A DNA stretch of 64,000 nt from Macrostomum lignano (Eukaryota): positions 62,001-126,000 of the forward strand of contig NIVC01002150.1 in the NCBI GenBank assembly GCA_002269645.1, in the 5' to 3' direction. The position numbers were made by a program, and so were the translations under genes. Each line of letters opens with the position of its first letter. Position 1 is the stretch's first letter. This document shows, one piece after another, positions 1 through 64,000 of the stretch. The notes beneath the pieces are model-generated. The model made no database searches, was not told the DNA's origin, and was given only the letters and a program-made list of their open reading frames with translations.

Positions 1-377
1 AACAGGTCAATCTGGCTGTAGTTGGCCCGCTCCTCGTGCACCATGAACTCCCAGGAGACGCGGCGGGCGCGGAAGTACAGAAATACCCAATTGTGCAGGT
101 CGCGCCTCACCGCGATTTTTTTCGCCGTCCGGTGGGTGAGAGTGAGCTGCACCAGGTCGACCCCGGCTCGGTTGCTGCTGTTGTTTCTGTTGTGCGCGTT
201 GTCGCACCACTCGAACACAGCCGCAGGGTGGCGGCGACGTCCGGCGTCAGGCGCCCTTTTGACGCGGCGGCGCCGGATCGGCCGGACTCGTTGAACACTT
301 CGCGCGGTAGCGGGCCGAGCATCCGGGCTCGAATTGACTGGGAGTGGGCGGGCAGGGAGCGAGTGCAGTGGCTGGCG
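1..377 (-). CDS. Exon 2 (partial, runs off window) of an unidentified minus-strand gene
   Basis: Acceptor ttaaccatcag|CGC at 378-379 with a branchpoint-like TTAAC. The frame is open from 377 to the window edge: RQPLHSLPARPLPVNSS...RRRRVKRAPD...AVFEWCDN...RRDLHNWVFLYFRARRVSWEFMVHEERANYSQIDL. Phase 0 matches the donor at 858. Not in the ORF track because it has no start codon. Family not recognised. Confidence 0.55.
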
Positions 378-409
378 CTGATGGTTAATTGGTTGGTTGG
401 TTCGCAGAT

Positions 410-744
410 GAGCGGTGAGGGGTTGAGGTGTGAGCGGTGAGGGGTTGGGGTGTGAGCGGTGAAAGATTGAGGTGTGAGCGGTGAGGGATTGAGGTGTGAG
501 CGGTGAGGGGTTGGGGTGTGAGCGGTGAGGGATTGAGGTGTGAGCGGTGAGGGGTTGAGGTGTGAGCGGTGAGGGGTTGAGGTGTGAGCGGTGAGGGGCT
601 GTGGTGTGAGCGGTGAGGGGTTGGGTGTGAGCGGTGAGGGATTGAGGTGTGAGCGGTGAGGGGTTGGGGTGTGAGCGGTGAGGAATTGAGGTGTGAGCGG
701 TGAGGGATTGAGGTGTGAGCGGTGAGGGGCTGGGTGTGAGCGGT
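410..744. repeat. Minisatellite, ~22-nt unit GAGCGGTGAGGGGTTGAGGTGT
   Basis: About 15 directly visible tandem copies, inside the predicted intron 378-858. Confidence 0.95.
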
Positions 745-858
745 AACAAATTTGAGCTTCATTTTTCGATAATGGCAGACCAAAAGGGCCAAGGTAATAA
801 CAAGTTGGGACACGTGCATGAAAAAAGCCGGCAATATGTTTAACTATGATTATGAAAC

Positions 859-1323
859 CTGAACAGATGAAGCGCCCAGCTTCCGAGGCTCCAGAGCCGG
901 GCCCAGCTGATCGGGAGCCACGTATTTGCCAGGCCGGAACAGCTGATCTCCGTATAGCTGCCGCAGTCGCTGCTCAATTCGCTGCCGCTCGCTATCGGCC
1001 CCCTGACCGCAGGAGCCGCGGGCGGCCGAGTTATTAGAGCACGGGCGATGCCAGGCCTGCCTGCGCTCATCCCGCGGGCGGGACTCGAACTCCGAACTTT
1101 CAGGCTGCTTCCAGACCCAGTCACTTGGCGCAACAAGCCGGCGACACCGGCCACCGGCGCCGGGTCCGCCAACCTTCCATGGCGGCAGCGGCGCCTGAGG
1201 CTTCATCCGGTCCAGCTGGCCGAAGTCGAACATCGGCTGCGCCTTCAGCAGGCCGCTGATTGCGTAATCACAGTCCAGCCGGCCGTGCGGCTTGCGGCCT
1301 GACAGCGTCTGGCGGCCGTTCAT
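859..1323 (-). CDS. Probable first coding exon of the unidentified gene (155 codons)
   Basis: ORF 850..1323 (MNGRQTLSGRKPHGRLDCDY...RIEQRLRQLYGDQLF...). Phase-0 donor CAG|GTTTCA at 858 is non-canonical at +3 to +6. CCAAT and TATATATA lie 75-90 nt upstream on the same strand. Confidence 0.5.
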
Positions 1324-1396
1324 TGATTGACAGCTCCGGTTGAATTCTAAGCTACTTTGATAAGCTCACTGGGCTCAGGCAGTTTGCATAGACAAG

Positions 1397-1411
1397 ATAT
1401 ATATAGATTGG
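1397..1411 (-). promoter_or_regulatory. Candidate CCAAT + TATA promoter elements for the gene starting at 1323
   Basis: The minus strand reads gagagCCAATcTATATATAt. Motif match only. Confidence 0.3.
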
Positions 1412-1527
1412 CTCTCCTAAACACCTTCAGCTCTGTTTAGTTGTCTATGGCAGAGAGTAGAGAAAGTCTCTATTTATTGCAATGCAAGTGAAAATTTATG
1501 CGAAGTACTTACTGTTGCTGCCCGACA

Positions 1528-1725
1528 CTCAGTGACCACCGCTGCCCTCTCATATCCTTCAGTGACCTCAGCTGTCCTTTCAGATCCTTCAGTGACCTCT
1601 GCTGCCATCTCAGATCCCTCAGTGACCTCCGCTGTCCTTTCAGATCCTTCAGTGACCTCTGCTACCCTCTCAGATCCTTCAGTGACCTCCGCTGTCCTTT
1701 CAGATCCTTCAGTGACCTCCGCCGC
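1528..1725. repeat. Minisatellite, 30-nt unit AGATCCTTCAGTGACCTCCGCTGTCCTTTC
   Basis: About 6 tandem copies; same family as 5068-5461. Confidence 0.93.
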
Positions 1726-2296
1726 TCTGTTTGGTTCTTCAGCGAGCTGCCAAGCAGAAGACCATTGCATTCAAAAACAGCTTTTCATCAAGTGAGTATG
1801 GTATATTGCAGTAGTAAATACAGCATATCAGACTATTTATTTAGCAAATCACACATGAACCAGTAACAGTGCAAATTATTTCGATAATAGCTATGGAATA
1901 CAACAGTACAGGTGACTCAACTGACTAAACACATGGCAAGATACTGTGGTAATTTGAGCTCTAGAAGCATGCGAGAGTCAGGAGCAGTCGCAGGTACCTG
2001 CACCTCGAGGTCAGAGTTGAGTGCATCATCAATTGGAGCAGAAACATTTATGAAACTGAAGACGTTTGGTGGCGAATAATGTGAAGAAAACGCGATGATG
2101 TACAATCAAACGGAGGTGGTTGACGCTGGTACAGCGATCGGCGGCGCTTCTCAATTTAAATTATGAAAAAATAGCTGAAAAAACCAAATACACTACTCAA
2201 GACTCAAAGCAGTAGTATAACTTGTTTAGATTTGCATTGGTATCAGATGTCAACAAGGCCTTTACTAACTCTGGCGAATCTCTCTGGTAGGGGGTG

Positions 2297-2896
2297 ACAA
2301 ATCTCTCTGAGGGTGGGGGACAAATCTCTATGGAAGGGAGGCAAATCTCTATGGAAGGGGGGCAAATCTCTATGGAAGGGAGGCAAATCTCTATGGAAGG
2401 GAGGCAAATCTCTATGGAAGGGGGCAAATCTCTATGGAAGGGGGCAAATCTCTATGGAAGGGGGCAAATCTCTATGGAAGGGGGGCAAATCTCTATGGAA
2501 GGGGAGCAAATCTCTATGGAAGGGGGCAAATCTCTATGGAAGGGGGCAAATCTCTATGGAAGGGGGGCAAATCTCTATGGAAGGGAGGCAAATCTCTATG
2601 GAAGGGAGGCAAATCTCTATGGAAGGGGGGCAGATCTCTATGGAAAGGAGGCAAATCTCTATGGAAGGGGGCAAATCTCTATGGAAGGGGGGCAAATCTC
2701 TATGGAAGGGGAGCAAATCTCTATGGAAGGGGGCAAATCTCTATGGAAGGGGGCAAATCTCTATGGAAGGGGGGCAAATCTCTATGGAAGGGAGGCAAAT
2801 CTCTATGGAAGGGAGGCAAATCTCTATGGAAGGGGGGCAGATCTCTATGGAAAGGAGGCAAATCTCTATGGAAGGGAGGCAAATCTCTTTGGAAGG
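2297..2896. repeat. Minisatellite, 19-20-nt unit GCAAATCTCTATGGAAGGG(G/GA)
   Basis: About 30 copies just 3' of the stop codon of the active-zone gene. An internal ~198-nt block is duplicated (gcagatctcta variant at ~2630 and ~2828). Confidence 0.95.
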
Positions 2897-2969
2897 TCCT
2901 CGGTAGGAGATTTTTGCATCTTTGACTTTGCCGGAACTCTGGTTTTGACGCGCTCAAGTCAGCGAAGCA

Positions 2970-3448
2970 TCAAATCTGTGCCTCCAGCAGTTTGTACCAG
3001 CCCTGCACCGAGCGGCCGCCTCCAGCGTCACCCGCGCAGTCGTCCACGCAGATGACGGCCTCGCCAAGCCGCCGCCTACCCGGGCCTTTGATCTCGCCGC
3101 CGCCCAGCTCGGAGCTCGCCGAAACCTTCCCAGACAGCAGAGTGGCCTGAAGGAGCAGCAGGCCGCTCGTGGCCGACCTCGCCGCCGCCAACTGTTGACT
3201 GTCGAACTCCATCGTCTCGGCGAAATCTACACCGCTCAGACCGAGCCGCTGGGCCCGGGTTCGACGCCTGGCCCGCGCAGTGCCCAGAAGCGACAGCTCG
3301 CAGCAGCAGTGCAGCCCGGCGGCTGCTGCTACCAAGTTGCGGCACTGGCGCGGCGTCACTCGCAGGCGGCCGCCGTCGTTGGACTCGGCGCTCAAGCGGA
3401 GGTCCAGGAAGAGCTCGCCGGAGACCAGCTGGTCGTCTGGCAGGTCGC
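2970..3448 (-). CDS. Exon 15 (last coding): degenerate C2B domain
   Basis: [29 protein letters not shown]...RLGEAVICV...[12 protein letters not shown]; RIM C2B ends with a similar GWYKL. The phase-1 acceptor ccacctcaaccag|GC at 3449-3450 fits exon 14. An upstream acceptor gtcag|G near 3490 is phase 2 and does not fit, so the 5' boundary is less certain. Confidence 0.75.
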
Positions 3449-6400
3449 CTGGTTGAGGTGGCGGCGGTGGCGGATCGTGAGGAAATTCCCTGACGTGTAC
3501 ATGATTAATTGCGGGTAAGCCTTCTAAATATACTAAATCTCTAAGGTTTGTATGCTTGCTTGCTTGAATGTCCATAACGCTCTAGAGATTGCAATTCTTC
3601 ATTTAGTACTAAATTGGGAAGGTCTTACTCCTCATGAACTTCCAAGTTGTTAATCTTTGCTTCTTTCTAATTTATTTTGGAGAAATGGCATCCTAGGGAG
3701 CTTTGAGGGTCAATTGGGATTAGTGGGAGAAATGGCATCCTAGGGATCTTTGAGGGTCAATTGGGATTAGTGGGAGAAATGGCATCCTAGGGATCTCTGC
3801 AGGCCCATTGGGATTAGTGGGAGAAATGGCATCCTAGGGATCTTTGAGGGTCAATTGGGATTAGTGGGAGAAATGGCATCCTAGGGATCTCTGCAGGCCC
3901 ATTGGGATTAGTGGGAGAAATGGCATCCTAGGGATTTTTGAGGGTCAATTGGGATTAGTGGGAGAAATGGCATCCTAGGGATCTTTGAGGGTCAATTGGG
4001 ATTAGTGGGAGAAATGGCATCCTAGGGATCTCTGCAGGCCCATTGGGATTAGTGGGAGAAATGGCATCCTAGGGATCTCTGCAGGCCCATTGGAATTAGT
4101 GTGAGAAATGGCAACCTAGTGATCTCTGCAGATCCGGTGCAAAGTGCTCACCGCCTCTCTCGGTGCGCGTCGCCTCGCCGATGAGCAGCAGCTGGCCGGG
4201 TCCGAGCCACCGCCTGACTGACTCTCGCTGCTCCTCGGACAGGAAGTCTGTGTTCACCGTGGAGCAGCTGCTGTCGGACTGGCTTGCCGCTGTGCCGCAT
4301 CCGCCCAGACTCCACTGCTGTTGCTCTGCAAAAGTTCACAGAGTGACTGTCCGATCGCCGCTCTCACGAGCTCACAACGTCACTATTTTGGCTCTCAGCA
4401 CTTGATGGACGGGAAATTTGAACTGTCAAGAAGGCTCATTCAAGATGATAGAATTTCGATGCTGAAAATCTGACGGGCTCCTCACCAAGTGCACTGGGTC
4501 CTCGCCCGCCGCCAACGCCGCAGTTCTGTCTGAGTTTTGGTGGGGCCTCTGCAATTTATCCGGCGGGAAGGCGGCAACTGTCTGCGGCTTAGGGATAAAA
4601 GCCACTACTACGGAAGGATAAGGATATTCGTGAGGAATAGAAGGATATCTAGATACCAGGGCTGATAGGTTACAGCTGTCATATTGCTTGTCCCAAAGTC
4701 GCCAACAGCAAATTTAAGTGATGCATTTGCGGCAGCCGCTCCGCAACAAATAATAACCACAGCAAAACAACGGCAGAGGAGGCAAGCGGCAAAAAGCAGA
4801 AAGAGGGAAAATTCGGTCGCCCTGCACATTGGCAACGCAAAGCATCAGTCAGTAACTTAGCTGACCGAACCTTCAATTCAAAGCATTTGAGGGACAGCTC
4901 TGCAATGCACCGCATGCAGAATATTAGTCAGAAAGAAAATAAAAATAAATTATTTTGAGACAAAATTGCACACTTCAATAGCAGAATTTTTCCGGTTTGG
5001 CTTGACTGCTACGTCAAATTTTCCTGTCAAGTACAGCGCTCTCTTCAATCTTTAGTCACTTGCTCCGCGATCCTTCAGTGACCTCTGCTACCCTCCCAGA
5101 TCCTCCAGTGACCTCCGTTGCCCTCCCAGATCCTTCAGTGACCTCCGCTGTCCTTTCAGATCCTTCAGTGGCCTCCGCTGTCCTCCCAGATCCTTCAGTG
5201 ACCTTTGCTGCCCTCCCAGATCCCTCAGTGACCTCCGCTGTCCTCTCAGATCCTTCAATGACCTCCGCTGTCCTCCCAGATCCTCTAGTGACCTCCGCTT
5301 CCTTTCAAACTCTTCCAGTGACCTCAGCTGTCCTCACAGATTCTTTAGTGACCTCCGCTGTCCATCCAGATTGTTTAGTGACCTCCGCTGTCCTCCCAAC
5401 TCCTTCAGTGATCTCGCTGACCTCCCAGATCCTCCAATGACCTCCGCTGTCCTCTCAGATCCTAAGGTCAGGTAAGGTCAACAAAGAGATGCCAAGAATC
5501 CCAGAAGCAGATGCGGCAGTCTCATGCGGGTCTCAGCCGTTAGTAAAATATAATGAATGAAGAAGTTAAATCGAAAGAGAGAATTAATAATCTAACCAGA
5601 TTTAAGCTAAGCTGCTCGACCCGAGGCCGGATTGCAGTTTAAGAACAGTCGACTTTTTCCTATTAATTTTTTTCTTCAACGGCGCTGTTTTAGTAACTAC
5701 GAGTATAAAATGTTCCAATGTATCTCAGACATGCTGGTACTACTGCATTGCTGCCTATGTACAACATGGTTTGTGGTCTTTGGAGAAGAACAGTAAACTG
5801 ACATGCGTAAAACATACATACACCGGCTACGGCTGGTATTGCGCTTGGTAAATCAACAATATAAGCAGTATAAAATAAATGGGAAAGGTTAGGAGAGAGG
5901 AATATCACGCACACACTCACTCACTCACTCACTCACTCACTCACTCACTCACTCACTCACTCACTCACTCACTCACTCACTCACTCACTCACTCACTCAC
6001 TCACTCACTCACTCACTCACTCACTCACTCACTCACTCACTCACTCACTCACTCACTCACTCACTCACTCACTCACTCACTCACTCACTCACTCACTCAC
6101 TCACTCACTCACTCACTCACTCACTCACTCACTCACTCACTCACTCACTCACTCAGACACACTTGCACACACACACAAACGCGCGCTGCGGAGCGCAGAG
6201 AATTGGAATTTGAAATATCGCAAAAAATCTGTGGGCTTGGGGCTCGATTAATTAACATTCACTCTATATACCGTAGGTGTCGGATCTTACCAACTTCTTT
6301 GCCTCTATTCCAAACCGTGAGCACAGTTGTGAGCTCAGCTCTGGCTTAGCTATTCTATAGTGCTCACGGCCGGCCCTTTTGGTCATTTCGACCTATTTGC

Positions 6401-9400
6401 TGTTGACGGGATTGTTGGTTGATGCTCAGATTAAGCAATAAATGGCATTCGATGCAAGTTAACCCGCGATAAGGTCAAATAAGAGTACACAAGTAAAAGT
6501 GCAAATTTTCTAGGATTAGCTCACCTTTTCCGGCGGCACCTCCGTTTGCGTTCGGGGTGTCCTTTGAGTGCCGGTGATGCTGACTTTTCTGTCGGTGTTT
6601 GAATTGGGGGATCAAGTCAATCGGGACGATAGAATTACATTATAAGGACAGTAGAGTGACATTAGGGACAGTAGAGTGACATTAGAGACAGTAGAGTAAC
6701 ATCAGGGACAGTAGAGTGACATTAGTGACAGTAGAGTAACATTTAGGGACAGTAGAGTGACATCAGGGACAGTAGAGTGACATTAGAGACAGTAGAGTAA
6801 CATCAGGGACAGTAGAGTGACATTAGTGACAGTAGAGTAACATTAGGGACAGTAGAGTGACATCAGGGACAGTAGAGTGACATTAGGGACAGTAGAGTGA
6901 CACCAGGGACAGTAGAGTGACATTAGGGACAGTAGAGTGACATCAGGGACAGTAGAGTGACATTAGTGACAGTAGAGGGACATTAGGGACAGTAGAGAGA
7001 TATTAGGGACAGTAGAGTGACATTAGGGACAGTAGAGTGACATTAGGGACAGTAGAATGACATTAGGGACAGTAGAGAGACATTAGGGACAGTAGAGTGA
7101 CATCAGGGACAGTAGAGTGACACTAGGGACAATAGAGTGACATTAGTGACAGTAGAGTAACATTAGGGACAGTAGAGTGACATCAGGGACAGTAGAGTGA
7201 CACTAGGGACAATAGAGTGACATTAGTGACAGTAGAGTAACATTAGGGACAGTAGAGTAACATTAGGGACAGTAGAGTAACATTAGTGAAAGTAGAGTGA
7301 CATTAGTGAAAGTAGAGTGACATTAGTGAAAGTAGAGTGACATTAGTGAAAGTAGAGTGACATTAGGGACAGGAGAGTGACATTAGGGACAGTAGAGTGA
7401 CACCAGGGACAGTAGAGTGACATTAGGGACAGTAGAGTGACATCAGGGACAGTAGAGTGACATTAGTGACAGTAGAGGGACATTAGGGACAGTAGAGAGA
7501 TATTAGGGACAGTAGAGTGACATTAGGGACAGTAGAGTGACATTAGGGACAGTAGAATGACATTAGGGACAGTAGAGAGACATTAGGGACAGTAGAGTGA
7601 CATCAGGGACAGTAGAGTGACACTAGGGACAATAGAGTGACATTAGTGACAGTAGAGTAACATTAGGGACAGTAGAGTGACATCAGGGACAGTAGAGTGA
7701 CACTAGGGACAATAGAGTGACATTAGTGACAGTAGAGTAACATTAGGGACAGTAGAGTAACATTAGGGACAGTAGAGTAACATTAGTGAAAGTAGAGTGA
7801 CATTAGTGAAAGTAGAGTGACATTAGTGAAAGTAGAGTGACATTAGTGAAAGTAGAGTGACATTAGGGACAGGAGAGTGACATTAGGGACAGTAGAGTGA
7901 CATGAAAACCTTAGCCAGCCCTACCGCATGCTGCTGGTTAGAGCCCCTCTCGCCGCCTGCGCCAGCACTCGACTGTCGTTGCTGCCGACGCGATGAGTCG
8001 CCGCGAGACTGCGCCGACGAACTGGACGGCGGCATTGGCGGCTGCGGCATCTCCTTCTCGTGCGCGTAGAGCGTGTACCAGCGCGGCTGATTGTCCATCA
8101 GCTTGCGGTCTGAGGGAAGACAGGGGTAGCTAGCTAGGGACATCTAGAGACACGTAGAGACAGCCAGAGACATCTAGAGACAGTCAAATACATCTAGAAA
8201 TAATCAGTGACGTCAGTGACATCTAGAGACAGTCAGAGATATCTAGAGACAATCAGGGACATCTAGAGACTCCTAGAGACAATCAGAGACATCTAGAGAC
8301 AGTCAGAGACATCTAGAGACAATCAGAGACATCTAGATACAGTCAGAAACATCTAGAGACAATCAGAGATATCTAGAGACAGTCAAAGACATCTAGAGAC
8401 AGTCAGAAACATCTAGAGACAGCCAAGGACATTTCGAGATATTTCGGGAAATCTAGAAACAACCCGAGACGTCTATAGACATTAAAAAACTACAGGCAAC
8501 TACGTATGTCTGTAGAAAAGTCAGATTCATCTAGAGATGTTTAAAAAGACAAGCAGATGATGCATCTAGAGGCTTTCAGAGATAGCCAGACAATCCACGA
8601 AAGCAACGGACATAATCAGAATATCTTAATTTGGAAAGCCCGAACCCCAAACCAGCCTCACCCAACCGAATGACGCAGCGTCCCATAAAGTCGTTAGTCT
8701 TGAGCCGGTCATAATCCCACACCGAGATGTCCAGCCAGTGCTTTTTCAGTTCCCGTTTGGGCACGTCCATGAACACCACAGTCTGCTGCCAGTCGGGCTC
8801 CAGCGTGTTAGGCAGGTACTTGATCTGGCGCTGCAGGTCCGCACTGGAACAGAAGGATTATTGTGCTGATTGCAGCTGTATATAATGTATATGAGACCCT
8901 ATCCCAGCTCAACTCAATCTGACTCTTGTTCGCTGTGGCTGCTTTGAGGGGTAGCACGGAAAGCCTATTCAACTGCAAACTAACCGCTTCCATCTCTGCT
9001 TAACCTGCAGTGTTGGCGGCGAATGCGCTAACCCATTCGGATAGCGACCTTATGTTTACGTTAATCCATTTTCAGTGCCTAAGAGTACATCGTCTCATCT
9101 GTCAATCAATTTCCAGTACCTAAGAGCACAGCGTCTCACCTGTCAATCAATTTTCAGTACCTAAGAGTACAGCGTCTCACCTGTCAATCAATTTTCAGTA
9201 CCTAAGAGTACAGCGTCTCACCTGTCAATCAATTTCCAGTACCTAAGAGTACAGCGTCTCACCTGTCAATCAATTTTCAGTACCTAAGAGTACAGCGTCT
9301 CACCTGTCAATCAATTTTCAGTACCTAAGAGTACAGCGTCTCACCTGTCAATCAATTTTCAGTACCTAAGAGTACAGCGTCTCACCTGTCAATCAATTTC

Positions 9401-12400
9401 CAGTACCTAAGAGTACAGCGTCTCACCTGTCAATCAATTTTCAGTACCTAAGAGTACAGCGTCTCACCTGTCAATCAATTTCCAGGACCTGAAACCGCAG
9501 CGTCTCACCTGTCAGTCGGATCCGGCATCAGCCGCACCTTAACAAACGGATCGGCCAGCCCGTTCAAGTCCATCGGCGGCAGTCCTCGAGCTCTGGCGAT
9601 GTGCACCGTCACGCTGGAATCGTAATCGTCAAAGTGCAGCTGCACCGATATTTCCCCCGCCGTGTCGTATTGGAACTGTTCCACCGCTGCGACCGCGCCG
9701 TCAGCTGCGCCGATGGATGCTTGCGACTGCAGCGAAATCGATTGTTGAGGCTGAAATTGCTGCATCATCGCCTGAGGCTGCTGCTGGAAGGCTTGTGGTT
9801 GCTGGTGCTGTTGTTGAATATGGGGCTGTTGCAGTGCGGGAGGCTGTTGTAACGACTGAAGCGGTTGTTGCAGAGTCTGCGGTTGTTGCAGAGTCTGCGG
9901 TTGTTGCAGAGTCTGCGGTTGTTGCAGAGTCTGCGGTTGTTGCAGAGTCTGCGGTTGTTGCAGAGTCTGCGGTTGTTGCAGAGTCTGCGGTTGTTGCAGA
10001 GTCTGCGGTTGTTGCAGAGTCTGCGGTTGTTGCAGAGTCTGCGGTTGTTGCAGAGTCTGCGGTTGTTGCAGAGTCTGCGGTTGTTGCAGAGTCTGCGGTT
10101 GTTGCTGCTGAAAGTGCTGGGGTTGTTGAATCTGCTCTTGCTGCAGTGCGGGAGGCTGTTGCAACGCTTGAAGCTGCTGTTGCAGAATCTGTGGTTTCTG
10201 CTGCTGCTGCAAGCTCTCCAGCCCAGCGGTAATGCCAGCGAAGGGCACCTGGCCCAGACTGGACGAGGTTGGCGGCGCGAACGGATCGGCTCCCCGGGAC
10301 CCGGCGGCGAAGCGTTCGAAAGGGAATTCGGCCGCGCCAACGAAGACCTCTTTGGGCGGCGCCGAGTCGCCAGTCGGACTTGACGGCACAGGCGGGCTGG
10401 CCGAGGTTGGACGAAGGCGTCCGAGTCCGCTGCCAAGTAGGCTGTGCTTTGTCCGAGAATGGCCGGCAGGGTCGAGCGCTGTGAATAGTAGCATGGGTTT
10501 TTGAACTTTAGGATTCAGTTTTTGTATTAGTTTTTTGTACTCTTATATTTGGTTTTTGCACTTTTAGATTTGATTTTTGTACTTTAGGATTTTGTTTTTG
10601 TTGAAAATGTTGAAAAAATCCCCTACAGAATGCCTCACCCTGGCCATCAGGGAAGCTGCTGTGACGCGCAGTCTGTTGCTGTACTGTTGTTGAGCCTCGA
10701 CTGAAAAATTTCAATAAAGTGCAGGTGGTCGCATGCTTAGCAAAATCTATTTTCAAAAAGCAACCGCACTTAGTAGTTTTCCATTGAAGAATGTTAAAAG
10801 TGAATCAGCATGGACAACTAAAGCAGGACTAAAGAGTGTCTAGATAAGCCATGGACAACTAAAGCAGAAGGACTAAAGAGTGTCTAGATAAGCCATGGAC
10901 AACTAAAGCAGAAGGACTAAAGAGTGTCTAGATAAGCCATGGACAACTAAAGCAGAAGGACTAAAGAGTGTCTAGGTAAGCCATGGACAACTAAAGCAGA
11001 AGGACTAAAGAGTGTCTAGATAAGCCATGGACAACTAAAGTAGGACTAAAGAGTGTCTAGACAAGCCATGGACAACTAAAGCAGAAGGACTAAAGAGTGT
11101 CTAGGTAAGCCATGGACAACTAAAGCAGAAGGACTAAAGAGTGTCTAGGTAAGCCATGGACAACTAAAGCAGGACTAAAGAGTGTCTAGATAAGCCATAG
11201 ACAACTAAAGCAGGACTAAAGAGTGCCTAGATAAGCCATGGACAACTAAAGCAGGACTAAAGAGTGTCTAGATAAGCCATGGACAACTAAAGCAGGACTA
11301 AAGAGTGTCTAGATAAGCCATGGACAACTAAAGCAGGACTAAAGAGTGTCTAGATAAGCCATGGACAACTAAAGTAGGACTAAAGAGTGTCTAGACAAGC
11401 CATGGACAACTAAAGTAGGACTAAAGAGTGTCTAGATAAGCCATGGACAACTAAAGCAGGACTAAAGAGTGTCTAGACAAGCCATGGACAACTAAAGCAG
11501 AAGGACTAAAGAGTGTCTAGATAAGCCATGGACAACTAAAGCAGGACTAAAGAGTGTCTAGATAAGCCATAGACAACTAAAGCAGGACTAAAGAGTGCCT
11601 AGATAAGCCATGGACAACTAAAGCAGGACTAAAGAGTGTCTAGATAAGCCATAGACAACTAAAGCAGGACTAAAGAGTGTCTAGGTAAGCCATGGACAAC
11701 TAAAGCAGAAGGACTAAAGAGTGTCTAGATAAGCCATGGACAACTAAAGCAGAAGGACTAAAGAGTGCCTAGATAAGCCATGGACAACTAAAGCAGAAGG
11801 ACTAAAGAGTGCCTAGATAAGCCATGGACAACTAAAGCAGAAGGACTAAAGAGTGCCTAGATAAGCCATGGACAACTAAAGCAGAAGGACTAAAGAGTGT
11901 CTAGATAAGCCATGGACAACTAAAGCAGGACTAAAGAGTGTCTAGATAAGCCATGGACAACTAAAGCAGGACTAAGGAGTGCCTAGATAAGCCATGGACA
12001 ACTAAAGCAGAAGGATTAAAGGGATTATAGATAAGCCATGGACAACTAAAGCAGAAGGATTAAAGGGATTATAGATAAGCCATGGACAACTAAAGCAGAA
12101 GGATTAAAGGGATTATAGATAAGCCATGGACAACTAAAGCAGAAGGATTAAAGGGATTATAGATAAGCCATGGACAACTAAAGCAGAAGGATTAAAGGGA
12201 TTATAGATAAGCCATGGACAACTAAAGCAGAAGGATTAAAGGGATTATAGATAAGCCATGGACAACTAAAGCAGAAGGATTAAAGGGATTATAGATAAGC
12301 CATGGACAACTAAAGCAGAAGGATTAAAGGGATTATAGATAAGCCATGGACAACTAAAGCAGAAGGGTTAAAGGGATTATAGATAAGCCATGGACAACTA

Positions 12401-15400
12401 AAGCAGAAGGATTAAAGGGATTATAGATAAGCCATGGACAACTAAAGCAGAAGGATTAAAGGGATTATAGATAAGCCATGGACAACTAAAGCAGAAGGAT
12501 TAAAGGGATTATAGATAAGCCATGGACAACTAAAGCAGAAGGATTAAAGGGATTATAGATAAGCCATGGACAACTAAAGCAGAAGGATTAAAGGGATTAT
12601 AGATAAGCCATGGACAACTAAAGCAGAAGGATTAAAGGGATTATAGATAAGCCATGGACAACTAAAGCAGAAGGATTAAAGGGATTATAGATAAGCCATG
12701 GACAACTAAAGCAGAAGGATTAAAGGGATTATAGATAAGCCATGGACAACTAAAGCAGAAGGATTAAAGGGATTATAGATAAGCCATGGACAACTAAAGC
12801 AGAAGGATTAAAGGGATTATAGATAAGCCATGGACAACTAAAGCAGAAGGATTAAAGGGATTATAGATAAGCCATGGACAACTAAAGCAGAAGGATTAAA
12901 GGGATTATAGATAAGCCATGGACAACTAAAGCAGAAGGATTAAAGGGATTATAGATAAGCCATGGACAACTAAAGCAGAAGGATTAAAGGGATTATAGAT
13001 AAGCCATGGACAACTAAAGCAGAAGGATTAAAGGGATTATAGATAAGCCATGGACAACTAAAGCAGAAGGATTAAAGGGATTATAGATAAGCCATGGACA
13101 ACTAAAGCAGAAGGATTAAAGGGATTATAGATAAGCCATGGACAACTAAAGCAGAAGGATTAAAGGGATTATAGATAAGCCATGGACAACTAAAGCAGAA
13201 GGATTAAAGGGATTATAGATAAGCCATGGACAACTAAAGCAGAAGGATTAAAGGGATTATAGATAAGCCATGGACAACTAAAGCAGAAGGATTAAAGGGA
13301 TTATAGATAAGCCATGGACAACTAAAGCAGAAGGATTAAAGGGATTATAGATAAGCCATGGACAACTAAAGCAGAAGGATTAAAGGGATTATAGATAAGC
13401 CATGGACAACTAAAGCAGAAGGATTAAAGGGATTATAGATAAGCCATGGACAACTAAAGCAGAAGGATTAAAGGGATTATAGATAAGCCATGGACAACTA
13501 AAGCAGAAGGATTAAAGGGATTATAGATAAGCCATGGACAACTAAAGCAGAAGGATTAAAGGGATTATAGATAAGCCATGGACAACTAAAGCAGAAGGAT
13601 TAAAGGGATTATAGATAAGCCATGGACAACTAAAGCAGAAGGGTGTTTAAACACTCTTGAATTCCAGCTTTTGCTACTTTTTTGTGAATTTCTTGCTGCG
13701 CCTATTTGTCTATGATGAAGCCCAATTTTTCAACGATAGCGAAAAAACAAATCTTTGCAAAATCCGTTCAAAAAGTTGGAAAAGTTGGAAAAAGTGCTTT
13801 CACTTTTACGGTTTTCTGGCAGTTTGCAATATTTCTCAATGTTTTACAACTCTCTGGCACAAAACAGCGCAAGTTTTCTATGTACATGTATATGGCTTCT
13901 CTGCTTAGTTTTGTTGTTTTAAAATATTGTTAAAGTCCATTAAGTATATCCTCGTAATTCCATTAAAAAAATCACTGCTTGATTGTCTTTTAACCAGAGA
14001 GAGCAGAGCCGTCTGTGAATAACTTAACTTTACCAGCCAGTAGAATTATAGAATTCGTTCTGATGTACCGGTGAGTCCCAAATAATCACCCCGAGTTTTG
14101 ATCAAAGAACCTCTGCAGACGAACCAATCTTTTCCATATCTTCACTCATGTCTACAATGAGCTGAGTCATTCTGATTCAGTTTCCCACGACCCCCCCAAC
14201 GCTGCCATCAGCGGCTCTCACACTCTGACGACAACTTCGAATTCGTCGGCCTCCCAGGCGGTGGCCAGCGCCCTGTGCAGCTCCCGCGGCCCCAGCCCGA
14301 CCAAGCAGTAGCCGTTCCATTCCACCACTTCGTCGCCTTCGCCTATCTCAGCGCGCAGACGGTCGCAGACGCTGCCAGGCAGGATGTCCTGAACTACAGC
14401 GGCTGGCAGACCGTCCTCCTGCGAGACGCCGGCCTCCACGACCAGACCGACGCCATAGCCTGCGAGCGACACCGGGGGGGGTAATACTGAGATATTCTCT
14501 TTGGCACTCGTTGGACACTACTGAGATATTCTCTTTGGCACTCGTTGGACACTACTGAGATATTCTCTTTGGCACTCGTTGGACACTACTGAGATATTCT
14601 CGTTGGCACTCGTTGGACACTACTGAGATATTCTCTTTGGCACTCGTTGGACACTACTGAGATATTCTCTTTGGCACTCGTTGGACACTACTGAGATATT
14701 CTCTTTGGCACTCGTTGGACACTACTGAGATATTCTCTTTGGCACTCGTTGGACACTACTGAGATATTCTCTTTGGCACTATGGGACACTACTGAGATAT
14801 TCTCTTTGGCACTCGTTGGACACTACTGAGATATTCTCTTTGGCACTCGTTGGACACTACTGAGATATTCTCTTTGGCACTCGTTGGACACTACTGAGAT
14901 ATTCTCTTTGGCACTCGTTGGACACTACTGAGATATTCTCTTTGGCACTCGTTGGACACTACTGAGATATTCTCTTTGGCACTCGTTGGACACTACTGAG
15001 ATATTCTCTATGGCACTCGTGGGACACTACTGAGATATTCTCTTTGGCACTATGGGACACTACTGAGATATTCTCTTTGGCACTCGTTGGACACTACTGA
15101 GATATTCTCTTTGGCACTCGTTGGACACTACTGAGATATTCTCTTTGGCACTCGTGGGACACTACTGAGATATTCTCTTTGGCACTCGTGGAACTACTGA
15201 GATATTCTCTTTGGCACTCGTTGGACACTACTGAGATATTCTCTTGGCACTCGTTGGACACTACTGAGATATTCTCTTTGGCACTCGTTGGACACTACTG
15301 AGATATTCTCTTTGGCACTCGTTGGACACTACTGAGATATTCTCTTTGGCACTCGTTGGACACTACTGAGATATTCTCTTTGGCACTCGTTGGACACTAC

Positions 15401-18400
15401 TGAGATATTCTCTTTGGCACTCGTTGGACACTACTGAGATATTCTCTTTGGCACTCGTTGGACACTACTGAGATATTCTCTTGGCACTCGTTGGACACTA
15501 CTGAGATATTCTCTTTGGCACTCGTTGGACACTACTGAGATATTCTCTTTGGCACTCGTTGGACACTACTGAGATATTCTCTTTGGCACTCGTTGGACAC
15601 TACTGAGATATTCTCTTTGGCACTCGTTGGACACTACTGAGATATTCTCTTTGGCACTCGTTGGACACTACTGAGATATTCTCTTTGGCACTCGTTGGAC
15701 ACTACTGAGATATTCTCTTTGGCACTCGTTGGACACTACTGAGATATTCTCTTTGGCACTCGTTGGACACTACTGAGATATTCTCTTGGCACTCGTTGGA
15801 CACTACTGAGATATTCTCTTTGGCACTCGGGACACTACTGAGATATTCTCTTTGGCACTCGTTGGACACTACTGAGATATTCTCTTTGGCACTCGTTGGA
15901 CACTACTGAGATATTCTCTTGGCACTCGTTGGACACTACTGAGATATTCTCTTTGGCACTCGTTGGACACTACTGAGATATTCTCTTTGGCACTCGTTGG
16001 ACACTACTGAGATATTCTCTTGGCACTCGTTGGACACTACTGAGATATTCTCTTTGGCACTCGTTGGACACTACTGAGATATTCTCTTTGGCACTCGTTG
16101 GACACTACTGAGATATTCTCTTGGCACTCGTTGGACACTACTGAGATATTCTCTTTGGCACTCGTTGGACACTACTGAGATATTCTCTTTGGCACTCGTT
16201 GGACACTACTGAGATATTCTCTTTGGCACTCGTTGGACACTACTGAGATATTCTCTTTGGCACTCGTTGGACACTACTGAGATATTCTCTTTGGCACTCG
16301 TTGGACACTACTGAGATATTCTCTTTGGCACTCGTTGGACACTACTGAGATATTCTCTTGGCACTCGTTGGACACTACTGAGATATTCTCTTTGGCACTC
16401 GTTGGACACTACTGAGATATTCTCTTTGGCACTCGTTGGACACTACTGAGATATTCTCTTTGGCACTCGTGGACACTACTGAGATATTCTCTTTGGCACT
16501 CGTGGACACTACTGAGATATTCTCTTTGGCACTCGTTGGACACTACTGAGATATTCTCTTTGGCACTCGTTGGACACTACTGAGATATTCTCTTTGGCAC
16601 TCGTTGGACACTACTGAGATATTCTCTTTGGCACTCGTTGGACACTACTGAGATATTCTCTTTGGCACTCGTTGGACACTACTGAGATATTCTCTTTGGC
16701 ACTCGTGGACACTACTGAGATATTCTCTTTGGCACTCGTTGGACACTACTGAGATATTCTCTTGGCACTCGTTGGACACTACTGAGATATTCTCTTTGGC
16801 ACTCGTTGGACACTACTGAGATATTCTCTTTGGCACTCGTTGGACACTACTGAGATATTCTCTTTGGCACTCGTGGACACTACTGAGATATTCTCTTTGG
16901 CACTCGTTGGACACTACTGAGATATTCTCTTTGGCACTCGTTGGACACTACTGAGATATTCTCTTTGGCACTCGTTGGACACTACTGAGATATTCTCTTT
17001 GGCACTCGTTGGACACTACTGAGATATTCTCTTTGGCACTCGTTGGACACTACTGAGATATTCTCTTTGGCACTCGTTGGACACTACTGAGATATTCTCT
17101 TTGGCACTCGTTGGACACTACTGAGATATTCTCTTTGGCACTCGTTGGACACTACTGAGATATTCTCTTTGGCACTCGTTGGACACTACTGAGATATTCT
17201 CTTTGGCACTCGTTGGACACTACTGAGATATTCTCTTTGGCACTCGTTGGACACTACTGAGATATTCTCTTTGGCACTCGTTGGACACTACTGAGATATT
17301 CTCTTTGGCACTCGTTGGACACTACTGAGATATTCTCTTTGGCACTCGTTGGACACTACTGAGATATTCTCTTTGGCACTCGTTGGACACTACTGAGATA
17401 TTCTCTTTGGCACTCGTTGGACACTACTGAGATATTCTCTTTGGCACTCGTTGGACACTACTGAGATATTCTCTTTGGCACTCGTGGGACACTACTGAGA
17501 TATTCTCTTTGGCACTCGTTGGACACTACTGAGATATTCTCTTTGGCACTCGTGGACACTACTGAGATATTCTCTTTGGCACTCGTGGACACTACTGAGA
17601 TATTCTCTTTGGCACTCGTTGGACACTACTGAGATATTCTCTTTGGCACTCGTTGGACACTACTGAGATATTCTCTTTGGCACTCGTTGGACACTACTGA
17701 GATATTCTCTTTGGCACTCGTTGGACACTACTGAGATATTCTCTTTGGCACTCGTTGGACACTACTGAGATATTCTCTTTGGCACTCGTTGGACACTACT
17801 GAGATATTCTCTTTGGCACTCGTTGGACACTACTGAGATATTCTCTTTGGCACTCGTTGGACACTACTGAGATATTCTCTTTGGCACTCGTTGGACACTA
17901 CTGAGATATTCTCTTTGGCACTCGTTGGACACTACTGAGATATTCTCTTTGGCACTCGTTGGACACTACTGAGATATTCTCTTTGGCACTCGTTGGACAC
18001 TACTGAGATATTCTCTTTGGCACTCGTGGACACTACTGAGATATTCTCTTTGGCACTCGTTGGACACTACTGAGATATTCTCTTTGGCACTCGTTGGACA
18101 CTACTGAGATATTCTCTTTGGCACTCGTTGGACACTACTGAGATATTCTCTTTGGCACTCGTTGGACACTACTGAGATATTCTCTTTGGCACTCGTTGGA
18201 CACTACTGAGATATTCTCTTTGGCACTCGTTGGACACTACTGAGATATTCTCTTTGGCACTCGTTGGACACTACTGAGATATTCTCTTTGGCACTCGTTG
18301 GACACTACTGAGATATTCTCTTTGGCACTCGTTGGACACTACTGAGATATTCTCTTTGGCACTCGTTGGACACTACTGAGATATTCTCTTTGGCACTCGT

Positions 18401-21400
18401 TGGACACTACTGAGATATTCTCTTTGGCACTCGTTGGACACTACTGAGATATTCTCTTTGGCACTCGTTGGACACTACTGAGATATTCTCTTTGGCACTC
18501 GTTGGACACTACTGAGATATTCTCTTTGGCACTCGTTGGACACTACTGAGATATTCTCTTTGGCACTCGTTGGACACTACTGAGATATTCTCTTTGGCAC
18601 TCGTTGGACACTACTGAGATATTCTCTTTGGCACTCGTTGGACACTACTGAGATATTCTCTTTGGCACTCGTTGGACACTACTGAGATATTCTCTTTGGC
18701 ACTCGTTGGACACTACTGAGATATTCTCTTTGGCACTCGTTGGACACTACTGAGATATTCTCTTTGGCACTCGTTGGACACTACTGAGATATTCTCTTTG
18801 GCACTCGTTGGACACTACTGAGATATTCTCTTTGGCACTCGTTGGACACTACTGAGATATTCTCTTTGGCACTCGTTGGACACTACTGAGATATTCTCTT
18901 TGGCACTCGTTGGACACTACTGAGATATTCTCTTTGGCACTCGTTGGACACTACTGAGATATTCTCTTTGGCACTCGTTGGACACTACTGAGATATTCTC
19001 TTTGGCACTCGTTGGACACTACTGAGATATTCTCTTTGGCACTCGTTGGACACTACTGAGATATTCTCTTTGGCACTCGTTGGACACTACTGAGATATTC
19101 TCTTTGGCACTCGTTGGACACTACTGAGATATTCTCTTTGGCACTCGTTGGACACTACTGAGATATTCTCTTTGGCACTCGTTGGACACTACTGAGATAT
19201 TCTCTTTGGCACTCGTTGGACACTACTGAGATATTCTCTTTGGCACTCGTTGGACACTACTGAGATATTCTCTTTGGCACTCGTTGGACACTACTGAGAT
19301 ATTCTCTTTGGCACTCGTTGGACACTACTGAGATATTCTCTTTGGCACTCGTTGGACACTACTGAGATATTCTCTTTGGCACTCGTTGGACACTACTGAG
19401 ATATTCTCTTTGGCACTCGTTGGACACTACTGAGATATTCTCTTTGGCACTCGTTGGACACTACTGAGATATTCTCTTTGGCACTCGTTGGACACTACTG
19501 AGATATTCTCTTTGGCACTCGTTGGACACTACTGAGATATTCTCTTTGGCACTCGTTGGACACTACTGAGATATTCTCTTTGGCACTCGTTGGACACTAC
19601 TGAGATATTCTCTTTGGCACTCGTTGGACACTACTGAGATATTCTCTTTGGCACTCGTTGGACACTACTGAGATATTCTCTTTGGCACTCGTTGGACACT
19701 ACTGAGATATTCTCTTTGGCACTCGTTGGACACTACTGAGATATTCTCTTTGGCACTCGTTGGACACTACTGAGATATTCTCTTTGGCACTCGTTGGACA
19801 CTACTGAGATATTCTCTTTGGCACTCGTTGGACACTACTGAGATATTCTCTTTGGCACTCGTTGGACACTACTGAGATATTCTCTTTGGCACTCGTTGGA
19901 CACTACTGAGATATTCTCTTTGGCACTCGTTGGACACTACTGAGATATTCTCTTTGGCACTCGTTGGACACTACTGAGATATTCTCTTTGGCACTCGTTG
20001 GACACTACTGAGATATTCTCTTTGGCACTCGTTGGACACTACTGAGATATTCTCTTTGGCACTCGTTGGACACTACTGAGATATTCTCTTTGGCACTCGT
20101 TGGACACTACTGAGATATTCTCTTTGGCACTCGTTGGACACTACTGAGATATTCTCTTTGGCACTCGTTGGACACTACTGAGATATTCTCTTTGGCACTC
20201 GTTGGACACTACTGAGATATTCTCTTTGGCACTCGTTGGACACTACTGAGATATTCTCTTTGGCACTCGTTGGACACTACTGAGATATTCTCTTTGGCAC
20301 TCGTTGGACACTACTGAGATATTCTCTTTGGCACTCGTTGGACACTACTGAGATATTCTCTTTGGCACTCGTTGGACACTACTGAGATATTCTCTTTGGC
20401 ACTCGTTGGACACTACTGAGATATTCTCTTTGGCACTCGTTGGACACTACTGAGATATTCTCTTTGGCACTCGTTGGACACTACTGAGATATTCTCTTGG
20501 CACTCGTTGGACACTACTGAGATATTCTCTTTGGCACTCGTTGGACACTACTGAGATATTCTCTTTGGCACTCGTTGGACACTACTGAGATATTCTCTTT
20601 GGCACTCGTTGGACACTACTGAGATATTCTCTTTGGCACTCGTTGGACACTACTGAGATATTCTCTTTGGCACTCGTTGGACACTACTGAGATATTCTCT
20701 TTGGCACTCGTTGGACACTACTGAGATATTCTCTTTGGCACTCGTTGGACACTACTGAGATATTCTCTTTGGCACTCGTTGGACACTACTGAGATATTCT
20801 CTTTGGCACTCGTTGGACACTACTGAGATATTCTCTTTGGCACTCGTTGGACACTACTGAGATATTCTCTTTGGCACTCGTTGGACACTACTGAGATATT
20901 CTCTTTGGCACTCGTTGGACACTACTGAGATATTCTCTTTGGCACTCGTTGGACACTACTGAGATATTCTCTTTGGCACTCGTTGGACACTACTGAGATA
21001 TTCTCTTTGGCACTCGTTGGACACTACTGAGATATTCTCTTTGGCACTCGTTGGACACTACTGAGATATTCTCTTTGGCACTCGTTGGACACTACTGAGA
21101 TATTCTCTTTGGCACTCGTTGGACACTACTGAGATATTCTCTTTGGCACTCGTTGGACACTACTGAGATATTCTCTTTGGCACTCGTTGGACACTACTGA
21201 GATATTCTCTTTGGCACTCGTTGGACACTACTGAGATATTCTCTTTGGCACTCGTTGGACACTACTGAGATATTCTCTTTGGCACTCGTTGGACACTACT
21301 GAGATATTCTCTTTGGCACTCGTTGGACACTACTGAGATATTCTCTTTGGCACTCGTTGGACACTACTGAGATATTCTCTTTGGCACTCGTTGGACACTA

Positions 21401-24400
21401 CTGAGATATTCTCTTTGGCACTCGTTGGACACTACTGAGATATTCTCTTTGGCACTCGTTGGACACTACTGAGATATTCTCTTTGGCACTCGTTGGACAC
21501 TACTGAGATATTCTCTTTGGCACTCGTTGGACACTACTGAGATATTCTCTTTGGCACTCGTTGGACACTACTGAGATATTCTCTTTGGCACTCGTTGGAC
21601 ACTACTGAGATATTCTCTTTGGCACTCGTTGGACACTACTGAGATATTCTCTTTGGCACTCGTTGGACACTACTGAGATATTCTCTTTGGCACTCGTTGG
21701 ACACTACTGAGATATTCTCTTTGGCACTCGTGGACACTACTGAGATATTCTCTTTGGCACTCGTTGGACACTACTGAGATATTCTCTTTGGCACTCGTTG
21801 GACACTACTGAGATATTCTCTTTGGCACTCGTTGGACACTACTGAGATATTCTCTTTGGCACTCGTTGGACACTACTGAGATATTCTCTTTGGCACTCGT
21901 TGGACACTACTGAGATATTCTCTTTGGCACTCGTTGGACACTACTGAGATATTCTCTTTGGCACTCGTTGGACACTACTGAGATATTCTCTTTGGCACTC
22001 GTTGGACACTACTGAGATATTCTCTTTGGCACTCGTTGGACACTACTGAGATATTCTCTTTGGCACTCGTTGGACACTACTGAGATATTCTCTTTGGCAC
22101 TCGTTGGACACTACTGAGATATTCTCTTTGGCACTCGTTGGACACTACTGAGATATTCTCTTTGGCACTCGTTGGACACTACTGAGATATTCTCTTTGGC
22201 ACTCGTTGGACACTACTGAGATATTCTCTTTGGCACTCGTTGGACACTACTGAGATATTCTCTTTGGCACTCGTTGGACACTACTGAGATATTCTCTTTG
22301 GCACTCGTTGGACACTACTGAGATATTCTCTTTGGCACTCGTTGGACACTACTGAGATATTCTCTTTGGCACTCGTTGGACACTACTGAGATATTCTCTT
22401 TGGCACTCGTTGGACACTACTGAGATATTCTCTTTGGCACTCGTTGGACACTACTGAGATATTCTCTTTGGCACTCGTTGGACACTACTGAGATATTCTC
22501 TTTGGCACTCGTTGGACACTACTGAGATATTCTCTTTGGCACTCGTTGGACACTACTGAGATATTCTCTTTGGCACTCGTTGGACACTACTGAGATATTC
22601 TCTTTGGCACTCGTTGGACACTACTGAGATATTCTCTTTGGCACTCGTTGGACACTACTGAGATATTCTCTTTGGCACTCGTTGGACACTACTGAGATAT
22701 TCTCTTTGGCACTCGTTGGACACTACTGAGATATTCTCTTTGGCACTCGTTGGACACTACTGAGATATTCTCTTTGGCACTCGTTGGACACTACTGAGAT
22801 ATTCTCTTTGGCACTCGTTGGACACTACTGAGATATTCTCTTTGGCACTCGTTGGACACTACTGAGATATTCTCTTTGGCACTCGTTGGACACTACTGAG
22901 ATATTCTCTTTGGCACTCGTTGGACACTACTGAGATATTCTCTTTGGCACTCGTTGGACACTACTGAGATATTCTCTTTGGCACTCGTTGGACACTACTG
23001 AGATATTCTCTTTGGCACTCGTTGGACACTACTGAGATATTCTCTTTGGCACTCGTTGGACACTACTGAGATATTCTCTTTGGCACTCGTTGGACACTAC
23101 TGAGATATTCTCTTTGGCACTCGTTGGACACTACTGAGATATTCTCTTTGGCACTCGTTGGACACTACTGAGATATTCTCTTTGGCACTCGTTGGACACT
23201 ACTGAGATATTCTCTTTGGCACTCGTTGGACACTACTGAGATATTCTCTTTGGCACTCGTGGGAAACTACTGAGATATTCTCTTTGGCACTCGTTGGACA
23301 CTACTGAGATATTCTCTTTGGCACTCGTTGGACACTACTGAGATATTCTCTTTGGCACTCGTTGGACACTACTGAGATATTCTCTTTGGCACTCGTTGGA
23401 CACTACTGAGATATTCTCTTTGGCACTCGTTGGACACTACTGAGATATTCTCTTTGGCACTCGTTGGACACTACTGAGATATTCTCTTTGGCACTCGTTG
23501 GACACTACTGAGATATTCTCTTTGGCACTCGTTGGACACTACTGAGATATTCTCTTTGGCACTCGTGGGACACTACTGAGATATTCTCTTTGGCACTCGT
23601 TGGACACTACTGAGATATTCTCTTTGGCACTCGTTGGACACTACTGAGATATTCTCTTTGGCACTCGTTGGACACTACTGAGATATTCTCTTTGGCACTC
23701 GTTGGACACTACTGAGATATTCTCTTTGGCACTCGTTGGACACTACTGAGATATTCTCTTTGGCACTCGTTGGACACTACTGAGATATTCTCTTTGGCAC
23801 TCGTTGGACACTACTGAGATATTCTCTTTGGCACTCGTTGGACACTACTGAGATATTCTCTTTGGCACTCGTTGGACACTACTGAGATATTCTCTTTGGC
23901 ACTCGTTGGACACTACTGAGATATTCTCTTTGGCACTCGTTGGACACTACTGAGATATTCTCTTTGGCACTCGTTGGACACTACTGAGATATTCTCTTTG
24001 GCACTCGTTGGACACTACTGAGATATTCTCTTTGGCACTCGTTGGACACTACTGAGATATTCTCTTTGGCACTCGTTGGACACTACTGAGATATTCTCTT
24101 TGGCACTCGTTGGACACTACTGAGATATTCTCTTTGGCACTCGTGGACACTACTGAGATATTCTCTTTGGCACTCGTGGACACTACTGAGATATTCTCTT
24201 TGGCACTCGTTGGACACTACTGAGATATTCTCTTTGGCACTCGTTGGACACTACTGAGATATTCTCTTTGGCACTCGTTGGACACTACTGAGATATTCTC
24301 TTTGGCACTCGTTGGACACTACTGAGATATTCTCTTTGGCACTCGTTGGACACTACTGAGATATTCTCTTTGGCACTCGTTGGACACTACTGAGATATTC

Positions 24401-27400
24401 TCTTTGGCACTCGTTGGACACTACTGAGATATTCTCTTTGGCACTCGTTGGACACTACTGAGATATTCTCTTTGGCACTCGTTGGACACTACTGAGATAT
24501 TCTCTTTGGCACTCGTTGGACACTACTGAGATATTCTCTTTGGCACTCGTGGACACTACTGAGATATTCTCTTTGGCACTCGTTGGACACTACTGAGATA
24601 TTCTCTTTGGCACTCGTTGGACACTACTGAGATATTCTCTTTGGCACTCGTTGGACACTACTGAGATATTCTCTTTGGCACTCGTGGACACTACTGAGAT
24701 ATTCTCTTTGGCACTCGTGGACACTACTGAGATATTCTCTTTGGCACTCGTTGGACACTACTGAGATATTCTCTTTGGCACTCGTTGGACACTACTGAGA
24801 TATTCTCTTTGGCACTCGTTGGACACTACTGAGATATTCTCTTTGGCACTCGTTGGACACTACTGAGATATTCTCTTTGGCACTCGTTGGACACTACTGA
24901 GATATTCTCTATGGTACTCGTGTGACACTACTGTGATACCACTGAGATACTCTTTCTGGCAGTCGTGAGGCACTACTGAGTACTCTCCATGTCACTAGTG
25001 TGACACTACTGAGCACTCTCCATGTCACTAACGTGACATAACAGAGCACTCTTGATGGCACTCATAGCGCACTGCAGGCCATCAAAAGTACACAGCAAAA
25101 GTGGTGACTCCGTCTTAAATCAAGCAAGCAATTCAAACCCTGCATCGCTGGTCAGGTTGAGCGCCAAAACTTTTACAGCTTAAGAAACCGATGATAAAAG
25201 TACATTTTTAACTTTAGGCAATTCAATCCCCTTAATAGAGAAGAACTGGACCAGAAGGGGCCGTTAAGAGGCCGTTTTCTCGTCCGACTGGCTTCGTCTC
25301 TTCCTCTCAGCGTCCACTCTGGCCGGGTCCTGATTAATCATTTAAAGCAACTTAATTTGCTGCCTTTTACTCGTAAGTCGCCAAGCCTTTGAGTAAACTT
25401 TCGGCGCTTCTTAGCTTCTTGACTTCAGACTTCGGGTTGGCAAAGTTGAAGACAAAAATAAAGAAGTGAAGAGCGTCAGTGAAAGAGGAGGCGCTTTTAA
25501 ATAATAGAAGTCCTAGGAGGGGGTCAGTGCAGAGATTAGGGGGTCGGCCTTACCTCGGTTTGATTTGTCCCTCGTGTCCCTGGTCAGCAGCAGTCGCTTC
25601 ACCTGGAAATCGTAGCCACCTGTCCTCTGGCGCTCCTTCAGCAGCTGTACAATATGGGCGGAGGGCGGATAACGACAGGTAAACAATGCATTGATAGAGG
25701 AGCAGATAGTGAGAGGTAGACAAGGATAGGGGAGCAGACAGTGAGAGGTAGACAAGGATAGGGGAGCAAACAGTGAGAGGTAGACAAGGATAGGGGAGCG
25801 GACAGTGAGAGGTAGACAAGGATAGGCAAGCGGACAGTGAGAGGTAGACAAGGATAGGGAAGCAGATAGTGAGAGGTAGACAAGGATAGGGGAGCAGACA
25901 GTGAGAGGTAGACAAGGATAGGGAAGCAGACAGTGAGAGGTAGACAAGGATAGGGAAGCAGACAGTGAGAGGTAGACAAGGATAGGGGAGCAGACAGTGA
26001 GAGGTAGACAAGGATAGGCAAGCGGACAGTGAGAGGTAGACAAGGATAGGGAAGCAGACAGTGAGAGGTAGACAAGGATAGGGGAGCGGACAGTGAGAGG
26101 TAGACAAGGATAGGGGAGCAGACAGTGAGAGGTAGACAAGGATAGGGAAGCGGACAGTGGGAGGAAGACAAGGATAGGGGAGCGGACAGTGAGAGGTAGA
26201 CAAGGATAGGGAAGCGGACAGTGGGAGGAAGACAAGGATAGGGAAGCAGACAGTGGGAGGAAGACAAGGATAGGGAAGCGGACAGTGAGAGGTAGACAAG
26301 GATAGGGAAGCAGACAGTGAGAGGTAGACAAGGATAGGGGAGCGGATAGTGAGAGGTAGACAAGGATAGGGGAGCAGACAGTGGGAGGAAGACAAGGATA
26401 GGGGAGCAGACAGTGAGAGGTAGACAAGGATAGGGAAGCAGATAGTGAGAGGTAGACAAGGATAGGGAAGCAGACAGTGAGAGGTAGACAAGGATAGGGG
26501 AGCAGATAGTGAGAGGTAGACAAGGATAGGGAAGCGGACAGTGAGAGGTAGATATGACTTGATGAGATTAACAACAAACTATGAGATTCCTAATTGTCGG
26601 CCGCATCTCCTGTTTGAGTTTGCACTTCTCCCAGCAGCAGTTTTTCTCTCTTCTGTTTAGCTATAAAACTGGCGCGCCTTTTCGCAGGCCTACAAACTGA
26701 TTAAATTCAGCTCCAACCCCTCTGCCCAGCGGCCAGCCCAGCTCAAAATCGTACACAGTACAGGCATATAGGTGAGTCCTAAAACGATTGGGTGAATTGG
26801 ATGGGGCTTTGAGGACTCTGATGGAGCTTAATAATAGATTGATTGTCACGCCATCGGTTGCTGAGCTGGGCCTGAAGTTCTTCTCTCAGCTGGTCAAACG
26901 AAGAAAGGCATGGCGGATGTTTTTAGCATTGTGAACGCGCTGTTGTAGGCTAGCCGTACTGCTATGAGATTGTCTTTATTAGCCGGGTAGAGAGAGACGG
27001 GGGAGAGATCAACCCAGCGGTCCCCCCATGGCAGTAGTTCGCTTGGTAGATTCCAGATATCCGCGTCCAGCATCCCAGTTCATCTCCATCAACCCAGTTT
27101 GCCCAGGTCCCCCCTCCCTGCTCCCAGATGTCAAACTTCAGGCTCCCTGTCCCCACTCTGGAGCTCTGCTATCGTTTCCCCTGCACATGACGCAGTTAAA
27201 ACATTGTCTCCGCTTCCAAGCGGCAGGACAGGGAGGGTACGTAAATATGCATATATTCATATCGTATTGTCTATAGTTTATCCCCTCACTTGTAAGGCGG
27301 TACTCACAGCCTCCAGACTGGGCGGCTGCTGGCTGGGCTGACGGATATCGCCTCCGCCACTCTCGTAGTGATGCTGGTAGTAGGAGGCTGCGAAGCGGAT

Positions 27401-30400
27401 GATTGTTCAGTTTGATTGCATGATTATGCTTCACTTCAACACGGAGGCTGTGTCAGGATATTTCTCCTGGCAAAGACATCGAACCACAAATCTATTGCAT
27501 CGCTGTGGATTGTGCTATCTCGCGTGGAAACACTTCCTGACTCTTCGATCAGTCCGAAATCCTGATTTTTCTGTGTACACCATCCCCGATTCTTCTGTGT
27601 ACACCAACCCCGATTCTTCTGTGTACACCACCCCCGATTCTTCTGTGTACACCAACCCCGATTATTCTGTGTACACCACCCCCGATTCTTCTGTGTACAC
27701 CACCCCTGATTCTTCTGTGTACACCACCCCTGATTCTTCTGTGTACACTACCCCCGATTCTTCTGTGTACACCACCCCCGATTCTTCTGTGTACACCACC
27801 CCTGATTCTTCTGTGTACATCACCCCCGATTCTTCTGTGTACACCACCCCCGATTCTTCTGTGTACACCACCCCCGATTCTTCTGTGTACACCACCCCCG
27901 ATTCTTCTGTGTACACCACCCCCGATTCTTCTGTGTACACCACCCCCGATTCTTCTGTGTACACCACCCCTGATTCTTCTGTGTACACTACCCCCGATTC
28001 TTCTGTGTACACCACCCCCGATTCTTCTGTGTACACCACCCCTGATTCTTCTGTGTACACCACCCCTGATTCTTCTGTGTACACCACCCCTGATTCTTCT
28101 GTGTACACCACCCCTGATTCTCTGTGTACACCACTCGATGATTCTGCGAGCACTCTTCGTGAAAACACCCGGATCCTGGTGCAGACACCCCAGTCCAACT
28201 GCACGAGTCTCTCCAGCTCATAAAGATGGCAAGCAAAGCGCACCTGCCGCCCCGCTGGAGTGCTGCCGGTACAGAGAGCTGTGCCCGGCGCTGCCGAGGC
28301 CTCTCTGGTAATCGTCGAACGAATGCGGCGGCTGCAAGCCACGAGCAGAGGCTGCCACATCAAAAGAAGCCGCGCCGCTGTTATTAACGAGTCCGGCTAA
28401 TTGGCCTCGGACAGGTGTGCCGACGTGTCCGACTGCGGCGATCGGGTTGTACCGCTGTTGCTGGTACATCAGCCGTCTGCTGTCGGCCACTGGCTGAAAT
28501 TCGAGCTGCTGACCACTGCTGGCCGCCTGCTGCCACCACCAGTTTGGCGGCTGGGCGCCATGCTCCGCGCGGCGCGACTCCTCCTGGCAGCGAATTGCGT
28601 CATCGATTTGGCGCCTGCGTCGTTCGATTTCGCGCTCCAGCTGAACGATCCGCGTCTCCTTGCGCATCAACTCGTAGTCGAAGCTGCTGAGGAGGCCACC
28701 GCCGCCGCCGCCTCCTCGAAGATGCCAGTCATGCGCTAAGTGCGGCGGCGGCGGAGGCGGTAGAAGCTGCTGAGGCATCATCGATCGGCTCCGCTGCTGC
28801 TGCTGCTGCTGATGCAGGCTGTGGAGAGGCTGGCCGCGGTTTAGCGGCATTGCGGCGAGCTGCTCGCCAATGGTATCCAGCTGAGCTCGTTCCATGCGCC
28901 GCAGGGTGTCCAGCTGCTCCTCCAGCTGGCGTGTCAGGCGCAGATGCTCGAGTTGACGTCGGCGATTTCGCGTCACCAGGAGCAGCTCCTGCAGCACCAG
29001 GTAGTGCCGGTTTTGCTGCTTTTGCTGCTCGCCGCTGTTGGTGCTGGTGCTGTTGCTGCTGCTGTTGCTGCTGCTATTTCTGCCTTGGAATCGGCAAAGT
29101 TTCTTCCGTTGCTGCCGCCGCCGCTGCTGCTGCTGTTGCTATTAAAAATGAGGCGGGATTTGGGGAGTGACGGGTAGTAGGGCAGCTCAGGCTCAGTCGC
29201 TATTGGCTTACTGCAGTTTTATGATGCTTTTGCCCAGTCAGGCCCCGGCTGGGCCTCAGCCATGGAGATCGTGAAATTCTGGTTCAAGTTTTCCTTGGCT
29301 CAGCGCCAGGGAGACGGGGAGGGAGAGAGTCGGCCTGAGGCGCCAAGGGATTGGCAATGGTTTCATTGCCAGGGCGAGCAATAAATCCGCTTGTAAAACG
29401 CGGTACCGCAATAAAACAGGGTATCGAACCGTATTGGTTTCCACCTACTTATCAGATGGGAGGCCAAAATGGCTTTAAGATGATTGAGCATTGCTGGCTA
29501 ATAAAGATAGATGGCAACGGCTGATGTAGATAGCTCGTGAATGATTTGTTGAATATCGCGACAAAGACTACATGTACATCAGACTGACGGTATTGGGACG
29601 AAGATTACATCAGGCTGAGGATATTGATACAAAGACTACATCAGGCTGAGGATATTGAGACAAAGACTACATCAGGCTGAGGGTATTGAGACAAAGACTA
29701 CATCAGGCTGAGGGTATTAAGACAAAGACATCATCAGGCTCAGGATATTGGAACAAAGACTACTTCAGGCTGAGTATATTTAGACAAAGACAACATTAGG
29801 TTGAGGATATTGAGACAAAGAATACATCAGACTGAGGATATTGATACAAAGACTACATCAGGCTGAGGGTATTAAGACAAAGACAACATCAGGCTCAGGA
29901 TATTGGAACAAAGACTACATCAGGCTGAGGGTATTGAGACAAAGACTGCATCAGGCTGCAGGTATTGGGACAAAGACTATTAGCTTTATTAGTAACAACA
30001 AACGATACTTTAATGCTAATCCAACTGATTCCAACTATCAAAGCAGACTGATAATTGTTCTCAGACAGGGGTATCTGTAGCAGCAAAAGTACATTAATCA
30101 CAGGGCATTACCTATTCGGATGAGTGCAGAAAAGCATTAGCTATGGAGCATTCACTAAAAACGGGTTCACTAAAATTAATAGTATAGCTGGGAGGGCCAA
30201 CTTCCAGCCAATATTTCGAGAGGAAATTAATAATAATAAAAATAAAAATAAAACTCAGAGGTTTTCATATCCAGATAATAACTTCAATATTATTCTTTTT
30301 TTATTTTTCGCGCCTAAAGATTACCCTTCCAGACTCTCCTATATGCGGTTAGTCCCCGGGTTCGCCCCCCCCCCCCCCTCGAAGGGTTACCAGCGAGTGC

Positions 30401-33400
30401 AGCAGGGGAGAAGCAGAGTGAGAAGCTGGGGAGGCCGCAGACGCGGTGGCAGCAGTGTACACCATGGAGGGTAGAAAAGTGCAGCGGCTTTACTTTAATA
30501 TGCGCGCGCCCGCTCTGAAGGTTTGGCCCGGGGCTGAGAGGAGCAGCGAGAGAGTGGAGGGAGGGAGAGAAAGGGAGAGGAGGCCAGCGGGAGGCACCAG
30601 GAGCGGCTCTGAGAGTCCGTTTCGGACGCCTCCACCTTCGCTGCCGGACTGGACTGTGTTGGTAGGCGAGGCGGCGGCTGACGGGGCGAGATGTTGTGAT
30701 AAAATGAGAGAGGGAGCGCGAGAATTCCGGGATAAAGTGGGAGAAGCATAGCAGCTTAGAGTAGATGCTGGTGAGGAAAGGCCGCCCGCTTGCCTAAGAA
30801 AGTTGTGGTGTGACGAAGCTGGCGAAAAATAAAATTGTTGGCCAAAACAGCTGCAGGCACTCTTATGTTTTCCTGCCCTATTTGGGCGTAGATCTTTCCT
30901 GCTTGGAACTTTCTGCTCTCTCTTTTCGATAGCAAACCGAGTTTTATTGGCGCTTGAACCAAATTTCTTAAACTATTTCGACGTCTAACATATTGTGTCG
31001 AACATCTCTGCGTCCAACATCTGTGTCTACATCTCTGTGTCTAACATCTTTGTCTAACATCTGTGTCTAACATGTGTGTCCAACATCTGTGTCTACATTT
31101 TTGTGTCTAATATCTGTATCTAACATCTGTGTCTACATCTCTGTGTCTAACATCTTTGTCTAACATCTGTGTCTAACATGTGTGTCCAACATGTGTGTCT
31201 ACATTTTTGTGTCTAATATCTGTATCTAACATCTGTGTCTACATCTCTGTGTCTAACATCCGTATCTAACATTTGTATTTAACATCTGTATCTAACATTC
31301 GTATCTAACATCCGTATCTAACATCCGTATCTGCATCTTGTCTAACGTCTATCTAACATCTGTGTCTAAGATCTGTGTCTTTGTGTCTAACGTCAGTGTC
31401 TAACATCTTTGTGTCTAACACCAGTGTCTAACATCCGTATCTAACATACATGCAGCCGTGTCGAACTTATCTGTTTAACATCTTATTATCTAGCAGCAAG
31501 GACAAAATAACAGTCTGCTCCTGATCAAATATTTGTTTATAAGCTTCCTTTTAAGCCATAGAGATAGGAAGGGGCAACATCAAGTTAATTAAGTGCCGGC
31601 AGAAATGAAACACCCGAGACTGAAACTCAGCCTCAGCCAAGCCAAGAAGTACACATAGCACTTCAGTGCCCTGGGATAGCCGAAGAGCCCGACTCAGGCG
31701 TATCGAAAACTGGCCAGACATGGGCATGAGCTAGCAAGATTCTTTATGGCCTCCAGCTTTAAGTGGGCTGCTGGCTGAGTGCAAATATGGAGTGTTGTGC
31801 CCGGCCACCCCACTCTCCCTGCAGCTCCCCTGCTTTGCACTCTTGCTCCCGTCTCCTGCCGTGCCTTCCCCTTCTCCCCTTCCTATCTGCGCACATCACC
31901 TCATCTCTACCGATGTCATCCTCATCTCTACTGATGTCATGTCATCCTCATCTCTACCGATGTCATCCTCATCTCTACTGATGTCATGTCATCCTCATCT
32001 CTACCGATGTCATCCTCATCTCTACCGATGTCATCCTCATCTCTACCGATGCCATCCTCATCTCTACTGATGTCATCCCCATCTCTACCGATGTCATCCT
32101 CATCTCTACCGATGCCATCCTCATCTCTACCGATGTCATCCCCATCTCTACCGATGTCATCCCATCTCTACCGATGCCATCCTCATCTCTACTGATGTCA
32201 TCCTCATCTCTACTGATGTCATGTCATCCTCATCTCTACCGATGCCATCCTCATCTCTACTGATGTCATCCCCATCTCTACCGATGTCATCCTCATCTCT
32301 ACCGATGTCATCCTCATCTCTACCGATGTCATCCCCATCTCTACCGATGCCATCCCCATCTCTACCGATGCCATCCCCATCTCTACCGATGCCATCCCCA
32401 TCTCTACCGATGCCATCCCCATCTCTACTGATGCCATCCCATCTCCCTCACACATCATCCATCTCCCTCACACATCACCCCATCTCTCTCACACATAACC
32501 CATCTCCCTCACACATCACCTATCTCCCTCACACATAACCCATCTCCCTCACACATCACCTATCTCCCTCACACATAACCCATCTCCCTCACACATCACT
32601 CCATCTCTCTAACGCTCGCCATCCCCAGATTGCCCCACCCAGCAGCCAGTTCCGATCTCTTATCACTCAGGCCATTGATTTCTCCGCCTATATTTAAATA
32701 ATGATCTCATTCGTCTCTCCTAGAGCCCCCGGTTCAATCCGGCTGCATGTGTTTCTCCAATTTGTGCAGCAAAGCCCCAATCCAGGCCGGGATGCGAGCC
32801 CAAGACTGGCGAGCATGAACAGGAGCGCCTCCATTTTCCCTGAGGATTTTCCGCGGGCCTGTCAATTTTGTTCCTCAGCGCCGGGATGTCCTCATTATCG
32901 CACAGGAACAGGCGCGGCCTGGGGACTCTGCATCTCTAAGTAGGGTCTTCGTCTTCTTCTTTTTCACTTTTCCTCTCTTATTTTCTGTTGATTGGTTCCA
33001 CCCAGCGCCTGGCTACTTGAACAAGATTGCCCCCCCCCTGCGCGCCGAAAGTTTGTATTTTCATGCCAGCATGCGAGCTGTAGATACGGTGAGCAGAATC
33101 TTCATCGACCGAGCAGTCCAACGCTGCTGCTGCTGCTGTTTCTGCTGCCGGGGCAGGGAGAGAAAGCCAAGCGGTTGAAGGAGAAGCGAGCGAAGAGAGG
33201 CGAGAGAGGATGGATCAGGGGGGGGGGGCAAATAGAGTAGGAATGCCAAAAAGACTAGCTCTCCCAGTAGGTCTCGGCCGAATCAATATTCAATTTTTGC
33301 CTTTACTTATTCATACCAGTAAGCTGGGCGAGCACTAGGGGCAATGATACTAGCTGAGATAGTGTGCATTATAGATAAGATATGGGTGCTGTGTCATTAT

Positions 33401-36400
33401 CCTAGCCTCTGGGCCGGCTTTCAAGTATAGAAAAATTTCTAATCAATATTTGTACAGGTCTCTACTGTTTCATAGTCCCCATGGTACCCCCCCACTGTGT
33501 CTATGACCCCTAAAGCCTATATGACTCCTTCACAGTCTATGACTCCCCCACAGTCTCTATGACTCCCCCACAGTCTCTATGACTCCCCCACAGTCTCTAT
33601 GACTCCCCCCGCAGTCTCTATGACTCCCCCACAGAGTCCATGACTAACCACAGAGTCTATGACTCCCCCACAGTCTCTATGGCTCCCCCATAGTCTCTAT
33701 GACTCCCCCACAGTCTCTATGACTCCCCCGCAGTCTCTATGACTCCCCCGCCGCAGTCTCTATGACTCCCCCACAGTCTCTATGACTTCCACACAGAGTC
33801 CATGACTAACCACAGAGTCTATGACTCCCCCACAGTCTCTATGACTCCCCCATAGTCTCTATGGCTCCCCCATAGTCTCTATGAGTCCCCCCACAGTCTC
33901 TATGACTCCCCCGCAGTCTCTATGACTCCCCCGCAGTCTCTATGACTCCCCCACAGTCTCTATGACTCCCCCACAGTCTCTATGGTTCCCCCATAGTCTC
34001 TATGACTCCCCCACAGTCTCTATGACTCCCCCGCAGTCTCTATGACTCCCCCACAGTCTCTATGGTTCCCCCATAGTCTCTATGACTCCCCCACAGTCTC
34101 TATGACTCCCCCGCAGTCTCTATGACTCCCCCACAGTCTCTATGGCTTCCCCATAGTCTCTATGACCCCCTATATAGTGTCTATGACTGCCTACAGTTTC
34201 TATGACTGCCTACAGTTTCTATGACTCCCCACAGTCTTTATGCGTGACTCACGCTGCCATCGCGGACTCTCTCAGCCCCGAGCTCCGCACTGGCCCGCGC
34301 GGACATCTCGGGCGACGCCAAGTCCGAGTCGTACTTTATCATCGGCGGGCTGGACTGCCGCTTGTTCTCAACCTCAGCTGCAGTGTCTTTAGCAGCCTCC
34401 TTATCGGATGAGCAGCTGTCGCTGGAATCTTGCTTGGATTCTTCCGTGATCAGCTGCTTGACAATTTCCTGGCTCTCTGCTTTTGTCTCCGTAGCAATGG
34501 AGTTCTTCTGCTCAGCATTCGGTTCCGCTGTGCTCAAGAGATTAAGCTGAGCAGACAGCGACTCCGCACCGGATGCCACGCTGGCTGCGTAGGCCGCCAG
34601 GTCCATCGCTGGAGGTTCTTCACCTTTGTTGCTGTCGGTGGGCGATGAGGGCAGCTGTTGTTGCTGAGCTGGCGGCTCAGCCTGCGGCGTCTCGGCCTCC
34701 GCTGCAGCCGGAGACGGGTGCGCCTCATCGTAGTGCGGCCTGGCCGGAGGCAGCAGGGGGCTGCTGGGCCTGCCCTCCGTTGCGGATGACTGCGGTGTGG
34801 AGGTGCGGCAGAATGTACTTTGTTCGTGTGTGTCTGTGTGTGTGGATCTGCTATTTGCAGCTGTCTTCTGTCGTTTTCCCTGAAAGTAAAACAACTTTTT
34901 GGAATGCCGATTCCATAAGCTCTACTGGCAGACAGTACCATGGCTAGATCATTTTGAGTAGACATATTGTGACAATCTTTGTCAAGAAGTCTTTGCTGAT
35001 TGGGCATCGCTGATCTTCAATTGTCCCATTTCCATCTCATCTCACCGCTGCAGATCCAATTCGATCTATCCTTGCTCTTCTCCCTCTTCATCTCATCTCA
35101 CCGTTGCACATATCATCCCTCCCTCTCTCGTCTCATCGCTACTTCCCAATCTCTTGTCTCCCTGTCCCTGTAATCATACACCCCAATTCATCCCCATAAC
35201 TCTAGTCACTCCGCTCCCTCACAAAATCTCCCATCTCTGCATCCTCAAGCAGGCTGCTGATGCTCACGTGACCCCGGACCAGGGTGTTCATCATGGCCGC
35301 GGACTGGTGGTGCCGCAGCCCGTGGAACCAGGAGCCGCTGCTGGCAGCCAGATGGCGCCGCTGCTGGCAAACCGCGCATATCCACTCGGCGAACTTGAAA
35401 TCGAATAGAAAATTGAAAACCGTTAGTCTGTGATGTATAAAATTTTAAACTGAGCACTTTAGCTGAATTTAATTAGTCTAGGGCCGAATGCGAAATGTCT
35501 GTGGCCAAGACCCGATAACTCACCCGGTGTCCGAACTCTTCGGCCTTCAGTAGCTAGAATTCATTCGGACACCCGATGACTCACCCGGTGTCCAAACTCT
35601 TCGGCCTTCAGTAGCTAGAATTCATTCGGACACCCGATGACTCACCCGGTGTCCGAACTCTTCGGCCTTCAGTAGCTAGAATTCATTCGGACACCCGATG
35701 ACTCACCCGGTGTCCGAACTCTTCGGCCTTCAGTAGCTAGAATTCTTTCGGACACCCGATGACTCACCCGGTGTCCGAGTTCTTCGGCCTTCAGTCATCT
35801 GGTGGCCAGAATTCATTCGGTAGCTAGAATCTGGTAGCTAGAATTCATTCGGACACCCGATGACTCACCCGGTGTCCGAACTCTTCGGCCTTCAGTAGCT
35901 AGAATTCATTCGGACACCGATGACTCACCCGGTGTCCGAACTCTTCGGCCTTCAGTAGCTAGAATTCTTTCGGACACCCGATGACTCACCCGGTGTCCGA
36001 GTTCTTCGGCCTTCAGTCATCTGGTGGCCAGAATTCATTCGGTAGCTAGAATCTGGTAGCTAGAATTCATTCGGACACCCGATGACTCACCCGGTGTCCG
36101 AACTCTTCGGCCTTCAGTAGCTAGAATTCTTTCGGACACCCGATGACTCACCCGGTGTCCGAGTTCTTCGGCCTTCAGTCATCTGGTGGCCAGAATTCAT
36201 TCGGTAGCTAGAATCTGGTAGCTAGAATTCATTCGGACACCCGATGACTCACCCGGTGTCCGAACTCTTCGGCCTTCAGTAGCTAGAATTCATTCGGACA
36301 CCCGATGACTCACCCGGTGTCCGAACTCTTCGGCCTTCAGTAGCTAGAATTCTTTCGGACACCCGATGACTCACCCGGTGTCCGAGTTCTTCGGCCTTCA

Positions 36401-39400
36401 GTCATCTGGTGGCCAGAATTCATTCGGTAGCTAGAATCTGGTAGCTAGAATTCATTCGGACACCCGATGACTCACCCGGTGTCCAAACTCTTCGGCCTTC
36501 AGTAGCTAGAATTCATTCGGACACCCGATGACTCACCCGGTGTCCAAACTCTTCGGCCTTCAGTAGCTAGAATTCATTCGGACACCCGATGACTCACCCG
36601 GTGTCCGAACTCTTCGGCCTTCAGTAGCTAGAATTCTTTCGGACACCCGATGACTCACCCGGTGTCCGAGTTCTTCGGCCTTCAGTCATCTGGTGGCCAG
36701 AATTCATTCCGTAGCTAGAATCTGGTAGCTAGAATTCATTCGGACACCCGATGACTCACCCGGTGTCCGAACTCTTCGGCCTTCAGTAGCTAGAAGTCAT
36801 TCGGACACCCGATGACTCACCCGGTGTCCGAGTTTTTCAGCCTTCAGTAGCTAGAATTTATTCGGACACCCGATGACTCACCCGGTGTCCGGTATCTTGG
36901 CAGAAGCTGCCACAGTCGTAGCAGACCAGCCTGCGGCATTCGCGGCACCGGTAATCGTCTCTGGTCGAGTTCACCGGATTCTCCGCGCACAGCGGGCAGC
37001 TGCTGGACTGGCATCCGCCTGCCGACTGGCGCTTTGACTGCACCGACTGTTCCAGGATGCTGCAGATGAGGCACGGTGGGGGAATGGTCAGCTTCTATGA
37101 GTGAGTGACTGAGGGGGATTGATATCCTTCAGTGAGTGACTGAGGGGAAATGATATCCTTCAGTGTGTGACTGAGGGGAAATGATATCCTTCAGTGTGTG
37201 ACAGAAGGGAAATGATATCCTTCAGTGAGTGACTGAGGGGAAATGATATCCTTCAGTGAGTGACTGAGGGGAATTGATATCATTCAGTGAGTTACAGAAG
37301 GGAAATGATATCCTTCAGTGAGTGACAGAAGGGAGTTGATATCCTTCAGTGAGTGACAGAAGGGAATTGATATCCTTCAGTGAGTGACTGAGGGGAAATG
37401 ATATCCTTCAGTGAGTGACAGAAGGGAAATGATATCATTCAGTAACTTACAGAAGGGAATTGATATCCTTCAGTGAGTGACTGAGGGGAAATGATATACT
37501 TCAGTGAGTGACAGAAGGGAAATGATATCCTTCAGTGTGTGACAGAAGGTAAATGATATCCTTCAGTGAGTGACAGAAGGGAAATGATATCCTTCAGTGA
37601 GTGACAAAGGGGAACGGATATCCTTCAGTGAGTGACAAAGGGGAAATGATATCCTTCAGTGAGTGAAAAAGGGGAAATGATATCCTTCAGTGAGTGACAA
37701 AGGGGAAATGATATCCTTCAGTGAGTGACTGAGGGGAAATGATATCCTTCAGTGAGTGACTGAGGGGAAATGTTATCCTTCAGTGAGTGACAAAGGGGAA
37801 ATGATATCCTTCAGTGAGTGACAAAGGGGAAATGATATCCTTCAGTGAGTGACAAAGGGGAATTGATATCCTTCAGTGAGTGATAAAGGGGAATTGATAT
37901 CCTTCAGTGAGTGATAAAGGGGAAATGATATCCTTCAGTGAGTGACTGAGGGGAAATGATATCCTTCAGTGAGTGACTGAGGGGAATTGATATCATTCAG
38001 TGAGTTACAGAAGGGAAATGATATCCTTCAGTGAGTGACAGAAGGGAGTTGATATCCTTCAGTGAGTGACAGAAGGGAATTGATATCCTTCAGTGAGTGA
38101 CTGAGGGGAAATGATATCCTTCAGTGAGTGACAGAAGGGAAATGATATCATTCAGTAACTTACAGAAGGGAATTGATATCCTTCAGTGAGTGACTGAGGG
38201 GAAATGATATACTTCAGTGAGTGACAGAAGGGAAATGATATCCTTCAGTGTGTGACAGAAGGTAAATGATATCCTTCAGTGAGTGACAGAAGGGAAATGA
38301 TATCCTTCAGTGAGTGACAAAGGGGAACGGATATCCTTCAGTGAGTGACAAAGGGGAAATGATATCCTTCAGTGAGTGAAAAAGGGGAAATGATATCCTT
38401 CAGTGAGTGACAAAGGGGAAATGATATCCTTCAGTGAGTGACTGAGGGGAAATGATATCCTTCAGTGAGTGACTGAGGGGAAATGTTATCCTTCAGTGAG
38501 TGACAAAGGGGAAATGATATCCTTCAGTGAGTGACAAAGGGGAAATGATATCCTTCAGTGAGTGACAAAGGGGAATTGATATCCTTCAGTGAGTGATAAA
38601 GGGGAATTGATATCCTTCAGTGAGTGATAAAGGGGAAATGATATCCTTCAGTGAGTGACAAAGGGGAAATGATATCCTTCAGTGAGTGACAAAGGGGAAA
38701 TCTTCAGCTCTGATAGATAAAAAAGGCTTTATATTTAGCAAAATTCTCTAAATCACGAACAGCCATTAGACAAAGCATATCAGTTTTCTGGCTAAGCGCC
38801 AGAGCCAATCAGTAAGGGGGATAATCTTGCTTTTGTTAAGGCCGCGAATATTAGTCACGAATAACTGCGATAATTGCTCCTCCACTGCTCAGCTGTACAC
38901 AGGTACGCCTGATAGTTAATAACCCCCCCCCCCTATCCCTGGCACAGGAGCCGACAGGTGGCAGACAGAGCCTTCATTGAGTCTGGAATCCGGGACGCTG
39001 GCCTCTTTTCAAACAGGCTTCAGACACAGCGGCTAACTGAAGCAAGACAAGGAACTAAACATATTCATCCCCTTTGTTGCTTTTTCTCTCTCTTTTCGCA
39101 ATCCTCTGAGAACTGCCAACCCCAACGAGCTTTCCCTGCTTTTCCTCTCCGAGTTGTCCCCACCGAGTTTCCCCACCGAGTTTCCCCACCGAGTTTCCCC
39201 ACCGAGTTTCCCCACCGAGTGTCTTGAATACACTGGCGCTTATGGGAAAAATCCAACCTTCTAGCAGAATCGTTGAATGTCTCGACTGTCCAAAGGGCTG
39301 GCGACTCTATTCTTATTTGAGAAGGTGCGCAACAAAAAGTTAGGCCGTGTTCTGGAATTTCGTGTGCCTGCGTTGCTTCGTTCCGGCGTAGGAAAAAACT

Positions 39401-42400
39401 TGTCGAAGGGGGGACCCCCCTCTGGGTAGATTAACGGGCGGAAAATGGCGTATTTCTACTGTTAATGATTTTAGGATTCTCCGGATTTTTTTAGTATTTA
39501 ATGACGATTCAACCGACTCGAATAGAATGGAAGGCGCTGGTTTCTGCGTACGGAAGGCCAGTGAGGAAGTGGCGACCGAGAATCATACAGCTTCTCAACA
39601 CAGGCAACAGTTGACAAACATCAGGGCAGCAGCTAGGTGGCTGAACGAAAAGTTGATCCCAGGCGATGAACGCGCCGACATGCTTGCAGCCCTCGACCGG
39701 CCTGGAAGGGCCCGGGCGGGAAGCAGTCAAAGCTCCGGTGACTGCGTGGCTCTGGAGGCCTAGGACCCGGACCCAGGAGCACCCGGCTAGCAGCGACAAA
39801 CTCCGACCCCACGATCTTCACGGACGGCTCCGTCCGTGAGGCCGAGGCTGAGCAGATTTCAGCCAGAACCAGAGCTGGCCGGACCAGGATTCTCGTCGAC
39901 ACAGGCTGAGCTCGCCGCCATCAGAGCAGCACTGCAGCGGCTCGAGCGATCGCGAATAACATACGGCTAGGGAGGCCCCTGGCCGAACCTGACAGACTGG
40001 CCAGTGGCCAAGCAGACCGACTCCCTGCGCTTCCAAGTCGGTCACCACAGCGCAACCTAGGGCGTTGCACGGCTCAGCGGCCTATGCCGTAGTTTTCGGC
40101 CTTAAGTTGCTAAAAATAGAAACAAACAACAGAAACAGCAGCAAAAAATCAACAGACCAGTTCGCCTGACATCGGTCTACGCTGAGCTCATGGAAGAATG
40201 GTGACAAATAGGCTGTATTTACTGGCTTGAGGAGAACAACATCATCCGGCTTTGGCAAGCTGGTTCCCAGAGAGGTAGAAGCGCTGAAGAGCAAGTGCTT
40301 AGGTTAGTGCAGCACATCCAAGACGGCTGGGAGAGCAAAAAAGCAAAAAAAAACAATAGCCGTGACGCCAGATTGCTCAAAGGCGTATGAAAGAGTGTGA
40401 AGAGTTCGGCTTTTAGAGACGATGATGGAGGAAGGCGTCCCGGCTAGGATTACAAGATGGTTCGCCAGTTTCCTGGAGGGCAGGCAGGCTGGAGTTCGCG
40501 CCGGGGACGGATGCAGCAAGTTCAGAAGGTTCCAAGAAGGTCTCCTGCAGGGGGCGGTGAGCTCCCTGGCCCTGTTCCTACTGTACGTCAAGAAATGGAG
40601 GAAGAGAATGTGCACAACGGAGAGTTCGCGGACAATCTAGCAGTATGGTCTAGCAGCAGCGGAGAAGATTACGGAACGTCTTCAACGAGCGCTAAGATCG
40701 GCCTGGGCGGAGGACTTGAAAATTGAGCTGACCCTAGGAAAGTGCGAATCCTGCCTCTACAGTAGGGTTACGAAGGACAGGAACCTACGGTCACGCCTCC
40801 AGATCAACGATCGCCGGCAAAGACACTCTAAAGTTCCTGGGAATGCGCATGGATTGAGATCTAAATTTCTAGGTATTTAATTGACGGCTCGGTGCAGCAA
40901 CAGCAACAATACCCTCTGGGCTTTACGCCTAGACTGCGGGTTTCCCGCAGCTCCTACTCGGCGCCGCGTTTTCGTCGCGGAGGGGACCCTCTTCCTTCGG
41001 GGGAGGTCGAAGAGCGCCGTAAATCGGACACCATGTCCCACGTGCAACTTTTGCTTTTGTGTTTCATGTTTTTCTACAGCAGGGCGTACCTTGGTTGTGA
41101 CACAGGAAACGCTGGTAGCGAGGCCCGCCGGCTCTCCACGCTCCTGCTCAGGGCCGGTGACATCGAGCCGAACCCAGGTCCAGGCCCGACTCATATATGT
41201 GGGCGGCGTGAGTGTGGTCGCCCCCTCCGTGGGAGATCCCTCCACTGCCAACCTTGCGGGAAAGATTTTCACCTCCAACGTGACTGTTCTGGCCTCAGCC
41301 GCTGGGCGGCCGACAAGAAGATCGGTTCTCGCGACTGGCGCTGCCCAACCTGCTCGGGTGGCCCGGACACCGATCCCGGCAACCAGGCCACCGGTCCACC
41401 AGAGGAACCTGCTGATGGCGCCAATCGTGAATACAGCAGACGTGAAGAGCTCCTCCGTCGCCTTCGCGAAACCAAATTGCGCCCACTGTAACAAACCCGT
41501 CAGGTTTAGCACCGTCATCGCCTGCTGTAATACCTGCGAAGGCTTCTTCCACAATGCGTGCACGGCTGCGACTCGGGAGCAGATCAAACGCGAAGTCAGC
41601 CGAGGTCTCTGGAGATGCACTTGTTGCTCTAATGCTGCTCGCCGGCCGAGCCCGACATCTCCGATTGAAGATGACCCCTCCGAACCCCTGAGACACCACC
41701 CGTGCATCCTGTCCGGCTGGAGAAAAGCTGAGCCGAACCTTAAAATTATCCAATGGAACGCGGACGGCATTTCAAACAAAAGCTCGCTCACAGGGTCCAA
41801 GCTGATTTCATTACTATTCAAGAAAGTAAGCTTACGTCGTTCCACAAGACTCCTAAACTGCCAGGGTTCGCTGTGATCCGCAAAGACCGAAAGGTTGCGA
41901 GGCGCGACCCCAACATCAAAGGAGGCGGCCTCCTGTGCTACATTCGGCTTGGCATTCCATTTCGCAAACTCCGGGGATGGACAGACGGCACCACTGAAGG
42001 ATGTCGCTTTGTCGTCAATGACTCCAACAGAAACAAGCTCATCATCTCTAATATCTACCGCCCCCCCCCCATCCGGCGTGTGGAGGGCGAAGACCACCGG
42101 GAGCACCCGAGCGTGGACGACTGGCTCAAATGCCACAATCGCGAGCTCATCACTGGGGATCTGAATCTCCACCACCCTGCTTGGGGTAGCGAGGGAGACC
42201 AAGGCAGGGACAGCGCTGCTCAATCCAGATGCCTCCTCGACTGGTGCTCCACCTCTCAGTACCGCATTCTGAACACTGGCGAACATACCTGTGCAGAGCA
42301 GACCGCCACTCCGGTCGTACCAGCGCTCCCGACCTCACCATCGCCAGCGGCGGTCTTGCCTCTCAGTGCACCTGGACTGTTTTAAATGAACTTGGCTCTG

Positions 42401-45400
42401 ATCACAAACCCATCCTTGTGACGCTGCAAGCACCCTGGACCACCCTTGCCGAGCCCAATAAGTTCCACTGGTCCTGGAAGAAAGCTGACTGGTCCGCCTA
42501 CAGGTCCCTGCTCGGAAGCAGCAAGTCTCCCGCCTTTGCAACGGCATGTTGTCTGCCGCCTCTGCTGCTATTCCGAAAAAGAAAGTCTCTAAGAAGAATA
42601 AGCCGTATTGGGACGAGGAACTGAGCGAACTCAGGAATACCCGGAACCAACTCCGGGAGTCTGGCGCCCCGCCGGACCTCTGGAGGGAAAAGAGCCTTGA
42701 ACTCAGTAAGCTCTGCGCTGACAAGAAAAGAGCGTTCTGGAGGGAGTATGTGCACAAACTGTCAGAATCCTCCGACCCCAAACAGACCTGGAGAACCATC
42801 AAGTGCCTCAACAACGGAGGACAAGGGTCGAACCCCAATGAAATTCTGGTTGTTGACGGACGCGAACTGTGCACTGACAAAGACAAGGCTAACGCCTTCG
42901 GCAGCTACTACAAAGACATCAGCTCCCTTCATCATGACGTTGCTGACCGCAAGTTTAAGGTCAACACTGCCAACAGGCTGGCTAATTACCACTCCGACGA
43001 CCTGAACTACCACCGTCCTTTCACCAAAGGAGAGCTGTGGAGGGCCATCGACAAGCTCGATCCTGGTAAAAAATGCGGTCCTGATGGCATCGAAGCTGCT
43101 TTCTTTATCAATCTCCCTGATTCCTGGCTTAAAGCCTGGCTTAAGATCTTCAATCGCTGCTGGAGCATCGGCCATTGTCCTGGAAACTGGAAAAAGGCCG
43201 TCATCATCCCGCTGCTGAAGGACGGGAAAGACCCCAAAGAATGTGGAAGCTACCGTCCCGTCAGCCTCACCTCTATCTGCTGTAAAATCCTGGAAAGGCT
43301 GATCCTGGACCGTCTCTTTCACTGGCTGGAGCATCACAATAAAATCCTTCCCTGGCAAGCCGGCTTCCAGCGTGGCCGCAGCTGCGAGGAGCAAGTGGCC
43401 CGGCTGGTCCAGGCCATCCAGGACGGCTGGGAACAGTCTCCGCACCTGAAGACCCTTGCAGTTCTGATCGACTGCTCGCGCGCTTTTGACCGCGTCTGGA
43501 GGACCCTGCTTGTCTCCCGTCTAATGGATGAGGGTCTGCCGGCTTGTATGGTGAGATGGTTTGCTAGCTTCCTGGAGGGCAGGTAGATCGCGGTCCGCAT
43601 TGGCAGCACCATCGGCAAATATTGCAGGCTCAGGGAGGGCGTCCCGCAAGGCGCCGTCAGCTGCCCGGTCCTGTTCCTCCTCTACATCAACGCCTGGGCT
43701 GACCACATCGTCCAAGAGGTCGATTACAGTGGATACGCGGACGACCTCGCCATCTGGGCCTCCGGCAGGAATATCACAGATGTCCGTGAGCGCATTCAAA
43801 GGGCCCTCCAACTTATCGAAAAGTGGGCCAAAAATCATCGCATCGAACTCAACCCTTCAAAGACTGAATACTGCCTGTTCTCTCGCAACCGAGCCGATCG
43901 AGACACCACCGTTCATCTCTCGTTGCTTGGGCGTCCTATCCCCAGTAAGCCGGCGCTGAAGTTCCTCGGGGTCTGGATTGACCGCGGACTTCTTTTCGAC
44001 AAACATCTGAGCGAAATCAAGGAAAAAATGCTCCGTCGAACTGCCATCACCAAAGCTTTAGCAAACCGGGATTGGGGATGGGATCGCCTCCTTCTCCTCA
44101 AAGTCTACCGTGCTTTGGTCGAGTCGGTGATCTGGCATGCTGCATCGGCCTGGACGCCCTGGTTGTCCAAGACTCGCCTGGATGAACTGGACCGCGCCCA
44201 AAGGGAGGCGCTGCGCACCATCACCGGCCTGCCAGGATCCACCCCCATGGAAGCTATTTACCTGGAGGCTCAGGTCGACCCTATCAGCGTTGAGGCCCGC
44301 AGGCGTGCTCTGCTCACCTACGAGAAAGCCATCCGTCGCCCTCTCAGCGACCCGTTTCGCCAGATCTGTGAAAAACACTCGAACGTCCGACTCGCGGCCA
44401 ACAGAGGCCTGCGCGAACAAGCGAGGCGCATCTGCGATTCCATGATGCCGCTCCCACGTATGCCCTTCCACCTTACAGCCGTCCACCCTGGGCCTCACTC
44501 GTCGACCAGGGCATCAACTGTTTCACCGATCTGCCAGACCTGGGAGCCACTTCGACTGAACAAACTCTTGCAGCCATTGAGCAACGCTGCCCAGGATTCT
44601 GCACCTACTACACCGATGGCTCGGCCACCGGAGGGGTCGAAAACGGCGGAGCCGCTTGGATCCTCCTCGACCATGATGGCACCAGCCGTCGCCGCGGGCA
44701 CGCAGCAGCTGGTCGCTGGTGCAACTCCTACGAAGCCGAATTAATGGCCATCAAGCTCGCCCTGGAAGACATTATCAGCTCCGAACCGCGCCATGCCGTC
44801 ATACTGACCGACAGCCAGAGCGCCATCGCCGCCATTAAAGCTGACCGTCCAACCCTCAACCTGCGGCTTGAGCAAGTTAAAGATCTCCTCGCTAACGCAG
44901 CCATGCACACGAAGATTACCCTGCAATGGGTTCCGGGACACTCGGGAGTGCCCGGTAACGAACTGGTCGACGCAGAGGCCAAGCTCGCGGCCACACTGCC
45001 TCAAGACCTAAAGAGCTAAAGAGCGCATCCGCCATCATCTCAAGTACCGCCCAACCCTTCATGGGCACTTGGCCGAGGTCTATGGTAAAACGATCTCCTT
45101 CCAGCAGGGACCGCGTCGCCAACAAATCCTCGTGGCGCAGGTCAGAGCAGGCCACTGCCCTGACTCCAACTATTATCGCAACCGCACCGACATCACCGAA
45201 GGCGGCCCCTGCCGACTTTGCCTGGATGTTCCGGACCAATTTCACCTCTGGACCTGCCCTAAGCTCGAAGCTAATCGGCGCAACATCGGCGTCACTAGTC
45301 TGAGTGACTTTGCACGTGGTGACTTGGTGGCGCAGCTCCTGGGAGCCGTCGACTGGCGGCCCCTGTGAGTTGCTCACCGCAGACAACAACAACAACAGCA

Positions 45401-46030
45401 GCCTCACCGCAGACGCTCCTCCTCCTCCTGCTCGCTGGTGCGCAGCCGCATCAGCACTTCGGCAATCTGGCGCCGCTCCGCGTCGGTCAGACCGCTGAGG
45501 TCCGGCTCCGGCGGCGTCACCGGCGAGTCGCAGGATTCATCCGAGTCGACAACGGCGCTTCGACGCTCAGAGTCATCATCGTCGGCATCGAGTAGGTCTT
45601 CGTTGGCTTCGACTAGCTTTAGCGACGCTTTTCTGCCGGACAAACCGCCGGATGCGCCGATGGTCGACAGGACGCGGGCAGCCGGCGACAGAAACTGCAG
45701 CAGAGAGTCGCCGCCGCCTCTGCCGCCTTCGGCATCGTCTAGCGACAGTTTCCGGGGCAATAGTTTTCGCCGCAGCTCGCGGCTTTGATATCCTCCGACA
45801 GCTTGCGGCAGCGGCAGTGGCGGCGGCGTTTCCCTTTGATCTTTGCCAGCTTCGGGTTCTGTAGATTCCGGCTCGGCCGCCTGAGCGGCTGCAGTGTCGG
45901 ACAGCGAGCGCGACCAGATGCGCCTGACGAACTGCATGCCGCTAATTGGGCCTGGCGGGGTCGCGGGGGGCAAGCTTTTATTTCGGTGAGAATTTCTGCT
46001 ACCGCGAATTTTGAGCCATTCCTTGCGCAT
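2970..46030 (-). CDS. PCLO-like: RIM/Piccolo/Fife-family presynaptic active-zone scaffold, 15 coding exons (Rab-binding helix, Zn finger, coiled coil, PDZ, C2A, C2B)
   Basis: Manual GT-AG splicing gives exons 45408-45937 (or from 46030), 36882-37059, 35268-35393, 34253-34879, 28244-29138, 27308-27387, 25554-25644, 14222-14459, 10639-10700, 9509-10478, 8662-8843, 7925-8109, 6525-6588, 4152-4325, 2970-3448. All phases join without a stop (4881 nt from 45937). Motifs: [18 protein letters not shown]; CPLC-CREC-CYDC-CAVC...SGSWF; [11 protein letters not shown]...ILPGS...VVEWNG; C2[13 protein letters not shown]...[13 protein letters not shown]...DNQPRWY; LGPGQLL; terminal GWYKL. Family assignment is from recalled motifs; exact orthology is unresolved. 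Confidence 0.88.
3678..4131. repeat. Intronic minisatellite, 47-nt unit
   Basis: GGATTAGTGGGAGAAATGGCATCCTAGGGATC(TTTGAGGGTCAATTG or TCTGCAGGCCCATTG), about 9-10 copies in two alternating variants. Confidence 0.95.
4152..4325 (-). CDS. Exon 14: pre-C2B segment
   Basis: Acceptor aacttttgcag|AG, donor G|GTGAGC. Translation EQQQWSLGG...[31 protein letters not shown] resembles the RIM FLDGLGPAQLVGRQ motif. Confidence 0.8.
5068..5461. repeat. Intronic minisatellite, 30-nt unit (family shared with 1528-1725)
   Basis: About 13 copies of AGATCCTTCAGTGACCTCCGCTGTCCTCCC, decaying to the right. Confidence 0.93.
5915..6154. repeat. (ACTC)n microsatellite, about 60 units
   Basis: Perfect tetranucleotide run; reads (GTGA)n on the sense strand of the host gene. 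Confidence 0.98.
6525..6588 (-). CDS. Exon 13 (64 nt linker)
   Basis: Acceptor caccgacag|AAA, donor G|[27 protein letters not shown]; phases 0/1 bridge exons 12 and 14. Confidence 0.7.
6645..7901. repeat. Intronic minisatellite, 20-nt unit CATTAGGGACAGTAGAGTGA
   Basis: About 63 copies. A 500-nt (25-mer) block is duplicated (diagnostic variants at 6961 and 7461). Confidence 0.97.
7925..8109 (-). CDS. Exon 12: end of C2A and linker
   Basis: Acceptor tcttccctcag|AC, donor GCG|GTAGGG. (D)[19 protein letters not shown]... matches the Piccolo-type DNTPRWYPL. Confidence 0.88.
8138..8470. repeat. Degenerate intronic minisatellite, 20-nt unit ATCTAGAGACAGTCAGAGAC
   Basis: About 16 diverged copies. 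Confidence 0.88.
8662..8843 (-). CDS. Exon 11: C2A core
   Basis: Acceptor ccttctgttccag|T, donor G|[66 protein letters not shown]. Confidence 0.92.
9070..9509 (-). repeat. Intronic tandem array of 41-nt units, each beginning GTGAGA and ending TTGACAG on the sense strand
   Basis: Sense unit GTGAGACGCTGTACTCTTAGGTACTGAAAATTGATTGACAG. Period 41 verified (gtctcacc at 9133, 9174 ... 9461, 9502). The copy at 9502 is the real donor of exon 10. Confidence 0.96.
9509..10478 (-). CDS. Exon 10: Q/P-rich linker with QQPQTL repeat and start of C2A
   Basis: Acceptor ctactattcacag|CG, donor AG|GTGAGA. Ends [49 protein letters not shown]. Confidence 0.88.
9871..10104 (-). repeat. Coding tandem repeat, 13 x 18 nt (QQPQTL)
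   Basis: Perfect 18-nt period inside exon 10, frame-preserving. Confidence 0.95.
10639..10700 (-). CDS. Exon 9 (62 nt linker)
   Basis: Acceptor aatttttcag|T, donor G|[26 protein letters not shown]; its phase 2/1 is exactly what is needed to join exons 8 and 10. Confidence 0.78.
10808..13642. repeat. Intronic satellite, 41-44-nt units in two sub-arrays
   Basis: 10808 to ~11990: variable units containing GGACTAAAGAGTGTCT. ~11990-13642: about 37 near-identical 44-nt units AGATAAGCCATGGACAACTAAAGCAGAAGGATTAAAGGGATTAT. Confidence 0.97.
14222..14459 (-). CDS. Exon 8: PDZ domain
   Basis: Acceptor gtcgctcgcag|GC, donor GT|[17 protein letters not shown]...[15 protein letters not shown]...[15 protein letters not shown]...EFEVVVR. 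Confidence 0.92.
14485..25050. repeat. 10.5-kb intronic satellite, 34-nt unit ACTACTGAGATATTCTCTTTGGCACTCGTTGGAC
   Basis: Roughly 300 copies, nearly invariant in the middle. Scattered 1-nt deletions and variants occur near both edges, and the array decays at 24900-25050. Confidence 0.98.
25554..25644 (-). CDS. Exon 7: pre-PDZ strand
   Basis: Acceptor attgtacag|CTG, donor G|[36 protein letters not shown](G) resembles Piccolo RIKITRDSKD..SGNGLG. Confidence 0.87.
25697..26552. repeat. Intronic minisatellite, 32-nt unit GACAGTGAGAGGTAGACAAGGATAGGGGAGCA
   Basis: About 27 copies; pyrimidine-rich and AG-free on the sense strand. Confidence 0.96.
27308..27387 (-). CDS. Exon 6 (80 nt linker)
   Basis: Acceptor ccgcttcgcag|CC, donor GCT|[32 protein letters not shown]; phase 1/0 bridges exons 5 and 7. 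Confidence 0.78.
27565..28140. repeat. Intronic minisatellite, 24-nt unit GATTCTTCTGTGTACACCACCCCC
   Basis: About 24 copies; generates spurious SSVYTTPD and ESGVVYTE ORFs. Confidence 0.96.
28244..29138 (-). CDS. Exon 5: low-complexity and coiled-coil region
   Basis: Acceptor ctcatttttaatag|CAA, donor G|GTGCGC. Heptad-like [28 protein letters not shown] and [20 protein letters not shown]. The 5' boundary is less certain because an alternative protein-like frame starts near 29210. Confidence 0.75.
29575..29975. repeat. Minisatellite, 31-nt unit GACAAAGACTACATCAGGCTGAGGATATTGA
   Basis: About 12 diverged copies. Confidence 0.9.
30391..30465 (-). CDS. Candidate alternative first coding exon (short isoform)
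   Basis: ATG at 30465 in a GC-rich island; 25 codons [25 protein letters not shown]. Phase-0 donor CTG|GTAACC is compatible with the exon 5 acceptor. No transcript evidence. Confidence 0.35.
30985..31460. repeat. Degenerate minisatellite, ~13-nt unit TCTAACATCTGTG
   Basis: Many short diverged copies, with an internal ~105-nt block duplication. Confidence 0.88.
31900..32610. repeat. Minisatellite, 21-nt unit CATCTCTACCGATGTCATCCT grading into CATCTCCCTCACACATCACC
   Basis: About 30 copies with a gradual unit change along the array. Confidence 0.92.
33500..34240. repeat. Intronic minisatellite, 20-21-nt unit AGTCTCTATGACTCCCCCAC
   Basis: About 35 copies, starting immediately after the exon 4 donor. 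Confidence 0.94.
34253..34879 (-). CDS. Exon 4: acidic/Ser/Pro-rich linker (209 codons)
   Basis: Acceptor ttttactttcag|GGA, donor AGC|GTGAGT; open, phase 0/0. Confidence 0.83.
35268..35393 (-). CDS. Exon 3: second half of Zn finger with SGSWF motif
   Basis: Acceptor ctattcgatttcaag|TTC, donor CAC|[31 protein letters not shown] corresponds to RIM WVCNLCRKQ...SGAWF. Confidence 0.9.
35517..36890 (-). repeat. Intronic tandem array, 61-nt unit spanning the exon 2 donor, with longer variant units
   Basis: About 19 extra copies of GGACACCGG|GTGAGT. Period 61 verified (35581, 35642, 35703). Every 3rd-4th unit carries a ~40-nt insertion (higher-order pattern). Confidence 0.95.
36882..37059 (-). CDS. 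Exon 2: first half of Zn finger
   Basis: Acceptor gcctcatctgcag|C (phase 2, joins exon 1 as ...EERLR-ILEQSVQ), donor CGG|[38 protein letters not shown]. Confidence 0.9.
37098..38700. repeat. Intronic satellite, 31-nt unit GATATCCTTCAGTGAGTGACTGAGGGGAAAT
   Basis: About 52 copies. A 713-nt (23-mer) block is duplicated (variant cattcagtgagttac at 37281 and 37994). Confidence 0.96.
39158..39220. repeat. Short tandem repeat, 13-nt unit CCCCACCGAGTTT x5
   Basis: Directly visible. Confidence 0.9.
39500..40110 (+). pseudogene. Degenerate non-LTR retrotransposon remnants (two RNase H-like fragments)
   Basis: Translations MEGAGFCV...[13 protein letters not shown] and PTIFTDGSV...[13 protein letters not shown] resemble LINE RNase H motifs; heavily broken. 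Followed by an A/C-rich tail at ~40113-40155. Confidence 0.55.
40290..40870 (+). pseudogene. Degenerate RT fragment related to the adjacent Ingi-like element
   Basis: [14 protein letters not shown]...[22 protein letters not shown]...[18 protein letters not shown]...[10 protein letters not shown] parallels 43390-43760 ([14 protein letters not shown]...[10 protein letters not shown]...[10 protein letters not shown]). Confidence 0.78.
40912..41019 (+). ncRNA. Predicted HDV-like self-cleaving ribozyme at the 5' end of the Ingi-like element
   Basis: Pairings read by eye: P1 CCCUCU(40912-17)/GGAGGG(40979-84); P2 CGGCGC(40959-64)/GCGCCG(41014-19); P3 GCG/CGC around a 7-nt L3 UUUUCGU; P4 capped by C(UUCG)G; J4/2 CGAA (candidate catalytic C41008); 7-bp hairpin CUGCGGG/CCCGCAG in J1/2. 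Not computed or assayed. Confidence 0.72.
41141..41182 (+). other. 2A (StopGo) ribosome-skipping peptide [14 protein letters not shown]
   Basis: Exact match to the D(V/I)ExNPG-P consensus with a hydrophobic upstream helix, in frame with ATG 41033. Confidence 0.88.
45408..46030 (-). CDS. Exon 1 (coding): N-terminus and Rab-binding helix
   Basis: [35 protein letters not shown] matches the RIM/rabphilin-type PDLSHLTEEER..I..V helix. Donor CG|GTGAGG. Start at ATG 46030 or 45937 (unresolved). Confidence 0.85.
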
Positions 46031-46754
46031 GCGAAAATGTACTTTTAGTCCCGAGAGCCAATTAGTCCGTTAAATCAGTTGATTAACTATTACACTGGGG
46101 AACTCTTAGCGAGCAAAGTCTCGACACCTCATCTAATCTTCCCTGTCCGCTTCTCAACATCTCAACTCTCGCTCCACCCCGCCCTACCTCTCCCCATCTC
46201 ATCTCTCCTTTCACTCTGACGTGACTTGCAGTCTTCCCTCTCTCCATCTGATCCCTACATGTAATTTATTATTCAGCGTGACTCGTTCCTTCTTATCCTT
46301 CTTAATGCATTAATATAATTTACAGAAGTTCAACACAACCCGCTCAATACGAAATTGGCTCAATTATCAACTGTCGATAGTAGCCAAAACCCAGAGAAAA
46401 ATGGAGCAAAAAAATAATTAAAAAATTCCCTTCATAGAATTTTAATATCTCGGAAAAATTTTTCTCTCCATACTGCAAACTCACATTCTTGGCGGTACAG
46501 CAGAGGTTTCTATAAAATATAGATTATATAGAAATCATGCAGAATCACGATTGCCGAGCTTATGATTCCAGTTGAATGTCAACCGGGGCTGTTTCACTGC
46601 GCGCCCAGCTCTGTATTCCTGCCTATTTTTTATTAATCTACTCAATTTTCCCTGGGTGCCTTTGAGCAGTGGCCGAGGAAAAAGCTAATCAAGAAGGTTC
46701 TACGAGATTTGCCCACCTACGAGCTGCGCCTGAGTTTTTGCCGCACTGCCAAAT

Positions 46755-47090
46755 ACAGACAGAGGCAGCCAGCTGCAGACAGAGGCGCCAGCTGCAGACA
46801 GAGGCGCCAGCTGTACAGACAGAGGCGCCAGCTGCAGACAGAGGCAGCCAGCTGCAGGCAGAGGCAGCCAGCTGCAGACAGAGGCAGCCAGCTGCAGACA
46901 GAGGCGCCAGCTGCAGACAGAGGCAGCCAGCTGCAGACAGAGGCGCCAGCTGCAGACAGAGGCAGCCAGCTGCAGACAGAGGCGCCAGCTGCAGACAGAG
47001 GCAGCCAGCTGCAGACAGAGGCGCCAGCTGCAGAGAGAGGCAGCCAGCTGCAGACAGAGGCGCCAGCTGTACAGAGAGAGACGCCAGCTA
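46755..47090. repeat. Minisatellite, alternating 19/20-nt units GCCAGCTGCAGACAGAGGC(A)
   Basis: About 17 copies; the family recurs at 48770-48950 and 61310-61340. Confidence 0.94.
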
Positions 47091-47194
47091 AAATTTAAGC
47101 CTGTACGCTCTGTACGCTCAGCTTCAACAAAACTACAATTCAATTTAGACTGTTCAAATTTTTAGTCAGGTTATTTTTAGACTTTCACTCCGGC

Positions 47195-47488
47195 AGTCAA
47201 TCTAAACAAACTGCAGTCAATCTAAACAAACTGCAGTCAATCTAGACAAACTGCAGTCAATCTAGACAAACTGCAGTCAATCTAGACAAACTGCAGTCAA
47301 TCTAAACAAACTGCAGTCAATCTAGACAAACTGCAGTCAATCTAAACAAACTGCAGTCAATCTAGACAAACTGCAGTCAATCTAAACAAACTGCAGTCAA
47401 TCTAGACAAACTGCAGTCAATCAAGACAAACTGCAGTCAATCTAAACAAACTGCAGTCAATCAAGACAAACTGCAGTTAATCAAGACA
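47195..47488. repeat. Minisatellite, 20-nt unit CAGTCAATCTAGACAAACTG
   Basis: About 14 copies. Confidence 0.95.
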
Positions 47489-48237
47489 ATTACATATATT
47501 TTGATGAAAACGCTCTTACCTCATGGCCGAGTTTTTGTCGAGCATTTCAAAGCAACTACTCTAGGTATTCGAAGCCCGTCCCCTAGTAGCAGCAGACACT
47601 GCTGGAAACTCTTCCATTTCAAAGAGCGTACAGTTAGACATAAGAGACAAGGGCTGTCACAATGGTCGGCTAAATCAATGCAGCTTTTATTTTAAGCAAC
47701 GAATTATAGTGTCCTTGACAACTCAACATCTCTAACGCCGGCTGCAGTGCTCAAGCCGCGTCTCTTATTAATCTGTCTGCTCTTCCGCCCAGCCGCTCTC
47801 CTCCATCTCCCTGTCTCTCCCGTCTCAGTATCTGTAGCGCAGGGGAGTGGCTGCTGCTGAATAGGATGCGCGACCCTCTGGTGCTGCCTGTGAGGCTGGG
47901 CGAGAGTGCGGGTACAGGGGAAGGGGGCTATTGTAGCCCTCAACTAGGCATCTCAGGTCGTGCAAGCACGGGGATAGGAGGGCGATTCGTATAGAATCTA
48001 TATATGTGGCTAGGCCTCGCTGAGCTAAGGAATTGCAATGAAGGGGGAGAGAAAACAGTTCGGGGAGAAAAAGTGGACTGCCCCTTTTCACTGTCAATAA
48101 GTAGCTAAATGCTCAAACCCTCATCCGTTCTTGTCTTGATAACAGTTCAGCTGCGCCTGCCACTTGTCTGCAGTGAATTCCCAGCCCGATGTATGGCCAA
48201 GGGAGATTTTCCTGTCTGCTTTAAATGGGCGATACAA

Positions 48238-48950
48238 ACAGAGGGGTTGCCTGCTACAGAGGGGTTGCCTGCTACAGAGGGGTTGCCTGCTACAGAAGGG
48301 GTTGCCTGCTACAGAGGGGTTGCCTGCTACAGAGGGGTTGCCTGCTACAGAGGGGTTGCCTGCTACAGAGGGGTTGCCTGCTACAGAGGGGTTGCCTGCT
48401 ACAGAGGGGTTGCCTGCTACAGAGGGGTTGCCTGCTACAGAGGGGTTGCCTGCTACAGAGGGGTTGCCTGCTACAGAAGGGGTTGCCTGCTACAGAGGGG
48501 GTTTCCTGCTACAGAAGGGGTTGCCTGCTACAGAAGGGGTTTCCTGCTACAGAAGGGGTTGCCTGCTACAGAAGGGGTTGCCTGCTACAGAAGGGGTTTC
48601 CTGCTACAGAAGGGGTTGCCTGCTACAGAAGGGGTTTCCTGCTACAGAAGGGGTTTCCTGCTACAGAAGGGGTTGCCTGCTACAGAAGGGGTTTCCTGCT
48701 ACAGAAGGGGTTTCCTGCTACAGAAGGGGTTGCCTGCTACAGAAGGGTTGTCTGCTACAGAGAGAGGCGTTAGCTGCAGAGAGAGGCCCCAGCTGCAGAG
48801 AGAGGCCCCAGCTGCAGAGAGAGGCCCCAGCTGCAGAGAGAGGCGCCAGCTGCAGAGAGAGGCGCCAGCTACAGAGAGAGGCGCCAGCTACAGAGAGAGG
48901 CGCCAGCTACAGAGAGAGGCGCCAACTGCAGAGAGAGGCCCCAGCTGCAG
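48238..48950. repeat. Compound minisatellite: 18-19-nt GAGGGGTTGCCTGCTACA grading into CAGCTGCAGAGAGAGGCGC
   Basis: About 28 copies of the first unit, then about 9 of the second. Confidence 0.94.
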
Positions 48951-49319
48951 AAGTCCTTGCGGGTATAGAATCATAAAACCCCACGCGGGTAAAAATATTG
49001 ATAGCACAGTTGCAAAAATCGGTGGCAACATTTTCTGTATAGCGAAACTGCTTTGGTTTAATTTAATGAAAAATCAGGACTGAAACTGCTCCAAGCTATT
49101 CTTAGCTTTTCAGAAGAAGAGCCTGATGGCATCCCATGCAGTCTACTATGCGCATGTTATATGTATAGCATTTTAGCAGTGGTCGAACATTGATTTTAGT
49201 CTCTTTTTAAATAAGAGCAGCGCTCACATGTAGCTAGCCTGGATATGTAGCTCTTCTTCTCATTCCACCAGCTGTAAGAGTGATTAGAGTTAGGATGCTC
49301 TCTCCTAGTTCAGCTCCAG

Positions 49320-50575
49320 TCACATGATGCTTTCGAATAGCTCACATGATGCTTTCGAATAGCTCACATGATGCTTTCAAATAGCTCAAATGATGCTTTC
49401 GAATAGCTCAAATGATGCTTTCGAATAGCTCACATGATGCTTTCAAATAGCTCAAATGATGCTTTCGAATAGCTCAAATGATGCTTTCGAATAGCTTAAA
49501 TGATGCTTTCGAATAGCTCAAATGATGCTTTCGAATAGCTTAAATGATGCTTTCGAATAGCTCAAATGATGCTTTCAAATAGCTCAAATGATGCTTTCGA
49601 ATAGCTCCAATGATGCTTTCGAATAGCTCAAATGATGCTTTCGAATAGCTCAAATGATGCTTTCGAATAGCTCAAATGATGCTTTCGAATAGCTCAAATG
49701 ATGCTTTCGAATAGCTCAAATGATGCTTTCGAATAGCTCAAATGATGCTTTCGAATAGCTTAAATGATGCTTTCGAATAGCTCAAATGATGCTTTCGAAT
49801 AGCTCAAATGATGCTTTCGAATAGCTCAAATGATGCTTTCGAATAGCTCAAATGATGCTTTCGAATAGCTCAAATGATGCTTTCGAATAGCTCAAATGAT
49901 GCTTTCGAATATCTCAAATGATGCTTTCGAATAGCTCAAATGATGCTTTCGAATAGCTCAAATGATGAATTTCGAATAGCTCAAATGATGATTTCGAATA
50001 ACACAAATGATGCTTTCGAATAACACAAATGGTGATTTCGAATAACACAAATGATGATTTCGAATAACACAAATGATGCTTTCGAATAACACAAATGGTG
50101 ATTTCGAATAACACAAATGATGATTTCGAATAACACAGATGATGCTTTCGAATAACACAAATGATGCTTTCGAATAACACAAATGATGATTTCGAATAAC
50201 ACAAATGATGCTTTCGAATAACACAGATGATGATTTCGAATAACACAGATGATGATTTCGAATAACACAGATGATGCTTTCGAATAACACAAATGATGCT
50301 ATCGAATAACTCAAATGATGATTTCGAATAACACAAATGATGATTTCGAATAACACAAATGATGATTTCGAATAACACAAATGATGCTTTCGAATAACAC
50401 AGATGATGATTTCGAATAACTCAAATGATGATTTCGAATAACACAAATGATGCTTTCGAATAACACAGATGATGATTTCGAATAACACAGATGATGATTT
50501 CGAATAACACAGATGATGATTTCGAATAACACAAATGATGATTTCGAATAACACAAATGATGATTTCGAATAAAA
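49320..50575. repeat. Minisatellite, 21-nt unit ATGATGCTTTCGAATAGCTCA grading into ATGATGATTTCGAATAACACA
   Basis: About 59 copies with a variant switch near 49970. Confidence 0.95.
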
Positions 50576-51194
50576 CAAACTCGTGCTCTAATAAATAAGA
50601 GCGTAAATCTAAAAGTGATTCAAATAACCCAAGATGATGCGCGAGCTGACTTGTTCTAAAATAGTCACATTATGTCACCGGATAAAGTAATAATGCCTCA
50701 CCCACAATGTCTCATCCACAGACAGGGCAGGGCCGCAGGATGCAGGTACTACACATCCTACACAAAATCATTTCTGATATTTCATTCGCATTTCCCAGCT
50801 GTACTGTTTCCATTCTCGGCAGTCTCTCGGACACGCAGCTTCGGTCAGCTACTCGTATATAATCGGCTGTCAAGGACTGGCCGCATCTGCAGTGCTGCAT
50901 GGAAACACACATGTGTTATGCGTGTGTATTTTTAGCGCCTACTGATACAGGAGACTCCCGTCCACAAGAGGGGGTGGTCCTTCCGACCGCGCTTCCTTCT
51001 TAGCTAATGGATTTCATAGCTGGAGCAATAGGAAATGTTTAGTTGACTAAAAATTTATTCTGAATTTTCTCAACTACAGTCAATTCAACAGGTGAAGTAG
51101 AAGGACGCGATGTACTTAAAATCAGATACAAACAGCAGATGTTTGCAGACTTTGCTTAGTGAACTTGGTAAACTGGTGAACTTGCCAGAAGACT

Positions 51195-52808
51195 CTGAGA
51201 TATTGCTTTCGCGCACCAGGCCAGATGTCTCGGGGTCATACTTGACCACCGGCTCAACTGGTCCTTTCACGTGAAAGCAAAAGCCAAGCGTGCCTCAGCC
51301 ATCCTGGCCCAGCTCCGACGAGTACTTGGCTCTTCTTGGGGTCTTTCCCCAAAGCGGCTTTGGTGGACCTACACTTCCGTAGTTAGACCTGTCATTACGT
51401 AGGCCTCGGTTGTCTGAGTTAGCGCTACCCAGGTCAAAAGCCATGCAGATTTGCTCAACAACGATCCAGAGCAGAGCGTTTAGGCTTATCTGCAACGCTA
51501 CCAGGTCCACGCCCTTTGCCGGCATGGGGGCCTTCCTTAATCTACCGCCTCTCGACCTCTTCGTCAGGGGTAAGGCGGCTAGAACGACCCGGCGTTTACT
51601 TGATGCCGGTGTCAAATTCCTTTACATGAGGGCACCTGCTAAGCGGAACCTCGTCCCGCATAGCGACCTGTGTCTCAACATTCTCAACGAGTGTCAGGAC
51701 AATCGCGCCTTCACCGATGGCATTGCCTCAACGCTCAACCTGAGACAACGCTACTCCGTAGCTATCGACTCGCGCGATACCATCAATGACCACTGGAACC
51801 CTGGTGAGCTTCATTGCTATACCGATGGTTCTAAGAAGTCAGCCAACACCGGTTTTGGCGTTGGAATCTTCCTGAACGGGAGGGTCATCGCAACCCACGC
51901 TCAGTACACTGGGGTCAACTCCAGTGTCTTCCAAAATGAAGTTCTCGCCATCAGCTCCTGCACTGCAAAGCTTCTCGCCACTGGCGTAATCGGTAAGAAC
52001 ATCATTTTCCATTCGGACAGCCAAGCTGCCTTGCACACCATCAATTCCGCTACAGTCCTCGAATGTATCAAACTCCTCAACATGTTGGGCTCCACTCACA
52101 AAATTACCCTCAAGTGGGTTCCGGGGCATGTGGGGATCCGAGGAAATGAGTTGGCTGACGCCCTTGCAAAAGTTGGCGCCTCCGGCTCCTCTCTCGGTCC
52201 CGAACCCCTTGTCCCGATTTTTGGCTGTGTCATCGACTCGCGCATCAAAGCGTGGATCAGGACCCAGCACCGCTCGACTTGGGCGAAATGCACTACCTGC
52301 AGACAATCCAGAGGCGCTGTCCCTCAGCCCTCTCACCAGCTCCGGAAGCTCCTCTTGCGCCTCTCGCGCAGAGACAACCGGGCTGCCACCATGACCCTCT
52401 CAGGTCACGGCTGCTTCTCTAGGCACCAATACCTGCAGGGCAACGCCACCAACGCCATCTGCAGTTTCTGTAACTCAGGTGACGAAACCGCTGAGCATTT
52501 CGTCAGCATCTGTCCCGCCTTCACGCGGGCCAGACTCACTTACCTCCGGCCACACATCTATTACTGAAGCGTGCAAACCTGAAAACTTTAATCAGCTCAT
52601 GCGCTACCTCCGGGCCACCCGCAGGGCTGAACTCTCCTTTCCAGAGAGCACCATAGCTGCTGGCGATACTGGGGGACCTCCCTGGGCGGCGCCAACCCTT
52701 CGTCCATAGCGACGCATCGGCCGTTCAGGGATTAGCGGAATGGGCGTTCGCGCCTTCCCGCTGTGTCCCCCCGGGACAGCCCTGCAGCTAAGTCAAAGTA
52801 AGTCAAAG
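51195..52808 (+). mobile_element. 5'-truncated R1/LOA-like LINE (RT C-terminus, RNase H, Zn knuckle, 3' UTR, AAGTC-type tail)
   Basis: RCLGVILDHRLNW...WGLSPKRLWW (in-frame stops follow); RNase H YTDGSK...NEVLAI...HSDSQA...WVPGHVGIRGNELAD; CSFCNSGDETAEHF; tail TAAGTCAAAGTAAGTCAAAG. Clade assignment is from recalled motifs. Confidence 0.82.
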
Positions 52809-52809
52809 A

Positions 52810-52925
52810 CTGGCAAAGGGAGAATTAAGCAAGTAATTAGGGATTTTCGAGGCACCAGGGCAACGGGAGAATTAGGTAATTAGGGATTTCCGAAGCGCCA
52901 AGGCAACGGGAGAATTTCGGTGATT
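52810..52925. repeat. ~43-nt minisatellite (GGGAGAATTAGGTAATTAGGGATTTTCGAGGCACCAAGGCAAC), short copy
   Basis: About 3 units here, about 9 at 59045-59420 (inverted) and about 5 at 61340-61560. Confidence 0.85.
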
Positions 52926-53331
52926 CTTGGGAATCAGTAGCAGCATGTAAAATCCCAATGACTGCGGCAGGAGTTAACAGGAGCCAACAACACTGCCATC
53001 CAGTTTATTTTTACTTCACAACAGTGGCCCTGGAGGATTTTCTCACTACTATTTCTAGCCTCTGTGCAGTAGGACCGTAAAACACCACCAAAAGGAAACC
53101 CGGGCAGTTGCATAAGGGAATTCCGGGACGTAATAGTCGAATAGTCGCTATTGTTATCTATTTTAAGCTATTTGCGATGTTGGCTTTTCCCCGGCAATCT
53201 TGCTCGAGCCGGAGCCAGATAATATAAATTGAAGCAGATTCGGGCAGAAAATTGTATAGCAAAATTGATTTAGAAAATCTGATTTGGTGAAATATTTGAC
53301 AGCACGTATCAGCTGAGCAGTTTGCTGTAGG

Positions 53332-53829
53332 ATGCAGTTTTTCTGCTTAATCTCCCCTCTGCTGGCCCTCTGGATTTTCCCCGCTCCCATTCTCGCAGCG
53401 CCCCTCGGAGCCGGCGATCTCTTCAGGTCGTGCAGCGCCTCGGTGCCCGGCCTGTCGCGGGACAAGCTGGCATCGGGCCAGCAGATTTTCTCTCTGGCCC
53501 CACCGGCCGAGCTGCGAGGCGGCCCAGCAAGCGTGACCGAACCGCCTGTGGGCGACGGCGACTCTCCGTGCCCGTTCGCTCAGACGAAGAACTTCACCTT
53601 CGAGGGCAAGCCGTGCCTTGGCGGCGCTTCCTGCTTCACGGACCGGGTCTGCCTGTCCGCAAAACCGAAGTCTCTGGATGGGGACAGGTACCGCTGCAGC
53701 AAGGGCGTCCGGCTTGAGGAGTTCAGCCAGGTGGCCTTTGTGTACATTGGCTCATGTAACGGCTTGCACCTGTATGAGCGAGTGATAGTGCACCCACAGA
53801 TGTGCGTACTGCTAACACTTGAGCATTGA
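53332..53829 (+). CDS. Secreted Cys-rich protein, 165 aa, copy 1 (possibly a cystine-knot cytokine, IL-17/Trunk-like)
   Basis: Hydrophobic N-terminus MQFFCLISPLLALWIFPAPILA-A (signal peptide-like); 8 Cys in the mature part (34, 80, 95, 101, 107, 122, 142, 158); NFT sequon. TATAAA at 53223-53228 and AATAAA at 54008-54013. The ORF is intact in all three copies. The family call is tentative. Confidence 0.75.
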   Translation: MQFFCLISPLLALWIFPAPILAAPLGAGDLFRSCSASVPGLSRDKLASGQQIFSLAPPAELRGGPASVTEPPVGDGDSPCPFAQTKNFTFEGKPCLGGASCFTDRVCLSAKPKSLDGDRYRCSKGVRLEEFSQVAFVYIGSCNGLHLYERVIVHPQMCVLLTLEH

Positions 53830-54968
53830 ATCTGTTTGTAATTACATGTATTCCTGTTGCATGTCCAGCTACATACTCAGGTGCTTTTCTACCCTGTCAA
53901 TCAATAAGTTTTTGGTTACAGCACCTCTTTTTTTATCCAAGCACTGAATAATTACCATGATTTTCTACTTTCAAACTTGTTTTTGTAATGCTTTTCATAA
54001 ATATGTAAATAAATTAAGCGGATTTTCATCAGGTCTGGTCTGAGCCTGATTGGCCCAGAAATTCAATGAAAAAGATGAAACCTTAAGCTGAAGGCTTTAA
54101 TAAACATTTTCTAGGGAAAAATATTCATACACAAGGGTATGCATGGATTTGTGTGCAGACATATAGTTGACAATAGTTTATAGTCTAATAAACTGCATGG
54201 ACTACTCACAGTTTAGCTGTCCATGTCAGCTAGCCCCGGATATCGTATGTACCCCTATGGAGAATCGTTGCGCACGTTAGACACAATTAAAACAGTGCAT
54301 TGCTTGCTCTTCAACATTGCCCTTATTGAGCAGTATAGTTTCAATGCAGTCCCAGAGCAGGTTCTGCATTTACGTGACGTACACCACACACCTGCAGTTA
54401 TGCACGCGGGAATGCCGCGAAAAGAACTCGCGACGTGTTTTCCGCGCGTTTCATGCATCTCAGATTCAGTTGCTGAATATGGAAGCAGAAAAAATGCATG
54501 GGAATTCCGTTTGCATTCTTTCGTTTCCGGTCATCCCAGATGTTGTGAAACTCGAAGAACGCTTTATTAAATGCTCGAAATGAGGCCAGGTGCAAAGTTC
54601 AAAATGTTGCTATTTTACATGTATATCAATTTTTATATCGGATGCCCTTTTACCGTCCTTTACCGGAGAAGTACCAGTACACTGGATGCATGGCATGCAG
54701 CCCACGAAGCAGGTGTCTCTGCAGTCTGAGCCTTTTTGCGACCACGAGACTATACGAAGCTTTGGGATTATCGAATTTATAAGCGGCTGATGGATGTACA
54801 TTTTGTATCTACTGTAATATGTATAGGCGTACACACAGGGACTACTAAATTCTGTCAGTAGTCCCTAGGCGTACATGCTATATACAGTATGTACCGTTCG
54901 TACATGCAGATAACATAGTCAAGGACTACTAAAGTTACTAATGGTCCTTGAATACGAGCGTATATAGC

Positions 54969-57050
54969 TGATGTGTATTCCTAAGACGGTTCGTTCCGTC
55001 TAATCGTATTTTTGTGTTAACAAAAAGGAGAGGAAATTATTCGTTATCGTATAAGAGCCCTTGTCTCCCTGCGCTCGTTCGTTATTAATTCCATTTTCCC
55101 TCGTGCGCCCAGCTCTTTAGTATAACTGTCTGGGTTTTCGAGAATTATGACCATAGATAGTTCAATTGCATGCGTGAAAATTCATAGTTAAAATCCATAT
55201 CAACTTCCCCCCTCCTTAAATAGAGCACTCTCCACTTGGTTGGTCATATTTCCTCAATCAGTCGATTAGGTGGCATTCCTTTGTTTTGTCTTTTAGACCG
55301 ACGGACATGCTGTTGGTGTTGGCGCGCTCCACTTGACTGTATCTCGACTGGATCTATCGCTTGCTGTCTGAATGGTACCAAGTTGCGCGCAGTCCAAACC
55401 TTTCCATTGTCCAATCGGTATGTGATGTTGCCAACCACTTTGATGACTTTGAATGGAGAGGTGAAAGGGGACCTGCCCTTTGGCACATGTGGCAAACGAA
55501 CACGTACCAGATCACCGACCTTGAAGTGTCGCTTGAATACTTGGTGCGGTTCCTGTTTTAATGTGGTCACTAGCTCGTTCTGTGTTTCATTGACCTCGGT
55601 TGCTCTGCGAGGCTGGAAATTTGCCCTTATGTCGCGGCCAAATAGCAGTTTTGCAGGTGTGTCTCCGTTCTCATTCGGCGTTGTGCGGTAGCTGAATATA
55701 GTCTGTTGCATGCCCTCTTCGTAACTCTTCCGCTCAACCTCGAAGGTTTGCGCCGCATACTTCAGCGTTCGATTGAAGACTTCTACCTTGCCGTTTCGTC
55801 TTGGCTCATACAGTGGGACACATTCGTGTCGGATATCTCGTGAGGCGAGAAAGTCCTCCATTTCTCTGGAGACAAAGTTGCTTCCATTGTCAGATACCAA
55901 GGTATCAGGATTGCCGAAGCGATTGAAAACCTCTGTCAGCCAGTGGATCAGCCTTGGTGATCTCGTGTCTCCAGTGAGAAGGATCTCAGGATATGACGAG
56001 TAGTAATCAATGAGCGCGACAATGAATCGTTGATTTTGTGGAGCGATTGCAAACGGCACGGTGATGTCAATCGCGAGCTTTGACCAGGGTCGGTCAGGCT
56101 TTTCAACCGGTCCACCGTTTGGCGCGATAATTTTGTGCGACTTAGCACTGTCCTGGCATGGTAGACAGAACTTGACATAGTTCGTTATGGCGCTATCCAT
56201 ACCTTGCCACCAGTATGCCGATCGCAGAAGTCGTTTCATTCGTACGATTCCCGGGTGTCCTTCGTGGACACGCTTCAGGATTGTCTTCACTAGGCTGCTG
56301 GGCGGCAAGATTTGTTCACCACGGATCAGGGTTCCGTTTTCTATCGTCAGTTCGTCTTGTATCTGTGCAAAGGCCTTGAGCTCTGTCTTCTTTTAATCAA
56401 TTGTTTGGGAGCTTTGGACGGCCTTCATAACCTCCTGGTCGTTAGCTTCTGCAGGTTTCTTGTAGAAGGGGTGTCAATATCGTTTGCAAGCAGAATGCTG
56501 CGGATAGTAGCATCGTCTTCGTTATCCGCACTGACCAGTCCATCGACGACTGGTAGTCTGGATAGGGCGTCAGCCACTTAGTTGGTGCTTCCGGGCTTGT
56601 AGACTATGTCGTAGTCGAATTCGGACAGCCGAACCTACCGACGTGTTAATTTTTCTGACTTCTTCTTGTTACTGTGATGTCGTAGGAGGCTCGTTAGTGC
56701 AGAATGATCAGTTTGTAAAGTGAAATGTCGTCCCAGCAAATAGCTCGTATTTTGCCAAGTGTTCACATGCCCAGACGCAGGCAAGTGCTTCGCGCTCGTC
56801 CACAGCGTAGTTTTGTTCCCGCTCGGAAAGTGCATGGGATGCAAATGCTATTAGAAGCTCGGTTTCGGCTTGTGTTCGTGACAAAACTGCACCGATGCTG
56901 ACATCTGAAGCGTCGGTTGTTGTCAAGATCGTGGGAAGGTTAGGATCGAAAATGGCCCGTTCCAGTCGTTCCTGAAGTATCCGTTTTATGCGGTCAAAGG
57001 CCGATTGTTGTTCACATCCCCAGATAAACTTCCGTTTACCTTTTCTTTTG
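54969..57050 (-). mobile_element. 3' half of a Ty3/Gypsy LTR retrotransposon (RNase H remnant, integrase, PPT, 3' LTR)
   Basis: RNase H TDASDVSIGAVL...YAVDEREALACVW...TDHSAL (frameshifted, with stops). Integrase ORF 55244-56308: HEGHPG...CLPC, LAID, LVSDNGSNF, NGKVEVFN, and a GPY/F-like tail. PPT AAGGAGGGGGGAAG at 55204-55217. LTR TGAT...ATCA at about 54969-55202. 5' half missing. Confidence 0.88.
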
Positions 57051-58149
57051 TTTGTTTCTTTTGTTTGTTTATCTTTTGTTAAACATACTGTATATAGCAT
57101 GCACGCCCAGGGACTACTGACAGAATTTAGTAGTCCCTGTGTGTACGCCTATACATATTACAGTAGATACAAAATGTACATCCATCAGCCACTTATAAAT
57201 TCGATAATCCCTAAGCTTCGAATAGTCTCGTGGTCGCAAAAAGGCTCAGACTGCAGAGACACCTGCTTCGTGGGCTGCATGCCATGCATCCAGTGTACTG
57301 GTACTTCTCCGGTAAAGGACGGTAAAAGGGCATCCGATATAAAAATTGATATACATGTAAAATAGCAACATTTTGAACTTTGGACCTGGCCTCATTTCGA
57401 GCATTTAATAAAGCGTTCTTCGAGTTTCACAACATCTGGGATGACCGGAAACGAAAGAATGCAAACGGAATTCCCATGCATTTTTTCTGCTTCCATATTC
57501 AGCAACTGAATCTGAGATGCATGAAACGCGCAGAAAACACGTCGCGAATTCTTTTTGCGGCATTCCCGCGTGCATAACTGCAGGTGTGTGGTGTACGTCA
57601 CGTAAATGTAGAACCTGCTCTGAGACTGCATCGATACTATACTGCTCAATAAGGGCAATGTTGAAGAGCAAGCAATGCACTGTTTTAATTGTGTCTAACG
57701 TGCGCAACGATTCTCCATAGGGGTACATACGATATCCGGGGCTAGCTGACATGGACAGCTAAACTGTGAGTAGTCCATGCAGTTTATTAGACTATAAACT
57801 ATTGCCAACTATATGTCTGCACACAAATCTATGCATACCCTTGTGTATGAATATTTTTCCTTAGAAAATGTTTATTAAAGCCTCCAGCTTAAGGTTTCAT
57901 CTTTTTCATTGAATTTCTGGGCCACTCAGGCTCAGACCAGACCAGATGAAAATCCGCTTAATTTATTTACATATTTATGAAAAAACTTTACAAAAACAAG
58001 TTTGAAAGTAGAAAAAAACATGGTACTTATTCAGTGCTTGGATAAAAAAGAGGTGCTGTAACCGCAAAAACTTATTGATTGACAGGGTAAAAGAGCACCT
58101 GAGTATGTAGCTGGACATGCAGCAGGAATACATGTAATTACAAACAGAT

Positions 58150-58647
58150 TCAATGCTCAAGTGTTAGCAGTACGCACATCTGTGGGTGCACTATCACTCG
58201 CTCATACAGGTGCAAGCCCCTGCATGAGCCAATGTACACAAAGGCCACTTGGCTGAACTCCTCAAGCCGGACGCCCTTGCTGCAGCGGTACCTGTCCCCA
58301 TCCAGAGACTTCGGTTCTGCGGACAGGCAGACCCGGTCCGTGAAGCAGGGAGCGCCGCCAAGGCACGGCTTGCCCTCGAAGGTGAAGTTCTTCGTCTGAG
58401 CGAACGGGCACGGAGAGTCGCCGTCGCCCACAGGCGGTTCGGTCACGCTTGCTGGGCCGCCTCGCAGCTCGGCCGGTGGGGCCAGAGAGAAAATCTGCTG
58501 GCCCGATGCCAGCTTGTCCCGCGACAGGCCGGGCACCGAGGCGCTGCACGACCTGAAGAGATCGCCGGCTCCGAGGGGCGCTGCGAGAATGGGAGCGGGG
58601 AAAATCCAGAGGGCCAGCAGAGTGGAGATTAAGCAGAAAAACTGCAT
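58150..58647 (-). CDS. Secreted Cys-rich protein, copy 2
   Basis: 165 aa; differs from copy 1 at P9T, S100P, K111E and N143R. Poly(A) signal at 57962-57967. Confidence 0.75.
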   Translation of the reverse strand: MQFFCLISTLLALWIFPAPILAAPLGAGDLFRSCSASVPGLSRDKLASGQQIFSLAPPAELRGGPASVTEPPVGDGDSPCPFAQTKNFTFEGKPCLGGAPCFTDRVCLSAEPKSLDGDRYRCSKGVRLEEFSQVAFVYIGSCRGLHLYERVIVHPQMCVLLTLEH

Positions 58648-59044
58648 CCTACAGCAAACTGCTCAGCTGATACGTGCTGTCAAATATTTCACCAAATCAG
58701 ATTTTCTAAATCAATTTTGCTATACAATTTTCTGCCCGAATCTGCTTCAATTTATATTATCTGGCTCCGGCTCGAGCAAGATTGCCGGGGAAAAGCCAAC
58801 ATCGCAAATAGCTTAAAATAGATAACAATAGCGACTATTCGACTATTACGTCCCGGAATTCCCTTATGCAACTGCCCGGGTTTCCTTTTGGTGGTGTTTT
58901 ACGGTCCTACTGCACAGAGGCTAGAAATAGTAGTGAGAAAATCCTCCAGGGCCATTGTTGTGAAGTAAAAATAAACTGGATGTCAGTGTTGTTGGCTCCT
59001 GTTAACTCCTGCCGCAGCCATTGGGATTTTACATGCTGCTACTG

Positions 59045-59420
59045 ATTCCCAAGAATCACCGAAATTCTCCCCTTGCCTGGGCGGTTCGGGAATCTCTAAT
59101 TACCTAATTCTCCCGTTGCCTTGGCGCTTCGGAAATCCCTAATTACTTCATTCTACCGTTGCCTTGGTGCCTCAAAAATCCTTAATTACCTGATTCTCCC
59201 GTTGCCTTGGCGCTTCGGAAATCCCTAATTATTTAATTCTCCCGTTGCCATGGCGCTTCGGATATCCCTAATTATTTAATTCTCCCGTTGCCTTGGTGCC
59301 TCATAAATCCCTAATTAACTAATTCTCCCGTTGCCCTGGTGCCTCGAAAATTCCCTAATTACCTAATTCTCCCGTTGCCCTGGTGCCTCGAAAATCCCTA
59401 ATTACTTGCTTAATTCTCCC
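59045..59420. repeat. ~43-nt minisatellite, expanded copy in the right arm
   Basis: About 9 units (gccttgg at 59161, 59204 ...). Confidence 0.9.
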
Positions 59421-59429
59421 TTTGCCAGT

Positions 59430-60965
59430 CTTTGACTTACTTTGACTTAGCTGCAGGGCTGTCCCGGAGGGGACACAGCGGGAAGGCGCGAACGCCCATT
59501 CCGCTAATCCCTGAACGGCCGATGCGTCGCTATGGACGAAGGGTTGGCGCCTCCCAGGGAGGTCCCCAGGGTCGCCAGCAGCTATAGTGCTCTCTGGAAA
59601 GGAGAGTTCAGCCCTGCGGGTGGCCCGGAGGTAGCGCATGAGCTGATTAAAGTTTTCGGGTTTGCACGCTTCAGTAATAGATGTGTGGCCGGAGGTAAGT
59701 GAGTCTGGCCCGCGTGAAGGCGGGACAGATGCTGACGAAATGCTCAGCGGTTTCGTCACCTGAGTTACAGAAACTGCAGATGGCGTTGGTGGCGTTGCCC
59801 TGCAGGTACTGGTGCCTAGAGAAGCAGCCGTGACCTGAGAGGGTCATGGTGGCAGCCCGGATGTCTTTGCGCGAGAGGCGCAAGAGGAGCTTCCGGAGCT
59901 GGTGAGAGGGCTGAGGGACAGCGCCTCTGGATTGTCTGCTGGTGGTGCATTTCGCCCAAGTCGAGCGGTGCTGGGTCCTGATCCACGCTTTGATGCGCGA
60001 GTCGATGACACAGCCAGGAATCGGGACAAGGGGTTCGGGACCGAGAGAGGAGCCGGAGGCGCCAACTTTTGCAAGGGCGTCAGCCAACTCATTCCCCCGG
60101 ATCCCCACATGCCCCGGAACCCACTTAAGGGTGATTTTGTTGGTGGAGCCCAACATGTTTAGGAGTTTGATACAGTCGAGGACTGTAGCAGAATTGGTGC
60201 TGCAGCCACTGATGGCGTGCAAGGCAGTTTGGCTGTCCGAATGGAAAATGATGTTCTTACCGGTTACGCCAGTGGCGAGAAGCTCTGCAGTGCAGGAGCT
60301 GATGGCGAGAACTTCATTTTGGAAGACACTGGAGTTGACCCCAGTGTACTGAGCGTGGGTTGCGATGACCCTCCCGTTCAGGAAGATTCCAACACCAAAA
60401 CCGGTGTTGGCTGACTGCTTAGAACCATCGGTATAGTAGTGAAGCTCACCAGGGTTCCAGTGGTCATTGATGGTATCGCGCGAGTCGATAGCTACGGAGT
60501 AGCGCTGTCTCAGGTTGAGCGTTGAGGCAATGCCATCGGTGGAGACGCGATTGGCCTGACACTCGTTGAGAATGTTGAGACACAGGTCGCTATGCGGGAC
60601 GAGGTTTACCCCTGACGAAGAGGTCGAGAGGCGGTAGATTAAGGAAGGCCCCATGCCGGCAAAGGGCGTGAACCTGGTGGCGTTGCAGATGAGCCTAAAC
60701 GCTCTGCTCTGGATCGTTGTTGAGCAAATCTGCATGGTTTTTGACCTGGGTAGCGCTAACCCAGACAACCGAGGCGTACGTAATGACAGGTCTAACTACG
60801 GAAGTGTAGATCCACCAAAGCCGCTTTGGCGAAAGACCCCAAGAAGAGCCAAGTACTCGTCGGAGCTGGGCCAGGATGGCTGAGGCACGCTTGGCTTTTG
60901 CTTTCACGTGAAAGGACCAGTTGAGCCGGTGGTCAAGTATGACCCCGAGACATCTGGCCTGGTGC
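59430..60965 (-). mobile_element. Mirror copy of the truncated R1/LOA-like LINE
   Basis: ORF 59671..60768 carries the RNase H motifs. It has a ~70-nt deletion and an extra 18 nt (ISGCST) relative to the left-arm copy. Confidence 0.82.
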
Positions 60966-61211
60966 GCGAAAGCAATATCTCAGAGTCTTCTGGCAAGTTC
61001 ACCAGTTTACCAAGTTCACTAAGCAAAGTCTGCAAACATCTGCTGTTTGTATCTGATTTTAAGTACATCGCGTCCTTCTACTTCACCTGTTGAATTGACT
61101 GTAGTTGAGAAAATTCAGAATAGTAATTTTTAGTCAACTAAACATTTCCTATTGCTCCAGCTATGAAATCCATTAGCTAAGAAGGAAGCGCGGTCGGAAG
61201 GACCACCCCCT

Positions 61212-61295
61212 TGAGGGCTAGCCGAATGGGCGACCCTCGCCTCCCTGCTGTGTCTACGGACCCACCCTGCAGCTAAGTCAAGTAAGTAAGTCAAG
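61212..61295 (+). mobile_element. ~85-nt 3' stub of a related LINE subfamily at the palindrome boundary
   Basis: AGGGCTAGCCGAATGGGCG...CCCTGCAGCTAAGTCAAGTAAGTAAGTCAAG aligns to the LINE 3' end at 52727-52808. Confidence 0.7.
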
Positions 61296-61339
61296 GGGTT
61301 TCCGCTACAGACAGAGGCCCCAGCTGCAGAATGAGGCGC

Positions 61340-62919
61340 CAGCTGCAGAGAGAGGCGCCAGGAAATCCCTATTAGGTAATTAGGGATTTTCGAGGCGACA
61401 AGGCAACGGGAGAATTATGTAATTAGGAATTTTCGAAGCGCCAAGGCATGGGGAGAATTAGGTAATTAGGGATTTTCAAGGCGCCAAGGCAACGCGAGAA
61501 TTAGGCAGGTAATTAGGAAACTTCGAGGTACAGAGGCAAGGGGAGAATTTAGGTGATTCTTGGGAATCAGTAGCAGCATGTAAAATCCCAATGACTGCGG
61601 CAGGAGTTAACAGGAGCCAACAACACTGACATCCAGTTTATTTTTACTTCACAACAATGGCCCTGGAGGATTTTCTCACTACTATTTCTAGCCTCTGTGC
61701 AGTAGGACCGTAAAACACCACCAAAAGGAAACCCGGGCAGTTGCATAAGGGAATTCCGGGACGTAATAGTCGAATAGTCGCTATTGTTATCTATTTTAAG
61801 CTATTTGCGATGTTGGCTTTTCCCCGGCAATCTTGCTCGAGCCGGAGCCAGATAATATAAATTGAAGCAGATTCGGGCAGAAAATTGTATAGCAAAATTG
61901 ATTTAGAAAATCTGATTTGGTGAAATATTTGACAGCACGTATCAGCTGAGCAGTTTGCTGTAGGATGCAGTTTTTCTGCTTAATCTCCACTCTGCTGGCC
62001 CTCTGGATTTTCCCCGCTCCCATTCTCGCAGCGCCCCTCGGAGCCGGCGATCTCTTCAGGTCGTGCAGCGCCTCGGTGCCCGGCCTGTCGCGGGACAAGC
62101 TGGCATCGGGCCAGCAGATTTTCTCTCTGGCCCCACCGGCCGAGCTGCGGGGCGGCCCAGCAAGCGTGACCGAACCGCCTGTGGGCGACGGCGACTCTCC
62201 GTGCCCGTTCGCTCAGACGAAGAACTTCACCTTCGAGGGCAAGCCGTGCCTTGGCGGTGCTCCCTGCTTCACGGACCGGGTCTGCCTGTCCGCAGAACCG
62301 AAGTCTCTGGATGGGGACAGGTACCGCTGCAGCAAGGGCGTCCGGCTTGAGGAGTTCAGCCAGGTGGCCTTTGTGTACATTGGCTCATGTAACGGCTTGC
62401 ACCTGTATGAGCGAGTGATAGTGCACCCACAGATGTGCGTACTGCTAACACTTGAGCATTGAATCTGTTTGTAATTACATGTATTCCTGCTGCATGTCCA
62501 GCTACATACTCAGGTGCTTTTCTACCCTGTCAATCAATGTTTTTGCAGTTACAGCAACTCTTTTTTATCCAAGCACTGAATACGTACCATGTTTTTTTCT
62601 ACTTTTAAACTTGTTTTTGTAAAGTTTTTTTATAAATATGTAAATAAATTAAGCGGATTTTCATCTGGTCTGGTCTAAGCCTGATTGGCCCAGAAATTCA
62701 ATGAAAAAGATGAAACCTTAAGCCGAAGGCTTTTTTAAACATTTTCTAAGGAAAAATATTCATACACAAGGGTATGCATGGATGTGTTCAGACATAATAG
62801 TTGGTTGGCAATAGCCCCGTTTATAGTCTAATAAACTGCATGGACTACTACTGTTTAGCTGTCCATGTCAGCTAGCCCAGTATATCGCATATGCATGGTG
62901 AATCGTCGCGCACGTTAGA
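61340..62919 (+). repeat. Third (direct) copy of the segment carrying the secreted-protein gene
   Basis: Homologous to ~52830-54281. Homology ends at CACGTTAGA (62919), where a LINE begins. Confidence 0.9.
61965..62462 (+). CDS. Secreted Cys-rich protein, copy 3
   Basis: 165 aa, intact; residues T9, P100, E111, N143. AATAAA at 62643-62648. Confidence 0.75.
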   Translation: MQFFCLISTLLALWIFPAPILAAPLGAGDLFRSCSASVPGLSRDKLASGQQIFSLAPPAELRGGPASVTEPPVGDGDSPCPFAQTKNFTFEGKPCLGGAPCFTDRVCLSAEPKSLDGDRYRCSKGVRLEEFSQVAFVYIGSCNGLHLYERVIVHPQMCVLLTLEH

Positions 62920-64000
62920 GAGACTGGTGCTCTGGCGCCTCCTCTCTGTGGAACTGAAGAACAAGCCGCTCAGTGAGAACCAGCACGCCTTTCGGGCAGG
63001 CAGGTCCACGGAGAGCGCGCTTCACGTTCTGGTTGACATGCTGGAGAAAGCCGTTCTTGGTAATGGCTACGCTCTCGCTGTCTTCCTCGACATTGTTGAA
63101 GCCTTCGATAATGTCCTCTTTGAGGCTTTTGACAGAGCTCTACGTGCTAGAGGAACCCACTCGCACCTCACCCGGTGGATCATGTATATGATCAGCCACC
63201 GTACTGCCACCGCACACCTGTTGGGCCACCAACGGACGGTAACCGTCTGCAAAGGCAGCCTCCAGGGCGGTGTCCTCTCTCCAGTTCTCTGGAACATGGT
63301 CATCGATGAGCTCCTCCAGGACAGCCATCTTGACCCCATCCTCAAGGTCGGTTACGCCGATGATGTCACAGCCGTGGCATCCGGACCGTCACCTGAAACC
63401 CTTAGGGACCTGCTGCAAAACTGTATTCGCTCTGCTGAACGATGGGCGGACAGGTGCGGCCTCAGACTCTCTGAGACCAAAACTGTCGCGATCATGTTCA
63501 CCAGCAGGGTAAACTGGCGTATTCGCCCACTAAGCTTTACGGGATGGAAATTCCATCCTGTAAGCAAACCAAGTGTCTCGGCGTTACGCTGGACCACCGG
63601 CTGAGCTGGTCCACCCACGTCCAGGCCAAAACCAAAAAAGCCCTCGCGATTCTTGCGCAGCTGCGCAGAGCCGTCGGCACCACCTGGGGCCTCACCCCGA
63701 AGCGGCTCTGGTGGATCTACACCGCAATGGTCCGACCGGCCGTTACTTACGCCGGCCTGGTCTGGACCAGCGCCTTGCAGATTAAAACCTGCCACGAAGC
63801 CCTCAAAAAGGTGCAGGGACGTGCGTGCCGCATGATCCTGAATGCCCCGCTCTCTACTCCCTTTGACGGCCTCAACGCCTTTCTTTGCCTCCCGCCTCTG
63901 GACATCTTTGTCCGTCGCGAGGCTGCTAAAACCACCCGCCGGCTCATCGAGGCTGGCGTTAGCTTCAAGCCACTAAGAGCGATGACGAAGCGCAAGCTCC
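62915..64000 (+). mobile_element. 5'-truncated R1/LOA-like LINE, RT region (frameshifted, runs off window)
   Basis: LERLV...NQHAFRAGRSTE...VFLDIVEAFDNV...QGGVLSPVLWN...GYADD...CLGVTLDHRLSW...WGLTPKRLWWIY. Related to but distinct from the arm copies. Confidence 0.85.

What the first reader, a model, noticed from the sequence alone, without database searches (positions are those of the whole stretch)
53223..62648. Three intact copies of an orphan, intronless secreted Cys-rich gene, possibly an IL-17/Trunk-like cytokine
Seen: each copy has a TATA box, a signal-like N-terminus, 8 mature Cys, an N-glycosylation sequon and AATAAA. All three ORFs are intact while the neighbouring TE ORFs carry stops and frameshifts. 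Variants are mosaic: copy 3 shares T9/P100/E111 with copy 2 but N143 with copy 1. The pattern CPF....N......P....A.C-x5-C...C...V....C.G...Y....V....C recalls invertebrate IL-17/Trunk/PTTH cystine-knot proteins, though the terminal CxC has only one Cys. Inference: a recently amplified signalling, immune or seminal-fluid protein under conversion or selection.
Basis: partly seen in the sequence, partly recalled or inferred. Interest (0 to 1): 0.75.

Follow-up and report, generated by a model that had tools for sequence, protein, structure and literature searches.

The report
Triplicated orphan secreted cysteine-rich gene
Three nearly identical copies of a small single-exon gene for a secreted protein with eight cysteines lie among transposon debris. 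The gene looks real and belongs to no described family, but nothing tested supports the proposed IL-17/Trunk cytokine identity.

Summary
Three intact 165-codon ORFs lie at 53332-53829 (+), 58150-58647 (-) and 61965-62462 (+). They are 98-99% identical, and each has TATAAAT at -109 and AATAAA about 180 nt after the stop.

Copies 1 and 2 are the arms of a 3.9-kb inverted duplication. Copy 3 is an older direct copy. Each copy follows the tail of the same non-LTR retrotransposon family and a 43-bp minisatellite.

A roughly 925-bp tract covering promoter and CDS differs by 1.4% or less, while the flanks differ by 3-20%. The non-coding promoter is the most uniform part, which points to gene conversion rather than selection on the protein.

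The gene is probably real. An exhaustive search of 1.84 billion proteins found one divergent relative in a brackish microbial-mat metagenome (30% identity). It is also single-exon, has a signal peptide, and keeps all eight mature cysteines. The same search found a near-identical exon inside a junk gene model, which implies a fourth copy.

Pfam, a PDB profile search and hhalign against IL-17A/F gave nothing. The defining CxC motif is absent in both homologues. AlphaFold2 confidence was too low (pLDDT about 41) to classify the fold.

This is an ordinary kind of gene, a lineage-restricted secreted Cys-rich protein, in a new family. Function and organism remain unknown.

The parts
53332..53829 (+). 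Copy 1 CDS, 165 codons (private changes P9, S100, K111)
58150..58647 (-). Copy 2 CDS, 165 codons (private R143 plus 2 synonymous changes)
61965..62462 (+). Copy 3 CDS, 165 codons (2 private synonymous changes; protein carries the majority residue, shared with one other copy, at all four variable amino-acid positions)
53223..53229 (+). TATAAAT at -109 of copy 1. The same motif is at 58750-58756 (-) for copy 2 and 61856-61862 (+) for copy 3
54008..54013 (+). First AATAAA after the stop of copy 1 (+179). Equivalent sites are 57962-57967 (-) for copy 2 and 62643-62648 (+) for copy 3
52931..53856 (+). High-identity tract (promoter, 5'UTR and CDS; 1.4% or less pairwise difference, no indels, zero differences across 53025-53355). 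Equivalent tracts are 58123-59048 (-) and 61564-62489 (+). Inferred to be a gene-conversion tract
50969..54892 (+). Arm A of the inverted duplication: non-LTR 3' part, 43-bp minisatellite, gene, and about 1.06 kb of 3' flank
57083..61211 (-). Arm B of the inverted duplication (95.7-98.2% identical to arm A)
54893..57082 (-). Spacer between the arms: fragment of an LTR-retroelement pol (RT-RNase H 56708-57100, integrase 55244-56308)
61219..62919 (+). Copy 3 segment: diverged non-LTR tail piece (61219-61287, 78%), 43-bp repeats (61371-61520), gene, and 457 bp of 3' flank. It is cut at 62919 by another non-LTR element
51410..52567 (+). Non-LTR retrotransposon C-terminal ORF (RNase H plus CCHC), directly upstream of copy 1. 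Its twin at 59671-60768 (-) lies upstream of copy 2
52812..52930 (+). 43-bp minisatellite between the TE tail and the gene (2-3 units). The corresponding arrays are 59063-59407 (8 units) and 61371-61505 (3 units)
62891..64000 (+). 5'-truncated non-LTR element of a related subfamily (RVT_1; 62% aa identity to the arm A element). It ends the copy 3 homology

Best explanation
The three ORFs are copies of a genuine single-exon gene. It encodes a small secreted, probably N-glycosylated protein. The precursor is 165 aa: a signal peptide of about 23 residues, a Pro/Gly/Ala/Ser-rich linker containing one Cys, and a C-terminal domain of about 86 residues with 7 Cys that is predicted to be beta-rich. 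The family is undescribed and taxonomically restricted.

Shown: the copies arose by segmental duplication in TE- and minisatellite-rich DNA. One event produced a 3.9-kb inverted pair around a 2.2-kb spacer. An older event produced the direct copy 3. A non-LTR element already sat immediately upstream of the gene and was carried along.

Inferred: a roughly 925-bp tract (promoter plus CDS) is kept nearly identical among all three copies by gene conversion while the flanks drift. All three copies therefore keep an intact promoter and ORF, and the likely effect is a higher dose of one product rather than diversification.

Inferred, weakly: the product acts outside the cell as a ligand or effector stabilised by four disulfides. 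Its target and physiological role are unknown.
For: Coding reality:
- An exhaustive phmmer search of 1.84 billion representatives found P0002 (E 1.4e-11). Re-read from its contig L001, it is a 171-aa single-exon ORF with its own hydrophobic signal peptide.
- It shares 49/163 identical residues with the window protein. Seven mature Cys align exactly and the eighth is offset by one residue. Nucleotide identity by codon position is 0.38/0.58/0.33, and the shuffle z-score is 27.
- L001's flanks share nothing with the window's TE tail or TE proteins, so the ORF is not a TE gene.
- GC3 is 0.75, against 0.36-0.43 in the immediate flanks.
- P0001 holds residues 24-131 at 98% identity inside an otherwise unrelated model that has no Pfam domain. 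This implies a fourth copy in the same or a sister genome.

Duplication architecture.

Conversion:
- Differences are 1-3 of 401 bp upstream, 5-7 of 498 bp in the CDS, and 13-27 of about 450 bp plus 4-10 indels downstream. Fisher p is 2e-8 (copies 1 v 3), 4e-7 (2 v 3) and 0.018 (1 v 2).
- The TE tail 5' of copy 3 is 78% identical.
- The non-coding promoter is more uniform than synonymous sites (pS 1.6-3.2%).
Against: - There is no evidence of transcription or of the protein. The exact products are not on record in 153 billion gene positions.
- Only one divergent relative exists among about 15 billion proteins, and it comes from an unidentified eukaryote on a 1-kb contig.
- pN/pS among the copies (0.17-0.85, from 5-7 changes) cannot be distinguished from neutrality, and copy 1 carries 3 replacements and 0 synonymous changes.
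- All three copies abut the tail of the same TE family with different 5' extents. Retrotransposon 3' transduction would also produce this pattern.
- The function is inferred only from a signal peptide and cysteines.
Confidence: 0.6

Rival explanations
1. The protein is a divergent IL-17 / Trunk / PTTH-type cystine-knot cytokine.
For: The size, secretion, Cys-rich C-terminal domain and predicted long beta-hairpins (residues 132-153) fit in general terms. In a Foldseek run with the low-confidence C-domain model, 9 of 26 sub-threshold hits were cystine-knot factors (NGF, NT-3, TGF-beta2, VEGF, IL-17A/F, IL-25). All had E>=3.5 and TM 0.16-0.30.
Against: - No Pfam family at E<=10 for the window protein, its C-domain, or the 171-aa homologue.
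- The family profile hits no PDB chain at E<=10.
- hhalign against IL-17A/F gave probability 0.1%.
- Neither homologue has the C-terminal CxC. Neither has CxGxC, nor the IL-17 Cx4C paired with CxC. The spacing is C-x14-C-x5-C-x5-C-x14-C-x19-C-x15-C.
- The Foldseek enrichment vanished with the full-length model, and both models have pLDDT about 41.
Confidence: 0.07
2. The copies are passengers of the upstream non-LTR retrotransposon (read-through 3' transduction) or otherwise neutral recent duplicates. The ORFs are intact only because the copies are young or homogenised, and they have no function in this genome.
For: - Every copy directly follows the tail of the same TE family and its 43-bp repeat, and the TE portion is truncated at different 5' points: about 1.8 kb for copies 1 and 2, about 160 bp for copy 3.
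- pN/pS is not significantly below 1.
- The ORF is absent from gene catalogues, except as an exon of a junk model.
Against: - Copies 1 and 2 share both end points and form a palindrome, which indicates DNA-level duplication.
- The three copies lie within 10 kb of each other, whereas retrotransposition disperses copies.
- No poly(A) or target-site duplication is visible at the 3' ends.
- The divergent homologue L001 is TE-free and keeps the signal peptide and all the cysteines. The ancestral gene is therefore functional even if some copies are not.
Confidence: 0.2
3. The copy number is partly an assembly artefact, caused by haplotypes or a chimeric palindrome placed side by side.
For: - The architecture is a palindrome with a short spacer in extremely repeat-rich sequence.
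- Divergence of 2.5-4% between the arms is in the range of heterozygosity in some invertebrates.
Against: - The arms differ by indels and by the number of 43-bp units (2-3 versus 8).
- The spacer is unique TE sequence.
- Copy 3 has quite different flanks (78% identity in the TE tail, and a TE insertion at 62919).
- P0001 shows yet another variant.
Confidence: 0.1

Closest known systems
Interleukin-17 family (Pfam PF06083), including invertebrate IL-17s
   Same: Small secreted glycoprotein with a Cys-containing, beta-rich C-terminal domain. Such genes are often multi-copy in invertebrate genomes.
   Different: There is no HMM or profile similarity. It lacks the Cx4C...CxC arrangement that forms the two IL-17 knot disulfides. 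It has 8 Cys in a different spacing.
NGF / Spaetzle / PTTH / Trunk-type growth-factor cystine knots
   Same: There is a C-x5-C-x5-C cluster in mid-domain (PTTH has C-x7-C-x5-C, from my own recollection). Long beta-hairpins are predicted at low confidence. Sub-threshold Foldseek hits include NGF, NT-3 and TGF-beta2.
   Different: The CxC that is universal in these knots is absent in both homologues. No PDB chain is hit by the family profile. The structural hint was not reproduced with the full-length model.
Taxon-restricted, tandemly duplicated secreted cysteine-rich protein genes in general (salivary, immune, venom and reproductive effectors)
   Same: Signal peptide, even number of Cys, short single-exon CDS, local multi-copy cluster, homogenisation by gene conversion, very narrow phylogenetic distribution.
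   Different: No tissue, expression or activity is known. The copies are nearly identical rather than diversified.
L1-type 3' transduction of flanking genes by non-LTR retrotransposons
   Same: The gene sits directly 3' of a non-LTR tail in every copy, and the TE part has variable 5' truncation.
   Different: The copies are clustered, and two of them form a palindrome with shared end points. No poly(A) or target-site duplication was seen.

Membership tests
IL-17 (PF06083) | Significant match to the IL17 Pfam HMM | tested here: not met
   hmmscan against Pfam-A at E<=10 gave 0 families for all three copies, for the C-domain alone, and for the 171-aa homologue
IL-17 (PF06083) | Profile-level similarity to solved IL-17 proteins | tested here: not met
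   hhalign of family alignment A3 against IL-17A+F (A4; the IL-17A sequence was verified against PDB 5hi3) gave probability 0.1% and E 0.54. The A3 profile hit nothing in the whole PDB at E<=10
IL-17 (PF06083) | Two knot disulfides built from a Cx4C pair and a C-terminal CxC pair | tested here: not met
   The window protein ends ...HPQMCVLLTLEH and the homologue ends ...WTRCSIRALKE. Each has a single Cys and no CxC anywhere
Growth-factor cystine knot (NGF/Spaetzle/PTTH/Trunk/TGF-beta) | Six knot cysteines with CxC (CV-x-CVI) closing the ring | tested here: not met
   The Cys spacing is C-x14-C-x5-C-x5-C-x14-C-x19-C-x15-C in both homologues, with small indels. There is no CxC and no CxGxC
Growth-factor cystine knot (NGF/Spaetzle/PTTH/Trunk/TGF-beta) | Cystine-knot fold | tested here: inconclusive
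   AF2 gave pLDDT 41.5 for the full-length protein and 40.9 for the C-domain, from only 4 aligned sequences. Foldseek against PDB found no hit with E<2. Knot proteins were enriched among sub-threshold hits in one run and absent in the other
Classical secreted protein | N-terminal signal peptide, no other membrane span, even number of Cys in the mature chain | tested here: met
   Both homologues have a hydrophobic core at residues 5-16 (KD 2.4 and 2.7), a maximum 19-residue KD beyond residue 25 of 1.1 or less, and 8 mature Cys. No dedicated signal-peptide predictor was available
Non-LTR 3' transduction product | Copy ends in a poly(A) or TE-type tail after a polyadenylation signal and is flanked by target-site duplications | tested here: inconclusive
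   The 3' ends of copies 1 and 2 abut an LTR-element fragment with no A-run. The 3' end of copy 3 is destroyed by a TE insertion at 62919

The most novel reading that the evidence does not exclude
These ORFs, together with the microbial-mat homologue, are the founding members of an undescribed family of secreted 8-Cys proteins. The family would have either a new fold or a non-canonical knot without CxC, and would act as a lineage-specific extracellular signal (cytokine- or hormone-like) whose dosage is maintained by a conversion-homogenised gene cluster.
Probability: 0.15. Interest if true: 0.6.

Novelty: new member of a known kind. Interest (0 to 1): 0.33.

Why it matters
If the gene is expressed, it adds a new, very narrowly distributed family of secreted disulfide-rich proteins. 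Only two lineages were found among about 15 billion predicted proteins.

It also gives a clear small example of gene conversion keeping the promoter and CDS of duplicates uniform while TE-laden flanks decay.

It does not bear on the evolution of IL-17 or PTTH/Trunk signalling, because membership of those families is not supported. For genome annotation, it is a likely real gene that current catalogues either miss or fuse into a junk model.

Tried and rejected
- **Word-indexed protein searches.** Searches with the window protein and with P0002 found no further relatives.
- **Metagenome contig scans.** The scan with the family alignment and the scan with a degenerate DNA pattern for [DE]GKPCLGGxPC returned only a chance bacterial hit (L002).
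- **IMG/VR scan.** No viral relative was found.
- **Exact-product look-ups.** The three copies and two TE ORFs are not on record. P0001 has no contig on record either.
- **Rfam on the whole window.** There were no hits.
- **Organism identification.** All of the following failed: a host-exon protein search, Pfam and PDB searches of host ORFs, and a literature search for the satellite units.
- **Rab-binding/SHD idea.** My guess that ORF 45404-46030 carries such a motif got no support, so I dropped it.
- **P0003 and P0004.** P0003 is a bacterial repeat protein. P0004 is the three-frame translation of a 58-bp satellite with no DNA similarity to the window. I judged both hits spurious.
- **TE-unit test.** The unit 52900-54950 has no LTR or TIR-like terminal repeats. 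A 17-nt inverted match to the ORF start does not extend.
- **Short shared flank words.** Words of 9-13 nt shared between the L001 and window flanks are at chance level.
- **Structure route.** Both AF2 jobs gave pLDDT about 41, so the Foldseek output is not evidence.
Full report
**1. Observation**

The ORF list shows three intact 165-codon ORFs at 53332-53829 (+), 58150-58647 (-) and 61965-62462 (+). Copy 1 has P9/S100/K111 where copies 2 and 3 have T9/P100/E111. Copy 2 has R143 where copies 1 and 3 have N143.

Each copy has the following features:
- TATAAAT at -109 from the ATG.
- No ATG in the 120 nt before the start.
- An in-frame stop 8 codons upstream of the start.
- AATAAA 179-183 nt after the stop.

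These positions match the finding's start and end coordinates exactly. The N-terminus has a hydrophobic core (residues 5-16, Kyte-Doolittle mean 2.4) followed by PAPILA|AP. There is no second hydrophobic segment.

**2. Architecture of the duplication**

A self-BLAST shows that copies 1 and 2 are not free-standing. They lie in the two arms of an inverted duplication: arm A is 50969-54892 and arm B is 61211-57083, with 95.7-98.2% identity. The arms are separated by a 2.2-kb spacer that is a fragment of an LTR-retroelement pol gene (RT-RNase H and integrase).

Each arm holds four elements in order:
- The 3' part of a non-LTR retrotransposon (RNase H plus CCHC ORF).
- A 43-bp minisatellite.
- The gene.
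- About 1.06 kb of 3' flank.

Copy 3 (61371-62919) is a direct copy at 94.5% overall identity. It is cut at 62919 by a 5'-truncated non-LTR element of a related subfamily. Reading the junctions and a BLAST of the TE 3'UTR show that copy 3 is also preceded by a short piece of the same TE tail (61219-61287). That piece is only 78% identical to its counterpart in arm A.

So in all three copies the gene follows the tail of the same TE family and the 43-bp repeat, which has 2-3, 8 and 3 units respectively. The whole window is exceptionally rich in minisatellites.

**3. Uneven divergence points to gene conversion**

Pairwise differences by region are as follows.

| Region | Copies 1 v 2 | Copies 1 v 3 | Copies 2 v 3 |
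|---|---|---|---|
| 401 bp upstream | 3 | 2 | 1 |
| CDS (498 bp) | 7 | 5 | 6 |
| About 450 bp of 3' flank | 13 | 27 | 24 |

The 3' flank also carries 4-10 indel events, whereas the upstream region and the CDS carry none. There is no difference at all across 53025-53355. The contrast between promoter plus CDS and the 3' flank is significant: Fisher p is 2e-8 for 1 v 3, 4e-7 for 2 v 3, and 0.018 for 1 v 2.

The non-coding promoter (0.25-0.75%) is more uniform than synonymous sites in the CDS (pS 1.6-3.2%). Both flanks of copy 3 are far more diverged than the tract between them. Homogenisation of a roughly 925-bp tract (52931-53856 and its equivalents) by gene conversion explains this better than purifying selection on the protein.

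pN/pS is 0.17-0.85 on only 5-7 changes and is uninformative.

With three sequences every variable site is private to one copy. Here 3 sites are private to copy 1, 4 nucleotides to copy 2, and 2 to copy 3, so no recombination has to be invoked. Likewise, three intact ORFs at about 1% divergence are not evidence of selection.

**4. Is it a real gene?**

Pfam gives nothing at E<=10, and a word-indexed search of 5.8 billion clusters gives nothing. An exhaustive phmmer run over 1.84 billion representatives gave two meaningful hits.

*P0001.* This is an 871-aa UniParc entry (UPI0007A270A0). It contains residues 24-131 of the protein with 2 differences. This part is bounded exactly where the window sequence has AG and GT dinucleotides, and it sits within sequence that has no Pfam domain and no match elsewhere in the window. 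I read it as an ab initio gene model that swallowed a fourth copy in the same or a sister genome.

*P0002.* This is a 158-aa protein with E 1.4e-11, from a 1073-bp contig (L001) of the co-assembled metagenomes of brackish microbial mats at Etang de Berre, France (PMC8605020). Reading the contig shows an in-frame ATG 13 codons upstream. That gives a 171-aa single-exon ORF whose N-terminus is again a hydrophobic signal sequence.

The two proteins compare as follows:
- They share 49 of 163 aligned residues.
- Seven mature cysteines align exactly and the eighth is one residue out of register.
- The block SPCP(F/Y)...(E/D)GKPCLGGxPC is conserved, as is AFVxIGxCxGL.
- Nucleotide identity by codon position is 0.38/0.58/0.33, the signature of protein-level constraint with saturated silent sites.
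- The alignment score is 27 SD above shuffles.

L001's flanks share nothing with the window's TE tail or TE proteins. The ORF is therefore not a transposon gene, and its linkage to the TE is specific to this genome. GC3 of the ORF is 0.75, against 0.36-0.43 in its flanks.

I conclude, at about 0.75, that the ancestral gene encodes a functional secreted protein. Whether all three copies are expressed is untested. No transcript evidence was available, and L001 has microsatellites at both ends, so it looks genomic.

**5. Family assignment**

The IL-17/Trunk/PTTH idea was tested in four ways.
- *Pfam.* No hit at E<=10 for the three copies, for the C-domain alone, or for the 171-aa homologue.
- *PDB profile search.* A profile of the family against all PDB sequences gave no hit at E<=10.
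- *hhalign.* The family alignment against IL-17A plus IL-17F gave probability 0.1%. The IL-17A sequence was checked against PDB 5hi3.
- *Motifs.* Both homologues lack the CxC that closes every growth-factor and IL-17 knot, and both lack CxGxC. The spacing is C-x14-C-x5-C-x5-C-x14-C-x19-C-x15-C, plus one Cys in the linker.

The structure route failed. AF2 with the only available alignment (4 rows) gave pLDDT 41.5 for the full-length protein and 40.9 for residues 76-165.

Foldseek against PDB gave no hit better than E=2. With the C-domain model, 9 of 26 sub-threshold hits were knot cytokines: NGF, NT-3, TGF-beta2, VEGF, IL-17A/F and IL-25, with TM 0.16-0.30. With the full-length model none were. 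I treat the first result as a by-product of the long predicted hairpins. It is a lead at most.

Membership of IL-17 or of the PTTH/Trunk/NGF group is therefore not supported, because a defining feature was tested and not met. A non-canonical knot or a new fold is not excluded.

**6. Mechanism**

*Shown.* This is a conserved single-exon ORF with a signal peptide and 8 Cys. It has been duplicated at the DNA level as a palindrome plus a direct copy, and promoter and CDS are homogeneous within diverged flanks.

*Inferred.* A non-LTR element inserted just upstream of the gene before the duplications. Gene conversion then keeps three (or more) functional copies of one product, which raises dosage rather than diversity. 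The product is secreted, N-glycosylated at N87, held by four disulfides, and acts extracellularly.

*Not known.* The target, the tissue, and the organism. CpG o/e is 0.71 and GC is 49%. Putative exons of a C2-domain gene lie on the minus strand at 9.5-46 kb, which would place the cluster 5' of that gene or in a 5' intron.

**7. Rivals**

- *3' transduction or neutral passenger copies (0.2).* The TE tail is linked to the gene in every copy, with variable 5' truncation. However, two copies share both end points as a palindrome, all three lie within 10 kb, and no poly(A) or target-site duplication is visible.
- *Assembly artefact inflating copy number (0.1).* The arms differ in indels and in minisatellite unit number, and copy 3 has different flanks.
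- *Cystine-knot cytokine (0.07).* See section 5.

**8. Novelty and verdict**

The family is undescribed. It has no Pfam or PDB relative, and only two lineages were found among about 15 billion proteins. The kind, however, is ordinary: a taxon-restricted, locally amplified, secreted Cys-rich protein. It is worth an annotation and an expression check. It is not evidence for a new IL-17 or Trunk relative.

Noticed in passing
window 409-50572 (for example 14485-24938, 10809-13642, 6646-7903, 37100-38701, 49320-50572): There are about 30 separate minisatellite arrays with 13-61-bp units. They include a 10.4-kb array of a 34-bp unit (308 copies, 99% matches) and a 2.8-kb array of a 44-bp unit. Together they fill a large share of the window.
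   Followed up: partly
window 52785-52810, 59425-59450 region, 61268-61295; 43-bp arrays at 52812-52930, 59063-59407, 61371-61505: The non-LTR element ends in a CTGCAGCTAAGTCAA(A)GTAAGTCAA-type tail, which is followed by a 43-bp minisatellite of variable unit number (2-3, 8, 3). It is unclear whether the minisatellite belongs to the TE 3' end or to the gene's upstream region.
   Followed up: partly
window 9505-10494 (-), 28218-28997 (-), 34238-34894 (-), 45404-46030 (-): Long minus-strand ORFs look like exons of a host gene. The first ends in the start of a C2 domain (Pfam E 2.4e-5) after a (QQPQTL)n repeat. The others have no Pfam or PDB match, and a protein search with 45404-46030 found nothing.
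   Followed up: partly
window 40154-44995: This is another, unrelated non-LTR retrotransposon on the plus strand (RVT_1 at 42546-43586, RNase H-like similarity at 44591-44995), with a partial second copy at 40154-40484.
   Followed up: no
window 53332-53348 and 54483-54499: A 17-nt inverted match (16/17) links the first codons of the ORF to a site 650 nt downstream of its stop, in both palindrome arms. It does not extend (E 0.055), so I took it as chance.
   Followed up: yes
L003 8750-11170 (ENA ERZ24894579 ctg18714l): A 58-bp satellite, translated in three frames (P0004), resembles residues 22-79 of the protein (39% identity, E 1.4e-4). There is no DNA similarity to the window, so it is probably compositional.
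   Followed up: partly
window 46756-47089, 48754-48951, 61290-61360: The same CAGAGAGAGGCGCCAGCTG-type 19-20-bp minisatellite recurs at three places, including directly between the TE tail and the 43-bp repeats upstream of copy 3.
   Followed up: no
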